From a virus (Duplodnaviria; Caudoviricetes): a stretch of DNA of 52,199 bases. Location of the stretch: positions 1 through 52,199 of the IMG/VR virus record IMGVR_UViG_3300046011_003401; one strand, given 5' to 3'. Numbering within the stretch: position 1 is the first letter of the stretch; every line of letters begins with the position of its first letter. Shown here piece by piece: positions 1 through 52,199 of the stretch. A program made the translations under genes and the position numbers. The notes under the pieces are model-generated. The model did no database searches and had not been told where the DNA came from. It saw nothing but the letters and a program-made list of their open reading frames with translations.

Positions 1-55
1 AAAAAAAAGCAACAAATAAATGCAAATATATTTATATTTATTTTCACAAAAGCTA

Positions 56-85
56 TTGACACCGCCCAATTATACATGGTATAAT
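56..85 (+). promoter_or_regulatory. sigma70-type promoter TTGACA-N18-TATAAT with extended -10 TG, overlapping a perfect 10-bp palindrome
   Basis: TTGACA 56-61, TATAAT 80-85; CCAATTATAC-atg-GTATAATTGG at 66-88. Confidence 0.6.
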
Positions 86-91
86 TGGCGC

Positions 92-120
92 ACCCAAATG
101 AGAACCATTCTCATTTGGGT
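92..120. promoter_or_regulatory. 13-bp inverted repeat containing a Fur-box-like operator
   Basis: ACCCAAATGAGAA-cca-TTCTCATTTGGGT; core AATGAGAACCATTCTCATT (97-115) resembles the proteobacterial Fur box AATGAGAATNATTCTCATT. Confidence 0.55.
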
Positions 121-125
121 TTGTT

Positions 126-311
126 TTAATCTTCTAAGATTAAATCAATAGATACAAAATCTTCGGGCTTTCCGCCTGTTCCGCATTTTCTATTGTTGTT
201 TGCTTTTTCCAAAGCCATTACAAATTTATCAATCAAATCTTCTTCTATCTTATCCAAATCAAAGGCATCCATAAATTCAAATTGTATTCTTTTAATATCT
301 TTTAATTTCAT
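126..311 (-). CDS. small acidic hypothetical pre-early protein (61 aa; start revised from 341 to 311)
   Basis: ATG at 311 is preceded by TTTTGGAGAAATTAAA, the same RBS that precedes the 361-681 gene. Confidence 0.7.
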   Translation of the reverse strand: MKLKDIKRIQFEFMDAFDLDKIEEDLIDKFVMALEKANNNRKCGTGGKPEDFVSIDLILED

Positions 312-330
312 TTTAATTTCTCCAAAAAGT

Positions 331-352
331 CCTGCTAACAAATGTTAGCAGG
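331..352. repeat. perfect 10-bp intergenic inverted repeat
   Basis: CCTGCTAACA-aa-TGTTAGCAGG between two leftward genes. Confidence 0.7.
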
Positions 353-360
353 TTATTACA

Positions 361-681
361 TTATTCAACCAAAGCTTTATAGATGATTTCCAATGTTGCT
401 TTATTTGCTTTTTCTAAGCCACCTAATTTTTCAGTGTCCACATTCAAAGCATTAGCAATCAATTCCACAAAAGTTTCTTTAGCAATCACAGTGCCACCTG
501 TTTTTGTTTTATATTCTTTTGCTTTATAAACACCTTCGCGAGATAGTTTTGCAATCACGCTTCGTGTTGATTTACCCAAAGCTGTTGCGATTGCATCAAT
601 AGATGCACCTGTCGCATATTGAGCAATCGCATTTGCTGTTTGCTCTGTTGTATAATTTACCGCCTTAGTTGATGTAGCCAT
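361..681 (-). CDS. T5 A2-like pre-early DNA-binding protein
   Basis: HTH-like IDAIATALGKSTRSVIAKLSREGVY, KTGG...KETFVELIA and LEKANKATL resemble T5 A2; orientation opposite to terS, as in T5. Confidence 0.7.
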   Translation of the reverse strand: MATSTKAVNYTTEQTANAIAQYATGASIDAIATALGKSTRSVIAKLSREGVYKAKEYKTKTGGTVIAKETFVELIANALNVDTEKLGGLEKANKATLEIIYKALVE

Positions 682-743
682 TTTAATTTCTCCAAAATTT
701 TATTTGCAATTCTTGATATGGTGAATTGCTAACCATTAAAAAC

Positions 744-772
744 ATTATACGCTATCTAATTAAAATAATCAA
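744..772 (-). promoter_or_regulatory. leftward sigma70 promoter TTGATT-N17-TATAAT for the A2-like gene
   Basis: minus strand reads ttgatt attttaattagatagcg tataat. Confidence 0.7.
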
Positions 773-775
773 GTG

Positions 776-901
776 TTATATTTTAGATATTGATTTAACC
801 ATCTCACCTGTTGCTAGTGCAAAATGCCTAGCCATAGCTAGTGAGCTTGCAAAGAATGTGAATGTTGTATTATCTTTTCTAGTTGCTATATATTGTGTCA
901 T
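776..901 (-). CDS. 41-aa hypothetical pre-early protein (MTQYIATRKDNTTFTFF...), not in the ORF track
   Basis: ATG with GGGA RBS; upstream TTGCAT..TATAAT promoter-like sequence on the minus strand near 940-967. Confidence 0.5.
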   Translation of the reverse strand: MTQYIATRKDNTTFTFFASSLAMARHFALATGEMVKSISKI

Positions 902-1026
902 TGTATTTCCCGTTGCTTGTTTGTTGTCTTGATGTAGTTATTATATATGAATGATTAAATAATGCAAGCATTATATGTAAAATAAATAAAAATAGTTGGC
1001 ACGCTTCTTGCTTAGACGGGGGCGGT

Positions 1027-1045
1027 AATGAGACACATTCGCATT
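1027..1045. promoter_or_regulatory. second, degenerate Fur-box-like site
   Basis: AATGAGACACATTCGCATT, imperfect copy of the 97-115 palindrome. Confidence 0.35.
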
Positions 1046-1212
1046 TAGACCTGCTGGGGCCCATACACAGAGCCTAATTTTGGATTTTTTTCAAAAAGTC
1101 ACTTTGTACGCAGCGCCTACCACCGCCTCAGAAACTGACCCTAAGCCAACACAATCTTCCCAAATTTTCCACATTCCCCAAATCCCCAACCAATGCCTCA
1201 AAAATTTTTGAC

Positions 1213-1241
1213 TTGCAGGAATTTTCTTGAAATGCTATAAT
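1213..1241 (+). promoter_or_regulatory. promoter of the terminase operon
   Basis: TTGCAG-N17-TATAAT with TG extended -10 and an upstream T-tract. Confidence 0.65.
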
Positions 1242-1275
1242 ACTATATAATGTCAATTTAACCAGGTTACACAAC

Positions 1276-1752
1276 ATGAACAATATCGTACCCACCAACA
1301 CGCCAGCAGAGACTTTGCGAATAAGTCCCGAGGGTCTTGAAGTAGCCAATGCCTACCTACAATTACAGGATTTGCAAAAGGTTGCCACAGAACTTGATAT
1401 GCCTGTAGATATGGTAACTACCATGCTTGCCAAGCGCGAGGTTAAAACTTACATAGACAATGTATTTATGAATGTTGGATTTAACAATCAATTTAAACTC
1501 CGTAGTGCCATGGATGCATTAATAGGTCAAAAGTTTCAAGAACTTGAGGAGGCCGGAGTAGGGTCGGGCAAAGATATTGCAGACCTATTAGCCTTGTCAC
1601 ATAAAATGACCATAGAAACCTTAGACAGGCAAATAGCCTTAGAAAAATTAAAATCAGAAAGTGTAAAAAATCAAGTGAATGTACAAGTAAATGAGTTTGG
1701 TAGTGGGGCATATGGTAATCTAATGGAAAAACTACTAAAAGGTCAACTATGA
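1276..1752 (+). CDS. terS: terminase small subunit, T5-type
   Basis: SPEGLEVANAYLQ...EVKTYIDNVF..GF...ELEEAGVGSGKDIADLL..HKM matches the T5 TerS pattern; upstream of TerL. Confidence 0.85.
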   Translation: MNNIVPTNTPAETLRISPEGLEVANAYLQLQDLQKVATELDMPVDMVTTMLAKREVKTYIDNVFMNVGFNNQFKLRSAMDALIGQKFQELEEAGVGSGKDIADLLALSHKMTIETLDRQIALEKLKSESVKNQVNVQVNEFGSGAYGNLMEKLLKGQL

Positions 1753-2957
1753 GATTGGAAGCAGCCCTAGCATACAACCGTGGTGTTGCACTATTAGAGA
1801 AAAAGTCTTATGACAAAGCGATTGGATTTTTTAAACGTTCAATTGCGCTTTTTCCATCAAAGGAAGCTTACCTAAATATAGCCACTTGCTATCGTGGCAT
1901 TGATCGTGATACACAGTGTTATACACACCTATTATTAGCTAATTCGGCAACTGTGCCCATGCTGGATGGTAGCTTTTTAGACACCGACTATACTTTAGCT
2001 TTATCTAACCTTGGCTTGTACTACTACTCGGTTGGCAACGATGAGTTGGCAATTGCACACTACCGTCGTGCCCTGGCCATTGATCCCAACTACTATAGTT
2101 GTGCTTGGAACCTATCGTGCGCACTGCTACGTGTAGCATGCAGTGGTCACCCCGAATTTTTCGAAGAGGGCTGGACTCTTTACCAAGAACGCTTCCGTAA
2201 GACACCTGCAATAAAAATTCAACTACCTAACCCCAATGTAAAATTATGGGATGGGTCGCAGGTCGATAGTATTCTTGTGTATGCAGAACAGGGATATGGG
2301 GACAACCTGATGTTTGCCCGTTATATACCATTGTTGAAAAACTTTTGTAAAAATATTTATGTTCAGTGCAATAATGATATCGCACCACTATTTGCTTGTT
2401 TAGATGTTACCACGGTATTAGACGGTCGTGATGCGCCTGCTACTCATGCAATTTTTATGCCCTCACTAGCGCATATATTTCCCATGATGCCCGGTGAGTG
2501 GATAACTGGTTTTAGCCGTGAGCCCATGGCAGATATTAATATAGGAATTGTATTCAGTGGTAACCCAAATCATGCTAACGATCATAATCGTAGTGTTAAT
2601 CCTCATAGATTCCATCCGCTAGCTAAGTATGCTAACTTGTGGTGCTTAACCCCTGGGTTTCGCGGAACTAAACATATTAAGTCACTTGGTACCACTGACT
2701 GGGTATCAACTGCTCAAGCTTGCATAAACATGGATTTAGTAATTTGCGTAGATACATCCGTTGCACACTTATGTGGTTCGCTTGGTGTTGAGTGCTGGTT
2801 ATTGCAACCATTGAAAGACACAGACTTCCGTTGGGGCAATACTAATAGCTCTAGCAACGCTTGGTACAATTCAGTACGAGTATACCGTAACCCCAATAGC
2901 TGGGATGAAGTATTTAAACAAGTAATTAACGATGCAAAGGATAAGTTTTATGGCTAA
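1749..2957 (+). CDS. TPR-repeat protein with C-terminal GT-B (GT9/heptosyltransferase-like) glycosyltransferase domain
   Basis: TPR helices (ALSNLGLYY...AIAHYRRALAIDPNY); EQGYGDNLMFARY and MDLVICVDTSVAHLCGSLG motifs; ATG overlaps the terS stop. Confidence 0.8.
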   Translation: MRLEAALAYNRGVALLEKKSYDKAIGFFKRSIALFPSKEAYLNIATCYRGIDRDTQCYTHLLLANSATVPMLDGSFLDTDYTLALSNLGLYYYSVGNDELAIAHYRRALAIDPNYYSCAWNLSCALLRVACSGHPEFFEEGWTLYQERFRKTPAIKIQLPNPNVKLWDGSQVDSILVYAEQGYGDNLMFARYIPLLKNFCKNIYVQCNNDIAPLFACLDVTTVLDGRDAPATHAIFMPSLAHIFPMMPGEWITGFSREPMADINIGIVFSGNPNHANDHNRSVNPHRFHPLAKYANLWCLTPGFRGTKHIKSLGTTDWVSTAQACINMDLVICVDTSVAHLCGSLGVECWLLQPLKDTDFRWGNTNSSSNAWYNSVRVYRNPNSWDEVFKQVINDAKDKFYG

Positions 2958-3084
2958 ATGGAGAATATATTATCAAGTTGGAACTATGATGCAGTCTGAA
3001 GAGTTTATTGGGACTCAGGCCGAATTACTACTGCAATTAGCAAAATATGAATTTATAATGGAAGTGCGTAGAATATATGATTAG
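2950..3084 (+). CDS. 44-aa hypothetical protein (MAKWRIYYQVG...), not in the ORF track
   Basis: fills the gap and overlaps both neighbours, consistent with translational coupling. Confidence 0.5.
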   Translation: MAKWRIYYQVGTMMQSEEFIGTQAELLLQLAKYEFIMEVRRIYD

Positions 3085-3802
3085 AAGTGTAGATGGTCGC
3101 TGGGGTAAATGCTTTTACTTTGGTAAAGATGAATATGTTGGTAGAAGTATTCACCACTATGGTGAGTACAATCCAGATGAAACAGAATACATAATCTCAC
3201 TAGCAGAACTAGCTGAGAGTGCTACAGAACAAGATATGCTAGTACTTGATATTGGGGCTAACATTGGCTGCATAAGCCAAGCACTAGAGTTTAGCGGATT
3301 TCAAGTAGTATCGTTTGAACCTCAACCCGAAGTCTTCAATGTGCTACAAAAGAATATGCTTGGCACCTGCTACAACTTAGGGTTGGGTAGTAAGGCTGAA
3401 ACCGCCAAAATGCCTAAGATTAGGTATGATGATAAAAATAATGTCGGTGGCATGAGCATTGGTAGTCGCGGGTTATTGGGAACTATAGATGTAGAAGTTC
3501 GTACACTAGATAGTTTTAATTTTGAAAATGTGGGGCTAATAAAGATTGATGTTGAAGGCTATGAAACAGAAGTATTACGTGGAGCTGTTGAAACTATTGC
3601 TCGTTGTAAACCTATACTATATATTGAAGATGATAGACCTAGCAAAAGCGCTGAATTACACAAATTCTTGGAAGAACTAGGATATACTTGGACTGCGCAT
3701 AATCCTGCACTTTACCGACCAGATAACTTCTTTAAACTTAAACAAAATATATGGGATAAGAACTATGTTAGCAAAAATATTGACTGCCGTCCGAAAGCCT
3801 AA
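3077..3802 (+). CDS. FkbM-family SAM-dependent methyltransferase
   Basis: VLDIGANIG, FEPQP and LIKIDVEGYETEVLRGA motifs. Confidence 0.88.
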   Translation: MIRSVDGRWGKCFYFGKDEYVGRSIHHYGEYNPDETEYIISLAELAESATEQDMLVLDIGANIGCISQALEFSGFQVVSFEPQPEVFNVLQKNMLGTCYNLGLGSKAETAKMPKIRYDDKNNVGGMSIGSRGLLGTIDVEVRTLDSFNFENVGLIKIDVEGYETEVLRGAVETIARCKPILYIEDDRPSKSAELHKFLEELGYTWTAHNPALYRPDNFFKLKQNIWDKNYVSKNIDCRPKA

Positions 3803-3908
3803 TATACAAGTAAGTGTATTAGAAGTAGCTTTCTTTTTACTGGGTTTCTTTGTTAGCCCATGGTTTTATGTGTTGATGTGCGTAAGCAGTTACTATGCTT
3901 ACCATTAG
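3765..3908 (+). CDS. 47-aa putative membrane protein (MLAKILTAV...FFLLGFFVSPWFYVLM...), not in the ORF track
   Basis: bridges FkbM and TerL with overlaps; hydrophobic stretch. Confidence 0.4.
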   Translation: MLAKILTAVRKPNIQVSVLEVAFFLLGFFVSPWFYVLMCVSSYYAYH

Positions 3909-5181
3909 TAGACCAGAAATAACAGGGGACTTACTACAAGAATTTCCATCAGACCTAAAGTTTATAAAATTACCTATTGAAAACTACCTTAAGCTTATTA
4001 ATAGTTGGGATGAATTCAATAGACCCCAAACTGCATTGGTTAATGCGGTTAATAGTCCTAAGTATCGTTTTATTGTAGCAGCTTATTCTCGTCGAGTTGG
4101 CAAGACATATATTGCAAATGTAGTTGGTCAATTAGTAACACTAGTTCCAAATACTAATGTATTAATTATGTCACCTAACTATAACTTGTCAAGTATATCA
4201 TTTGAACTACAACGTAAGCTTGTAAAACATTTCGACTTAGAAGTTACTAAAGATAACATGAAGGATCGAGTACTGGAACTAGGTAATGGTTCTACTATTC
4301 GTATGGGTTCAGTTGGGCAAGTTGATAGTTGCGTTGGTCGCAGCTATGACCTAATTATATTTGATGAAGCCGCACTAACATCAGAAGGCGAAGATGCTTT
4401 CAACGTGGCACTACGACCTACACTAGATAAACCCAATAGTAAAGCTATATTTATCTCTACACCTCGTGGTAAGCAGAACTGGTTTAGTAAATTCTTTGAC
4501 CGTGGAAATGACCCAACTTTTGATGAGTGGATTAGCCTACACGCTGACTATACTGAGAATACTCGTATGTCAGAAAAAGATGTAGCTGAAGCCCGTAAAG
4601 GTATGTCAAAGGTAGAGTTCGAACAAGAGTACATGGCTTCATTTAATAGTTTCCAAGGTGCTATCTATAACTTACCAGATACTAATATTATTGAAGAATT
4701 TCCAGTTGGTGATATGGAAATATTTGCAGGACTAGATCCCGGTTATCGAGACTATACAGCGTTCTTAGTAATTGGATTTCACTACTCAACAAATAAATTC
4801 TATATATTAGACGAGTATTTAAATAACGAAGTTGGTACTAAAGACCATGCTATTAAAATACAAGAACTATCAGATAAGTGGGGAATCGAAACAATATTTA
4901 TAGATAGTGCAGCAGCTCAGATGGCACATGATTTAGCATATGAGTATGATATAGCAACTATCAAGGCCAAGAAATCTGTTTTAGATGGTATTGCTTATTG
5001 TCGTACTATTATTGAAACAGACCAGCTTTATGTAATGTCACATTGTACAAATGTAACAGATATGTTAGATCAATATCAATGGGATACTAATGCTAATCTA
5101 TTAAAAGAACGCCCAAAACATAATGAATATTCACACATGGCGGATGCGCTTCGCTATGCACTTTATAGTTATACAAGATAA
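3895..5181 (+). CDS. terL: terminase large subunit, T5-type
   Basis: Walker A SRRVGKT, Walker B LIIFDEAA, coupling ISTP, RNase H-like GLDPG and HMADALRY. Confidence 0.95.
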   Translation: MLTISRPEITGDLLQEFPSDLKFIKLPIENYLKLINSWDEFNRPQTALVNAVNSPKYRFIVAAYSRRVGKTYIANVVGQLVTLVPNTNVLIMSPNYNLSSISFELQRKLVKHFDLEVTKDNMKDRVLELGNGSTIRMGSVGQVDSCVGRSYDLIIFDEAALTSEGEDAFNVALRPTLDKPNSKAIFISTPRGKQNWFSKFFDRGNDPTFDEWISLHADYTENTRMSEKDVAEARKGMSKVEFEQEYMASFNSFQGAIYNLPDTNIIEEFPVGDMEIFAGLDPGYRDYTAFLVIGFHYSTNKFYILDEYLNNEVGTKDHAIKIQELSDKWGIETIFIDSAAAQMAHDLAYEYDIATIKAKKSVLDGIAYCRTIIETDQLYVMSHCTNVTDMLDQYQWDTNANLLKERPKHNEYSHMADALRYALYSYTR

Positions 5182-5183
5182 TT

Positions 5184-5420
5184 ATGGAACTTCAAGAAGA
5201 AATAGATAGATTAACCTTCCAATATAGTGAACTGGAGAAAGCCTATGACAAGATAATAAACCGAGATCAGTTTATAGTAGATTTACTAGAAGAGCTGTCA
5301 GCAGCTGAAGTACTTATTAAAAATATACGGGAGGATTCATTGCATCAAATCAGTTCTTTAAATGCTGAAATTGAAGCGCTGAGGTCAAGAAGTCTTTGGC
5401 AATGTATTTGTAGTAAGTAA
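5184..5420 (+). CDS. hypothetical coiled-coil protein
   Basis: 78-aa heptad-rich ORF directly after terL and before a terminator. Confidence 0.6.
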   Translation: MELQEEIDRLTFQYSELEKAYDKIINRDQFIVDLLEELSAAEVLIKNIREDSLHQISSLNAEIEALRSRSLWQCICSK

Positions 5421-5422
5421 GT

Positions 5423-5454
5423 AAAAAAGCCTAGATTAACCTCTAGGCTTTTTT
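5423..5454 (+). terminator. intrinsic terminator, likely bidirectional
   Basis: AAAAAAGCCTAGA-ttaacc-TCTAGGCTTTTTT. Confidence 0.85.
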
Positions 5455-5489
5455 ATGTTTTATATTTTATACCAAAATAATTTTTCTCC

Positions 5490-5518
5490 TTGACCACAAG
5501 TTGCTATGATGCTATACT
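5490..5518 (+). promoter_or_regulatory. head-operon promoter
   Basis: TTTTTCTCC-TTGACC-N17-TATACT. Confidence 0.75.
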
Positions 5519-5544
5519 TTATAAAATTGTAGAAGAATAATAAC

Positions 5545-6003
5545 ATGGCAACTAATACGAACAAGCGTGTAGCCATTAAATGGATACGAGATGGGGCTAA
5601 AGCAGCTTATATAAAGCTACCTAATTGTTATATTTGTGGAACTACACAAGATTTAGAATTGCATCATACACACGGACTTACCAATCTTTTTGAGAAGTGG
5701 GCTAGGGAAAAGAACTATAGTATAGAAACAGATGACGATGTTTTAGCAATACGGGAAGAGTTTATCAATACACATCATAAAGAGTTGTATGAAGACGTAT
5801 TCACGTTATGCAATAAGCATCACCAACAGCTGCATAAAATCTATGGTAAATCGCCTGCGCTTATTACTGCTTCCAAGCAAGGTATGTGGGTCGAAAACCA
5901 GAAAAGGAAGTTAAATGGAATGGAATCCGTTAAATTGGTTTCAGAAGAACAACCCAGCACAGGAGATAATCGCTCAAAACAGTGGTTCTCTAATTTCTTC
6001 TGA
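5545..6003 (+). CDS. HNH nicking endonuclease (T5 packaging-associated type)
   Basis: CYICG..DLELHH and TLCNKHH..LH motifs; between terL and portal, as in T5. Confidence 0.8.
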   Translation: MATNTNKRVAIKWIRDGAKAAYIKLPNCYICGTTQDLELHHTHGLTNLFEKWAREKNYSIETDDDVLAIREEFINTHHKELYEDVFTLCNKHHQQLHKIYGKSPALITASKQGMWVENQKRKLNGMESVKLVSEEQPSTGDNRSKQWFSNFF

Positions 6004-7105
6004 CCAACTAATAAATTATATACAAGCATTTAGTAAGTTAGAGACTGTAAATCGCGGCACTAATATGATTACTAGTTCTTGCGCTAGTCTCAACTATGAT
6101 ATTAAGGATAAAGTTTTTGACGGAGTTGCCACAGGTATTCGTGCAAAACAATTAAATAGTTTATTAAACTATAAACCTAATCCTTATCAAAGCATTCAAG
6201 ATTTTAGAACAGCAATCTTTACAGATTTCATTCTAGAAGGTAATATATTTATTTATTGGGATGGGGCTTTCCTATACCACCTACCAGCAAATATGATGGT
6301 AATTGCTCCAGACCCTAAAACTTTTATATCACATTACCTATATAATAATATTACAAAGTTCTCAACAGATGAAGTCTTCCATATACGTGATTTATCATCA
6401 ATAGGCATATATCGCGGAAGCTCAAGATTAGAGTCAGCAAAAAGAAGTTTAGATATACTATATCGTATGCAAACTTTCCAAGATCAGTTTTTTGAAAATG
6501 GTGCTGTTACAGGGTTAGTACTCGAAACAGAGAATACACTTTCACAGTTAGCAAAAGATAAAACAATAGAAAAATGGCGTACACAGTATAGTCCAAAGAA
6601 TGGGGCTAAGAAGCCAATTATACTAGACAGTGGATTAAAACTTAAATCAATGTCTACAGCAAGTTTTAAAGATATGGACTTTGATGTCTCTATCCAAACT
6701 CACGATACAAAAGTACTTAAAGCTCTTGGAGTTCCACCAATTCTTTTAGATGGTGGAAATAATGCAAATATAGCACCTAATCTTAGACTACTATATCTTG
6801 AAACAGTACTACCCATTGTAACAAAATATACATCAGCTCTTGAAAGATTCTTCGGTTATGATATCGAACCAATCACTTCAGGTGTTTCAGCATTACAACC
6901 CGATATTAAAGATGTTGCAGCGTATCACTCAACATTAGTAAATGCGGGCATCTTAACCCCTAATGAAGCACGTATTGAATTACGTTATGCTAAGTTAGAA
7001 GGGGCAGATGAAATAAGAATCCCAGCTAATATAGCTGGTTCTGCAGCAAATCCCTCGGTAGGTGGTAAGCCTAAAGCCGACCCAGCACCCCCAGGGAATA
7101 ATTAA
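5915..7105 (+). CDS. portal protein (HK97 family, T5 pb7-like)
   Basis: LLNYKPNPYQ, EGNIFIY, LGVPPILLDGGNNANI, GILTPNEAR; RBS AAGGAAG. Confidence 0.93.
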   Translation: MEWNPLNWFQKNNPAQEIIAQNSGSLISSDQLINYIQAFSKLETVNRGTNMITSSCASLNYDIKDKVFDGVATGIRAKQLNSLLNYKPNPYQSIQDFRTAIFTDFILEGNIFIYWDGAFLYHLPANMMVIAPDPKTFISHYLYNNITKFSTDEVFHIRDLSSIGIYRGSSRLESAKRSLDILYRMQTFQDQFFENGAVTGLVLETENTLSQLAKDKTIEKWRTQYSPKNGAKKPIILDSGLKLKSMSTASFKDMDFDVSIQTHDTKVLKALGVPPILLDGGNNANIAPNLRLLYLETVLPIVTKYTSALERFFGYDIEPITSGVSALQPDIKDVAAYHSTLVNAGILTPNEARIELRYAKLEGADEIRIPANIAGSAANPSVGGKPKADPAPPGNN

Positions 7106-7114
7106 AGGAGCAAT

Positions 7115-9043
7115 ATGGATATAAAAGGTAAAGTCATTCGACTGGACTCGCTTTTCCAAAAAAGCGCCCCTTTACCCACAACTGGGGAAACTATAGACTC
7201 TATATTTATTGAAGGGTATGCAAATACTACTACGGTAGATAGAAGTGGTGATGTAATCCCTAAAACTGTTTGGGAAAAGGGACTTCAAAATTACCTTAAA
7301 AACCCTATTATTTTAGCGTATCATGACCATGACGAACCTATCGGCAGAATGTCAGAATACAAGATAGAGGATAAAGGTTTATGGATTAAAGCACGTATTT
7401 CTGCAGCCGCAGAAGATGTATTTAATTTAGTAAAAGATGGTGTTCTTACAGCTTTTTCTGTAGGATTCATAATCAAAGATGCAACTTATGATTCAATTAC
7501 TGACCTCTTTATTATTAAAGAGCTAGAGCTACTAGAAATATCAGTAGTATCAGTGCCTGCAAATCAAGATAGTACATTTAGTTTGTCAAAGTCTTTTGAA
7601 AGTGACGATGACTATAATTTATTTAAAAAACAGTTTTCAACTAATGAACCTGCTAAAGAGCAAAAAACATTAGAAGAACCAACCGTTCAACAAAAAGAGG
7701 AAATTTTTATGGATCCAAAAGATTTAGAAGCCTTATTGGCTAAGACTGCAGCTGCTGCTGCTCAAACTGTAATCGACGCTCAAGCTGCTGAAAAAGCTGC
7801 TGATGCAGAAAAAGCTGCTGAAGCTGCTGCCGTTGAAAAACGCATCGCTGACGCTGTTGCTAAAGCTACTGTAGTTACTTCAGGTACTTCAGGTGCTGAA
7901 CAACTTTTAGCTGATATCACAAAACGTTTAGATGCTCAAGAAGTTACTAATAAATCAGCTATCGCTGGCTTAGAAGAAGTAATCAAAGAAAAATCTAAAG
8001 AATTAGAAGCTATTCAAAAAAGCAAAATGAACTTTGCTGGCGATAAAGAAGGTGCTGCTTATGCTGAGAAAGAATCTGCATATCTACTTTCAAAAATCAC
8101 TGGTAAATCTATCCAAGATACTAAATACGGTGCTGGCATCGTTGAAAAAGCAGGAGCTCACGTTCCTTCAGCTACTTGGGAATTAGAAGTTTCATTGAAC
8201 ATGGAAAATGAAATCCGTCGTCGTTTAGTTGTTGCTCCATTGTTGCGTGGCATCAATATGCAAACTAACGTTATGACAATTCCAGTAAACCCAGAAGCAG
8301 GTGATGCAACTTGGATTACTAATGCTCAATTCGGTACAACCGCATCTCCAGGTTCTGCACAAACTCATCAATTGGGTGCTGTAACATTGAATGCATATAA
8401 AGTTGCAACAATGGAATACTTAGCATACGAAGAGGAAGAAGATTCATTGTTAATCTTGTTACCTACTATCCGTGATGCAATGATCCGTCGCGTAGCTCGT
8501 GCTGTTGATAAAGCATACTTAATCGGTGCCGGTTCTGGTTCTGATCCAGTTAAAGGTTTGTCAATCTATGACGCTACTTCAGTAGTTGTTCCAACAAATA
8601 CTGGCGTTGCTTCAATTGCTAACCTACGTGCATTGCGTAAAGATTTAGGTGCTTGGGGTCTAGAGCCTTCAGAATTAGCGTTTATCGTTTCTACTGAAGT
8701 TTACTACGATTTGTTAGATGATACAGCTTTCCAAACTATGGATAAAGTTGGTCCTGCAGCTACATTGTTAACAGGCCAAGTTGGTATGATTGGTAATACA
8801 CCAGTTCTAGTATCTAGCATGTTCCCAGCTAAAGCAGGTGGTGCAGCTACTGCAACTACTAATATCGGTGCATTATGCGTTGCCCCAGCTAACTTCTTAG
8901 CCGGTAATCAACGTGGTCTACGTTTAGATACACAAGATCTAGTAGAAACACAACGTAAAGTTCTAGTAAGTTCATTGCGTACTGGTGTTACTCAATTGAC
9001 TACTAATCTAGGTCAAGGCGTTTCAACATTACGTTGGAGCTAA
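7115..9043 (+). CDS. fused HK97-type prohead protease and major capsid protein, with an internal in-frame capsid start at 7709
   Basis: protease motifs ILAYHDH..PIG, AFSVGF, LLEISVVSVPAN; then GAGG RBS + ATG(7709), an Ala/Glu/Lys-rich coiled-coil delta domain and a T5 pb8-like HK97 capsid; no stop codon between them. Confidence 0.9.
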   Translation: MDIKGKVIRLDSLFQKSAPLPTTGETIDSIFIEGYANTTTVDRSGDVIPKTVWEKGLQNYLKNPIILAYHDHDEPIGRMSEYKIEDKGLWIKARISAAAEDVFNLVKDGVLTAFSVGFIIKDATYDSITDLFIIKELELLEISVVSVPANQDSTFSLSKSFESDDDYNLFKKQFSTNEPAKEQKTLEEPTVQQKEEIFMDPKDLEALLAKTAAAAAQTVIDAQAAEKAADAEKAAEAAAVEKRIADAVAKATVVTSGTSGAEQLLADITKRLDAQEVTNKSAIAGLEEVIKEKSKELEAIQKSKMNFAGDKEGAAYAEKESAYLLSKITGKSIQDTKYGAGIVEKAGAHVPSATWELEVSLNMENEIRRRLVVAPLLRGINMQTNVMTIPVNPEAGDATWITNAQFGTTASPGSAQTHQLGAVTLNAYKVATMEYLAYEEEEDSLLILLPTIRDAMIRRVARAVDKAYLIGAGSGSDPVKGLSIYDATSVVVPTNTGVASIANLRALRKDLGAWGLEPSELAFIVSTEVYYDLLDDTAFQTMDKVGPAATLLTGQVGMIGNTPVLVSSMFPAKAGGAATATTNIGALCVAPANFLAGNQRGLRLDTQDLVETQRKVLVSSLRTGVTQLTTNLGQGVSTLRWS

Positions 9044-9086
9044 ATCAGTTTAGCTGAGTAAAACCAGCTAGGTAGTGCTGACTACC

Positions 9087-9117
9087 AAGTAGGGCTAGCA
9101 ATAGCCCTACTTCTTTA
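9087..9117 (+). terminator. terminator after the capsid gene (GNRA-capped 11-bp stem)
   Basis: AAGTAGGGCTA-gcaa-TAGCCCTACTT followed by CTTTA. Confidence 0.7.
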
Positions 9118-9159
9118 ATATTCTAACAAGAGTATTAAAGAAGTACAAAGAGGACTAAT

Positions 9160-9732
9160 ATGGCAAATTTAATTACATTGGCTGAATATAAAGCCTACAA
9201 TGGTATAAATAGTACCACGCAAGATGCAGAAATAAATGTGCTGATTCCAAAAATTAGTCAGTTAATAAAAACTTACTGCAATCGCACATTTATTGATTTC
9301 TATGATGAAAACACCTATACTTATAGTGATGGAAATGTTCCATATATCTATTTAAAAGAGTGCCCAACAGTAAATATTGCTAGTGTAGAATTTAGTGAAG
9401 ATTTTGGTAGAACATACACAACACTAACTGAATATACTGACTATGTTTTAAACTTAACTCATGATAGAATTGAATCAACAGATGCAGTAAATGGTTTTGT
9501 AAAAGCACTTAACGGTTATAAAATAACTTATACTGGTGGATATGAAACTACCCCCGAAGAAATTAAATTAGCGGCACTAGACTTAATTGGATATTATATG
9601 AAATCTGATATGTCTATTAAATCTACAAGAAATGCTGGTGCTAATAATACTTCTATTGAATATGTAACAACCGCTAACCTTCCAGCACACATACGGAGAG
9701 TTTTAGACCTTTATCGTCTTGACTTAATATAA
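9160..9732 (+). CDS. head completion / head-tail adaptor protein (T5 p144-like)
   Basis: LITLAEYKAY, YTGGYETTPEEIKLA, LPAHIRRVLDLYR; position after capsid. Confidence 0.8.
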   Translation: MANLITLAEYKAYNGINSTTQDAEINVLIPKISQLIKTYCNRTFIDFYDENTYTYSDGNVPYIYLKECPTVNIASVEFSEDFGRTYTTLTEYTDYVLNLTHDRIESTDAVNGFVKALNGYKITYTGGYETTPEEIKLAALDLIGYYMKSDMSIKSTRNAGANNTSIEYVTTANLPAHIRRVLDLYRLDLI

Positions 9733-11261
9733 TGAGCGTAGCAGAGTTTTCCAACACACTTAGAAAACGAATGGCGGCATCCATTAGAACAAAGATAAGT
9801 AGAAAAAATTCTGCATTAAAAGGTTTTATTGGGGCTGAGGGTGATAAGGTATCTGCACTAAGAAATAGACTAAAGGCAGCTAAATATAATAATATAGTTA
9901 TTACTAAACAAGGCTTAGAAGAATTAGGTAGAAAATTAGTAGGCTATAATGTAGAATATAGTACATATACCCAATATATGGCATATAGAAGAGTTAATAG
10001 TGGTAAGCCAAGTTCTTTAAATGACTTAACTATAGGAAAAAATCCTAATGTAAGCCAATCTAGTAATCCAAATACTAAAGATCCTTGGACTATTATTAAA
10101 AATACTCCTTATGATAATTTATTTTTATGGACTAAGGAATATTTAGAATTAATTGGAGTACCACAAACCACAATTAAAGCCACATTAGGTGAATTCGAAG
10201 CCGGACATACACTAGGCTTAAATACCTTCAGAGCGTTAGTATCCTTTGGTTCCAGCGTAGACTTAAGTAATGGTGGAAAAATACAAATAAGAAAAGAGCC
10301 AGACTTAGCTGCTTTTGATAGATTAAGTCAACTATTGCTAGATTTAGACTTAGCTGCAACTAATTCTATAAAAACAGATACAGGTATTTATGTTAATGCA
10401 GTAAAAAACTTTAAAGAACATGCTCAATTTTATATTGAGTTACAAGTTAAAAATAATGCTGCTGGTACTGGAAATGCACAAACTGGGTCTTTGATTGCAC
10501 CGCTTGGAGCAGCCTTAGCTAAATTTGCAAAGGCTAACTTAACAAGTACAACAGTTAATCTTAAGTCAGAATTTGATAATATAATATCAAATATTATTAA
10601 AATAGAAGATAGAGCCAGAGCAATACTAGAGCAATATCCAGATTCATTAAAAGAAGCAGCACTAGAAAATTTAGATACTCTTGTAAATTTACGTGGTTCT
10701 CCTTCAATGAAAGAACATATACGGAATTTAACTATATCTACCTTAAAGGGTGAAAAGGTAAAATCAACCAAAGCATCCTTTAATAATATAGAATTAACTA
10801 AATTAGAAGATCCTCTTAAGAAAACTAGAATTGAAGTCCAAAGACTCATAAGAGAACTTAGAGCTGCAACAAAAAAAGCAAAAGTACTAGCTGAAAAGAA
10901 AAAATCAACCCAACTAAGGACTCAAAAAGGTCAGTTCATAAGTCCAGTAAGTATAATGAACTTACTTAATAGTAGGCTAGCACAACAGATACAAAATAAT
11001 ATGGGCAAGGGTACTGCAAAAGCAGTTCTTAATTATCGTACAGGTAGATTCGCAGAATCTGCACAAGTAGTAAATGTTAGTAGTAGGGATGGTGCTGTAA
11101 CCGCATTTTATAGTTATATGAAAAACCCATATGCAACATTTGCCCCTGGAGGTGCTCAAAGCTCCCCAGCCAGCAGAGACCCAAATAAATTAATACAACT
11201 TAGTATTAGACAGCTAGCCACTGGAATTATGGCAAATAGACTTAAGGTGGTACCAGTATGA
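9732..11261 (+). CDS. tail completion protein (T5 p143-like) with a long N-terminal region
   Basis: C-terminal GQFIS...LNYRTGRFA...YSYMKNPY.TF...RDPNKLI matches the T5 p143 pattern. Confidence 0.7.
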   Translation: MSVAEFSNTLRKRMAASIRTKISRKNSALKGFIGAEGDKVSALRNRLKAAKYNNIVITKQGLEELGRKLVGYNVEYSTYTQYMAYRRVNSGKPSSLNDLTIGKNPNVSQSSNPNTKDPWTIIKNTPYDNLFLWTKEYLELIGVPQTTIKATLGEFEAGHTLGLNTFRALVSFGSSVDLSNGGKIQIRKEPDLAAFDRLSQLLLDLDLAATNSIKTDTGIYVNAVKNFKEHAQFYIELQVKNNAAGTGNAQTGSLIAPLGAALAKFAKANLTSTTVNLKSEFDNIISNIIKIEDRARAILEQYPDSLKEAALENLDTLVNLRGSPSMKEHIRNLTISTLKGEKVKSTKASFNNIELTKLEDPLKKTRIEVQRLIRELRAATKKAKVLAEKKKSTQLRTQKGQFISPVSIMNLLNSRLAQQIQNNMGKGTAKAVLNYRTGRFAESAQVVNVSSRDGAVTAFYSYMKNPYATFAPGGAQSSPASRDPNKLIQLSIRQLATGIMANRLKVVPV

Positions 11262-11695
11262 GTGCGAGAGCAAGTATAACATCAGCCTTAGTAGATACTT
11301 TAAAACTTATTGATGGGTCAGGTACTTATCAAACAAATGTTTTTAATAATGTTCAAAATAAACTTATATTTTGGGATGAACTCAATGATTTCCCACATAT
11401 TTGCGTAGTACCTGGATCAGAATCTAGAGAATATTTACCAGGTGATTTTAAATGGGGTTATTTAAACGTTTCCTTAAAATTATACACCAAAGGTGAAAAT
11501 CCTTTAGAAGAACTAGAAAAACTGCTCGAAGATGTTGAAAACGTAGTAGATAGTAATAGGGTATTAACATATGATGTAGCAACGAACGCTCGTACTACTG
11601 AAATACTTATAACCTCTATAGTAACAGATGAGGGTCTTTTAGCCCCATACGGTGTAGGTGAAATTAACCTACAAGTTAGATACCAAGTTCTATAG
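11258..11695 (+). CDS. tail terminator protein (T5 p142-like)
   Basis: WDELNDFP, ESREYLP, SIVTDEGLLAPYGVGEI. Confidence 0.8.
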   Translation: MSARASITSALVDTLKLIDGSGTYQTNVFNNVQNKLIFWDELNDFPHICVVPGSESREYLPGDFKWGYLNVSLKLYTKGENPLEELEKLLEDVENVVDSNRVLTYDVATNARTTEILITSIVTDEGLLAPYGVGEINLQVRYQVL

Positions 11696-11759
11696 TATAT
11701 AACGCAGATAAATATCTAGCAAATAGAGTATAGAACTACAATATAAAGGAATTCAAACT

Positions 11760-13139
11760 ATGGCTTTAAATTTAAGTCGTAACACCAGAGTATGGTTTAC
11801 AACCAATGTAAACCCTACAACAGGCGTTTTGCCTGATTCAGCAACTGGGTATACTGCGTTTACTTCTGCAAATACCTATGAACTTCAAGTACTAGATGGC
11901 TATTCTTTTAGTCAAGGTACTGCAAATACTGCAATTACTTTAAGTGAAGCCGGCAATACACCTAACCGTGGTCAACGCTCATTTAATACCGCATTAAACC
12001 CAGTAGACTTATCATTCTCTACATATATTCGTCCACGTGTTGCTACAAACGTTACTTGTATTGAGAAAGTTCTTTGGAATGCTTTAACAGGTTCTGAAAC
12101 AATTGATTCAACAGGTGTAGTAGTTACTAACATCACTCGTGCTTCTACTTTATCCCCAACAGTTACTATTGTAGGTGCAACAGCATTTACAGGTTATGCG
12201 GTTGGTGATGCAGTAAATATTACTGGTGTTACAGGTACTTTAGATTGGAATAGTGCAGGTATAATTACTTCTAGTAATGGTACTGGTCCTTACACAATGG
12301 TTGCAACAATGGCCAAAGCTCCAGCAACTTTAACAGCAGCTTTAGGTGGTACACTTAAAGTATTTAAAGGTCAGTGGGCAGAAACTCCAACCAACGCATA
12401 TACATCTTTTGTAGGTTCTAATAAGAATCAACTACAAAAATTTGCAATGATTTTCATGGTTGATAATGCTATTTATATTGTTGATAATTGTGCACTTAAC
12501 CAAGCAGTAATTGATTTCGGTCTAGATGCTATTAGTATGATTGCATGGACTGGTTTCGGTACCGCAGTTAAGAAAGCAGAAACTTTAGCAATTGCTAACT
12601 TAAGTTCAGCCACAGCATTTAGTACTTCAGCAAACTATATTACTAATAAACTAAGTTCTACAACTTTAGTAAGTAATATTGGTGGCGCTTCAGGTACTAG
12701 TTATAGCGTGCCATTAACTGGTGGTTCTATTACTATCAATAATAATATTTCGTACATAACTCCAAGTAACCTAGGTGTTGTAAATACTCCAATCGGTTAT
12801 TATACAGGTACACGTTCAATTACTGGTTCATTAAATGCATACTTGAAAACAGGTACTGCTGGTGATACAGGTTCATTATTATCAGATATTCTTACAACTT
12901 CAGCAAGTGCTCCAGAAACTAAATTCAAACTACAAGTTGAAGTTGGTGGAAGTATTAATGCAGTACGTGTAGAATTAGATATTCCTGGTGCATCTCTAAG
13001 TGTTCCTACAATTGATATTGCAGATGTTGTTTCTACTACAATTAACTTTACTGCTCAAGGTTCTGATGCATTGTTAAGTACAAACAACTATGATATTACA
13101 GCAACTAATGATATGACTGTTCGTTACTACAGCTCTTAA
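11760..13139 (+). CDS. major tail tube protein (T5 pb6-like) with an inserted beta domain
   Basis: LSRNTRV, ELQVLDG.SFSQ, RSFNTALNP...SFSTYIRP, TGTRSITGSLNAYL. Confidence 0.88.
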   Translation: MALNLSRNTRVWFTTNVNPTTGVLPDSATGYTAFTSANTYELQVLDGYSFSQGTANTAITLSEAGNTPNRGQRSFNTALNPVDLSFSTYIRPRVATNVTCIEKVLWNALTGSETIDSTGVVVTNITRASTLSPTVTIVGATAFTGYAVGDAVNITGVTGTLDWNSAGIITSSNGTGPYTMVATMAKAPATLTAALGGTLKVFKGQWAETPTNAYTSFVGSNKNQLQKFAMIFMVDNAIYIVDNCALNQAVIDFGLDAISMIAWTGFGTAVKKAETLAIANLSSATAFSTSANYITNKLSSTTLVSNIGGASGTSYSVPLTGGSITINNNISYITPSNLGVVNTPIGYYTGTRSITGSLNAYLKTGTAGDTGSLLSDILTTSASAPETKFKLQVEVGGSINAVRVELDIPGASLSVPTIDIADVVSTTINFTAQGSDALLSTNNYDITATNDMTVRYYSS

Positions 13140-13147
13140 TTGAACTA

Positions 13148-13179
13148 AAAATAAAGCCCCTTAATTGGGGTTTTATTTT
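13148..13179 (+). terminator. intrinsic terminator
   Basis: AAAATAAAGCCCC-ttaatt-GGGGTTTTATTTT. Confidence 0.8.
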
Positions 13180-13204
13180 ATCTATAGCACTAAAATTTTT
13201 ATCA

Positions 13205-13233
13205 TTGCTATTTCTATGCACTTGGTGTATACT
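13205..13233 (+). promoter_or_regulatory. promoter for tail chaperone / tape measure genes
   Basis: TTTTTATCA-TTGCTA-N17-TATACT. Confidence 0.7.
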
Positions 13234-13281
13234 AACTAAAATACGAAAGTATTTGAATTTATTTAACAAAGGGAATTATAA

Positions 13282-13686
13282 ATGTCAGCACTTAACCTAT
13301 CGACACTTTTAGTGTCGAGCAAAGAAACAGAAGTAGAATATCCTGGCTATCCAGGCTTTAAAGTAAATTTATGCTTTCTAAGCCGTGAAGAGCTAGTTAA
13401 AATCCGTAAAAAAGCAACTAAAATTACTTGGAAAAATCGCCAACAATCAGAAGAACTAAATGAAGATTTATTCTTATCTTTATATGTACAAAGTACAGTT
13501 AAAGGTTGGAGTGGTTTAAAACTTTCAATTCTTCAAAAGTTAGCACCAGTAGATTTAAAAGGTCAAAAAGATTTAGAAGCAACATTAGATTATACAGAAG
13601 ATAATGCACTTTACCTAATGAAATCATCAACTGAATTCGATTCTTTTGTAAGTGAGCAGGTTTCTGACCTAGCAAATTTTCAATAG
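13282..13686 (+). CDS. tail assembly chaperone (G-type, T5 p139-like)
   Basis: YPG.PGFKVNL.FLSRE, VKGWSGL; lies between tube and tape measure; ends in a slippery site. Confidence 0.8.
   Translation: MSALNLSTLLVSSKETEVEYPGYPGFKVNLCFLSREELVKIRKKATKITWKNRQQSEELNEDLFLSLYVQSTVKGWSGLKLSILQKLAPVDLKGQKDLEATLDYTEDNALYLMKSSTEFDSFVSEQVSDLANFQ
13674..13680 (+). other. -1 programmed ribosomal frameshift site (A AAT TTT)
   Basis: GCA AAT TTT CAA TAG; the -1 frame reads TTT TCA ATA GAA CAG ATG GAA into ORF 13692. Confidence 0.8.
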
Positions 13687-13691
13687 AACAG

Positions 13692-14060
13692 ATGGAACTA
13701 GTACTCAAGCAAATTGACTCATTCTTAAAAAACTCCGAAGTTTCTATGACTAAGGAACAGTATTTTGAGATGTGTCGTATGCTTGGGTCCGAACCATCGG
13801 AGGAAGAAATACCAGTTGAATTTGATGATTTTCCTTTAGAAGTACAAGAAGCATATTTACTATATAATATAATATCTGATAACTGGGATACCATGTCAGG
13901 TACTTACCTTGGTAAAAACTTGGTAGGAGTTAAAGATATTATGGAAATATATGGAATTGAAGATGCAAGGCTAACTCTTCAATTAATTAATAGTATAGAC
14001 TCTATAAGACGTACAATTATTAATAATAAGAGAGCCACAAAAAACCAGCCTACTAAATAA
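13692..14060 (+). CDS. tail assembly chaperone T-part (T5 p138-like), reached by -1 frameshift
   Basis: MTKEQYFEMC.MLG.EP...IP.EFDDFP; in the -1 frame of the upstream gene. Confidence 0.75.
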   Translation: MELVLKQIDSFLKNSEVSMTKEQYFEMCRMLGSEPSEEEIPVEFDDFPLEVQEAYLLYNIISDNWDTMSGTYLGKNLVGVKDIMEIYGIEDARLTLQLINSIDSIRRTIINNKRATKNQPTK

Positions 14061-14078
14061 TATAGAGGCTGGTTTTTT
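14039..14078 (+). terminator. terminator-like hairpin immediately before the tape measure gene
   Basis: AAAAAACCAGCCT...AGGCTGGTTTTTT. Confidence 0.7.
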
Positions 14079-14092
14079 ATTAAGGAGATACA

Positions 14093-17000
14093 ATGGCAGC
14101 AAATATGATTAATGTTGGTGTAAATGTTTCGGATAATGGAACAGTAGCCCAACTGCAGGCAAGACTTAAAGCCGCAACCAAAGATTTAGCGTCACTTAGA
14201 AACGTAATGCGCCAAACAGGTTCTGGTGTTGCAGGTATGGGTGGCCCAACTAAGCAAGAGAATATTGATTACCGCAATGCTCGCGGGGTTGCTGGTACAG
14301 GTGGTGGTGGTTCTCGTGACTTTGCAAAACAAGCTCAAGGGCTTGGAGGGTTAGTACGCTTATATGCAACGTTTGCTGCCAATATATTTGCTGTATCAGC
14401 TGCTTTTAATGCGTTAGATAAAGCTGCACAATTTGAACAAATGATTCAAGGTGCCAAAGCACTTGAGGCAACTACCGGTGCAGCATTACGTTCTATTGCT
14501 GGCCAAATGAAGGCTGTAACAGATGGTGCTTTAAGTATGCAAGAATCTATGCGTTTAACTGCATTAGGTTCAGCAGCAGGACTATCTGAAAAGAAAATAT
14601 TAGATTTAACTAAAGGTGCTAAAGGTGCTTCACTTGCACTTGGTCGCGATATGGGCGATTCTATTGACCGTGTAATTCGTGGTGTTGCTAAGTTAGAACC
14701 CGAACTATTAGATGAGTTGGGCGTAGTTACTAGGGCACAAGAAGCATATAAAAAATATGCACAATCTATTGGTACATCTGCAGATGCTTTAACAAGTTAT
14801 CAAAAAACAATAGCATATAGTAATGCTGTTAGCATAGAATTACTTACAAAATTTGGGGCAATAGCGGATAAAGTACCAGCAAATCCTTATGCCAAATTTT
14901 TAGGCCAATTAAAAGATGTAGGAACAGAACTATTAACTTTAGTAAACAATGTAATTACTCCAGTAGTATCAATGCTAGCTAATAATATTGAACTTATGTT
15001 TGCAGGTGTATTACTATTAGTAAAAAGTTTAACACTAAAAGCAATACCAGAAATTAGTAAAATGTTTAGTGTTTCTCCAGCAGTCGTAACTGCTAGACAT
15101 GCTGCTTTAACGTCTTTACTTGCAGATATTGATGCTGGTAATAGGGCTGAAGTAGAATCTACTAGAAAAGCTTCAGCAGAGATTATACAGATAAAAGAGC
15201 GAGAAGCACTTGCGTTATCTAAAATGGGTGCAAGAAATATTAATGCATTGGCAACAGCAGCATTTAAAACTTCTAGGGGTCAAACAGCTAAAAATCTACT
15301 AGAAGTAGGTTCTGTAGGTGCTATTGTAGATGATTCTACACTTAGAAAAGCAATACCTAGTGCCATGAAACGTGAATCAAAAATATTAACTGATTATGCT
15401 AGTGGTACAGGTTCTGCCAAAGAGGCAGACGCAGCAAATGCAAGATATGTAGCTTTAGCTAGTATAGAAAAAGAAATAGTAACAGAAGAAAAAAGACGTC
15501 TAGCATTAACAGAACAAATAGATATAGTATTAAAAGGACAAGAAGCTACAGAATTAAAAATAGCAGATACATTACGTTCTAAAAATAAATATTCTCTAGC
15601 TGAAAGAGAAGCAGCTATATTAAATTTAGAAGTTAAAAAGCTAGAAGGTGCTCAGATAGTACAGAATACACTATTTCTCAGAGGACAAGCAGCTGCTGAA
15701 ATAGAGAGAGCTAAGCAAGCTGTAATAATAGAAGAGGCAAGAAAAGCTAAAACACTTACTTCTGCATTTAATGTACGTGAAGGATATAATAAAGATCCAT
15801 CTGGTAAAGAAAATAAAAACTTTGGATTATCTGGTGAAATGGTACCAAATATATTTGGTAAAATAGAAGAATCTACAGATAGAGTAAAAAGTAAGATTGG
15901 TGAGATGGTATCTAAGGTTGGCTCAGGACTAGGAAAAGTAGTAGGTTTTTTAGGTACTTGGGGTATAGCTGCTATGATAGCATACGAAGCTTTAAGTTTT
16001 TTAGCGGATAAAGCTGGGTTTTTAAATAAAAAAACTGATGAATTAAATACTGCATTAGAAGAAGGAACCAAAGTATTAGAAACAGCAAAGTCTTCATATT
16101 TAAACTATACTAAGGCAGTAACTGCATCTACTTATTCATTGATAGCCTTACAAAGTGCAAATGATATAGCTGCTAATACATTTGAACAAGGTACTGCATC
16201 TATACAGAAACAAATAGAAGTATTTACAGCATGGAGAGAAGCAGGTGGCTGGATATCAAGTTTCTGGGATAAAATAGGTACTAGTAAATTTGATACTTTA
16301 AAAGAAAATATTTCAGGTCAAGTAGCTATTATGTCTAAAGAAGCTACAGGGGCACAAGCAGCAGAATTAAAAGCACTAGAAGAACGTATTTCAGGTACAA
16401 AAGATTCAGCAGAAGGATTACAAATATTAGCTTCAGCATATGTAAGTTTAGAGGCTTCAGCAACTAGAGCAGCTACTGCTAATAGAAATCAAAATTCTTT
16501 CTTAAAAGAGTTTCAAGATAAAGCAAACGCTGCTGGAACAGCTATTGATAAAATAAATGAAAAAGAGTGGATAAAGGATGAAAAACGTAGAACTATTGTA
16601 GAATTTTTAAAAGATTTACAAAAGGGATTAAACGATATAACTTTAACAGCAGATGAAAAAATTAATCTTTTAGCTAAAGTACCTGAAGGACTAAATACTA
16701 AGGCTGGTAAGCAATTAGAAGAAGTACGTAGAGTTGCCGCAGCTATACAAGCAATTACAGAAGCAATAGGTCTTAGACAAAAAGAATTAACTGATGCACA
16801 AGATATTTACTTAGGAAAATATAAGGATATTTCTAAGACAGATAGAGATAAATTAAATACTGGACCATCTAATGTTCGTTTGATGGAACTTGTACAAAAA
16901 GAAGCAGATTTATCACGTAAATTAATGGAAGAAAATCTATCTATTGAAGAAGTATTAAAAATTCAAAGTACACAAAAACTGCTTGCACTTGAAAAAGAGT

Positions 17001-19564
17001 ATGTATATAGTAATCAAAGGGATTTCGAAAATAGAAAATTAGAGGCATTAGATAAATATGCTAAAGATTCAAAAGATTACCAAAGTAAACTAGCTTCTTA
17101 TAATATAGAAAAAGACAAAGAAAGGTTATTACTTTTAAGTAATTGGGAATTTGGTACTAATATATTTGATAAAGCTATTGCATATTTTGAAGCTTGGTGG
17201 AACAGTATTAGTTTTATACCAAATATGCTTAAAACAGATCAAAAACCTACAGCCCCTAAAGCCCCCAAAACTGAAACTACTTCAGCTATGGATATTGCTT
17301 TAAAACCATATGAAAAAGAAATAAAAAGATTACAAGAGCAGTTAAAGCAATTAAATGCCGCAGAAACATTAAAAAAGAATATTGACGAACAAACAACTTT
17401 AGGAACTAATTCTACAGATGCGCAACTAAAACAAAACCAACAAAGAATGGATCTTCTTAATAATGAAATTACCGCACAACAAAAATTAATAGAATTAGAA
17501 GCAGATAAAATAGCAAATGCAGAAAAGTATAGTGGTCTTATTAGTATTGATCTTTTAAATTCTAAAGCAGCTTTAGAAATAACTAAAAATGAAAAAGAAT
17601 TTAAAAAACAAGAATTAGAGGCTCAAATGAGATTTAATTCTACTGAATTTAGCAAAGATTCTGATAAATCTCAAGCAAAAACCATAATGAATGAAGCCGT
17701 CGATGCAGCTAAAAAAGCACAGGAAAATGCAGATGCAAAAGTAAATAGTATTAAAGAAGAAGCTAAAAATGCGGCTAATCTTACAAATTATAAACGTCAA
17801 GAAGGTTTGCAAGCAGATATACTATTAGAAAATAGTAAGTCGGCAGTATCTATAGCTAAAGATCTTGGTAATTTATCTAACCAAGAAGTATTAGATAAAG
17901 AATATATTAATAATTTACAAACTATAATAAATAAAGAAGATGCATTAAATGCTGTTAAAAAACAAGGTAATCTAACAGATGTACAAACACTAGAGTTAGA
18001 GGGATTAGGAAGATCAAAACAAACATTAAACTTAGAAAAAGCAAAAAATGATATTTTAGAAGAAAGAGCAGCACTACAAAGAAAATTCGCTACTGACCAA
18101 GAATCCATACAACAAAAAATAGATGCGGGTTTAAGAAATAATACTTCTACTGTACAACTTGAAGTAGATTTAATACAGCAAAAGATAGCAGAAACTAAAC
18201 GCTTAAATATAGAAAATGGTCAAGATGGTAAAGAACTAGAACGTAATTTAGCATTACATAAAGAAATCTTAGCCTCTTTAGAACGTCAACACGAAGCCAA
18301 AAAACGTAACTTTATGAAAGAAGATAACAAACCACAAATAATCTATGATGAAGCAGCTAAACGAGCACGTGATTTTGCTGCAAACATGAAAGATACTGTA
18401 ACCGGTGTTTTTGATGCAGTTTATTCAGGCATGGATGCTGCTATAGATTCTATTACTACTAAAATGATGAATGGCACTAAAATCACATTTAAAGAAATAA
18501 GTGACTTATTCCGTAATACAGTTGCAGAAGGTTTCAGAGAAATGGCTGCAGAACAGATGAAATCTAGTGCTCGTAATATGATTAGAGATATTATGGGGGC
18601 TGTACTACCTGGTGTAGATATAAGTACTAATGAAGAAAAAGCACTTGATTATGCTAAAGACTCAAGGGATTATCTTAAAATTATTGCAATGGGTACAGGA
18701 GGTGCAGCAGCAGGTAATAGTAATCCAGTAACAGCAGCACCTAGTATTTGGAGCAAGTTATTTGGTACTAGACAAACAGGTGCTGGAGGTTTTGAAGACT
18801 ATAAAAATGCACCAGATACTGTCGATATGACTACTGAAGCAGCTACAGCAGCTAATGAAGCGTACTATGGTTCATTAACTAATATATCAGATGAAGTTGC
18901 TAATCTAAATACAAGTACACCATCTTTATTTGGTGGAATTGCAAATGGTTTTGGAAGTTTATTCGGTAGTAATGGTATCGTAATGAATTTACTAAGTGGT
19001 TTAGGTACTGGTATCGGAGGAATCTTTTCTAGTATTTTTAGTATATTCTCAGGCGGTGGAGCAGGTGGTGGAGCAGGTGGTGGATTAGGTGGTATACTAG
19101 GTAGTATAGGTGGTTTATTTAGTGGTGGTGGCATGGGTGATATTGGTGCTGCTATTGGTAGTTCTATGGGTATGGAAGGTTTTGGAGGTTGGTTATCTGG
19201 ATTATTCTTTGCTAATGGCGGTGTCATGAGTGAGTATGGTGCACTTAAACTAAATAAATATGCTAGTGGTGGTATTGCTAACTCACCTCAAATGGCAGTA
19301 TTTGGCGAAGGTAGAATGAACGAAGCTTATGTTCCCCTACCAGATGGTCGCACTATTCCAGTAACTATGCAAGGTAATACCGGTGGTGGAAGCGGTCCTA
19401 TTAGTGTTGTTGTTAATGTAGATGCTAAAGGTAATACTGATACACAAGCTACTGGTACTACTAATGCCCAAGATGCCAAACAACTAGGTATGATAATCAG
19501 CAGTAAAGTTAGGGAAGAGATTGTAAATCAACAACGTTCCGGTGGTTTGCTCAATAAGAGGTAA
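14093..19564 (+). CDS. tape measure protein (T5 pb2-like N-terminus, lambdoid-type C-terminus)
   Basis: RDFAKQAQGLGGLVRLYATFAANIFA and KLEPELLDELG (T5-like); long coiled coil; FANGG...MAVFGEG...EAYVPL...REEIVNQQRSGGLL (lambdoid). Confidence 0.92.
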   Translation: MAANMINVGVNVSDNGTVAQLQARLKAATKDLASLRNVMRQTGSGVAGMGGPTKQENIDYRNARGVAGTGGGGSRDFAKQAQGLGGLVRLYATFAANIFAVSAAFNALDKAAQFEQMIQGAKALEATTGAALRSIAGQMKAVTDGALSMQESMRLTALGSAAGLSEKKILDLTKGAKGASLALGRDMGDSIDRVIRGVAKLEPELLDELGVVTRAQEAYKKYAQSIGTSADALTSYQKTIAYSNAVSIELLTKFGAIADKVPANPYAKFLGQLKDVGTELLTLVNNVITPVVSMLANNIELMFAGVLLLVKSLTLKAIPEISKMFSVSPAVVTARHAALTSLLADIDAGNRAEVESTRKASAEIIQIKEREALALSKMGARNINALATAAFKTSRGQTAKNLLEVGSVGAIVDDSTLRKAIPSAMKRESKILTDYASGTGSAKEADAANARYVALASIEKEIVTEEKRRLALTEQIDIVLKGQEATELKIADTLRSKNKYSLAEREAAILNLEVKKLEGAQIVQNTLFLRGQAAAEIERAKQAVIIEEARKAKTLTSAFNVREGYNKDPSGKENKNFGLSGEMVPNIFGKIEESTDRVKSKIGEMVSKVGSGLGKVVGFLGTWGIAAMIAYEALSFLADKAGFLNKKTDELNTALEEGTKVLETAKSSYLNYTKAVTASTYSLIALQSANDIAANTFEQGTASIQKQIEVFTAWREAGGWISSFWDKIGTSKFDTLKENISGQVAIMSKEATGAQAAELKALEERISGTKDSAEGLQILASAYVSLEASATRAATANRNQNSFLKEFQDKANAAGTAIDKINEKEWIKDEKRRTIVEFLKDLQKGLNDITLTADEKINLLAKVPEGLNTKAGKQLEEVRRVAAAIQAITEAIGLRQKELTDAQDIYLGKYKDISKTDRDKLNTGPSNVRLMELVQKEADLSRKLMEENLSIEEVLKIQSTQKLLALEKEYVYSNQRDFENRKLEALDKYAKDSKDYQSKLASYNIEKDKERLLLLSNWEFGTNIFDKAIAYFEAWWNSISFIPNMLKTDQKPTAPKAPKTETTSAMDIALKPYEKEIKRLQEQLKQLNAAETLKKNIDEQTTLGTNSTDAQLKQNQQRMDLLNNEITAQQKLIELEADKIANAEKYSGLISIDLLNSKAALEITKNEKEFKKQELEAQMRFNSTEFSKDSDKSQAKTIMNEAVDAAKKAQENADAKVNSIKEEAKNAANLTNYKRQEGLQADILLENSKSAVSIAKDLGNLSNQEVLDKEYINNLQTIINKEDALNAVKKQGNLTDVQTLELEGLGRSKQTLNLEKAKNDILEERAALQRKFATDQESIQQKIDAGLRNNTSTVQLEVDLIQQKIAETKRLNIENGQDGKELERNLALHKEILASLERQHEAKKRNFMKEDNKPQIIYDEAAKRARDFAANMKDTVTGVFDAVYSGMDAAIDSITTKMMNGTKITFKEISDLFRNTVAEGFREMAAEQMKSSARNMIRDIMGAVLPGVDISTNEEKALDYAKDSRDYLKIIAMGTGGAAAGNSNPVTAAPSIWSKLFGTRQTGAGGFEDYKNAPDTVDMTTEAATAANEAYYGSLTNISDEVANLNTSTPSLFGGIANGFGSLFGSNGIVMNLLSGLGTGIGGIFSSIFSIFSGGGAGGGAGGGLGGILGSIGGLFSGGGMGDIGAAIGSSMGMEGFGGWLSGLFFANGGVMSEYGALKLNKYASGGIANSPQMAVFGEGRMNEAYVPLPDGRTIPVTMQGNTGGGSGPISVVVNVDAKGNTDTQATGTTNAQDAKQLGMIISSKVREEIVNQQRSGGLLNKR

Positions 19565-19570
19565 ACCAAT

Positions 19571-19623
19571 AAAAGGCAAGGATAATTTTTATCCTTGCCT
19601 TTTTTATGCACATCTGATATACT
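19571..19623 (+). promoter_or_regulatory. overlapping terminator and promoter
   Basis: stem AAAAGGCAAGGATAA-ttt-TTATCCTTGCCTTTT; its 3' arm supplies TTGCCT (19595)-N17-TATACT (19618). Confidence 0.75.
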
Positions 19624-19650
19624 AGATAAAATAGAAAAATAGGAATAAAT

Positions 19651-19992
19651 ATGGCGAATACCTTTTCATACGTTCCCGATAGGGGTTTCAGTAAGACTAC
19701 CAAGCCTAGAGTATTACTTTATCAGTTCGGAGACGGATATGCTCAAAGAACAGGGGATGGCATCAATAATATGCCTTCAGTATATAATCTAACATTCAAT
19801 GGAAGAGATGTTACCACAGCCGAGGCCATCATAGCCTTTTTAGAGGATACAGAAGGTAGAACATACTTCAACTGGACCCCAGCTGGAGAGACCCAAGAAA
19901 TTAAAGTAATTGCTTCAGAATGGAGTATGGTTCATGATACTTCAATTTCTCGTAATATATCAGTAACATTTACTCAGGTCTTTGACCTTTAG
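19651..19992 (+). CDS. distal tail protein, lambda gpM-like
   Basis: KPRV..QFGDGYAQR..DGIN, IIAFLE...FNWTP, TFTQVF. Confidence 0.88.
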   Translation: MANTFSYVPDRGFSKTTKPRVLLYQFGDGYAQRTGDGINNMPSVYNLTFNGRDVTTAEAIIAFLEDTEGRTYFNWTPAGETQEIKVIASEWSMVHDTSISRNISVTFTQVFDL

Positions 19993-20000
19993 GATAATTT

Positions 20001-20708
20001 ATGCCATTAGACGCACCAGTAAGCATAACTTCCGAGATTCAGAAATTAGATGCTGATTCACTTATAGAATTATATGAGTTAGATACTACTAAACAGGGTG
20101 GACCGATTTATTATTTTCACTCTGATGTTAATACATTAAATGCAGAAGTAGTTTGGCAAGGCATAACCTATGTACCATTCCCACTAGAAGCAACAGGATT
20201 TGAATCTAGTGGCGTAGGTAGTCAAGCAAGACCAAAACTATTATTAGCAAATATATCTGGCATGATAGGTGAGCTAACGCTATCTATGAATGACTTAGTT
20301 ACTTGTAAATTTATACGCAAACGTACTTTTGTTAAATATTTAGATGCTGTAAATTTTCCAGACGGAATTAATCCTACAGCAGATAGTAATGCACACTTTC
20401 CAGATGATATATATTATGTGGATAGAAAAAGTAAAGAAGATAAAATACAAGTAGAATTCGAGCTTGCATCAGCACTTGAACTTACAGGGGTAGTATTACC
20501 ACGTAGACAAATAGTTAAAAATCTATGTTCTTGGAACTATAAAAGTGCCGAGTGTGGATATACTGGAACTAACTACTTCAATGAATTCGACGAACCTTGT
20601 GGAGTAAGCCTCGATAAGTGCGGGAAACGTTTAGGTTCATGTGAGATTAGGTTTGTCAATGAAATACTACCATTTGGTGGTTTCCCTGCAGTAGGATTAA
20701 TAAGATAA
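20001..20708 (+). CDS. tail tip protein, lambda gpL-like
   Basis: LIELYELD, VWQG..Y.PFP, RKRTFVKYLDAVNF, four-Cys C-terminus (CSW...ECGY...DKCGKRLGSC). Confidence 0.92.
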   Translation: MPLDAPVSITSEIQKLDADSLIELYELDTTKQGGPIYYFHSDVNTLNAEVVWQGITYVPFPLEATGFESSGVGSQARPKLLLANISGMIGELTLSMNDLVTCKFIRKRTFVKYLDAVNFPDGINPTADSNAHFPDDIYYVDRKSKEDKIQVEFELASALELTGVVLPRRQIVKNLCSWNYKSAECGYTGTNYFNEFDEPCGVSLDKCGKRLGSCEIRFVNEILPFGGFPAVGLIR

Positions 20709-21421
20709 TGACAATAGAAGAGTTGATTAATACACAAATATATGCACATGCAGAGCAACAAGCTCCTGTAGAGGCTTGTGGTGTAGTTATACTACTAAAA
20801 GGTAGATTAAGATATATACCTTGTACTAATCAATTAAATAGTGAAGATCACTTCGTTATTAGTCCAACTGATTATGCTGATGCAGAAGATTTAGGTGAGA
20901 TAGTTTATATAGTACACTCACACCCCAAGTCATCCCCTAAACCATCTCAAACTGATTTAACTAGCCTAGAATTAGATACCATACCATGGATTATAGTTAA
21001 CCCATTCTTGAAAGAATATACAATAACTAATCCATCTGGATATGTTCAACCTTTAATAGGAAGAACATATCATTATGGTGTAGTAGATTGCTATTCTATA
21101 ATCCGAGATTATTATAAAGAAAAATTCAATATAGATTTATTTAATTATATACGAAAAGATTTATGGTGGGAACAGGGGCAAGATTTATATAATGAGAGAT
21201 TTCCAGAACAAGGTTTTGAAGTCGTAACTGATGGTAGTGTACAAATTGGTGACTTATTCCTAATGCGCGTAGGCGCAAGTACAGAAAATCACGCTGCAAT
21301 ATATATAGGAAATAATAGAATATTACATCACCCAATGAATAGATTATCTTCCGAAGAGATTTATGGTGGTTGGTGGCAAAAAATAACTAGTAAGGTAATA
21401 AGACATAAATCACTTATGTAG
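20708..21421 (+). CDS. tail assembly protein, lambda gpK-like (JAB/MPN + NlpC/P60)
   Basis: EACG, HSHP....PS..D JAMM motif; DCY and NHAAIY...LHH NlpC/P60 motifs. Confidence 0.92.
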   Translation: MTIEELINTQIYAHAEQQAPVEACGVVILLKGRLRYIPCTNQLNSEDHFVISPTDYADAEDLGEIVYIVHSHPKSSPKPSQTDLTSLELDTIPWIIVNPFLKEYTITNPSGYVQPLIGRTYHYGVVDCYSIIRDYYKEKFNIDLFNYIRKDLWWEQGQDLYNERFPEQGFEVVTDGSVQIGDLFLMRVGASTENHAAIYIGNNRILHHPMNRLSSEEIYGGWWQKITSKVIRHKSLM

Positions 21422-21433
21422 AAGGGGGTACAA

Positions 21434-21997
21434 ATGTCCGTCGAATTAAAAACAGTAAAGCTATATGGACATTTGGGCAAAAAATTTGGAAAAAGTTTCC
21501 AACTAGCAGTATCCACACCTGCCGAGGCTGTAAGAGCTTTATCTACTAATATTAAAGGTTTTAAACAGTATTTAACTAAACATAGCGCACCAGGTTATCA
21601 TATATTTATTGATAAAAAAGATTTAGCTCAAGATGAACTCAACTATAAAGTATCTTCTGATATTATAAAAATAGTACCTGTTACAGTAGGTAGTGGTGGT
21701 ATTTTTAAAGCAATAGTTGGAATAGTATTAATTGTAGTTGGTATAGTAACTCAACAGCCTTGGATAACCAAAATAGGTATAAGTATGACTCTTTCCGGTA
21801 TTGCAGAAGTGCTATTTGCACCCCCGAAACCTAAGTCATATAATAGTGAAAAACCTGAAAATAGTCCATCGTATATATTTAATGGACCTGTTAATACTAT
21901 TTCTCAAGGGAACCCAGTATCATTATGTTATGGAAAAGTACGAGTTGGTTCTCAAGTTATATCAGCAGGACTTACATCTAGGGAGATACCAATATGA
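21434..21997 (+). CDS. tail assembly protein, lambda gpI-like (ubiquitin-like), copy 1
   Basis: VKLYGHLGKKFG, AEAVRAL, IKIVPVTVGSGG, SYIFNGPVNT..QGNPV.L.YG...VGSQVISAG. Confidence 0.9.
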   Translation: MSVELKTVKLYGHLGKKFGKSFQLAVSTPAEAVRALSTNIKGFKQYLTKHSAPGYHIFIDKKDLAQDELNYKVSSDIIKIVPVTVGSGGIFKAIVGIVLIVVGIVTQQPWITKIGISMTLSGIAEVLFAPPKPKSYNSEKPENSPSYIFNGPVNTISQGNPVSLCYGKVRVGSQVISAGLTSREIPI

Positions 21998-22545
21998 GTG
22001 AATTAAAAACAATAAAACTATATGGTCATCTAGGTAAAAAATTTGGAAAAAGTTTCCAACTAGCGGTAGCAACACCATCAGAGGCTGTGCGAGCCCTATC
22101 AATAAATTTAAAAGGTTTCAAAGAATATTTAAAACAACATAACTTCCATGTATTTTTAGATAAAATGGATATTGGTAAAGAAGAACTTGGTTCTATTACA
22201 ACTGCAGATATTATAAAAATAATACCAGTAACAGTTGGTTCCGGTGGGTTTTTTAAAGTAGTTATTGGTATTGCTTTAATGATATATGCACCAGAGATGA
22301 GTTCTACATGGTTTTCAGTTGGTGCATCAATGGTTTTAAGTGGCATATCAGAAATATTATTTGCCCCACCAAGAAGAAATAAAGATACTAGTACAGAGAA
22401 GCCAGAAAATACACCTTCTTATGTATTTAATGGACCAATAAATACAACAGGTTCAGGTAATCCAGTTTCCTTATGTTATGGTAAAGTACGTGTAGGTTCA
22501 CAAGTTATTTCAGCAGGGCTTACCTCAAGAGAGATTCCAATATAA
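21994..22545 (+). CDS. tail assembly protein, lambda gpI-like (ubiquitin-like), copy 2
   Basis: same motifs as copy 1; identical C-terminus VGSQVISAGLTSREIPI. Confidence 0.9.
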   Translation: MSELKTIKLYGHLGKKFGKSFQLAVATPSEAVRALSINLKGFKEYLKQHNFHVFLDKMDIGKEELGSITTADIIKIIPVTVGSGGFFKVVIGIALMIYAPEMSSTWFSVGASMVLSGISEILFAPPRRNKDTSTEKPENTPSYVFNGPINTTGSGNPVSLCYGKVRVGSQVISAGLTSREIPI

Positions 22546-25500
22546 TGGCACAAAAAGAAATTATAGGTAGTGGTGGATGTTTTCCACAGTATGCTAAAGT
22601 TCTAACAACTTCTGGGTATAAAAATATATCTGAAATAGTTGTAGGTGATGAAGTAATCTCCTATAATGATACAGGTAGACTAGCTACATCAGTAGTAGAA
22701 GAAGTATTTTTCCATAAAAACAATGAGGTATCAAAATATACTTATTGGGGTGGTGAAATATATGCTACTGCTAATCACTGGGTTTTAAACCAACTTAACT
22801 CATTTTCAGAAATAGGTAATTTATCAACCCATGATTGTTTGGTTGATAGTGATGGTACCCTAAGACCAATGATAGTCTCAGAAGAGGCTGGCATTGAAGA
22901 TGTATATAACCTATCAGTAGTACCAGACCATACTTATATAGTAGATGGTATTCGTGTACATAATGGTGGTGGAGGTAAAGGTGGTGGTGCAAGTCGTCCA
23001 GCAGTAGAAGACCCCAATACATTACGCTCAAAACAATTTGCTAGAGTACTAGACCTAGTTTCCGAAGGGGAAATTGGGGGACTAGTCTCGGGTGATCAAT
23101 CCGTATTTATTAATGATGTACCACTACAAAATGCAGATGGAACCTATAACTTCAGAGATAGTTTTATAGATGTTCGTACAGGTACGCAAAATCAAGCAGT
23201 TATTTCAGATTTAAACTCAGTAGAAAATACTATTAATGTATCAACTAGAGTAGAACGCCCTAAATTATTAGAATCTACATATCCACATGCCACAACAGCA
23301 ACTACAAGTTTAACACTAACTTTAGCTAATCATGGATATTTATCAGGTCAAACTTTATATATAGCTTCTAAAACTGGAACTTTACCAGAAAATATATATA
23401 CAATAAATTCTGTTACTCCGGATACCTATACAATTACAGTTCCAAGTGCAACATATGTTGCTGGAATAGTATATGCCAATGCTAGTTTAGTTAATAATAT
23501 TAAAACCGGAACCCATGCAGCCTCTACTTTAGGAAGTACTAAAACTATAACTAAAACTGCACACGGTTTTCAAGAAGGTGAGTCCATTTATCTATGGGCT
23601 AAAGAAGAGCAAGGTGTTACATATACCATAGGTAAAAAAGGTCGTAGATATACGCCAGCAGGAGATTTCTTTCCACTATGCGTTTATACAGTAAAAACTG
23701 TACCAACCGCTAATACATTCACAGTTTTACTAGATGAACCATTAGCATTGAATGCTTCAAGTGTATTTATGCAAAGAGCAACTGGAACAGTCCGTTCAGT
23801 AACTAACCTAGAAGCAGATGAATGTTATATTACTATGGAAGTACCACAACTTACAGAGCAAGATACAACTACTGGAGATTTACACGGTAGTAAAGTATCC
23901 TTTGTAATTAATGTAAAAAATAGCGAACCTTATTCTAAATATGAAAGAGTAGGATTAAGTTATAATACTAAAAATAATGGTACATTGTCTGGTACCGAAG
24001 TTACAATACGTGATTTAGGTACTTACAATAGTACTTCAGGTAGTAGTTCAGTATTATACGCAACACCACCACCAGATGCTAATTCTGGTACAATGTATAT
24101 GTATGGAAATACAAATAGAAGACAATCAGTAGCTATAAAAGGTTATTCAGTATATACCGAAACAGAGGATGCAATAGCAAGTCAACTGGTACTTGGTTGG
24201 AGAACAACTAGTAATAAACAACAAAATATTTCTATAGGAGTATATAAACGTTTAGTTGGTGCCACTAATTGGGAAATACATGCTACAGTAGCATTTACTG
24301 GTAAGAATGAAACCAGAACAACTGCTTCCCAAGGTTTTGGTATTACTAATTCAGTATCTGTGCCAGTTTACACTACTAAAACAGTATTAGTTGAGCATAC
24401 TTTAGCTATTTATGAATATAAGTGCGAAGTTATTGGAGTTGCACAAGGATTATTTGGTTTTACAAATAGATCCTATACCGTTGCTTTCGATACCTTGGGG
24501 GTAATAGAGGGTAAAACATTAGCTAAATATCAACGTGGTTATACAGTACCTTTAAGGGGTGAAGGTCCTTGGCAAGTACAGGTAATCAGAGTAGAAGAAG
24601 AATCAGTAAAAGCAAGTATTTCAAACGAACTATATTGGAGTACATATACTGAAGTAGTAAAAGCTAAGTTAAACTATCCAAATAGTGCTATGATGTATTG
24701 TGCTATAGATGCTGAACAATTTTCAAGTATACCATCAAGATCTTATGAAATATATGGTATCAAATGCAAAATTCCATCAAACTACGACCCACTTAATAGA
24801 ACCTATACAGGTTTTTGGGATGGTACATTTGTAGTAGATTGGACCGATAATCCTGCCTGGGTATTTTATGATTTAATAACAAATACAAGGTATGGTTTAG
24901 GAGATATAGTAACTGGTAGTTTAGTAGATAAATGGACACTATATTCAATTGCTCAATATTGTGATGGTTCCGTACCTACTGGTTTGGGTATTTCTGGTGT
25001 AGTAGTAGGTTCAATATCTGGAACTACTTTAACTATAACTAACCGAAAAAATCTATCCTCTATAGGAGTAGGTTCTATAGTTACTGGTTTTGGTATAGAA
25101 GAATGTACTATTACTGCACTAGGAACAGGTACCGGAGGTATAGGTACATATACTATTAGTAAAGCGCAATCAGTGCCAGTAGGTTCATCTATTAATATTA
25201 TCATTGATGATGTAGAACCTAGATTTACTTGTAATTTATATTTACAAACCCGAGAAGACGCATATAAAGTAGTATCTAATCTAGCCTCTATATTTAGAGG
25301 TATGGTATTTTGGTCTACTGGTTTAGTTACTGCATCTCAAGATTCTCCTAAATCTGTAGATGCTATATATACAGCTGCTAATGTTATAGATGGTACTTTT
25401 ACATATACTGGTACATCGGCTAAAACGCGTCATAACGTAGTATTAGTTTCTTGGAATAATCCTAAAAATGGTTATGCTATTGAAGTAGAGTATGTACAAG

Positions 25501-28500
25501 ATGAGGCTTCTATATTACAAAATGGTATTATACAAACTGAACTATCTGCCATGGGTTGTACCTCTCAAGGACAAGCCCATAGACTTGGTAAGTGGTTACT
25601 ATATACAGAACAATATGAAACTGAAACCGTATCTTTCAAAACAGGTTTAGATGGATTACTTTGTCAACCAGGTGATGTAATCCAAACCCAAGATCCTTTT
25701 AGATCTGGAATTAGACTGGGTGGAAGAGTAGCTGCTGTACAATATAATACTGGTACTAATGTAATAGTAACTGTTGATAATCCTATAAAATTTACAACAG
25801 GTAAAACATATACTGCACTATTTACAAAAGATGACGGTACAGTTATAAGTTTACCATTATCTAACATATCAAATAATCAAAATCAAATAGACCTAATAGT
25901 TAATACAACGCAATCTTTTATTATTCCAGTAGGTTCAGTATGGATAGTATCAGTTAGTGATTTAGCACTACAATCTTGGAGAGTAGTATCAATATCAGAA
26001 CCTTCAAAAGGTGTTATGGGTATTACTGCTTTAAGCTATAATGAAGAGAAATTTAATAATATAGAATATAATCATAGACTACAACCAAAGAAAATAAATA
26101 CACAAACATTAGTTCCAGAACCAGTAGAAAATATTACTATTACAGAACATATGTATTTAATAGCACCGCAAGTACTAAGTAATATATTATCTATTTCATG
26201 GGAAAGCCCAGATACTACTATAGATACTTATCAGGTAACTTATAAAAATATAACTACAAATAGCAATGAAGTAGTAGTATATAGTAATTTACCAAATATA
26301 GAAATATCTTCTATCTCAGAAGCAGAATATACTATATCAGTACAAGCTATAAATTCTTTAGGTACTAAATCACAAAAAACTGAAGTAAATCATGTAGTAG
26401 TAGGTAAAACAGTAAATCCAGCAGATATAACTAATTTTAATTCTAGTCTAGCAAATGATGGGCTAACATTAAGTTGGTCAGCGGTGCCAGATTTAGATAT
26501 TGAATACTATGAGATTCGTTATGGTACATGGGGTTTAGATTCTGCAAATGCTGCTATATATCGTGGTAAAGATACTCAAGTAACTTTATCAACAAAAACT
26601 TATGTATCTGGAAAAACTCATTTATTTTATATAAAAGCTAAAGATACTTCTGGTAATTGGTCTGCTTCATATACATTATCAGGTAGTTTAATAGATAATA
26701 CAACAGCAAAAATACTTCTTACAAAAACTCCAGCACCTGCTATATTACCAATACTAGTAACTAATTCTGTTTCAAGTGTTAGTAATATAATAGCTTTGCC
26801 AAATCCAGCAACTAATGCGCAGCTTTCATTAAATGGTAATATTCTTAAAGTATCTTGGTCTGCACCAGTAGTAAATAGTAATAATATTTCTACATATGGT
26901 TATAGAATTTTTGTTACATCCAACGGTGTAGAATCAGCTGTAGCAGAAGTAACCGGTACATCATATGAATATTTATGGTTAGATAATATACTATCAAAAA
27001 CTTTCAGAATAGAAACTATTGATAATAGTGGGCAATCAAGTTTACCAGACTTATCAATTTCAAAAACATTTACACTACCAAATCAAGTAAATGGAATAAC
27101 CAGTACATTTTCAGCAAATAAATTAACTTTAAAATGGACAGCACCGGTAGTAGATTCTACAGATGCAGCAACTAAACTATATAGAATATATATAGATTCA
27201 GTGGCCATTGCCGAAGTAACTGGTACTACATATGAGTATACTTGGGCAGATAAAAATCTATCTAGAACATTTTCAATAGAAACAGTAGATATAATAAATA
27301 ATGTATCTCCAAGAGCTTCCGTAACTATTCCTGTATTAGTACCAGCAGCTCCAACTGGATTAACAAATACTTTAACAGGCACAACATTAAGATCTACTTG
27401 GAATCATTCAGTATTAGCAAGCAATAGTTTCCCAATAGCTAAATATAATATATATTTTGGTGATGTGGGAAATCCTATTAAAATAGGGGAAACTGTTGCT
27501 AATTCGTATTCTTTGGAATGGACTTATGGTGCAGGGACAAAAGCCATACATATTGAAGCAGTAGATATTAATGGTAATGTATCAAATACTAGAACTACAG
27601 TAACAACTGCTATAGTACCGCCTAATGCACCTAGTAATATATCGGCAACTATGAAAGAAAGTAAATTATTATTTTCATGGAATCCTGCAACTACTGCAAT
27701 CAATTCTTTACCTATCGAATACTATGAATTACGTGAAGGTGGAACAACTTGGGAAAATGCTACATTTGTAGCTAATATTCCTGCTTCTATTAATATACTA
27801 CAGTATTTATATGGTATAACTAATGTAACAGAGTTATCAACTGTACCGGTAGGTACATTAAAGTATAATCAGGCAAAAGTTTTTAGAATAGCATCAAAAG
27901 ATACTTTTGGTCTAGCTTCTACTACTCAAACAACTGTATCAGTAACTTTAACTAAGCCAAGTGCTATAAATAGTTTAAATGTAAATATTGTAGGTCAATT
28001 TATTAATGCAGCCTGGACTTCTATTATTACAGGCACTTTACTAGATGTATTTACTTTACCTATTGATAGATATGAAATTCGTGCAACCCGATCTGCTAAC
28101 GTAGATGAAACTGCATGGAATAATGCCACATCTTTAGCTTCATTAAGCGGTTCAGCAATAGCACTAGACCCTCCAATTAATCCCAGCGTAGATCCTTTAA
28201 ATAATGCCGATGGAACATGGTACTATTTAATAAGAGCATACGATTCGTTTAATACAGCAGGGGCTTTAGCAAATAAACAACTAACTATAACTAAACCAAC
28301 TAAACCACTTAATTTCTTTAATAAAGTTATTGATAATAATATACTATTAAACTGGGAAGATTCAGCGCAACATAGTTTCCCTATAGCTACATTTATGTTA
28401 AAGAAATCTTTTAGTCCATTAGCAACATATACTCAAGCAGAAACTATTGGTACTAAGTCAGGTAATTTTACTACAGTATTTGAAGAAACCTCTGGAAACT

Positions 28501-29627
28501 TCACTTACTTTTTAGTTGCCATAGATACAGCAGGTAATATTAGTGATATGTCTCATACAAATGCTGTTGTAAATCAACCACCAGATTATGTACTAACTGG
28601 TGATATTTACCGAGATAACTTTAATGTAACAACTTATGGTTCTAATACAGTAACTTCTACTAGAACTAATATAGTTAAATCCGATGCTTTAGGTACTACA
28701 GGTATTAATAAGCTTATTGGTCCTATGAGCCCTACTCAAACTTTTGAGACTCATTTTACTGGTAATTCTTGGACAATTATACAAGATCAACCAAATGCCG
28801 GATATCCTATATATGCACAACCATCAACAAATACTGGTACTTTAACAGAAGTTATTGACTATGGCATTATTTTTAATACCAATCAATATGTATCAATAGC
28901 TACTGATATATCTAATATATCTGGTACAACTGGTACATATCAAGTTATATTAAGTACAAGTACTGATGGTATTACATATACCTCTGCAAGTTCAGCAGTA
29001 CAACCAGGAACCAACATTAATACAACTTTCGGTGTATTTGCAAGTAGTTTTAGATATGTTAAAGTTGAGATAATTTTAAACTCTAATACTACTGGTATTG
29101 ACTTACTTCGTATCAATGATTACAGATTAAAATTAAGTATTAAATATACTAATGATGGTGGTAGTGGTCAAGTATCAGATAATGGAATCTATCAAATAAA
29201 TCTATCGGGTAGTGGAAGTGGTTATACCTCAATTCCTACAGTAACAATAGGTGGAAATGGTACTGGTGCTAAAGCTAGAGCAATTATATCTGGTGGAACG
29301 GTTACTGGTATTGAGGTAACTAACTCAGGTTCCGGCTATACCAGCATACTTCCAGCTAATATTACTATTACTGGCGGTGGCGGTGGCGGTGCTGTAGTTG
29401 CTTCAATCGTTAAAACATCCGCAACTTCAGGAACTATAGTTGCATTTAATTATGATTATTTAGATGTCAGTGGAATACAAATAACTTATGGTGGTACAAC
29501 ACCGGGAATAGCTATCTATGATTTTGTAGATACTACATATCCTAAGTTTTTTAGAGTATTATTATTTAATAATTCTGGTACTCCTATAACTGGTAACTTT
29601 TCATGGTCTGCAAAAGGAACAATATAA
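22545..29627 (+). CDS. central tail fibre / tip attachment protein, lambda gpJ-like, with N-terminal Hint domain, insertions and FN3 repeats
   Basis: VLDLVSEGEIGGL, DAEQFSSIP.RSY...G, WTDNPAWVFYDL.TN.RYGLG, EPRFTCNLY, GCTSQGQAHRLGKWLLYTE; many FN3-like W/Y repeats. Confidence 0.93.
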   Translation: MAQKEIIGSGGCFPQYAKVLTTSGYKNISEIVVGDEVISYNDTGRLATSVVEEVFFHKNNEVSKYTYWGGEIYATANHWVLNQLNSFSEIGNLSTHDCLVDSDGTLRPMIVSEEAGIEDVYNLSVVPDHTYIVDGIRVHNGGGGKGGGASRPAVEDPNTLRSKQFARVLDLVSEGEIGGLVSGDQSVFINDVPLQNADGTYNFRDSFIDVRTGTQNQAVISDLNSVENTINVSTRVERPKLLESTYPHATTATTSLTLTLANHGYLSGQTLYIASKTGTLPENIYTINSVTPDTYTITVPSATYVAGIVYANASLVNNIKTGTHAASTLGSTKTITKTAHGFQEGESIYLWAKEEQGVTYTIGKKGRRYTPAGDFFPLCVYTVKTVPTANTFTVLLDEPLALNASSVFMQRATGTVRSVTNLEADECYITMEVPQLTEQDTTTGDLHGSKVSFVINVKNSEPYSKYERVGLSYNTKNNGTLSGTEVTIRDLGTYNSTSGSSSVLYATPPPDANSGTMYMYGNTNRRQSVAIKGYSVYTETEDAIASQLVLGWRTTSNKQQNISIGVYKRLVGATNWEIHATVAFTGKNETRTTASQGFGITNSVSVPVYTTKTVLVEHTLAIYEYKCEVIGVAQGLFGFTNRSYTVAFDTLGVIEGKTLAKYQRGYTVPLRGEGPWQVQVIRVEEESVKASISNELYWSTYTEVVKAKLNYPNSAMMYCAIDAEQFSSIPSRSYEIYGIKCKIPSNYDPLNRTYTGFWDGTFVVDWTDNPAWVFYDLITNTRYGLGDIVTGSLVDKWTLYSIAQYCDGSVPTGLGISGVVVGSISGTTLTITNRKNLSSIGVGSIVTGFGIEECTITALGTGTGGIGTYTISKAQSVPVGSSINIIIDDVEPRFTCNLYLQTREDAYKVVSNLASIFRGMVFWSTGLVTASQDSPKSVDAIYTAANVIDGTFTYTGTSAKTRHNVVLVSWNNPKNGYAIEVEYVQDEASILQNGIIQTELSAMGCTSQGQAHRLGKWLLYTEQYETETVSFKTGLDGLLCQPGDVIQTQDPFRSGIRLGGRVAAVQYNTGTNVIVTVDNPIKFTTGKTYTALFTKDDGTVISLPLSNISNNQNQIDLIVNTTQSFIIPVGSVWIVSVSDLALQSWRVVSISEPSKGVMGITALSYNEEKFNNIEYNHRLQPKKINTQTLVPEPVENITITEHMYLIAPQVLSNILSISWESPDTTIDTYQVTYKNITTNSNEVVVYSNLPNIEISSISEAEYTISVQAINSLGTKSQKTEVNHVVVGKTVNPADITNFNSSLANDGLTLSWSAVPDLDIEYYEIRYGTWGLDSANAAIYRGKDTQVTLSTKTYVSGKTHLFYIKAKDTSGNWSASYTLSGSLIDNTTAKILLTKTPAPAILPILVTNSVSSVSNIIALPNPATNAQLSLNGNILKVSWSAPVVNSNNISTYGYRIFVTSNGVESAVAEVTGTSYEYLWLDNILSKTFRIETIDNSGQSSLPDLSISKTFTLPNQVNGITSTFSANKLTLKWTAPVVDSTDAATKLYRIYIDSVAIAEVTGTTYEYTWADKNLSRTFSIETVDIINNVSPRASVTIPVLVPAAPTGLTNTLTGTTLRSTWNHSVLASNSFPIAKYNIYFGDVGNPIKIGETVANSYSLEWTYGAGTKAIHIEAVDINGNVSNTRTTVTTAIVPPNAPSNISATMKESKLLFSWNPATTAINSLPIEYYELREGGTTWENATFVANIPASINILQYLYGITNVTELSTVPVGTLKYNQAKVFRIASKDTFGLASTTQTTVSVTLTKPSAINSLNVNIVGQFINAAWTSIITGTLLDVFTLPIDRYEIRATRSANVDETAWNNATSLASLSGSAIALDPPINPSVDPLNNADGTWYYLIRAYDSFNTAGALANKQLTITKPTKPLNFFNKVIDNNILLNWEDSAQHSFPIATFMLKKSFSPLATYTQAETIGTKSGNFTTVFEETSGNFTYFLVAIDTAGNISDMSHTNAVVNQPPDYVLTGDIYRDNFNVTTYGSNTVTSTRTNIVKSDALGTTGINKLIGPMSPTQTFETHFTGNSWTIIQDQPNAGYPIYAQPSTNTGTLTEVIDYGIIFNTNQYVSIATDISNISGTTGTYQVILSTSTDGITYTSASSAVQPGTNINTTFGVFASSFRYVKVEIILNSNTTGIDLLRINDYRLKLSIKYTNDGGSGQVSDNGIYQINLSGSGSGYTSIPTVTIGGNGTGAKARAIISGGTVTGIEVTNSGSGYTSILPANITITGGGGGGAVVASIVKTSATSGTIVAFNYDYLDVSGIQITYGGTTPGIAIYDFVDTTYPKFFRVLLFNNSGTPITGNFSWSAKGTI
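22578..22964 (+). other. 129-aa Hint (mini-intein / bacterial intein-like) domain with Gly at +1
   Basis: block A CFPQYAKV, block B T.NH, block F DVYNLSV..DHTY, block G VHN; flanks GSGG|C and HN|GGGGKGG. Confidence 0.9.
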
Positions 29628-29630
29628 AAT

Positions 29631-31190
29631 ATGCCATCAGCTAATTGGAATCTACCGACCCTAACTAGTACCTACTCCAACTTTGTATCAGAACTAAATT
29701 CTAAATTAGATGATTTAGCACTAGGTTTAGATACTACACCTACTAACCTTCCCACTGGAGCAATCCAGTGGAAGGGGGCTAGTAATAAGTGGCAAAAGTG
29801 GAGTGGTACAGCATGGGCCGATCTTTCAAGTACTTATGCAATAAATGTAAGTACAGCAAATTCATGGAGTACTCCAAGAACTATTGCACTAACAGGTGAT
29901 GTTACTTACTCTACTACTATTAATGGTAGTGCCAATGTAACATCAGCCGCAACTTTAGCAACTGTGAATGCTGCAGTGGGTACCTATGGTTCCACTACAG
30001 TAGTACCAGTAATTACAGTAAATGCTAAAGGTTTAATAACTAATGTAAGCTCAGCAAGTCTAGCAAGCATGGCTACTCAAGCTGCATCATCAGTAGCAAT
30101 TACTGGAGGTACATTAGCTGGAATTACATCCCTTAATATACCTACAGGAGCTGGATCTACTTCCGAAGGTTTAGTTCAATGGGACACAGTTAATGATAAA
30201 TTAACTATTGGAACAGGAGCAGCTACTAAAACTTTTGTAGATTTAGATTCTGCTCAAAGTTTAAGTGGTAAACTCTTTGTAACTCAAGTTGCTGGTAATA
30301 GTAGTTTGCTACCAGCAACAACAGAGTTTGTAACTACTGCTAATAATTTAAAAGCTAATCTAGCTAGTCCTAGTTTTACAGGTACTCCAGTAGCACCTAC
30401 CCCACCAATCTTAGATAATACTACTAAGATTGCTACTACTGCATATGTTAATGCCAATGCCTTAATGTTGCAAGCAGACATTGGAGCGAGTATAAATTTA
30501 GATACTAGAACCAGTAATGGTGTATTTCATCAACCAACAGCTGCAAATGCTACAGTTTTATTAAATTATCCAGTAGCTTTAGCAGGTAAATTAGAGGTAT
30601 ATGTAAATGCAACTATAAATGCAGTCTATCAATACTATCATGTAGCTAATACTACGGATATTTATGTTAGAGCTAAACTTGGTGTAGGTGCTTTTACTAG
30701 TTGGAGCAGGTTGGCAAAAACTACAGATACTGTAACTGCAGCAACTTCTACAACCCATATTTTGGGTGGTGCTGCCAATCGAATAGTAGTTCAGTCTGGT
30801 GTAGGTAGTACTGGATTTGTAGCTGCTCCAACTATAACAAATACTTCTGTAATTTGGAATGGTTCATCCCTAGGTTGGGGTAATCCCCTAGCTACTGGTA
30901 TTTTAGGTGGTGCTAATAATCGCATAGTATTTCAATCAGGCGTAGATACTACTAGTTTTGTAGCAGCACCAACTATAGCAAATACAGCATTGATTTGGAA
31001 TGGTTCATCACTGGGTTGGGGTAGTAGTAAGGCAACAGTAGCAGATGATACTATGTATGAAAATGCTCAAACAATACTTTCATCCTATTCTATAACATTT
31101 GGAAAATCTGCTATGTCAGTAGGACCTATTACTATAGATTCAAATGTTACAGTTACAATTCCTAGTACATCACGATGGGTAATATTATAA
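29631..31190 (+). CDS. tail fibre protein with knob-like domain and 47-aa tandem repeat
   Basis: KANLASPSFTGTP.APT fibre motif; NLD....G.FHQ...NYP..AG.LEV knob; repeat at 30759-31022; C-terminal GPITI..VTVTIPS..RWVIL. Confidence 0.8.
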   Translation: MPSANWNLPTLTSTYSNFVSELNSKLDDLALGLDTTPTNLPTGAIQWKGASNKWQKWSGTAWADLSSTYAINVSTANSWSTPRTIALTGDVTYSTTINGSANVTSAATLATVNAAVGTYGSTTVVPVITVNAKGLITNVSSASLASMATQAASSVAITGGTLAGITSLNIPTGAGSTSEGLVQWDTVNDKLTIGTGAATKTFVDLDSAQSLSGKLFVTQVAGNSSLLPATTEFVTTANNLKANLASPSFTGTPVAPTPPILDNTTKIATTAYVNANALMLQADIGASINLDTRTSNGVFHQPTAANATVLLNYPVALAGKLEVYVNATINAVYQYYHVANTTDIYVRAKLGVGAFTSWSRLAKTTDTVTAATSTTHILGGAANRIVVQSGVGSTGFVAAPTITNTSVIWNGSSLGWGNPLATGILGGANNRIVFQSGVDTTSFVAAPTIANTALIWNGSSLGWGSSKATVADDTMYENAQTILSSYSITFGKSAMSVGPITIDSNVTVTIPSTSRWVIL

Positions 31191-31200
31191 CTTATAATAT

Positions 31201-31254
31201 AAGTTGGGGGTAAATATTTTTATCCTTGACTTAAAGTACCATAGCTGTTATAAT
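31201..31254 (+). promoter_or_regulatory. G-U-rich hairpin overlapping a promoter
   Basis: AAGTTGGGGGTAAA pairs with TTTATCCTTGACTT; TTGACT (31226)-N17-TATAAT (31249). Confidence 0.7.
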
Positions 31255-31279
31255 TAATAAAATCAAAAAAGGATAAATC

Positions 31280-31714
31280 ATGGCAGGAACGGTAATAGCA
31301 GATATAGTACAAGCGGCTTCAACAAGCCAATTAAATATTAAAAATGGCGTTGCATTAACTCCGCCTACAATTGCTGATGTCAATAATGTGCAAATAGGTA
31401 CATTCTGTCGTGCTTGGATAAATTTTAACGGCACAGGTACTCCAGCCGCAAGGGCTTCATTCAATGTAAGCTCTATTACTGATAATGGAGTTGGTACATA
31501 TACAGTTAATTTCACAAACGCAATGCCAGACATAAATTTTGCTTGTGTTGGTGCTTGTGCATCTTTAACTGCACGAAATGGTATGACTGTTCAAATCACC
31601 AGACAAAATGCTACTACTGTTGCAAATACAACAACTACTCAAAGAATTTGGGTGGTAGATGATGCAGGTAATAATGGCGATGTGGATCATGTTAGTGTTG
31701 CATTTTTTAGATAA
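31280..31714 (+). CDS. small fibre-tip-like beta protein
   Basis: CRAWINFNGT...ASFNVSSITDNGVG.YTVNFTNAM.D.NF...VAFFR, typical of phage fibre C-terminal modules. Confidence 0.65.
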   Translation: MAGTVIADIVQAASTSQLNIKNGVALTPPTIADVNNVQIGTFCRAWINFNGTGTPAARASFNVSSITDNGVGTYTVNFTNAMPDINFACVGACASLTARNGMTVQITRQNATTVANTTTTQRIWVVDDAGNNGDVDHVSVAFFR

Positions 31715-31723
31715 GGATAAATC

Positions 31724-32317
31724 ATGGCTTCAGTAGTTATTAGTGGTGATACAAGCGGTTCAGTTACATTATCTGCACCGACAGTAGCAGGTTCATCAAC
31801 ACAGACCTTGGTTGCGGCAACAGGCACATTAGCACCATTAGTGCATGGTACAACAATAGCAGCTGCTGGGCAAACAAGTATAGACTTCACCGGCATACCA
31901 AGCTGGGTAAAACGAGTTACTGTAATGTTTCAAGGATTATCTACAAATGGTACTTCACCCGTGCGTATTAGAATTGGACGCACTACTTTAGTTACAACTG
32001 GATATGTGGGTGGAATGATTACATACAATACAAACTCTTTGGAAGGCAGTGGTGCAGTAACGGATGGCTTTCCTGTGGACATTGCCAATGCTAGTTCGTC
32101 TGCGACAACTGCTAGGCATGGGCTTGTAACAATAACTAACATAAGCGGGAATTCGTATGTCGCAACAAGCGTTATTGGTTTTTCACCAGGCGGTTTGGTA
32201 GGAGCTAATGGTGGTAGCAGTGTTACTGCTAACGGAGTTATAGATAGACTAAGTATTACCACAGTAATCGGCACTCAAACATTTGACGCTGGTTCAATCA
32301 ACATAATGTACGAATAG
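31724..32317 (+). CDS. small fibre-tip-like beta protein
   Basis: ISGDTSGSVTLSAPTVAG N-terminus; SIDFTGIPSWVKRVTV...FDAGSINIMYE. Confidence 0.65.
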   Translation: MASVVISGDTSGSVTLSAPTVAGSSTQTLVAATGTLAPLVHGTTIAAAGQTSIDFTGIPSWVKRVTVMFQGLSTNGTSPVRIRIGRTTLVTTGYVGGMITYNTNSLEGSGAVTDGFPVDIANASSSATTARHGLVTITNISGNSYVATSVIGFSPGGLVGANGGSSVTANGVIDRLSITTVIGTQTFDAGSINIMYE

Positions 32318-32325
32318 GATAAATC

Positions 32326-32694
32326 ATGGCAGTTACAATAGACGGAAGTGCAAATACTATTAGTGCAAGAGCAACATTAGGTGCTACCAGTATATCTTGG
32401 ACTAACCTTATAACTCGATCTGTAAATACTTGGTATAGTCCAACAGTAGATTCTTATGTTACTGTAAGAGGGCTAGGTTCGTTTAGAAATGGATTAGATG
32501 TTTTAGCTGGTTCAAGCACTACGGTAAATACCATGATTGCAACATTAGGTGATGATATAAATAATAATACAAAAGGATTTTCATTCGGGTTTCCTGTAAA
32601 AGCTGGCGCATTTTATTTTATTCGCTCACCATCTACTTTTGTAGGAACTGATGCTTTTGAAACTGTAAATATTTATGAAGCGCCTATGTCATAA
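32326..32694 (+). CDS. small fibre-tip-like beta protein
   Basis: MAVTIDGS start; RSVNTWY...F.FPVKAGAFY motif; same RBS junction as its neighbours. Confidence 0.6.
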   Translation: MAVTIDGSANTISARATLGATSISWTNLITRSVNTWYSPTVDSYVTVRGLGSFRNGLDVLAGSSTTVNTMIATLGDDINNNTKGFSFGFPVKAGAFYFIRSPSTFVGTDAFETVNIYEAPMS

Positions 32695-32703
32695 GGATAA
32701 ACA

Positions 32704-32898
32704 ATGAAACGAATTATATATAAAACAGATAGTGGTGGTGTAGCAGTAATAATTCCTACTGCCGAATGGTTAGAACTTAACACTATTCAGCAACTAGCAG
32801 TCAAAGATGTACCAGCAGGTGCTGAGTATAAAATTGTAAATGCCTCCGATATTCCGTCTGACAGAACATTCCGTGACGCTTGGGAGTATGAAGTATGA
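32704..32898 (+). CDS. putative tail fibre assembly protein (part 1)
   Basis: RIIY....GVAVIIP...KDVPAG..YKIV..SDIPSDRTFRDAWE. Confidence 0.6.
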   Translation: MKRIIYKTDSGGVAVIIPTAEWLELNTIQQLAVKDVPAGAEYKIVNASDIPSDRTFRDAWEYEV

Positions 32899-33116
32899 TA
32901 GTTATTAATTTTGATAAAGCTAAAGAAATAACCAAGGCAAGACTTCGTGCAGAACGTGCGCCTTTGCTACAAGCTCAAGATGTGGCATTTCAATGGGCAT
33001 TAGAGTCTGGCGCTGATACTTCAGCTATCGTAACCGAGAAACAACGCTTGCGAGATATTACCAATGAAGTAGATACAGTTACTACACTAGAAGATTTAAA
33101 AGCTATTAGCTGCTAA
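32895..33116 (+). CDS. putative tail fibre assembly chaperone (part 2)
   Basis: KAKEITK.RLRAERAPLL...D....ALE...KQRLRDIT; ATGA-coupled. Confidence 0.65.
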   Translation: MIVINFDKAKEITKARLRAERAPLLQAQDVAFQWALESGADTSAIVTEKQRLRDITNEVDTVTTLEDLKAISC

Positions 33117-33129
33117 TAAAGGATTTAAA

Positions 33130-33420
33130 ATGTTAAATAAAATATTCTTACATATAAGAAAGATACTAGATACCATTTATATACACAATAATTATATTCC
33201 GGCAGATAAGCAGCGACACTTTATTAGTGGTGCAGTTGGTGGAATCTTATTATATTTATTTTTAGGTATATATAGTATATTAGTTATTTCTATTATTGCA
33301 GCAGCTAAAGAAGCAAATGATTATTTATATAAAGATACTCATACACCAGATATATTTGATTGGATAGCAACTACTGTTGGAAGCATAGTTAGCGTAGCAA
33401 TATTATTTTACATTTTGTAA
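33130..33420 (+). CDS. small membrane protein (DKxxH...KE..D...D..A, VanZ-like pattern)
   Basis: DKQRHFISG, hydrophobic segments, AAAKEANDY, DWIATTVG. Confidence 0.6.
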   Translation: MLNKIFLHIRKILDTIYIHNNYIPADKQRHFISGAVGGILLYLFLGIYSILVISIIAAAKEANDYLYKDTHTPDIFDWIATTVGSIVSVAILFYIL

Positions 33421-33424
33421 GTAT

Positions 33425-33498
33425 AAAAAATACCCCTCTATAGAAATATAGCGGGGTATTTTTTTATCCTTGACTTAACCTCCCATAGCTGGTATACT
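33425..33498 (+). promoter_or_regulatory. terminator-promoter cassette
   Basis: AAAAAATACCCC...GGGGTATTTTTT then ATCC-TTGACT (33470)-N17-TATACT (33493). Confidence 0.8.
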
Positions 33499-33532
33499 AT
33501 TTAAAATCATAGAAAATATACATAGGGGTTAT

Positions 33533-33742
33533 ATGAATATTATTTTAAATAATAATAAACTAGAGTCACTAGTGATAGGCGGTACTGGTCCTATGGGCCC
33601 TATGGGATATTTATCAAGTAGCCCTGACGTTGATACAACTAGTTTACAAGATGGATCTGTATTGGTTTACAAATCTTTAACACATAAATGGACTTCTTCT
33701 ACATTATTGAATTTACAAAATGTAGATGGTGGCGAATTTTAA
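33533..33742 (+). CDS. short fibre-associated protein ending in NVDGGEF
   Basis: collagen-like GTGPMGPMG; DVDTTSLQDGSVLVY....KW fibre motif. Confidence 0.65.
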   Translation: MNIILNNNKLESLVIGGTGPMGPMGYLSSSPDVDTTSLQDGSVLVYKSLTHKWTSSTLLNLQNVDGGEF

Positions 33743-33756
33743 CGGAGAAATAAATA

Positions 33757-35883
33757 ATGGCTTCAATTTTACGCATAAAAAGGTCCTCTGTTAGCGGAAA
33801 CCCAGCAACTCTTGCTGCCGGTGAGTTAGCTTACTCGGCTCTTACAGATACTGGTAGTAATGGTGGTGAACGTCTATACTTAGGTATGGGTACTGAAACT
33901 GCTGGAAATGCTGCTAATCATCTAGTTATAGGTGGTACTGCATTTACTAATTTATTAGACCATGCACCTGGTACACTAACAGCTAGTTCAGCTTTAATTA
34001 CTGATTCTAGTAGTAAACTAGATAACATCAAAGTAGATAATATTGACCTTAATGGCAATACTATTAGTACTTTAGATACTAATGGCAATTTAGTACTAAA
34101 TCCCAACGGTACGGGTATGGTTCAAATTGCTGGTACATGGACACTTCCACGAAGTGCTGGTACCAATGGATATGCTCTTATTACAAACGGTACTTCTTCA
34201 GCTTCATGGGTACAGATTAGTACTAATCTAACCGTTGCTGGTGATACTGGTTCCGATGTAGTATCATTAGTTACTGATACACTAACCTTTGCCGGTGGCA
34301 CAGGAATCACATCTACAGTTACTAATAATAATGTAGATTTTAGTATTGATAATACAGTAGCTACTTTAACTGGTACTCAGACTCTAACTAATAAAACTAT
34401 AAATTTAGCAAACAATACTTTAACCGCTACATCAGCTGAATTAGCCACTGCAATTAGTGATGAAACAGGTTCAGGTTCTCTAGTTTTTGCAACTAGTCCA
34501 AGTTTAGTAACACCAGTACTTGGTGTTGCAACAGCTACTTCAATTAATAAATTAACTATTACTGCACCTACTACTTCAGCAACACTAAGTCTTGCGGATG
34601 GTAGTACATTTGGTACAGTAGGAGCTTTTTCAACTACGCTAACAGCTACTGGAATTACAGCTCTTACACTCCCAACCTCAGGTACTTTGTCAACTTTAGC
34701 AGGTTCAGAATCATTAACTAATAAAACAATTGGTAGTGGTTCAACATATCAAGGTAATACAGTTGCCGTTGGTTATGGTGGTACAGGTACTACTAATGGT
34801 TCTATTACTGGTACAGGTGCTTTAACTTATACTGCTGGTGGTACAAATGCAAATATTAATCTAGTTCCAACTGGTACTGGTACTGTTGATGTAGCAAGTA
34901 AACGTATAACAAATCTTGCAGATCCAACAGGTGCACAAGATGCAGCTACTAAACAGTATGTAGATAGTGTAGCTCAAGGTCTAGATCCTAAGGATTCATG
35001 TCTAGTAGCTACAACTGCAAATATTACCTTATCAGGTACACAAACTATTGATGGTGTAGCTGTTGTTGCTGGTGATAGAGTATTGGTTAAAAATCAAACT
35101 CTACCACAAGCTAATGGTATCTATGTAGTTGCAGCAGGGTCTTGGACACGTGCAACTGACCTAAACCTTTGGGTAAAAGTTCCAAATGCATTTACATTTG
35201 TTGAAACAGGTACAACACAGTCTGATACTGGTTGGGTTTCAACATCAAATGCTGGTGGTACTCTTGATACTACGGCTATTACTTTTGTTCAGTTTAGTGG
35301 TGCTGGTACTTACTTAGCTGGTGATGGTCTTACATTAACGGGTAGTACATTTGACGTAATAGGTACAGCAGATAGAATATCTGTAGCTGCTAACTCTGTT
35401 GATATTGCATCAACATATGTTGGTCAGTCCTCTATTACTACTTTAGGTACAATAGGTACTGGTACTTGGCAAGCAAGTATAGTTAGTCCAACTTATGGTG
35501 GTACAGGTATTAATAATGGTACTAAAACTATTACTCTTGGTGGCAATTTTACACATACCGGGGCACATACTTTAGGCTTAACTACTACAGGGGCTACCTC
35601 TGTAACTCTACCAACTACAGGTACTCTAGCTACTTTAGCAGGTTCAGAATCTCTAAGCAATAAGACAATTACAGTATCAAGTTTTTCAGGAACTACAGTA
35701 GCTGCATCTGGATTATCAACATTTACAAATACTACAGATGCTTCAAGCTTAACTACAGCAGCTGTAATATTATCTGGTGGTCTAGCAGTTACTAAACAAA
35801 TATTTGTTGGTACACATTTAACAGGTGCAGGAGCCGCTACATCAACCTTAAGTGGTTTCGATATTGATGGTGGTACGTACTAA
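33757..35883 (+). CDS. long fibre protein with Mtd-N-like N-terminus, ending in DIDGGTY
   Basis: ILRIKRS....P.TLAAGELAY; LTGTQTLTNKT repeats; DAATKQYVD..AQGLD.KDS..VATTANITLSG.QTIDGV....GDRVLVKNQ. Confidence 0.8.
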   Translation: MASILRIKRSSVSGNPATLAAGELAYSALTDTGSNGGERLYLGMGTETAGNAANHLVIGGTAFTNLLDHAPGTLTASSALITDSSSKLDNIKVDNIDLNGNTISTLDTNGNLVLNPNGTGMVQIAGTWTLPRSAGTNGYALITNGTSSASWVQISTNLTVAGDTGSDVVSLVTDTLTFAGGTGITSTVTNNNVDFSIDNTVATLTGTQTLTNKTINLANNTLTATSAELATAISDETGSGSLVFATSPSLVTPVLGVATATSINKLTITAPTTSATLSLADGSTFGTVGAFSTTLTATGITALTLPTSGTLSTLAGSESLTNKTIGSGSTYQGNTVAVGYGGTGTTNGSITGTGALTYTAGGTNANINLVPTGTGTVDVASKRITNLADPTGAQDAATKQYVDSVAQGLDPKDSCLVATTANITLSGTQTIDGVAVVAGDRVLVKNQTLPQANGIYVVAAGSWTRATDLNLWVKVPNAFTFVETGTTQSDTGWVSTSNAGGTLDTTAITFVQFSGAGTYLAGDGLTLTGSTFDVIGTADRISVAANSVDIASTYVGQSSITTLGTIGTGTWQASIVSPTYGGTGINNGTKTITLGGNFTHTGAHTLGLTTTGATSVTLPTTGTLATLAGSESLSNKTITVSSFSGTTVAASGLSTFTNTTDASSLTTAAVILSGGLAVTKQIFVGTHLTGAGAATSTLSGFDIDGGTY

Positions 35884-35915
35884 ACCCAGCTATATAGCTA
35901 AATAAGGGAAGCCAC

Positions 35916-38900
35916 ATGGCAAATACAGTAAAAGTAAGACGTTCAGCAACACCGAGTGCAGTTCCAACAGTTGGACAACTTGCACTTGGTGAAATAGCCG
36001 TTAATACATATGACGGTAAGATGTTTATTAAAAAAGATGTAAGTGGTACACAAACCATTGTAGAAATAACAGGTGGTGGTGGGGCTACTATCACTCAAGC
36101 TATTGCTGGTGATACTGGCACAGATAATGTTACACTTGGTACAGATACTCTAACTTTTGTTGGCGGAACTGGAATAACTTCAGCAGTAACTAATAATACA
36201 GTTACTATGGATATAGACTCTACTGTTGCTACACTTACTGGCACTCAAACTTTAACAAATAAAACTATTGCTGCAGGTTCAAATACTATTACTGGTTTAA
36301 CCAATACTAATTTGTCTGGTACTGCAGGTATTACAAATGCAAACTTAGCTAATAGTTCTATTACTATTGGCACTACTGCGATATCTCTTGGATCTTCTAG
36401 CACAACAATAGCTGGATTGAATGATATTAATTTTAGTTTAACACCAACAGTAACTCTAGCTGCTGGTAAACAATATTGGAACGTTGATCATGGTGGTCTT
36501 GAAGTTGCATTTAATGCTAATACTTCTGCTACTCTCGGACAAGATAACTTCTATTATGTAAAAGCAAGTTCTGCTATCACCAAAGGTCAACTCTGTTATT
36601 TTACTGGTACAGTAGGTGCCAGTGGCATAATTACTGCTGCACCAGCAACTTCTGGAATTACAAACCCAAGTTATATGGTTGGTATTGCAGCTGAATCGAT
36701 ATCTCTTAATAGTTTTGGTTATATACAAAATCTGGGATTATTAAAAGGATTTGATACATCAGCATTTACTTCGGGTGCTATTCTTTATTATGATTCAGTT
36801 AATGGTGGTATGACTTCAACATATCCAACAACTGGCATTTTAGTTCAAGTTGCTGCTGTCATTAATTCTGGTGCTGGTGGTTCTGGTTCTGTATTAGTTC
36901 GTTTAACTACACAACAAAGATTAACTGGATCTGCAGGAGTTACTGTAACGCAAACTGCTACTGGGTCTGCATTTACAGTAGACTCAACAGTTGCTACTCT
37001 AACTGGCACTCAAACTCTCACTAATAAAACTTTAACTAGCCCAACCCTAACTGCTCCAGTATTAGGAACACCAGCTTCTGGTAACTTCAGCACTGGTACA
37101 TTTACATGGCCAACATTTAATCAAAGCACAACTGGTTCTGCAGCTACATTAACGACAGCAAGAACAATCAATGGTGTATCGTTCAATGGTTCTGCTAATA
37201 TTACTATTACTGCAGCAACTCCAAATGCTTTAACTATTGGCACTGGTTTAAGTGGAACATCTTACACTGGAGCATCTGCAGTTACTATCGCACTAGCTAC
37301 TGGTTACGGTGATACATTAAATCCTTATGCTAGCAAAACTGCTAATTTTGTACTAGCTGCACCTACTGGCGTAGCTGGTGTACCTACATTCCGTGCTATT
37401 GTTGCTGCAGATATTCCTACACTTAATCAGAATACTACTGGTACTGCTGCTGGTCTTTCAGCAACTCTTGCTGTTGCTTCTGGTGGTACTGGTGTTACAA
37501 CTTCTACAGGAACTGGATCAGTTGTATTAAGCGCATCGCCAGCACTTACTGGTACTGCTACAGCAGTCAATTTAACACTAAGTGGTGATTTAACTGTTAA
37601 TGGTACGACTACTACAATAAACTCTACAACAATATCTGTTGATGATAAAAATATTGAACTTGGTAGTGTAACAACACCAACAAATATTACTGCAGATGGT
37701 GGTGGTATCACTCTTAAGGGTGCTACAGATAAAACATTTAACTGGGTTAGTGCAACTAATGCTTGGACTTCATCTGAAAACTTAGCCCTTGCTGCTGGAA
37801 AAAATATTCTATTAAATGGTACTACATCTGGAACTATTACCTTAGCATCAACAGCAGTTGCTGGAACAAATACTATTACTTTGCCAGCTGTGACTGGTAC
37901 AGTAATTACTACTGGTGATACTGGAACAGTTACTAACACAATGTTGGCTGGTTCTATCGCCAATACTAAACTAGTAAATAGTTCTGTCACTGTTGGTACT
38001 ACTGCAATAGCATTGGGTGCTTCGAGCACTACTTTAGCAGGATTAACATCAGTTACTTCAACAGGATTTACTGGTGCTCTTACTGGTAATGCAGACACAG
38101 CAACATCGGCTGGTAAATGGACAACTGCTCGTAACCTTGCAGGTAACTCAGTAGATGGATCTGCTGCGGTGGCATTTGCAAATAAATTCATTGTTCAAGG
38201 AACTACTGATACTGGATTATCTGGTGCTCAGTTTTTAGGTTCTCTTGGAACTGGTATTGTTAAAAATACAACCACAACTGGTGTTCTTTCTATTGCAGTT
38301 GCTGGTGATTTTCCAACGCTTAATCAGAATACAAGTGGTACAGCAGCAGGTCTATCAGCTACTCTTGTTGCTACTTCAGGTGGTACTGGTCAATCTACAT
38401 ATGCAATAGGTGACTTGCTACAAGGTGGCGCAACTAATACGCTAACTAAACTAGCTGCAGTTGCAACAGGTAACGTATTACTTTCAGGTGGCGTTACTAC
38501 TGCATCTTCATGGGGTAAAGTTGGTTTAACTACTCATATATCAGGAACTCTTCCAGTAGGTAACGGTGGTACTGGTTTAACTACTTTAACCGCTAATTAC
38601 ATTCCTTATGGTAATGGAACAAGCGCGTTTCAGTCTAGTGCTGGCTTAACCTATAATTCAAGTGGACTAGGTGTTGGTGCTGCCGCAGCTACAATTCTTG
38701 ATGTAACTGCCACTGGCGGTATGATGCGAATTAATGGAGCATCAGGCAATAATTTAATACAAGCGCAAACAGGTGCTACTGTTGGTTTAGGGCTTTGGGC
38801 TGGTGGTAATTCACGATTATATTCATCAGGTGCATTAACACTTTCTGTAAATTCAACACTTACTACATCTGTTCCAACTGGATATGTAGATGCGGTAACA

Positions 38901-39308
38901 ATTCTTTCTGGTGGTAATGTAGGCATTGGTACTGCTAGTCCTGGCTATAAATTAGAAGTTAATGGTTCATTTGCTGCTACTACCAAATCATTCTTAATTG
39001 ACCATCCAACTAAACCTAACATGAAGTTGCGTTACGGTTCTCTTGAAGGTCCAGAAAATGGCGTTTATGTTCGTGGTAGATTAACTGGTGATACTATCGA
39101 GTTACCTGACTATTGGCTAGGTTTAGTTCATGAAGATTCAATCACTGTGAGTTTAACACCAATTGGACAACATCAAAAACTTTATGTAAAAGATATTGTT
39201 GATAATACTATCGTAGTTGGTAATGAAAATTTATTAGGCAAGACTAACTGTTTCTATACAGTATTTGCTGAACGTAAAGACGTCGATAAACTTGAAGTAG
39301 AGATTTAA
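35916..39308 (+). CDS. long Ser/Thr/Gly-rich tail fibre with Mtd-N-like N-terminus and C-terminal KSF.IDHP domain
   Basis: VKVRRSA....VPT..QLALGEIAVNTYDGK; LTVNGTTTTINSTT..VDDKNIELG; GNVGIGT.SP; KSFLIDHP...LEGPE...LPDYW..LV. Confidence 0.82.
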   Translation: MANTVKVRRSATPSAVPTVGQLALGEIAVNTYDGKMFIKKDVSGTQTIVEITGGGGATITQAIAGDTGTDNVTLGTDTLTFVGGTGITSAVTNNTVTMDIDSTVATLTGTQTLTNKTIAAGSNTITGLTNTNLSGTAGITNANLANSSITIGTTAISLGSSSTTIAGLNDINFSLTPTVTLAAGKQYWNVDHGGLEVAFNANTSATLGQDNFYYVKASSAITKGQLCYFTGTVGASGIITAAPATSGITNPSYMVGIAAESISLNSFGYIQNLGLLKGFDTSAFTSGAILYYDSVNGGMTSTYPTTGILVQVAAVINSGAGGSGSVLVRLTTQQRLTGSAGVTVTQTATGSAFTVDSTVATLTGTQTLTNKTLTSPTLTAPVLGTPASGNFSTGTFTWPTFNQSTTGSAATLTTARTINGVSFNGSANITITAATPNALTIGTGLSGTSYTGASAVTIALATGYGDTLNPYASKTANFVLAAPTGVAGVPTFRAIVAADIPTLNQNTTGTAAGLSATLAVASGGTGVTTSTGTGSVVLSASPALTGTATAVNLTLSGDLTVNGTTTTINSTTISVDDKNIELGSVTTPTNITADGGGITLKGATDKTFNWVSATNAWTSSENLALAAGKNILLNGTTSGTITLASTAVAGTNTITLPAVTGTVITTGDTGTVTNTMLAGSIANTKLVNSSVTVGTTAIALGASSTTLAGLTSVTSTGFTGALTGNADTATSAGKWTTARNLAGNSVDGSAAVAFANKFIVQGTTDTGLSGAQFLGSLGTGIVKNTTTTGVLSIAVAGDFPTLNQNTSGTAAGLSATLVATSGGTGQSTYAIGDLLQGGATNTLTKLAAVATGNVLLSGGVTTASSWGKVGLTTHISGTLPVGNGGTGLTTLTANYIPYGNGTSAFQSSAGLTYNSSGLGVGAAAATILDVTATGGMMRINGASGNNLIQAQTGATVGLGLWAGGNSRLYSSGALTLSVNSTLTTSVPTGYVDAVTILSGGNVGIGTASPGYKLEVNGSFAATTKSFLIDHPTKPNMKLRYGSLEGPENGVYVRGRLTGDTIELPDYWLGLVHEDSITVSLTPIGQHQKLYVKDIVDNTIVVGNENLLGKTNCFYTVFAERKDVDKLEVEI

Positions 39309-39311
39309 ACC

Positions 39312-39959
39312 ATGGCAGTTAATTATAATACACGTATTATTACTAATGGTTTAAGAAACTCTACTGATTTATCTAATATTAAATCGTTTGTTTCTGGGCT
39401 TAATATTACGGATACAGTTGCTGGTGGAACAGGTTCTGCATTAATACCAAACTCTTCTGTATCTTGGATGAACGCTGGTGTTAGTTCAGTAACAATAACT
39501 ATAATCTTAACTAGATTAACAGCAAATGCTGCATATTCTACAAACCCACTCACCAAGTATGCTAGCACAACAGATTGTTCATTCTCTATTTACTTGTTTG
39601 GTAACTCTGCAGGTGCTGCACCAGCAGATGATGGAAAATTAGGATTATATAGTAATGCCGGTGGGACTTGGCAACAATTAGGTGCAATGTATTCTATGGC
39701 ATTAAACCAAACAGTAATTGCAACTTGGCAATATAATTCTAGCACTGGATGTCAAGCATGGATAAATGGTGTTAAGAATGGTGGAAGAAGTGGATCTGGT
39801 ATTTTTGGAACCGCAGCTAATACTACAGCTTTAGTTAGACTTATGCCTGCATCTAGCACAGTACTTAATATGAATTATACTTCAATATATGATAGAGAAT
39901 TATCAGATTCTGAAGTGGTTCAAAACTTTAACGCACTTCGTGGAAGGTTTGGTATATAA
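39312..39959 (+). CDS. LamG/ConA-like lectin domain protein 1
   Basis: IITNGL start; AWINGV and IYDRELS..EV.QNFNALRGRFGI. Confidence 0.75.
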   Translation: MAVNYNTRIITNGLRNSTDLSNIKSFVSGLNITDTVAGGTGSALIPNSSVSWMNAGVSSVTITIILTRLTANAAYSTNPLTKYASTTDCSFSIYLFGNSAGAAPADDGKLGLYSNAGGTWQQLGAMYSMALNQTVIATWQYNSSTGCQAWINGVKNGGRSGSGIFGTAANTTALVRLMPASSTVLNMNYTSIYDRELSDSEVVQNFNALRGRFGI

Positions 39960-41020
39960 TGGCACTAGCACATTCACCACAAGTAGTAACTAACGGTTTA
40001 GTATACTACTATGATATGAGCAATACTCAAAAGTCGTGGAAAGGTGCACCTACAACTAACTTGTTTGGTGATGCTGTAAATTATGCTGGCTTAAATAGTT
40101 ATTGGTACTTACTAAACAATGCCACAAATTATTTTCTATTAAGTAGTTCTTATAATAGTTGGTGTATGAGTTATGGATGTACTCTAGCTGCCTCTACTCA
40201 ATATACTGTATCTTTTGAATATAAAACTTCCCTCGCAGGAACTTTAACGATAGATAATGATGGGGTTGATGACAACACCTGGAATGCTACGATAAACACT
40301 ATTACATCTTGGCAAAAATATACATTTACTCGCACACAAATTACAGCTGGAGCATTAACATTATATTTTAGAAGAAATACAGGCGGAGATATAGAGGTGC
40401 GCAATGTTCAAATTGAGGCAGGCGCATTTGCTACTCCCTTTGTAAAAGGATCTCGAACAAATACACAAGCTATTGTAGATTTAACTGGTGTTAATACTGT
40501 TACCGCAACTAGTTTAACGTATGCTAGTGATAATACTTTTAGTTTTAATGGCACTGGGTCTATATCTTTTACTAACCCACTCTCTGCTCAAACTAATTTA
40601 GGACAAGAATGGACTGTGATTGCTTGGGTCAATATAGACACTTCGATAAACCAAAGATTAATAATTGGGCTTAATTCCAGTCTTTATCTAACCACAGGTA
40701 GTAACACCTCCCTACTCTATTTAAACGGTGGCGTAAATGATTACTACACTTATGGTGGTGCAATAGGTGGTGTAGGATGGTGTCAAGTAGTGTTTAGATT
40801 TAGGAACTCGGACGGAGCTAGAACAATTTACAAAAACGGAGTGAATATTTCCACTGGTGGGCCAAACCTCACAAGTATACCCTCTGGAAATTCAGGAACT
40901 TTTACACTTGGCACCGCCGTAAACGGTTTAATAAGTAATACTATGATATATAATCGATATATTACTGATGCAGAAGTTAAACAAAACTTCAATGCACTTC
41001 GAGGGAGATATGGATTATGA
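39959..41020 (+). CDS. LamG/ConA-like lectin protein 2 with an inserted CBM-like domain
   Basis: VVTNGLVYYYD; QYTVSFEYK...WQKYTFT...VQIEAG..ATPF; IYNR.IT..EVKQNFNALRGRYGL. Confidence 0.75.
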   Translation: MALAHSPQVVTNGLVYYYDMSNTQKSWKGAPTTNLFGDAVNYAGLNSYWYLLNNATNYFLLSSSYNSWCMSYGCTLAASTQYTVSFEYKTSLAGTLTIDNDGVDDNTWNATINTITSWQKYTFTRTQITAGALTLYFRRNTGGDIEVRNVQIEAGAFATPFVKGSRTNTQAIVDLTGVNTVTATSLTYASDNTFSFNGTGSISFTNPLSAQTNLGQEWTVIAWVNIDTSINQRLIIGLNSSLYLTTGSNTSLLYLNGGVNDYYTYGGAIGGVGWCQVVFRFRNSDGARTIYKNGVNISTGGPNLTSIPSGNSGTFTLGTAVNGLISNTMIYNRYITDAEVKQNFNALRGRYGL

Positions 41021-41688
41021 GTGCTTTTAGTGGTCCTAATGTAGAAACAACTGGTCTTATTTCTATGCTTAGTAATAAAAACCCTAAAGTAACTTTAGGG
41101 TCAAATGTAATTAAAGATATAGTAAATAATTCTGCAACTACTACATCTGGCTTATCTTATGAAGGTGATAATAAAACATATTATTTTAATGGTTCATCAT
41201 CTATTACTCTACCATACGTATCAAGTATGAATTTTAATAATAGCCAAACTATTATGATGTGGATAAAACCAACTGATACTACGGATGCTAGACGAAATCC
41301 ATATAATCAGGCATATGGTGGTGCAGGTACTATAACTTTTGAACCATCAAGGCAGTTTAATTATTTTTGGGGTACTACTGGTACTGATGGTATAACATAT
41401 ACTTCAATAACCTCTTCATTTACTGTTGCTCGAAATGAGACCGCCCATATAGCTATTACAAGAAATTCAACTACTACTAGTTGGTATAAAAATGGTGTAT
41501 TAACTAATAGCGTAGCTAATCCTTATGCAACTACAACTTTAACTGGTACAAGTCCTATAATAATTGGTTCTGGATATGCTGGAGGATATATTGGATACAT
41601 ATATTCATTTAAAGTTTATAACTCTGCCTTATCAGCAACAAAGATTAAACAAAATTTCAATGCCTTGCGAGGTCGTTTTGGCATATAA
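41017..41688 (+). CDS. LamG/ConA-like lectin domain protein 3
   Basis: YFNGSS, TIMMWIKP, HIAITR...WYKNGV, VYNSALS...IKQNFNALRGRFGI. Confidence 0.78.
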   Translation: MSAFSGPNVETTGLISMLSNKNPKVTLGSNVIKDIVNNSATTTSGLSYEGDNKTYYFNGSSSITLPYVSSMNFNNSQTIMMWIKPTDTTDARRNPYNQAYGGAGTITFEPSRQFNYFWGTTGTDGITYTSITSSFTVARNETAHIAITRNSTTTSWYKNGVLTNSVANPYATTTLTGTSPIIIGSGYAGGYIGYIYSFKVYNSALSATKIKQNFNALRGRFGI

Positions 41689-41710
41689 ATATATCAATAA
41701 GGGGTAAGTT

Positions 41711-42802
41711 GTGGCAGGTAAAATATTAATAACGCCTAATGCAGGCTCTACGACTGTAGACCCAACTATTGCCTTTCAAGGTGCTGGTGTTGCTACAGAT
41801 ATAACTTTACGAGTTCCTTCAATTGGAGGACTATCCTTTGAGGGTACAACAGGGCAATTATTCTCTATTTCAGATTCAATGTCTGGAACAATATTCTCCG
41901 TTAATGACATATCTGGAATACCCAGTATTGAGGTATTAGATACAGGTTTGGTAAAACTTGCCCAATACTCTGGCAATATGTTAATTGGAACTGGAACAGA
42001 TAATGCCACAGATAAACTTCAAGTAAATGGTTCTATTACAAGTACAGTATTAAAGTCTTCGATAGCAACTGGTACTGCTCCACTAACAGTTACATCTACA
42101 ACAAGAGTTTCGAACTTAAACGTTGCAACAGCTGGTACTGCAGATACACTAACAACTGCTAGAACTATTAATGGAACGTCATTTAATGGTTCTGCAAACA
42201 TAACAGTTACAGCTAATACAACTAACGCACTGACAATTGGTACTGGATTAAGCGGAACATCTTTTAATGGATCAGCTGCAGTTACTGTTGCATTAGCAAC
42301 TGGTTATGGCGATACATTAAATCCCTATGCAAGCAAAACGGCAAACTTTGTTTTAGCCGCACCAACTGGCATTGCAGGAGTTCCAACATTTCGCGCTATT
42401 GTTGCCGCAGACATTCCAAATGCAGCATCAGGGGCTTGGTTTAGTGGGGTTGTAAAAGTTGCAGGCGATGGGGTAATGGAAGTAGGTCGTTATATTGATT
42501 TTCATAGCACTAATGCTGGCACATCAGATTATGATGTAAGGATAGATTGTAGTGGTGTAGGTGCTATTGGTTTTGGAAGCGCAACAGTATCTGCAACAAC
42601 ATTTTCAGGGGCATTATCAGGCAATGCTACAACCGCAACATCAAGTTCAATAGCTGGCGGTGTAGTATGGGAGAATCATAGAGTAATATCAGCTAACTAT
42701 ACAATGACAGCCGACAAGTCTGGTATAAGTGCTGGGCCAATTACAATAAATACTGGAATTACAGTAACAATACCCAGTGGTGGTCGTTGGGTTATATTAT
42801 AA
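41711..42802 (+). CDS. tail fibre protein (GTG start) ending in GPITI...RWVIL
   Basis: LSFEG..GQLFSISDS.SGTIFSVND.SGIPSIEV; shares about 90 aa with 35916-39308; C-terminus like 29631-31190. Confidence 0.75.
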   Translation: MAGKILITPNAGSTTVDPTIAFQGAGVATDITLRVPSIGGLSFEGTTGQLFSISDSMSGTIFSVNDISGIPSIEVLDTGLVKLAQYSGNMLIGTGTDNATDKLQVNGSITSTVLKSSIATGTAPLTVTSTTRVSNLNVATAGTADTLTTARTINGTSFNGSANITVTANTTNALTIGTGLSGTSFNGSAAVTVALATGYGDTLNPYASKTANFVLAAPTGIAGVPTFRAIVAADIPNAASGAWFSGVVKVAGDGVMEVGRYIDFHSTNAGTSDYDVRIDCSGVGAIGFGSATVSATTFSGALSGNATTATSSSIAGGVVWENHRVISANYTMTADKSGISAGPITINTGITVTIPSGGRWVIL

Positions 42803-42803
42803 T

Positions 42804-42876
42804 AAAAATACCTCGCATAGAAATTATAGCGAGGTATTTTTTCATCCTTGACTTACCCCACCATACCTGCTATACT
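42804..42876 (+). promoter_or_regulatory. terminator-promoter cassette, a near copy of 33425-33498
   Basis: AAAAATACCTCGC...GCGAGGTATTTTT then CATCC-TTGACT (42848)-N17-TATACT (42871). Confidence 0.8.
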
Positions 42877-42902
42877 AAATAAAATTAATAAAGGATAAAA
42901 TC

Positions 42903-43496
42903 ATGGCAACCCCCGCAAAGGTAAATCTAGTAATTTATCAAGGCTCTACTTTTAGCGAAATCCTTCGTTGGGAGAGTAGCAGAAAAGTTTATAAACCTAT
43001 TACAGGTATAACTAATGCAGCGCCAGTTATTATAACTGCGCCGCTTCATAGTGTTCCAGATGGTTGGAGAGTTAGATTTACCAATGTAATTGGTATGAAA
43101 GAAATTAACTCAGCTGCAGATACTTATTCTACAGCAGTATTAAAAACAGAAAATACCATTGAAATTAATGCAATTAATAGTATTGCATATACTCCATATA
43201 CCTCAGGGGGTATTTTAGAATATAACGAACCAATAGATTTAGCTGGATATACAGCACGTATGCAAATACGTAATAAATTAGGTGATACAACATACTTATT
43301 AGATATGACTACTGAAAACGGTAGAATAATTCTTAATAATTCTGTTAAAACTATAGAATTAAAAATTACAGCTACTGATACTGCAGCTATTACTTGGACT
43401 AGCGGTGTATATTCACTAGAACTAGTATCTGCTGGTGGTGTAGTATCAACATTGATGAATGGTACTGTAACTGTAAAACAAGAAGTTACACGATAA
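42903..43496 (+). CDS. fibre-anchoring collar-like protein (T5 p132/LtfC-like) with an inserted E1-FCCH-like domain
   Basis: NLVIYQGSTF...PIDLAGYTARMQIR...GVYSLELV...GTVTVKQEVTR; insert ITGITNAAP...GMKEIN...AYTPYTSGG. Confidence 0.6.
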   Translation: MATPAKVNLVIYQGSTFSEILRWESSRKVYKPITGITNAAPVIITAPLHSVPDGWRVRFTNVIGMKEINSAADTYSTAVLKTENTIEINAINSIAYTPYTSGGILEYNEPIDLAGYTARMQIRNKLGDTTYLLDMTTENGRIILNNSVKTIELKITATDTAAITWTSGVYSLELVSAGGVVSTLMNGTVTVKQEVTR

Positions 43497-43630
43497 TGTT
43501 TGAAGATCAAATTATAGTACCTACGGTTATAGTTCCTGTAATTTTGACCCAACATACTTCTTCAACTATATATACAGTAGAATTTGATTCTACATATACT
43601 ACTCTGGTAACTACCAATGAATACTTATGA
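43496..43630 (+). CDS. 44-aa hypothetical protein (MFEDQIIV...), not in the ORF track
   Basis: TAATG-coupled start; shares 20 bp with the start of the next gene. Confidence 0.45.
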   Translation: MFEDQIIVPTVIVPVILTQHTSSTIYTVEFDSTYTTLVTTNEYL

Positions 43631-43931
43631 AGATCAAATTATAGTACGTAATGTAGTTGAAACTACTACTTTAGTATCCCAAGGGGCTCCCGGCCCTAAA
43701 GGGGATACTGGTATTCCGGAATCATCAGTTCCTTACAGTAAAAATGTAGATTTTGCATCTGATACTGTAGTATATAGGGCTGAAGCAGCAGTAGGCTCTT
43801 TAAATAGTGCGCCTGTGTGGAGAATTAGAAAAACAGTTATAGTTGGTGAAACTGTAACAGAAACATGGGCAAGCGGTACTGCCTTATTTAATAAAATATG
43901 GGATAATAGAATATCCTACATATATAGTTAA
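43617..43931 (+). CDS. hypothetical virion protein with a short collagen-like motif
   Basis: QGAPGPKGDTG; VWRIRK...WA.G...F.KIWDNR.SY.YS. Confidence 0.65.
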   Translation: MNTYEDQIIVRNVVETTTLVSQGAPGPKGDTGIPESSVPYSKNVDFASDTVVYRAEAAVGSLNSAPVWRIRKTVIVGETVTETWASGTALFNKIWDNRISYIYS

Positions 43932-43940
43932 GGGTATCGA

Positions 43941-44198
43941 ATGGAAAAGTTATTTATGTTATTTGCTGATGGTATTGCCAGCGGTGGACCGGCAGCAATT
44001 ATACTAATATTACTAGGGGTTATAGGAATATTAGTTTGGGATAGATTGGGTTTAATTAGATCTATGAAAGAAAACTCCTCACTATATCGTAGTGATATTA
44101 ATAGGGTTATTGATAAATATCAAGAAGGTCAAATTAATGTTATTCAAGCATTAAATGACATTAAACTAATCTTGGTAAAGGTAGAGGCTAAAGTATGA
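43941..44198 (+). CDS. single-TM holin-like membrane protein
   Basis: GGPAAIILILLGVIGILVW followed by an amphipathic coiled-coil tail. Confidence 0.55.
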   Translation: MEKLFMLFADGIASGGPAAIILILLGVIGILVWDRLGLIRSMKENSSLYRSDINRVIDKYQEGQINVIQALNDIKLILVKVEAKV

Positions 44199-45133
44199 GC
44201 CCCCTAGAAAGTTTATCTAACCTAATATTCTGGAGGAAGTCGTATAAAGATGCAATAGCCACTGATCTAAGTTCATTAGACTCTATTAATTCCAGATTAG
44301 AGGAGGTGGTATTAGATACTTCCTCTATTTCTAAACGTATTATTCGTAAACTCGAAAATAAAATTGAGTATATTCAACAGGAACTTTCTGAAAGGGAGGA
44401 ACTACTAGGTCATGTATTTTCAGGTGTATCTGACGTATTAATATTAAAAGATGGTGAAGGTCGTTGGAAACTTGTAAACTCTTATGGCAAAAAAGTATTT
44501 GGTATAGAACATAACGAATATAAAAACAAAACAGATTTTGAGATGTGTGATGTATCTCCAAGATTTAAAGAAATGTTTGAGTTATGTATAAAAACAGATA
44601 TTCAAGCATGGGAAACAAAAGAAATTATTGAAACTGAAGAACGTTCTGTAGATTCCTTTGGTGAAGAAGTAGTTTTTGATGTGATTAAAACCCCAATATT
44701 TAATGAAGACGGTTCCAGAAAGCATCTATTAGTTCATGGTAAAAATGTAACTGAAGAATTAGCTAATACAAAGCATATACGTATGCTAATGAATGCTTTA
44801 AATAAAGCATCAGATAGTATAACTGTTACAGACCATAATCATAATACTATTTATGCTAATGAAGCATTTTTAGACTTATATGGTTATAGCTTGGAAGAAA
44901 TATTAAATAAACCTAGAAAAATAGTAGCATCTGGTCAGACTCCAAATGAAACATATATTAGTATGTTTGAAAAAATTACCAAAGCTTTACCCTGGGCTGG
45001 TGAAATGATAAATAAAACTAAGTCTGGTGAAATATTGAATGAATTGATTTCAATAACTCCGGTTTTAAATGGGAAACCATATCCAATATACTATATTGCG
45101 GTAAATAGACCCCTCAATAAGGAAAATATATGA
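44195..45133 (+). CDS. coiled-coil + tandem PAS-domain protein with no output domain
   Basis: PAS1: DVLILKDGEGRW..VN...KTD...D......KTPIFNEDG...GKNVTE; PAS2: DSITVTD....IYANEAF..LYGYSLEEIL.K...I.ASG.TP...Y..M...W.GEMINKTKSG. Confidence 0.88.
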   Translation: MSPLESLSNLIFWRKSYKDAIATDLSSLDSINSRLEEVVLDTSSISKRIIRKLENKIEYIQQELSEREELLGHVFSGVSDVLILKDGEGRWKLVNSYGKKVFGIEHNEYKNKTDFEMCDVSPRFKEMFELCIKTDIQAWETKEIIETEERSVDSFGEEVVFDVIKTPIFNEDGSRKHLLVHGKNVTEELANTKHIRMLMNALNKASDSITVTDHNHNTIYANEAFLDLYGYSLEEILNKPRKIVASGQTPNETYISMFEKITKALPWAGEMINKTKSGEILNELISITPVLNGKPYPIYYIAVNRPLNKENI

Positions 45134-45540
45134 GTGAAGTAGAACAATGCCCAACCGCAACAATGTATCCAGAAGTTAATTTAGCTAATCATTTAGCTTG
45201 TATAAAATTAGCTAATCTAGGTCCTGCAGATCCAAGACAACCAAGTGTTTTGTTTTGGGGTGATAAAATGATAAAGTGGCAAGTAAAAGAAGGTGAGGCT
45301 AGAACTCGTCTTTGTATGAATTGCGAATATTATGATAATTCACCAGAAAATCTACTATGTGTAGCTACTGGCCCTGGTGGACAACTAAAAGCATCTGCAT
45401 TACCAGTAGTTCCTAAATGGGCTGATATTGATGGTATGCCTTCTGCAGTTTGTACTAGATGGGGTATTACTTGTTCTGCTCTACGTACTTGTGATGATTG
45501 GGATCCAATTGTAGAAGAAGAAATAGATGAAGAGGATTAA
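45130..45540 (+). CDS. Cys-rich putative metal/Fe-S-binding protein
   Basis: 8 Cys: CP.AT, CMNC.YY, C..W.I.C....TC..W; acidic tail; ATGA-coupled to the PAS gene. Confidence 0.6.
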   Translation: MSEVEQCPTATMYPEVNLANHLACIKLANLGPADPRQPSVLFWGDKMIKWQVKEGEARTRLCMNCEYYDNSPENLLCVATGPGGQLKASALPVVPKWADIDGMPSAVCTRWGITCSALRTCDDWDPIVEEEIDEED

Positions 45541-45542
45541 TA

Positions 45543-45914
45543 ATGTCCACATCTCTAATAATTAATTTTGGTGATATTTTAAAAAGCGATACCGCAGCTA
45601 AATTTTGGGTATTTTTTACTACTTTGCCAAACTCAATAAATAATTTTGGACATACTGATGCTATACTAGTAAAAGATATTAATTCAACTGATATGACTGG
45701 ATTAATTGCAGGAGCTTCTAGTATTACATATACTTTTGATTACGGTAATAATTCACAGGGTGGTCGTACACCAAATACTCCAGTAGCTATTACAGTGGTT
45801 GGACTAGGCTTAGAAACTAGTCAATATGTTAAAGCTACTACAACTATTACGAATACCCCCTTTAACTCAGTATCTTTAGTGTCTTTACTTGAACGTAATT
45901 ACCTAAATAATTAA
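45543..45914 (+). CDS. hypothetical protein, probably structural
   Basis: beta-rich; FDYGNNSQGGRTPNT...ERNYLN. Confidence 0.6.
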   Translation: MSTSLIINFGDILKSDTAAKFWVFFTTLPNSINNFGHTDAILVKDINSTDMTGLIAGASSITYTFDYGNNSQGGRTPNTPVAITVVGLGLETSQYVKATTTITNTPFNSVSLVSLLERNYLNN

Positions 45915-45925
45915 GGAAAGCAATA

Positions 45926-47515
45926 ATGACTGATTTCATTTCACTTCCACCAGATGGTGTAGGTAAAAAAGTAAGACATAGAGTATTAGCGGATTTAATT
46001 GTTATTAATCAATCAACTCCTCCACTAATCTATTCGACCATAGTAGGGTCAACATCTTTAGCAACTGCTATTATAGATAGTATTGATACTGATGTAAAAG
46101 GTAGATTAAACTATTACTTATCTGATATAACGGGCACATTTATAGCTGGCGAAGTATTAAGAAATACTACTAATACCGTTAACTATGCTACTATCTCAAC
46201 AGTAACTCCCAATATTTATACACCTCAAGTTAATATATCTGATGCTAATAATCCCTCTCATACTCAAAAGGTAGATAAACGAGGAGCAGCAGTAGCTACA
46301 TTCCCAGAAGGTACTCCACAATTTGATTCTTTTGGTCGTATGCAAGTATCACAAATGTTGGCTGTTGGTGAATACTACCATGTAGGTGCTGATCAGCCTG
46401 GTAAGTATTGGAATGATACTAATGGCACTGGTTCTATAACCTATAATCAAGCATCGAGTTCTATTAAATATAGTGCTGGTACAGCCTCTGGTGATAGAGC
46501 CTATAGAACTACTAATCAATATCACCCATATAAACCAGCAACATCTAATTTAATTTATACATCAGTAGCTTGTGGAGACGCAGGTAAAACTAATGTAATA
46601 CGTGAGTGGGGTTATTTCGATGACCTTAATGGTTTTGGGTTTAGATTAAATGGTACTACCCTACAAGTATTTATTCGTTCAGATGTTACTGGAAGTGTTG
46701 TAGATACCATAGTAAACCAAGCTAACTGGAATAATAATATTCTAGATAATAGTACAGCGTCAGACTTTGTTTTAAATCTAACTAAACTAAATATATTTTG
46801 GATGGATTTTGAATGGATGGGTGCAGGTACCATTCGTCTAGGTGTAGTAACTCCTGATGGAAGACGTATTACTTGTCATACTTTTGAAAATACTAATAAT
46901 GTTACTTTACCATTTATGCGTACGGCTACATTGCCACTACGTTGGGGTATAAAAAATACTGGCATATCTGCTAGTACATCTGAAATGAGTGTAGTTGCTG
47001 GTGCAGTATTTACTGAATCTGCCGATGTTCAATACTCTGGTACTTTAATTCATACAAGCCCACCAAATCCGATTGTATTAGTAAATTCTGATGTATATAG
47101 ACCTTTCCTATCTTTTAGACCAAAACTAACTGTTGGTGGATATCCTAATAGAATTATTGGTATACACGAGGCTTTTGATTGGGCAAGTATTGGTGATTCA
47201 GCAGTTCATATTGGAATATTCGTAAACCCTAGCTCACTAACAGGCGCTATTTGGTCTGATTCTATAGTTCCTACAAGTATGTTACAAGTTGATAGATCTG
47301 CTAGTGAAATGTCTCAAGACGGCACTTTAATAGAATCATTCCTTGTTGGTCCTAATAGTGCTGATAGAGTTACATTGGGTGATAGGTTAGAAAAATCTTT
47401 TGAACTACCAGCAGATGGTGTAACTCAACCAGTATTTGTATTTGCTGCTAAAGTACTAAAAGCTGATACAGCGGTTAGTTTCTTTTATACAAAATATTGG
47501 AAAGAGATTAGATAA
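45926..47515 (+). CDS. hypothetical virion protein, beta-sandwich/lectin-like
   Basis: LPPDGVGKK start; FDSFGR..VS, WGYFDD.NGF.F, IFWMDFEWMGAG.IRLG. Confidence 0.65.
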   Translation: MTDFISLPPDGVGKKVRHRVLADLIVINQSTPPLIYSTIVGSTSLATAIIDSIDTDVKGRLNYYLSDITGTFIAGEVLRNTTNTVNYATISTVTPNIYTPQVNISDANNPSHTQKVDKRGAAVATFPEGTPQFDSFGRMQVSQMLAVGEYYHVGADQPGKYWNDTNGTGSITYNQASSSIKYSAGTASGDRAYRTTNQYHPYKPATSNLIYTSVACGDAGKTNVIREWGYFDDLNGFGFRLNGTTLQVFIRSDVTGSVVDTIVNQANWNNNILDNSTASDFVLNLTKLNIFWMDFEWMGAGTIRLGVVTPDGRRITCHTFENTNNVTLPFMRTATLPLRWGIKNTGISASTSEMSVVAGAVFTESADVQYSGTLIHTSPPNPIVLVNSDVYRPFLSFRPKLTVGGYPNRIIGIHEAFDWASIGDSAVHIGIFVNPSSLTGAIWSDSIVPTSMLQVDRSASEMSQDGTLIESFLVGPNSADRVTLGDRLEKSFELPADGVTQPVFVFAAKVLKADTAVSFFYTKYWKEIR

Positions 47516-48024
47516 TGTTAGCTAATATATTTGCTTTTTGGGACGATTTAATCGACCCGTTAAAATGTACTTTTGATGGGGAAAATAAGCTAATATATAT
47601 AAATCCAACTGTAACTACTCTAAATGTAAAAGAAGATATTTATTCAGCATTTAAACGCTGGATGTTTAGAGATACTAATGCTAAATATGAAATGGGTATC
47701 CGCTCTATTGGTGGAGACCCAATTTCAGTTGGTGTAACTGCTGGTGAGATGTACTTCTTAATTAATGGTTGGCAGGTCTATACAGACCATAATGTTAAAG
47801 TTAATGGTGTACTATATCATGATGACGGGTTGGATGTTTATATTGGTCCAGGTGGGGTTACTTCTGTAGTATCTAGTATTGTAACTGGATATGTGGTTTC
47901 TACACCGCAACAAATTGCAACAGCAGTTTGGACAGAACCTACTAGTACAGGTACTGAGGGCTCTTTTGGATATCATTTAACTAATAAAGTACTTACTGTT
48001 ATTAAATTCTTAGGGCTTAAATAA
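47515..48024 (+). CDS. hypothetical protein, probably structural
   Basis: FDGENKLIYI...DIYSAFKRW...IGGDP...YFLINGW; TAATG-coupled. Confidence 0.6.
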   Translation: MLANIFAFWDDLIDPLKCTFDGENKLIYINPTVTTLNVKEDIYSAFKRWMFRDTNAKYEMGIRSIGGDPISVGVTAGEMYFLINGWQVYTDHNVKVNGVLYHDDGLDVYIGPGGVTSVVSSIVTGYVVSTPQQIATAVWTEPTSTGTEGSFGYHLTNKVLTVIKFLGLK

Positions 48025-48374
48025 TGCTTTCAACAATTTTATTTAGTTTAACTGTAGGTCAACTACTTACATATGGGTTTTTATTAGCAATAGTTATATT
48101 TATTATTGCTATCATATTAATTTCTAGAGATAGCAGAGTTAAATATAGATTAATTGACTTAATCAGTAATCCAGATGGTACAGCCTCATTAACTAGATTA
48201 CTTCAATTATCTGCTGGTGTTACTGGAACTTGGGTTGTAATTAAGCTAACTCTTGCCAACACTTTAACTGTAGATATATTTGGTGTATATTTAGCTGCTA
48301 TGGGTATTTCTGAAGGCTTTACTAAGTGGATTCAATCTAAAAAAGGTACTAATAATGATACTACTATTTCTTAA
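48024..48374 (+). CDS. holin (about 3 TM segments)
   Basis: hydrophobic helices and a charged C-terminus; first gene of the lysis cassette. Confidence 0.6.
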   Translation: MLSTILFSLTVGQLLTYGFLLAIVIFIIAIILISRDSRVKYRLIDLISNPDGTASLTRLLQLSAGVTGTWVVIKLTLANTLTVDIFGVYLAAMGISEGFTKWIQSKKGTNNDTTIS

Positions 48375-48723
48375 AACATATTTTAGACAAATAGCTTTTA
48401 TAATTATTTTAGGTATTGCTGTATTAGCAATATATAATAAAGGTTACCAATCTGGATATAATAATAGAGTAATACACTATGAAAAAATCCGTATCGAGGA
48501 TAGAAATATTTTAGTTGGTAAAATAGATAATCTAGAAGCATTAAGTATTGGTATGTCTAAAGATGTAGTTCGTAAACAAGTTAAATTAAGTAAAGACTTA
48601 AATAATCTTACTTTAGATATAAAAAATAATAAATCATTTGTTATAAAAAATGGTGAGTGTATCCCATCAGAATATTTTATAAATACATTTAATTCCGTTA
48701 TTGATAGAGCGAATCAAAAATGA
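48355..48723 (+). CDS. inner-membrane spanin (Rz-like)
   Basis: N-terminal TM, then YNKGYQSG, coiled coil and C-terminal Cys (GECIP). Confidence 0.7.
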   Translation: MILLFLKTYFRQIAFIIILGIAVLAIYNKGYQSGYNNRVIHYEKIRIEDRNILVGKIDNLEALSIGMSKDVVRKQVKLSKDLNNLTLDIKNNKSFVIKNGECIPSEYFINTFNSVIDRANQK

Positions 48724-49016
48724 AAAATACTATAATATTTATACTTTTATTATCTTTAACGGCTTGTGGAACTTTTTTTCAAAAACAAGATTTGCCAATA
48801 ATTTTAACCGAGCAAAATACAGAGTATTTAGTACCTGAGGTTAATATTGACCAATATTTATTACTAGAATGTGAGCAATTAAATCCTTTAATTAAAACGG
48901 ATAATTTTACTGATATTTTATTAACTACTAAGGATAATGCAGCTTTATATACTTCTTGTAGAGATAAACACTCTGCATTAGTAAAAATATTAAAATCTTC
49001 ATTAAATATTAAATGA
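48720..49016 (+). CDS. outer-membrane spanin lipoprotein (Rz1-like)
   Basis: lipobox LTAC; LLLEC..L...N...Y..CRDKH.ALV. Confidence 0.78.
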   Translation: MKNTIIFILLLSLTACGTFFQKQDLPIILTEQNTEYLVPEVNIDQYLLLECEQLNPLIKTDNFTDILLTTKDNAALYTSCRDKHSALVKILKSSLNIK

Positions 49017-49441
49017 GTAACTTTACAATAGAAGAACTCTGTGCATCTGAGTCAGCAACTAGATTAGGTATTAAAAATATACCTACTGCTAATTCACTAG
49101 TTAACTTAAATAGTTTAATAGTGCAATTAGAGAAAGTAAGAGAGATACTTGGTAATAAATCTATACATATTAATAGTGGATATAGAAGTCCTACTCTTAA
49201 TAGATTTATAGGTGGTTCTAATACATCTGCACATTGTTTTGGTTATGCGGCGGACTTTACTTGTAAAGACTTTGGTACACCAAAACAAATAGTACAAACT
49301 ATAAAAGATAGTGGTTTAAAATATGACCAACTAATCTATGAAGGCACTTGGGTTCATATCAGTTTTGATCCAAATAAAATGCGCCAACAAACATTAACTG
49401 CAACATTTTCAAAAGGGAAAGCGTCTTACTCTAATTTTTAG
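49013..49441 (+). CDS. endolysin, peptidase M15A family
   Basis: NFT..EL, INSGYRS..LN..IGG...SAH..G.AAD, WVHIS. Confidence 0.88.
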   Translation: MSNFTIEELCASESATRLGIKNIPTANSLVNLNSLIVQLEKVREILGNKSIHINSGYRSPTLNRFIGGSNTSAHCFGYAADFTCKDFGTPKQIVQTIKDSGLKYDQLIYEGTWVHISFDPNKMRQQTLTATFSKGKASYSNF

Positions 49442-49472
49442 TACTTCATTTTAATAACTACTTAAGGTAATT

Positions 49473-50165
49473 ATGTCAAGTAAAAAAGCCCGTAATTTTC
49501 AATTTAAAGATTCTACTAAACCAGAGGATTTTAAATCTAATTATCAGTTTAAAGAGGTACACCCTTTAAACTACATTCAAGGGGAGTATTTAGATGCTAT
49601 TAAGCATAACGATATTATATTTGGTATTGGTTCGGCAGGTACTGGTAAAACATTTATCGCAGCTTCGTATGCAGCGTCTGAATTGTTTCACCGCAGGGTT
49701 CAAAAAATAATTTTAACAAGACCAAATATAGAAACTGGTAGAGGATTAGGATTCTTACCAGGTTCTATAGATGAAAAATATGCACCATATTTATTACCGT
49801 TTGACGCTATATTTTCTAAAGCATTAGGTAAAGGCTTTTATGAGTATGCTTTAAAAAATAAAGATATAGAGCCAACTCCACTAGGTTTTTTACGTGGTTC
49901 TACTTTTGAGAACTGCATTGTACTAGTAGATGAGGCACAGAATTGCACTAAAGAAGAATTAAAAATGCTTCTTAGTAGAATTGGTAGAAATTGTAAAATG
50001 ATTATTAGTGGTGATACTGAACAAGCTGATATAGATTATTCTGGATTAAGCGATGCAGTAGATAGATTAGAGGGTATTCCCGGTATTGAAATCGTAGAAT
50101 TTCTTGATGAAGATATTGTGCGGAGTAAAATGTGTAAACAAATTATTATGGCTTACAGGGATTAA
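49473..50165 (+). CDS. phoH: PhoH-family ATPase
   Basis: GSAGTGKT, LTRP, LGFLPG, LRGSTF, VDEAQN, GD..Q.D, DIVRS. Confidence 0.93.
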   Translation: MSSKKARNFQFKDSTKPEDFKSNYQFKEVHPLNYIQGEYLDAIKHNDIIFGIGSAGTGKTFIAASYAASELFHRRVQKIILTRPNIETGRGLGFLPGSIDEKYAPYLLPFDAIFSKALGKGFYEYALKNKDIEPTPLGFLRGSTFENCIVLVDEAQNCTKEELKMLLSRIGRNCKMIISGDTEQADIDYSGLSDAVDRLEGIPGIEIVEFLDEDIVRSKMCKQIIMAYRD

Positions 50166-50166
50166 T

Positions 50167-50271
50167 ATGTCAACAACATCTTATTTTATGCTTCAGTGGA
50201 TGCGCAAGCGTAAAGAAGAACTAGAAAAACAAATTGCTGCTAAGAAAAAAGATAGCGCTATAACTAAATAG
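50167..50271 (+). CDS. 34-aa basic hypothetical peptide, not in the ORF track
   Basis: MSTTSYFMLQWMRKRKEELEKQ...; fills the intergenic gap. Confidence 0.35.
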   Translation: MSTTSYFMLQWMRKRKEELEKQIAAKKKDSAITK

Positions 50272-50284
50272 GTGGGTAAATAGT

Positions 50285-50665
50285 ATGGCTGAAACTTATA
50301 AACCAACAGAAGGCATGGCTACTGCCGCTAAAAGAGCCTTAAAGTGGAAGGAAGAAGGTCGCCCTGGTGGTACTTTAGTTGGGCTTGCTCGAGCTAATCA
50401 ATTAAAAGACCGTGATCCACTTAGTGCTACTACTGTACTAAGAATGTATAGTTTCTTCTCACGACATGAAGTAGACAAAAAAGCTCCTGGATTTAATAGT
50501 GGAGAAGAAGGTTTTCCTAGTAAAGGCAGAGTTGCCTGGGACCTTTGGGGTGGCGATGGTGGTTACACTTGGAGCACAGCAAAGCGTAATCAAATTATGC
50601 GCGAACGTGAAGACATTAAAGACTTACAATTTGCAGCTGGATTTTTAGAATCTGGTGACGATTAA
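50285..50665 (+). CDS. conserved phage hypothetical protein
   Basis: KPTEGM...A.RAL.W...GGT.VG.ARA.QL...RMYSFFSRHE...G.VAW.LWGGD. Confidence 0.75.
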   Translation: MAETYKPTEGMATAAKRALKWKEEGRPGGTLVGLARANQLKDRDPLSATTVLRMYSFFSRHEVDKKAPGFNSGEEGFPSKGRVAWDLWGGDGGYTWSTAKRNQIMREREDIKDLQFAAGFLESGDD

Positions 50666-50720
50666 ATAAAATAGAAGTAAAATTTTTATATTTATAAAGA
50701 TTTAATTATAGGAAACAAAA

Positions 50721-51839
50721 ATGTCAATATATTTATATGAAAGTATCTCTGGTAATGTAGTAAATGTAGGTAATTATGTAATAGGTGAGGATAAGCTAGA
50801 GCTAAAATATGGTGTAAGGGAACTAGATGAAGTATTGGGTGTTACTTTAAATAGATATATAGATGGTGTTCTAAATAATAATCCTATAGTTGATAATGAG
50901 AATTCAAATATAATTCCTGGCAGACTATATGTTAATCCAGGGGTAGCAGTAGGTGGGAATGGTTCTTTAGATGCCCCATTTAGCACACTACAGGCAGCAT
51001 ATGATGCAGCTAGTTTAATAGCATCAAGTACTAATACTATCTTTATTGTACTACTAAAAGGAAATACACAAGCCACATCAGAAACTGTTACTTTTAGCAA
51101 AGGACATATCTTCTTAGTTGGGGATATTAGTTCTGGTACTCATGCACCTATTATATTCTATGGTAATTTAATTTTTACAGGACCTAATGCGTCTATTAGT
51201 GAAAATCACTTTGCTATACAAGGTATTGAATTAATTGGCGCTTCAGGAACTGCTGTTATTACCTTCTCTGGCACATTTCCGCAACGTCTTTTTTTAAAAG
51301 ACGTTTGGATTACTGCTAATGGTAACATACACGGTATGTTAATGACTAATACAGGTACCAATTCTAGCGTACATGCTAATGAACTTAAATTAAGTCATAA
51401 TGGTACTGGGCATTTTCATTGTTTAGATATAACTGCAGGTACCGCTAATTTAGATGCATTAGAAACTTCAGGAGTTGGTGTTGCAGCAATTGGTGTAGAT
51501 GGTGGCTCATGCAATCTTAGAAATAGTGAGATTGAGTGTGGTGGAACATACGCAATTGATGTATATGCTGGAGGTACATTAACAGTAGCTAATACAATGA
51601 TTACTACAACTGCAGCTGCATCTGATGGTATTATATTACGGGCTGCAACTGCACTAGCTGTTGTAGGTAATACTTCTTTTAGAGTACCAAGTGCAAATGC
51701 TAATAATAGAGCTATTAATGGCGTAGCAGGTACAGCATTATACTATTCAAACCTATTCTTCTTCCCTGGATATACCGATAAAATTAGTAGTGGAATTACT
51801 AGTGCATTAATTGATTCTACCCCTACTTTTACAGTATAA
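50721..51839 (+). CDS. pectin-lyase-like parallel beta-helix protein
   Basis: LYVNP....GNGS.DAPFSTLQAA lead-in followed by beta-helix-like repeats. Confidence 0.65.
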   Translation: MSIYLYESISGNVVNVGNYVIGEDKLELKYGVRELDEVLGVTLNRYIDGVLNNNPIVDNENSNIIPGRLYVNPGVAVGGNGSLDAPFSTLQAAYDAASLIASSTNTIFIVLLKGNTQATSETVTFSKGHIFLVGDISSGTHAPIIFYGNLIFTGPNASISENHFAIQGIELIGASGTAVITFSGTFPQRLFLKDVWITANGNIHGMLMTNTGTNSSVHANELKLSHNGTGHFHCLDITAGTANLDALETSGVGVAAIGVDGGSCNLRNSEIECGGTYAIDVYAGGTLTVANTMITTTAAASDGIILRAATALAVVGNTSFRVPSANANNRAINGVAGTALYYSNLFFFPGYTDKISSGITSALIDSTPTFTV

Positions 51840-51880
51840 TAAAAAACCCGCAAAAGCTTTCGCTTTGCGGGTTTTTTATT
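51838..51880. terminator. bidirectional terminator between convergent late and early genes
   Basis: AATAAAAAACCCGCAAA...TTTGCGGGTTTTTTATT. Confidence 0.88.
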
Positions 51881-51882
51881 AT

Positions 51883-52199
51883 TTACTTAATTGGACAAGC
51901 ACCGCTTGCGCAGTCATCTTGCACTAATTCATCAAAACTATCTATATTATCTAATACTACTTCGCGTAGTTGAGCAACGTACTCACGATAAGTTAATTCA
52001 TCTACTACTTCTTGTGGTAGATATAGATAACCTAAATCTTTAGCTGTCATACTTGGGTCTGTACGGTATAGGAAACTTACACCAACATAAATATCCCAAT
52101 TAGCTAATAACCAATCGATAACGTCTGGTACCTCATCTGGACTATAACTAACTGTTACGCTAGTATTTTGTTGAGTCCAGTTATTTTGAAGAATTTTGT
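51883..52199 (-). CDS. nrdJ: 3' end of a class II (adenosylcobalamin-dependent, monomeric RTPR-type) ribonucleotide reductase, partial
   Basis: my translation: ...NWTQQNTSVTVSY...YVGVSFL...GYLYLPQEVV...DDCASGACPIK*; the C-terminal CxxGACPIK Cys pair is characteristic. Confidence 0.85.
   Translation of the reverse strand, partial: KILQNNWTQQNTSVTVSYSPDEVPDVIDWLLANWDIYVGVSFLYRTDPSMTAKDLGYLYLPQEVVDELTYREYVAQLREVVLDNIDSFDELVQDDCASGACPIK

Follow-up and report, generated by a model that had tools for sequence, protein, structure and literature searches.

Type-A bacterial intein-like (BIL) domains are said to go back to Amitai (2003) and Dassa (2004). They combine the HINT fold with an N-terminal Cys, a block-B TxxH motif and a C-terminal His-Asn pair, lack both a +1 nucleophile and an endonuclease, and are hosted by secreted bacterial proteins. 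They cleave at Asn (reviewed in PMC7765530) and, as part of PMC4031507 describes, can also ligate, with the released amine attacking the thioester. In the BUBL loci of Tetrahymena (BIL2, PDB 6Y75/6TMM), BIL domains flank ubiquitin-like (Ubl) domains; the PT-HINT pretoxins of polymorphic toxins carry a short toxin module; and canonical phage mini-inteins such as gp41-1 (PDB 6QAZ) are patchily distributed. Here we analyse a Hint domain at the N-terminus of the tail-tip protein TipJ (gpJ) of an uncultured phage, encoded in a 52,199-nucleotide stretch of DNA, referred to below as the window. A literature search found no published description of such a layout.

Results

The tail genes of the window follow the lambda order H-M-L-K-I-J on the plus strand, as established from the open reading frames (ORFs) and Pfam. 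The tape measure protein (14093-19564, from the ORF list) is followed by gpM (19651-19992; Phage_min_tail, 91.5 bits, and ORF list), gpL (20001-20708; Phage_tail_L, 219.7 bits, and ORF list), a gpK-like tail assembly protein (20708-21421; Prok-JAB, 55.4 bits, and NLPC_P60, 57.7 bits), two gpI paralogues (21434-21997 and 21994-22545; Lambda_tail_I, 36.3 and 38.3 bits) and TipJ, a protein of 2360 aa (22545-29627) whose ATG overlaps the stop codon of the second gpI. Gene order and families in the K-I-J module are those of lambda, but the window carries two gpI genes, unlike lambda. In the lambda tip, according to parts of PMC10721106 and PMC11101478, gpI combines a Ubl with a plug of the lumen, and virions lack gpK.

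The gpK protein has an N-terminal JAB/JAMM peptidase domain (aa 9-97) and a C-terminal NlpC/P60 domain (aa 118-231), with the motif E...HxHx7SxxD and the Cys-His-His set found in lambda gpK. The JAMM residues E22, H70, H72, S80 and D83 are invariant in an alignment of 26 gpK sequences, which bears out the intact JAMM protease proposed in a preliminary description of this DNA; C128, H195 and H208 of the NlpC/P60 domain are invariant in the same sequences. Both gpI proteins show, by Pfam and sequence, the Ubl, Gly-Gly type tail and hydrophobic segment of the Lambda_tail_I family. The Ubl of the first spans aa 6-87 and ends in PVTVGSGG (aa 82-89), ahead of the hydrophobic segment and a C-terminal domain; the second has the same layout, with PVTVGSGG at aa 78-85.

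TipJ begins with an 11-residue leader, or N-extein, MAQKEIIGSGG (22545-22577, plus strand), which carries the motif [I/V]-x-G-[S/A]-G-G. A 129-aa Hint domain follows, running from Cys12 to Asn140 (22578-22964) and identified by Pfam PT-HINT, profile comparison, AlphaFold2 and Foldseek. Next comes a Gly-Lys tract, GGGGKGGGAS (22965-22994), recognized from its sequence and its alignment to the lambda gpJ N-terminus, and then the central tail fibre body (22995-29627), which matches NCBIfam lambda_TipJ (E 2.2e-109, below that model's 'exception' cut-off) and phrog_31 'central tail fiber J' (E 2.4e-219). Lambda gpJ opens with the Gly-Lys tract, whereas the window protein has both leader and Hint ahead of it; in its profile, positions 155-226 pair with lambda gpJ (chain 8IYK_J) residues 2-73. 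The catalytic residues of the Hint are Cys12, the block-B TxxH (Thr75-Ala-Asn-His78) and His139-Asn140. The +1 residue is Gly141, the first Ser downstream being residue 150 (+10), and at 129 aa the domain leaves no room for a homing endonuclease. The layout given in the preliminary description was thus correct in every detail by sequence, Pfam and AlphaFold2, and its background on intein-like domains lacking a +1 nucleophile agrees with the part of PMC4031507 cited above.

The N-terminal domain of TipJ is a genuine Hint, and a chance match is excluded. Over aa 19-142, Pfam PT-HINT (PF07591) gives 30.9 bits, above its cut-off of 27.7. Among solved structures, a profile built from 12 rows of the TipJ N-terminus best matches the Clostridium thermocellum BIL 2LWY (E 5.3e-19), and the two share Asn rather than Asp in the V-Y-N-L block-F motif of the profile alignment. 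In the AlphaFold2 model, residues 11-140 have block pLDDT values of 85-96 and the flanks are disordered; Foldseek matches this model with probability 1.00 to BIL and intein structures, led by the Tetrahymena BUBL BIL2 6Y75 (E 2e-11) and then 2LWY (rmsd 1.6 Å, 31% identity).

By its features the domain is a type-A BIL (BIL/PT-HINT) and not a canonical intein. It has the fold, the N-terminal Cys, the TxxH and the His-Asn of type-A BILs, without Cys, Ser or Thr at +1, and its host is a variable, non-housekeeping protein: TipJ evolves fast, with a mean pairwise identity of 34% in the adjacent domain. The +1 Cys, Ser or Thr that class-1 inteins need for transesterification is replaced by Gly141. 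The mini-intein 6QAZ has a similar fold and size (TM 0.89 on target, 30% identity), but the TipJ Hint lacks the +1 nucleophile and lies outside any conserved enzyme active site. Although the PT-HINT gathering threshold is passed, the domain is not placed just before a C-terminal toxin module; it precedes the TipJ body, a structural protein of 2200 residues. Nor does a Ubl ending in Gly-Gly directly precede Cys1 in the window as in BUBL (sequence identity 19-20%): only the 11-residue, tail-like leader does, while the Ubls lie on gpI. The Gly-Gly | Cys junction after a ubiquitin-type tail is nevertheless common to both. The TipJ Hint further differs from type-A BILs in its host, a phage tail-tip protein rather than a secreted one, in its almost invariably Gly flanks, in the short conserved leader that serves as N-extein and, in many proteins, in a repeat of the leader motif after the domain.

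We gathered 173 TipJ-like proteins, a set largely collected by similarity to the Hint. The domain lies at the same site in 129 of them and is missing from 44, so that the layout is common to more than a hundred related uncultured phages. All 129 aligned TipJ Hints keep Cys12, His78, His139 and Asn140, and 127 of them keep Thr75. In three other relatives the Hint ends in Ser-Asn rather than His-Asn; apart from these variants, the full-length TipJ genes showed no decayed copy. Across the 132 TipJ Hint units, Gly stands at -1 in 129 and at +2 in every one, and the +1 residue is Gly (106), Ala (17), Thr (6) or Lys (3). A wider search gave a similar picture, the +1 residue being almost always Gly, Lys or Ala, with just two Ser and one Thr, among the best 150 representatives of 1512 matches; 21 of the same 150 are long proteins that carry the Hint close to their C-terminus, a pretoxin-like arrangement. 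Leaders range from 3 to 30 residues across the TipJ Hint family. Lambda and every cultured-phage record matched are without the Hint, none of the 186 matching records covering at least 80% of TipJ residues 1-200.

Almost every relative has the motif [I/V]-x-G-[S/A]-G-G ahead of the Hint, and this motif is the native TipJ N-terminus: TipJ proteins without a Hint also open with this leader and the Gly-Lys tract, and seven gpI-TipJ fusions retain the motif internally. Two positions before the motif Gly, 120 of 125 Hint-bearing and 30 of 34 Hint-less proteins have a hydrophobic residue, and a Lys lies inside the Gly tract in 124/129 and 38/44 TipJ, respectively. In one relative (P0179) the same Hint is found in gpI, between a Ubl ending ...IIPVIEGAGG(G)n and the remainder of gpI, where a complete Ubl-Gly-Gly stands directly before the Hint as in BUBL. 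The likeness between the leader and the gpI Ubl tails that the preliminary description had drawn from their common GSGG therefore stands in the window, in the family motif and in P0179, but exact identity does not generalize: gpI and TipJ have the same residue after Gly at 28 of 57 loci, with 25.1 expected (822 of 5000 shuffles as good).

A second copy of the leader motif lies downstream of the Hint in 89 proteins, in which Cys1 and block B are also conserved. Within a protein, leader and downstream copy match at 1.84 of four variable positions, compared with 1.12 ± 0.06 after shuffling (none of 2000 shuffles as high). Their 292 identical residues nevertheless use the same codon in 140 cases and a different one in 152, with 124 the same expected. 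Co-variation of the two copies combined with their synonymous differences points to both peptides being under selection.

Hint presence is patchy. On the 173-row TipJ tree it requires at least 19 changes, nine of them forced by well-supported branches (shuffled mean, 39.1), that is, at least 9-19 gains or losses. The sporadic distribution that the preliminary description had regarded as typical of a selfish intein was in part found. The domain is also old in TipJ and ameliorated, as its GC3 (0.163; neighbours, 0.12-0.20) and its dS, comparable in magnitude to that of the adjacent TipJ domain in the 12 pairs listed, attest. Strong purifying selection acts on the whole Hint: its median dN/dS is 0.154, compared with 0.278 for the adjacent TipJ domain, and is the lower value in 72 of 96 pairs, which are non-independent. 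Mean pairwise identity is 49% for the Hint and 34% for the host domain, a comparison biased by gathering the set largely by Hint similarity.

Discussion

The Hint of TipJ probably excises itself after translation, as an old type-A BIL cassette, often gained and lost, that is kept mainly for its own removal. Reading the chemistry from the sequence, the Hint most likely leaves by cleavage, perhaps with ligation by aminolysis. The domain would fold once TipJ is translated, within the disordered Gly-rich tail between ...IIGSGG and GGGGKGGG. An N-S acyl shift, aided by Thr75 and His78, would place Gly11 in a thioester with Cys12, and cyclization of Asn140, aided by His139, would cut the HN|G bond, freeing a TipJ body whose predicted N-terminus, GGGGKGGG..., matches the start of lambda gpJ. 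With no side-chain nucleophile at +1 a branched intermediate should be impossible, so the thioester would be resolved either by hydrolysis, which would discard the leader, or by aminolysis: in a fraction of molecules the α-amine of Gly141 may attack the thioester and ligate leader to body, as proposed for type-A BILs. The cassette would be a heritable element of lambda-like tail-tip modules, gained or lost many times, that is found at [I/V]-x-G-[S/A]-G-G sites resembling ubiquitin tails, both in TipJ and, for a single relative, in gpI. It may be kept intact mainly since a TipJ unable to shed it would be useless.

A different possibility, somewhat unlikely in our judgement, is that the Hint, alone or with its leader, is retained as a benefit to the phage, the domesticated maturation switch of the preliminary description. 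It could block the TipJ N-terminus until the trimer or the gpI, gpL or gpK partners are in place, or could serve as a removable folding aid, by analogy with the C-terminal chaperone domains that cleave themselves off some tail fibres. The low dN/dS over the whole domain, below that of its host domain in most pairs, agrees with such a role, as does the near absence of decayed copies, the three Ser-Asn variants aside. Conservation alone is no proof of benefit, however, because selection would also remove any mutant of a selfish insert that failed to excise. In the two-copy proteins C-terminal cleavage alone would give a complete TipJ and ligation would be unnecessary, yet the N-terminal catalytic residues are all kept, so that selection on the thioester is left unexplained by a domain that only has to leave; the co-variation of leader and copy, with its synonymous differences, also favours a switch. 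The patchy distribution speaks against it: a quarter or so of the TipJ proteins (44/173) lack the Hint, lambda and all matched cultured-phage records manage without it, and the Hint-less relatives keep the N-terminal motif, which weakens the idea of a switch.

Less probable still, though worth stating, is a reading in which the [I/V]-x-G-[S/A]-G-G motifs are natural processing sites of lambda-like tail tips, located after the gpI Ubl and after the TipJ leader and perhaps cut by the JAB domain of gpK, the Hint having specialized on them and forming its Gly-thioester at the same bond. If so, leader or Ubl would be released without ATP or an E1, or alternatively would be transferred to the conserved Lys or a Gly amine of the Gly-Lys tract, as in ciliate BUBL, giving a ligated or branched tip protein. 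The tie between the JAB-bearing gpK and the Hint that the preliminary description had implied did not hold: such a gpK lies upstream of Hint-bearing and Hint-less TipJ alike (61/67 loci).

We regard as very unlikely an E1-free acyl transfer of the ciliate BUBL kind, in which the Gly-thioester of Cys12 is captured by an amine instead of water. The conserved Lys of the GGGGK tract, or an amine on another tip protein, could act as acceptor and yield an isopeptide or branched tip product. The best fold match is to BUBL BIL2, which, according to part of PMC8616854, conjugates a ubiquitin-like domain by an isopeptide bond without ATP; P0179 places the Hint directly after a genuine Ubl Gly-Gly; and Gly at -1 and +1/+2 would be the least hindered partners for such chemistry. 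The Lys of the tract, present in almost all Hint-bearing TipJ, is however also a feature of most Hint-less ones and hence not tied to the Hint. In the window the Ubl domains are on separate proteins and the activated acyl group would be only the 11-residue leader (leaders being short family-wide), making a conjugation role unlikely; the GG-thioester suggested earlier for covalent linkage in the tip could link neither gpJ nor a Ubl here. None of the present results bears on the interaction with Bil-type defences that the preliminary description also suggested.

Still harder to credit is a Hint that remains part of TipJ inside the tip lumen, with a structural role or as a domain to be ejected. 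Part of PMC10721106 offers a precedent for internal cargo, the lambda lumen holding gpI and the end of gpH, but the residues for both cleavages are conserved in 129/129 and three 14-kDa domains would have to share a lumen that, by the same source, the gpI tripod and gpH coiled coil already fill. Canonical splicing as an ordinary class-1 mini-intein is the least credible of all: fold, Cys1, TxxH, His-Asn, the lack of an endonuclease, the sporadic distribution and the six relatives with Thr at +1 are compatible with it, but +1 is Gly here and in most units, the first Ser is ten residues away and the closest sequences and structures are BILs.

These results add to the BIL/PT-HINT domains a large, coherent and apparently undescribed clade, located in a defined phage structural protein and site, with Gly near-invariant at -1, +1 and +2. 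It offers a natural test bed for how a Hint acts without a +1 nucleophile, by cleavage or by Gly-to-Gly ligation through aminolysis, and the latter could serve traceless protein ligation. For annotation, the mature N-terminus of many metagenomic tail-tip proteins would lie about 140 residues into the ORF if the Hint is excised. To our knowledge, the substrates of the gpK JAB peptidase have never been shown. The same cassette after a ubiquitin-type tail in TipJ and in a relative's gpI, beside a JAB domain, makes a role of gpK and the gpI Ubl in tail assembly directly testable.

A Hint domain at the start of the tail-tip protein

The record is linear, 52 kb long and about 35% G+C. Its siphovirus-type structural module comprises a large terminase, a portal, a single ORF combining a Peptidase_S78 prohead serine protease with an HK97-type capsid domain (7115-9043) and a T5 p143-like tail completion protein. 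These are accompanied, in lambda order, by the tape measure (14093-19564), gpM and gpL, and gpK (20708-21421), a JAB/JAMM plus NlpC/P60 protein. Two gpI genes encoding ubiquitin-like (Ubl) domains (21434-21997 and 21994-22545) and the central fibre protein TipJ/gpJ (2360 residues, 22545-29627) follow. The tape measure contains long Gly-rich runs (GGGAGGGAGGGLGG...) in its C-terminal part (18800-19300), and Gly tracts are thus a general trait of this tip module. A PhoH-like ATPase (49473-50165) and a protein matching PAS domains in two regions, residues 76-188 and 200-294 (44195-45133), are encoded in the non-structural part. The product of 42903-43496 gave a sub-threshold match to the ubiquitin-E1 FCCH domain (25.4 bits, threshold 29.5); it probably reflects a small beta-barrel within a fibre-region protein and provides no evidence for an E1.

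TipJ begins with MAQKEIIGSGG. A Hint domain runs from Cys12 to His139-Asn140, and GGGGKGGGAS leads from it into the TipJ body. All these elements, together with gpK and both gpI genes, were found where the preliminary description had placed them. The Hint scored 30.9 bits against the Pfam PT-HINT model (cut-off 27.7) and below the cut-offs of the generic Hint and Intein_splicing models. With a 12-row profile of the TipJ N-terminus, the top match was the Clostridium thermocellum bacterial intein-like domain (BIL) 2LWY (E 5.3e-19), followed by BIL2 of the Tetrahymena Ubl/BIL (BUBL) loci and only afterwards by mini-inteins. An AlphaFold2 model was confident over residues 11-140, with both flanks disordered, and its best fold matches were again BUBL BIL2 and 2LWY. 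At the sequence level, the domain has all the features of a type-A BIL: Cys1, TxxH and His-Asn are present, and both a +1 nucleophile and an endonuclease are missing. The missing +1 nucleophile is a defining feature of canonical inteins.

Extent and flanks of the family

Searching with residues 1-220 retrieved 242 proteins; of the 120 matches listed, 119 were TipJ-like and had a Hint in the same position. Exhaustive HMMER searching with the Hint alone yielded 1512 representatives at E ≤ 0.001 (198 at E ≤ 1e-10). The best 150 of these 1512 were sorted by script into 58 clear TipJ proteins and 19 proteins whose body the TipJ motif missed, all with the Hint at the N-terminus, 22 non-TipJ tandem Hint arrays, 21 long proteins with a Hint near the C-terminus, 10 other internal Hints and 20 fragments or short ORFs. 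The non-TipJ tandem arrays carry 3-5 copies with HN|KG(G)(G)C linkers between them (P0193, P0224, P0226, P0227, P0248 and others), often after a signal-peptide-like start, and two have a Tim44-like C-terminal domain. One protein of 6790 residues (P0230) contains 18 Hint stretches.

All fetched proteins of at least 700 residues with the TipJ N-domain motif were pooled, a filter that leaves out shorter ORFs and a few variant-motif TipJ proteins such as P0113. The pool held 173 proteins, 129 with and 44 without Hint, and 3 of the 129 carried two Hints in tandem, giving 132 Hint units. Position -1 is Gly in 129 units (Ser 2, Ala 1) and position -2 is Gly in 121 (Lys 9, others 2). After the domain, position +1 is Gly in 106, Ala in 17, Thr in 6 and Lys in 3, and position +2 is Gly in all 132. 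Leader length ranges from 3 to 30 residues. All 129 of 129 TipJ Hints have an intact Cys1, block-B His and His-Asn; three further ones (P0253, P0255 and L063:3582-4360) have Ser-Asn instead of His-Asn and retain Cys1 and the Gly flanks. Two N-terminal tandem Hints separated by a short Gly-rich linker were seen in the TipJ proteins P0006, P0008, P0110 and P0171.

Among cultured phages (tblastn with residues 1-200 against 50,697 phage records, coverage at least 80%), the Hint-TipJ arrangement was found in none of the 186 matching records. Among the 40 rows listed, matches to the Hint part came solely from unrelated genes in H1-H8 (32-34% identity); the other rows matched the TipJ part alone. Species-representative genomes contained eight Hint-TipJ loci, mostly in metagenome bins of several phyla, one of them on a 704-kb Castellaniella contig. 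Castellaniella and Oxalobacter records (L088 and L083) among them are candidates for a cultivable Hint-bearing phage or prophage.

The cassette lies within a native Gly run

In the comparison of gpJ homologues with and without Hint, as proposed in the preliminary description, Hint-less TipJ proteins start with M-x(n)-[I/V]-x-G-[S/A]-[G/K]-G-G-K-G-G-G-G, the same leader and Gly-Lys motif, and seven natural gpI-TipJ fusions (P0131, P0136, P0139, P0153, P0157, P0162 and P0164) show h-x-G-x-G-G-G-K-G-G-G at the internal junction. Both observations indicate that the window's leader is the native TipJ N-terminus and was not brought by the Hint, which is positioned within the native TipJ Gly run. In a profile alignment, residue 2 of lambda gpJ aligns to residue 155 of the window TipJ, so that the Gly-Lys-rich first residues of lambda gpJ correspond to the Gly-Lys tract after the Hint.

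Two layouts were distinguished downstream of the Hint. In 40/129 proteins, including that of the window, Gly(n)-Lys directly follows His-Asn. The other 89 repeat the leader motif after a short linker such as GGHRERFP or AGLGLG. The two copies match within a protein at 1.84 of four variable positions, versus 1.12 ± 0.06 in shuffles (0/2000 shuffles as high, in a test that ignores the relatedness of the proteins). At 292 identical residues from 37 loci, 140 codons were the same and 152 different, with 124 expected to be the same; recent duplication or gene conversion was rejected on this near-chance codon identity. Within-protein matching combined with near-chance codon use suggests that both leader peptides are held by selection.

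Distribution and selection

The preliminary description saw the Hint as a domesticated maturation switch and named a sporadic distribution among the signs against it. The distribution is patchy. On a FastTree phylogeny of the 173 TipJ N-domains, Hint presence requires at least 19 changes (39.1 with shuffled labels), 9 of them forced by well-supported branches; its sampling is uneven, as all Hint-less rows were found by the search centred on the TipJ of the window.

Pairwise identities of the Hint and the adjacent TipJ domain were correlated with a Spearman coefficient of 0.36. Identity was 49% for the Hint versus 34% for the TipJ domain, and some pairs share 80-88% in the Hint with 27-37% in the TipJ domain, a contrast inflated by a set assembled mainly on Hint similarity. 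Codon-level values suffer less from this bias: across 96 locus pairs in which dS was unsaturated, median dN/dS was 0.154 (Hint) versus 0.278 (TipJ domain), and in the 12 pairs listed dS was of the same order in both regions. The closest relatives of the window protein share 92, 92 and 86% identity over residues 1-220 and 74, 71 and 58% over residues 150-700. No compositional signal of recent horizontal arrival was detected, the composition of the Hint being that of the genome.

Relations to gpI and gpK

The preliminary likening of the TipJ leader to the GSGG ends of gpI holds in general form (gpI Ubl tail, P-h-h-x-G-[S/A]-G) and does not extend to residue-level co-variation, which was not significant across 57 loci (28/57 versus 25.1 expected; 822/5000 shuffles as high). 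By eye, G-[S/A]-K in gpI is often accompanied by G-A-K in TipJ. The window gpI paralogues (21434-22545) are tandem and share the same layout and PVTVGSGG tail. Related loci mostly have a single gpI gene; L002, L007 and L024 likewise have two.

A JAMM-bearing gpK lies upstream of TipJ in 61/67 loci, Hint-bearing and Hint-less alike, and the idea that Hint-bearing loci tend to have lost the JAB gene was rejected. A complex prediction for gpK (26-row alignment) with TipJ residues 1-160 gave a score of 0.00 (mark 0.32) and was counted neither way. gpK is not known to cut gpI.

One gpI homologue, P0179, itself carries a Hint that matches the window Hint at E 1.7e-29 (47% identity, HMMER). Its residues 4-113 align to the Ubl part of the window gpI and 261-374 to the C-terminal part. 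The Hint sits right after the Ubl (...IIPVIEGAGG(G)n), ahead of GGGGKGGG and a hydrophobic segment, and was placed among TipJ Hints on the Hint tree, although support was not strong. Gly-Gly sites resembling a ubiquitin tail are therefore occupied by the cassette in TipJ and gpI alike, and P0179 matches the Ubl-GlyGly-Cys(Hint) layout of ciliate BUBL. In lambda tip structures, according to PMC10721106 and PMC11101478, gpI is seen only as a C-terminal plug in the lumen, with its N-terminal domain unresolved, and gpK is absent from virions.

A probable self-removing cassette in the tail tip

Type-A BILs form an N-terminal thioester and undergo C-terminal Asn cyclisation, giving mainly cleavage and some ligation, in which a freed amino group attacks the thioester (PMC4031507). 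On this chemistry, self-excision is the likeliest event, and the TipJ Hint would most likely remove itself and leave a Gly-rich TipJ N-terminus; C-terminal cleavage alone would yield one like that of lambda gpJ.

That the distribution is patchy and that relatives do without a Hint both speak against the cassette being required. More than simple removal may be under selection, to judge from the conservation of the N-terminal catalytic residues and from the leader copies, which are selected and co-vary. A domesticated role is rather unlikely, and BUBL-like acyl transfer (PMC8616854) is less probable still, since the window Hint could move only an 11-residue peptide.

In our literature search, no description of a Hint or intein within TipJ/gpJ came up; the phiCbK inteins are located in TerL and RNR. 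The BIL kind itself is known, and what appears to be new is a clade of type-A BILs that has a host protein, an insertion site and Gly flanks of its own.

Follow-up and report, generated by a model that had tools for sequence, protein, structure and literature searches.

A putative two-gene, membrane-anchored PAS sensory cassette in lytic phages

A gene for a small membrane protein and a gene for a PAS protein form a conserved functional pair in phages, read here as an autonomous sensory cassette of two genes that is passed from one lytic phage to another. As a whole, the pair is best explained as a membrane-anchored sensor whose signal passes to the small membrane protein; a probability of roughly 45% is attached to this reading. 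The pair probably lets the phage read the redox or energy state of its host, and lysis timing is perhaps the purpose. The cassette was analysed in a 52,199-nucleotide stretch of viral DNA (IMG/VR virus record IMGVR_UViG_3300046011_003401; the window), the source record of which is rated 50% complete at 52 kb.

Lysis by lytic phages is usually ascribed to a holin clock, with holin concentration and membrane potential as its sole inputs. The single phage-encoded PAS receptor that is well known, VqmA_Phage, comes from a temperate phage and acts transcriptionally. A sensor cassette without enzymatic output, present in phages of T5-like, T4-like and jumbo type, would mean that lytic phages, too, are equipped with sensors dedicated to host physiology. 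Should the cassette contain a flavin, it would be the first candidate for a device that informs a phage of the redox or energy state of its host. The split into anchor and sensor polypeptides would also provide a natural example of PAS signalling without an output domain. The original prediction knew of no described sensor of this kind in a lytic T5-like phage, and a literature search likewise found no paper describing a phage membrane-protein/PAS pair.

Genes, setting and conservation of the pair

The pair and its surroundings in the window comprise the following features.

43941..44198, + strand: 85-aa single-pass inner-membrane protein, predicted N-out/C-in (open reading frame, family alignment, positive-inside rule)
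44195..45133, + strand: 312-aa soluble, output-less sensor with N-terminal helix, PAS1, linker helix and PAS2 (Pfam, AlphaFold2 model)
44270..44422, + strand: long N-terminal helix of the sensor, residues 26-76, presumed to serve dimerisation or docking (AlphaFold2 monomer model, low confidence)
44435..44746, + strand: PAS1, residues 81-184, Pfam PAS_4 type (Pfam, model, likeness to cellular kinases)
44816..45112, + strand: PAS2, residues 208-306, NifL/MmoS/Aer FAD-binding type (solved-structure matches, fold, TIGR02938)
45130..45540, + strand: 136-aa Cys-rich protein, possibly a HiPIP-like iron-sulfur protein, optional neighbouring cargo
48024-48374, + strand: multi-TM holin candidate, phrog_1322
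48355-48723, + strand: i-spanin-like gene
48720-49016, + strand: lipobox o-spanin-like gene
49013-49441, + strand: M15 endolysin

As originally described, the 85-, 312- and 136-aa genes are joined by ATGA overlaps, at 44195-44198 and at 45130-45133; all three open reading frames and both overlaps are seen in the sequence. The trio is set in a co-directional late array with the lysis genes downstream (48024-49441), in agreement with the earlier picture of late genes leading to a lysis cassette. Contigs of three RNA libraries match the window exactly over the TM-PAS and PAS-Cys junctions, although all stem from one sample and DNA carry-over is possible. A nucleotide search with positions 43000-47000 against GenBank phages gave no match, a scan for tRNAs found none, and a promoter scan of the window was uninformative (46 sites against 48.5 expected). 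The phage had been called T5-like. This holds in so far as the closest relatives of its protease-head protein come from T5-like phages that infect Klebsiella, Salmonella, Aeromonas, Yersinia and Vibrio, but the relationship is distant, at just 35-40% identity. Genomes of T5-like phages (Demerecviridae) measure about 110-120 kb.

The 85-aa protein has one hydrophobic segment, as predicted, and belongs to a family of 63 clusters, all 63 of which share the single segment. Lys and Arg are commoner after than before this segment in 63/63 members, in line with the positive-inside rule. The outer part of the protein is predicted to be very short, and the conserved helical tail, with the motif IDxYHQGNLxLVQALxEIKxVL, is predicted from sequence to lie on the cytoplasmic side. 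Tail residues R35, Y60, I74, K75 and L78 (numbered as in the 85-aa protein of the window) are invariant in the family alignment. The 85-aa protein matched no Pfam, PHROG or NCBIfam family. The original label 'holin-like' is unsupported by homology, because holin families in Pfam and PHROGs were matched by none of 11 family members at E values up to 1 (antiholin families likewise by none) and because the window has its own holin candidate. The protein is considered a partner of the PAS protein, and possibly an effector. As a separate observation, an atlas feature search with the 85-aa protein returned, as leads only, an automatically named 'Holin' cluster (0.92) and Holin_BhlA (0.91).

The synteny survey that had been proposed for the TM-PAS pair gave a consistent result. 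A TM-family gene lies directly upstream of the PAS gene, on the same strand, in 13/13 viral loci, and directly upstream in 10/11 assessable metagenome loci; several of these loci are near-duplicates, so that about 15 pairs are distinct. Spacers between the two genes are mostly between -4 and +9 nt, and in several loci (numbered with the prefix L below) the pair is bounded by genes on the opposite strand. The TM and PAS proteins diverge together (r = 0.93 between their pairwise identities, 105 locus pairs). Purifying selection acts on both genes: dN/dS is 0.03-0.27 in the TM gene and 0.05-0.15 in the PAS gene. In L064, two stand-alone PAS genes occur with no detectable TM-family neighbour.

Carriers of the pair have T5-like, T4-like and jumbo-phage backbones and include phages of Sinorhizobium and Agrobacterium. 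The head protein of the window was found in one of five other carrier records, which are 10-49% complete, so that failure to find it there does not prove it missing. Two carriers are the cultured jumbo phages Phosso and Atu_ph07, which makes any adjustment of a lytic phage to the metabolic state of its host directly testable. In the Sinorhizobium phage Phosso the pair consists of genes 453 and 452, with gp452 as the PAS protein. The two cultured carriers were found only via distant members of the TM family: tblastn with the TM protein of the window gave no match, that with its PAS protein gave weak Aer-type PAS matches only, and that with the L009 PAS protein gave none at E 1e-8.

An exhaustive profile search with the PAS protein yielded 206,932 matches, mostly generic multi-PAS proteins; about 24 of the 150 best represent full-length, stand-alone proteins. 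The phage family has depth, with identities of 30-95%, and its members come from different phage groups, whereas cellular proteins match at 29-40% identity at best. In a quick tree, 24 stand-alone phage proteins are split from cellular proteins by one branch, with modest support (SH-aLRT 80). Among 41 cellular loci, from a collection of 185,579 species represented by a single genome each, none was stand-alone or had a TM-family neighbour. In the cellular relatives, TM helices are fused immediately ahead of the helix-PAS1 unit.

The PAS protein and its putative cofactor

Pfam thresholds passed and the modelled fold together place the 312-aa protein in the PAS domain superfamily. PAS_4 is found at residues 76-188 (E 1.1e-15, 58.3 bits, cutoff 23.1) and PAS_9 at 206-293 (E 2.6e-16, 60.2 bits, cutoff 27), and the Pfam scan of this protein gave nothing besides these two. 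The AlphaFold2 model contains a helix (26-76), PAS1 (81-184), a linker helix (186-204) and PAS2 (208-306). Both PAS domains are modelled at pLDDT of about 90 or more, and tandem-PAS structures top the fold search. An earlier claim was that the protein lacks any kinase, GGDEF or HTH output. This was borne out across the family: HisKA with HATPase, GGDEF, EAL or HTH domains were detected by Pfam in 0/16 phage members scanned (the window included), and any other non-sensor domain likewise in 0/16. The PAS partner in L076 has a PAS-GAF-PAS layout, and gp049 of Atu_ph07 is PAS-only although labelled 'histidine kinase'.

PAS1 and the membrane-proximal PAS domain of cellular sensor kinases share 34-40% identity, and helix 26-76 aligns with the helix behind the TM segment of these kinases. 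The best sequence match of PAS1 to a solved structure (E 0.045) is uninformative on a ligand. A lead from sporulation kinases of Bacillales, namely interference with sporulation, was dropped, because the lipobox spanin-like gene and short M15 endolysin are typical of Gram-negative hosts and PAS1-like domains are spread over many phyla.

By sequence and modelled fold, PAS2 is classed as a member of the FAD-binding NifL/MmoS/Aer group of PAS domains. Its five best solved-structure matches are MmoS, NifL (twice), a LOV-type 'sensory box protein' and Aer, with E values of 2e-34 for 3ewk, 7e-23 for 9qq6, 1.9e-21 for 2gj3 and 9e-14 for 8dik. Superposition of the model on 2gj3 gave an rmsd of 1.2 Å over 114 columns at 30% identity, with a target TM-score of 0.91. 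The NifL family TIGR02938 matches the PAS2 domain at E 2e-20, well under its full-length cutoff. Sequence, fold and TIGR02938 thus agree with the proposed resemblance to flavin-binding PAS domains of the NifL type.

Pocket positions of PAS2 were mapped by ungapped alignment to Aer T18, H53, W70, N85 and R115 and counted over 30 members; the roles of the Aer residues are those given in PMC9668731. T212 is kept in 24/30, an aromatic residue at position 258 in 20/30, and N273 in 24/30. The position next to flavin N5, equivalent to Aer H53, holds Arg in 15/30 and is otherwise hydrophobic. The R115 equivalent is Asn in 15/30 and Lys in 8/30, and a Gly/Ala position of the pocket is His in 20/30. PAS2 may carry a flavin that reports the redox or respiratory state of the host.

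Signal path, link to lysis and alternative readings

In the proposed mechanism, the N-terminal helix of the PAS protein would dock on the cytoplasmic tail of the membrane protein. Docking would give two separate polypeptides the TM-helix-PAS layout that cellular sensor kinases have in one, with a putative flavin in PAS2 responding to host redox or respiratory state. The PAS protein has no C-terminal output helix, which would leave the N-terminal helix, the membrane partner or the PAS surfaces as the only exits for a signal. With the exits so restricted, the output would be a changed state of the small membrane protein.

The likeliest use of such a device, with about one chance in three, is an antiholin- or pro-holin-like tuning of the time of holin firing, by which lysis would follow the energy state of the host. 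The window has a complete lysis cassette (48024-49441) 2.9 kb downstream of the pair, on which the sensor might act, though the presence of a full holin/spanin/endolysin set also counts against the lysis reading. In four of about 12 context types, lysis genes are no more than 3 kb from the pair, above the expectation, roughly estimated, for random placement in genomes of 100-470 kb. In L076 the pair heads the cassette (TM-PAS-holin-endolysin-spanin-like). In L003 it is followed by two small open reading frames, spanin-like genes and an endolysin, and in L004, L005 and L007 a homolog of the holin candidate of the window lies 300-600 bp upstream. The remaining contexts are different: the pair stands beside thymidylate synthase, DnaB and UvsX genes in L008 and L010, beside DNA ligase in L009 and L011, beside a cytidyltransferase in L012 and L013, and among unannotated genes in L014, Phosso and Atu_ph07. 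The suggestion that the pair ties lysis timing to host state is plausible where lysis genes are close, most directly in L076, but has no such support in the contexts of DNA metabolism or unannotated genes; the link is not general. A wider version is tentative and on balance doubtful, namely that unrelated T5-like, T4-like and jumbo lytic phages share a portable 'redox-gated lysis clock', in which the respiratory state, read by a flavin-PAS protein attached to a tiny membrane protein, would hold back or set off the holin. If true, this would be a cofactor-based physiological sensor governing lysis timing in strictly lytic phages.

The scatter of contexts bears on a rather unlikely alternative, in which the sensor serves a membrane function other than lysis, such as redox-dependent superinfection exclusion or control of membrane potential or ion flux. 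The pair is away from lysis genes in most context types, as an autonomous cassette between opposite-strand genes, and many small phage membrane proteins share the N-out/C-in topology and very short outer part predicted for the membrane partner. Nothing specific points to any one such function, however, and the proximity to lysis genes exceeds the rough random expectation. Fairly improbable, too, is a membrane-tethered decoy, with the PAS protein forming dead-end heterodimers with host PAS sensor kinases or c-di-GMP enzymes and so silencing a host response. The output-less PAS proteins VVD and PER act by heterodimerisation and offer a precedent. The helix-PAS1 unit resembles that of membrane-proximal regions of cellular kinases, and its PAS1-PAS2 tandem is shared by a cellular protein of 794 aa, in the translation of which GGDEF and EAL motifs were seen by eye. 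A decoy for a single host protein should, however, track the host, whereas carriers of the cassette differ in backbone (T5-like, T4-like or jumbo) and include phages of both Sinorhizobium and Agrobacterium; this breadth and the separate clade of the phage proteins weaken the poisoning of host enzymes that had been put forward originally. The low identity of the best cellular match and a tail of the TM partner conserved more strongly than a mere anchor requires also speak against it.

The 136-aa gene was at first counted as part of the module, and its eight Cys residues are confirmed in the translation; C62, C65, C108, C115 and C121 are invariant in 40 relatives. Depositors label phage relatives, at 29-34% identity, 'HiPIP'. 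Weak fold matches, at Z 2.9-3.9 and E 2-10, are HiPIPs in 9/9 Foldseek hits and the top 6/7 of VIA-align. The protein has no Pfam or NCBIfam HiPIP match and no solved-structure sequence match, is about 50 residues longer than HiPIPs, and has no signal peptide by eye. A three-gene redox module, in which a HiPIP-like protein would feed or read electrons for the flavin sensor alongside the membrane protein, would unite two potentially redox-active proteins, PAS2 and the HiPIP-like one. It also fits the ATGA overlaps of the trio and the position of the Cys-rich gene after the PAS gene, which is seen only in the window, L056 and L061. It is nevertheless very improbable: the gene is cleanly absent, by an indel, in L002, the PAS protein of which is 95% identical, and is missing in L057 (87%) and all distant carriers. 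It had no match elsewhere in four other carrier records, which are fragments. The gene belongs to a family of at least 143 clusters, which exceeds the PAS family by far in size and has members in phages without the pair. The Cys-rich gene is thus separate, optional and far more widespread cargo rather than a conserved part of the pair, which leaves the first two genes as the conserved unit; relatives keeping the pair under selection without it have already largely been seen. Scarcely credible is a recently captured, functionless fragment of a host gene, even though the PAS protein has the look of a cellular kinase or GGDEF-EAL protein reduced to its sensory half. Strong purifying selection, the depth of the family across phage groups, the conserved partner gene, the separate clade and the lack of a close cellular relative among the genomes of the 185,579 species all contradict it.

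Comparison with known systems

In T4 lysis inhibition, holin T is controlled with the antiholins RI and RIII, RI being a periplasmic sensor of superinfection. The lysis reading of the pair takes as its working model such signal-dependent setting of holin timing by small phage proteins in or close to the membrane. No sequence or family relation of the TM protein to the T4 proteins was found, and the T4 system has neither a PAS domain nor a cofactor sensor.

The cellular TM-helix-PAS histidine kinases, such as the Bacillales proteins P0032-P0042 (one labelled 'sporulation kinase'), share the helix and PAS1 at the identities given above, with a TM segment directly ahead of the same helix. In these proteins, however, the TM segment is fused and HisKA and HATPase domains are present. 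Their TM parts have no detectable relation to the phage TM family, which adjoins none of the 41 cellular loci.

NifL PAS1 and MmoS PAS-A/PAS-B (2GJ3, 9QQ6, 3EWK) are the best sequence and fold matches of PAS2, and most of the 30 members counted retain the Thr, Asn and aromatic residues of the pocket. The tandem-PAS layout of the phage protein also resembles that of MmoS. NifL and MmoS run on into a kinase-like output, whereas the phage protein ends after PAS2 and is paired with a separate membrane protein. In addition, its N5-proximal residue is Arg or hydrophobic, not Glu or His, and its flavin is putative.

VqmA_Phage of vibriophage VP882 is a PAS receptor fused to a DNA-binding domain (PMC8284805). 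Like the phage PAS protein, it is a phage-encoded PAS sensor, and it couples a small-molecule signal to the lysis decision. VqmA_Phage is soluble and acts transcriptionally through an HTH output in a temperate phage; the pair has no DNA-binding domain, includes a membrane partner and occurs in lytic-type phages.

Aer of E. coli (8DIK; PMC9668731) is a membrane-bound FAD-PAS energy sensor, thought to read the respiratory state. Aer is one polypeptide with a TM hairpin, HAMP and kinase-control domains that signals to CheA, whereas the phage system is split and lacks those elements. Aer has its flavin-type PAS domain at the inner membrane, as proposed for the phage pair, and PAS2 matches Aer at the E value given above. 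The signal of Aer leaves sideways or N-terminally and not by a C-terminal enzyme, and that of the pair would do the same.

The conserved pair and its Cys-rich neighbour

Three genes joined by ATGA overlaps lie in the window where the original prediction had placed them, and its description of their products is borne out: the 85-aa protein has a single hydrophobic segment, a Pfam scan of the 312-aa protein returns two PAS domains and no other domain, and the translation of the 136-aa protein contains eight Cys residues.

Genes of the overlapping cluster
43941–44198, + strand: membrane (TM) protein, 85 aa
44195–45133, + strand: PAS protein, 312 aa
45130–45540, + strand: Cys-rich protein, 136 aa

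The first two genes form a conserved pair. A profile scan of viral contigs with the PAS protein family gave 13 loci, and each has a small single-TM gene directly upstream on the same strand; this gene is recognised by BLASTP in 11 of the 13, and by alignment plus HMM in all. A metagenome scan gave 33 loci, 15 with a stand-alone PAS family member; the upstream region is readable in 11, four loci cut by contig ends (L061, L068, L075 and L078) being left out of the adjacency count. A TM-family gene is found upstream in ten of these. Several loci are near-duplicates, and distinct pairs number about 15. The exception, metagenome contig L064, bears two stand-alone PAS genes (1818–2720 and 6021–6893), with no TM-family neighbour detected beside either; each is preceded by an unrelated ORF of 77–84 aa with a hydrophobic stretch at its N-terminus, possibly a diverged or replaced TM partner. 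L077 encodes an ordinary cellular hybrid kinase.

The spacing between TM and PAS genes is tight, mostly −4 to +9 nt. The pairwise identities of the two proteins co-vary (r = 0.93, 105 locus pairs), which indicates inheritance as a unit and says nothing of binding between them. Comparison of the four closest relatives gives dN/dS values of 0.03–0.27 for the TM gene and 0.05–0.15 for the PAS gene; both are under purifying selection. The sensor part is modular (two PAS, three PAS or PAS-GAF-PAS) and the membrane partner constant; at L076, the TM protein is paired with a 484-aa PAS-GAF-PAS protein (3951–5405), directly ahead of holin and endolysin.

The Cys-rich gene does not belong to this unit, and the three-gene module originally proposed reduces to the pair. 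It is cleanly missing in L002 (PAS protein 95% identical), where the flanks align on both sides, and is also missing in L057 (87%) and all distant loci; only the window, L056 and L061 carry it 3′ of a PAS gene. At least 143 clusters (49–95% identity) make up its family, which greatly exceeds the PAS family in size. The Cys-rich gene is thus independent cargo, even if occasionally next to a redox sensor. The family is phage-only, and some members are fused to PF11160.

No Pfam, PHROG or NCBIfam family includes the Cys-rich protein, and its sequence matches no solved structure. GenBank relatives at 29–34% identity are labelled ‘high potential iron-sulfur protein’ (HiPIP) by their depositors. With a structural model (pLDDT 81), all nine Foldseek rows are HiPIPs, albeit weak (E 2–10), and in VIA-align only seven chains out of 48,161 score Z 2 or more, the top six being HiPIPs (Z 2.9–3.9). 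Five Cys are invariant in the family. The protein may reasonably be taken for a HiPIP-like iron-sulfur protein, at slightly better than even odds; a phage-borne iron-sulfur electron carrier, if true, would be of interest by itself.

Three metatranscriptome runs of a single sample gave contigs that show no mismatch to the window and span both the TM–PAS junction (44071–45026) and the PAS–Cys junction (44705–45550), at a depth resembling that of neighbouring late genes. Such contigs, which show neither strand nor level and may include DNA carry-over, hint at expression of the pair and the Cys-rich gene. A second variant, seen in RNA-library and DNA contigs, matches the window only at 45412–45515 (about 100 bases of the Cys-rich gene), with six differences at 45453–45483, and then continues into unlike sequence; the same samples contain a relative that has the Cys-rich gene in different surroundings.

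The window phage and other carriers

The window, 52,199 bases long and linear, takes in the whole of an uncultured-virus record estimated to be about 50% complete. Its late module is co-directional.

Late module and lysis cassette of the window
Late module: small terminase, large terminase, portal, fused protease–head protein
Late module: tail tube, 1823-aa tape measure, lambda-type tip proteins
22545–29627: J-like fibre, 2360 aa, among the lambda-type tip proteins
Late module: several fibre-like genes
48024–49441: lysis cassette, comprising a multi-TM holin candidate (first gene; phrog_1322), an i-spanin-like protein with a TM segment at its N-terminus, an o-spanin-like protein (lipobox LTAC) and an endolysin (M15 peptidase)

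At 35–40% identity, the head protein is closest, among named phages, to those of T5-like phages of Klebsiella, Salmonella, Aeromonas, Yersinia and Vibrio. A nucleotide search of the phage collection with positions 43000–47000 gave no match, and the label ‘T5-like’ thus applies only in a distant sense. From its spanin-like lipoprotein and short endolysin, the phage probably has a Gram-negative host. The stretch recurs in lake and freshwater metagenomes (20 runs from 15 studies, four runs being flagged as possible sources).

Several neighbouring features may be recorded. Tandem paralogues of the lambda I-type tail assembly protein (21434–21997 and 21994–22545; both phrog_32, E 1e-55 and 4e-51) precede the J-like fibre, and a PhoH-like ATPase gene (49473–50165; phrog_170, E 2.5e-77) lies directly 3′ of the endolysin. 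Just upstream of the pair, two overlapping ORFs (43496–43630, 44 aa, and 43617–43931, 104 aa) both start with an EDQIIV motif; the second has collagen-like G-x-x triplets (GAPGPKGDTG), and together they may encode a small protein of fibre type whose start is duplicated or frameshifted. Beside the pair, in the window and in the otherwise differing contexts of L003, L004, L005, L007 and L063, lies a protein of phrog_1084, a relative of L-shaped tail fibre assembly proteins; the window copy (42903–43496) has 197 aa and carries an insertion when compared with the profile of 123 positions.

The other carriers are not relatives of the window phage. A homologue of its head protein occurs in one of five carrier records, the near-identical one, all records being fragments in which absence is not proof. 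The helicase of L008 is 50–53% identical to gp41 of T4-like cyanomyoviruses, the ligase of L009 shares 40% identity with its counterpart in PA5oct-like jumbo phages, and completeness estimates for four carriers imply genomes of roughly 160–270 kb. Sinorhizobium phage Phosso (469 kb) is matched by a distant TM-family member: there, a gene of 81 aa, which hhalign places in the TM family (probability 99.5), runs into the start of a gene of 434 aa that is annotated ‘PAS domain S-box protein’ and matches the PAS profile (hhalign probability 91.5), with opposite-strand genes on both sides of the two. In Agrobacterium phage Atu_ph07 (490 kb), gp048 and gp049 are arranged likewise. The latter (L090:3243–4853) is annotated ‘multi-sensor signal transduction histidine [kinase]’; Pfam finds PAS domains only, with neither HisKA nor HATPase, and the function given in the public annotation goes too far. 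The cassette is thus shared across phage families, cultured phages included.

Architecture and origin of the sensor

In the AlphaFold2 model of the PAS protein, pLDDT averages 81 and reaches about 90 or more in both PAS domains.

Segments of the PAS protein in the AlphaFold2 model
Residues 26–76: long N-terminal helix (monomer model, low confidence)
Residues 81–184: PAS1
Residues 186–204: linker helix
Residues 208–306: PAS2

Only about six residues follow PAS2, and none of 16 phage family members scanned has an output domain. About 30 stand-alone family mates of 290–340 aa, with identities from 94% down to 30%, occur in metagenomes.

PAS2 is of the flavin type, and its predicted likeness to NifL is upheld. 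When the family profile is compared with all solved structures, flavin-binding PAS domains lead, namely MmoS (3EWK, E 2e-34), NifL (9QQ6, E 7e-23), NifL PAS1 (2GJ3, E 1.9e-21) and Aer (8DIK, E 9e-14), with LOV domains at lower scores; no informative solved relative was found for PAS1. The PAS2 model superimposes on NifL PAS1 at 1.2 Å over 114 columns (30% identity), and the NCBIfam NifL model matches residues 199–307 (E 2e-20). Pocket roles were taken from the Aer structure paper (PMC9668731), mapped via an ungapped alignment and counted over 30 members. The pocket Thr (T212, 24/30), the adenine-stacking aromatic (position 258, 20/30) and the pocket Asn (N273, 24/30) are kept. Beside flavin N5, half of the members (15/30) have Arg, in contrast to Cys in LOV domains, Glu in NifL and His in Aer and MmoS; a Gly/Ala position is His in 20/30. 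Flavin binding by PAS2 thus appears likely, with appreciable room for doubt.

The TM family comprises 63 clusters of 85–106 aa, all metagenomic, without Pfam, PHROG or NCBIfam membership. In all 63, K+R is higher in the 15 residues after the TM segment than in the 15 before (mean 3.8 vs 0.35), which predicts an N-out/C-in topology with the conserved tail in the cytoplasm alongside the PAS protein. This tail has invariant positions and the motif IDxYHQGNLxLVQALxEIKxVL. An atlas feature search places the TM protein near small viral proteins, one cluster of which is auto-named ‘Holin’, as a lead only; none of 11 TM-family members matches a holin family.

A profile search of cellular genomes (one per species, 185,579 species) found 41 loci, all encoding long multi-domain proteins (about 470 to 2,000 aa where intact); none is stand-alone, and none has an adjoining TM family gene. 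They span many phyla (Fictibacillus, Desulfobulbaceae, Ignavibacteria, Caldithrix, Methylococcaceae and others), so nothing sets apart the Bacillales kinases that led the initial search. Those kinases match the helix and PAS1 at 34–40% identity, with TM helices fused directly ahead of the helix; a 794-aa Methylococcaceae protein has the entire PAS1–PAS2 tandem, followed by GGDEF and EAL motifs (read by eye). In a quick maximum-likelihood tree of the helix–PAS1 region (74 rows, 136 columns), 24 stand-alone phage proteins fall on one side of a branch with an SH-aLRT of 80 (quick search). With conserved synteny, the low dN/dS of the PAS gene and this separate grouping, the PAS protein is very unlikely to be a recent host fragment; by its sequence relationships, it is the sensor portion of a signalling protein of cells, captured long ago and kept in phages since.

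Proposed mode of action and relation to known sensors

Together, the TM and PAS proteins would rebuild the TM–helix–PAS arrangement of cellular sensors out of two polypeptides. The PAS protein stops at the last strand of PAS2 and would thus be without a C-terminal signalling helix; a signal could therefore exit only via the N-terminal helix and the membrane partner, or via PAS surfaces, the small membrane protein being the probable effector. That the pair is a sensor cassette tethered to the membrane and works through protein contacts is given a probability of about four in five.

Two more specific roles had been proposed. In one, the PAS protein acts as a decoy on host PAS signalling proteins; this is weakened by the great diversity of carriers and hosts, and by the clade of their own that the phage proteins form. 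In the other, the pair controls lysis timing. Gene order favours this at some loci: L076 reads TM, PAS-GAF-PAS protein, holin (phrog_1528), endolysin (phrog_669) and spanin-like genes; L003 has the pair, two small ORFs, spanin-like genes and endolysin; L004, L005 and L007 have a homologue of the window's holin candidate 300–600 bp upstream; and in the window the lysis cassette starts 2.9 kb downstream. Against it, no lysis gene was seen near L006, L008/L010, L009/L011, L012/L013, L014, L064, Phosso or Atu_ph07. Control of lysis timing is the likeliest single use, yet less likely than not.

A full-text literature search for phage PAS sensors, covering few subscription journals, found only VqmA_Phage, the PAS-HTH receptor that a temperate vibriophage encodes (PMC8284805). 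It is also the only such reference that a term search finds in a PAS review (PMC10468136), and ‘PAS’ as a whole word is absent from the main text of a jumbo-phage comparative study (PMC7824862). PAS sensors as such are well known; the form described here differs in being split, output-less and phage-borne, with a dedicated membrane partner, and in this combination we know of no earlier example.
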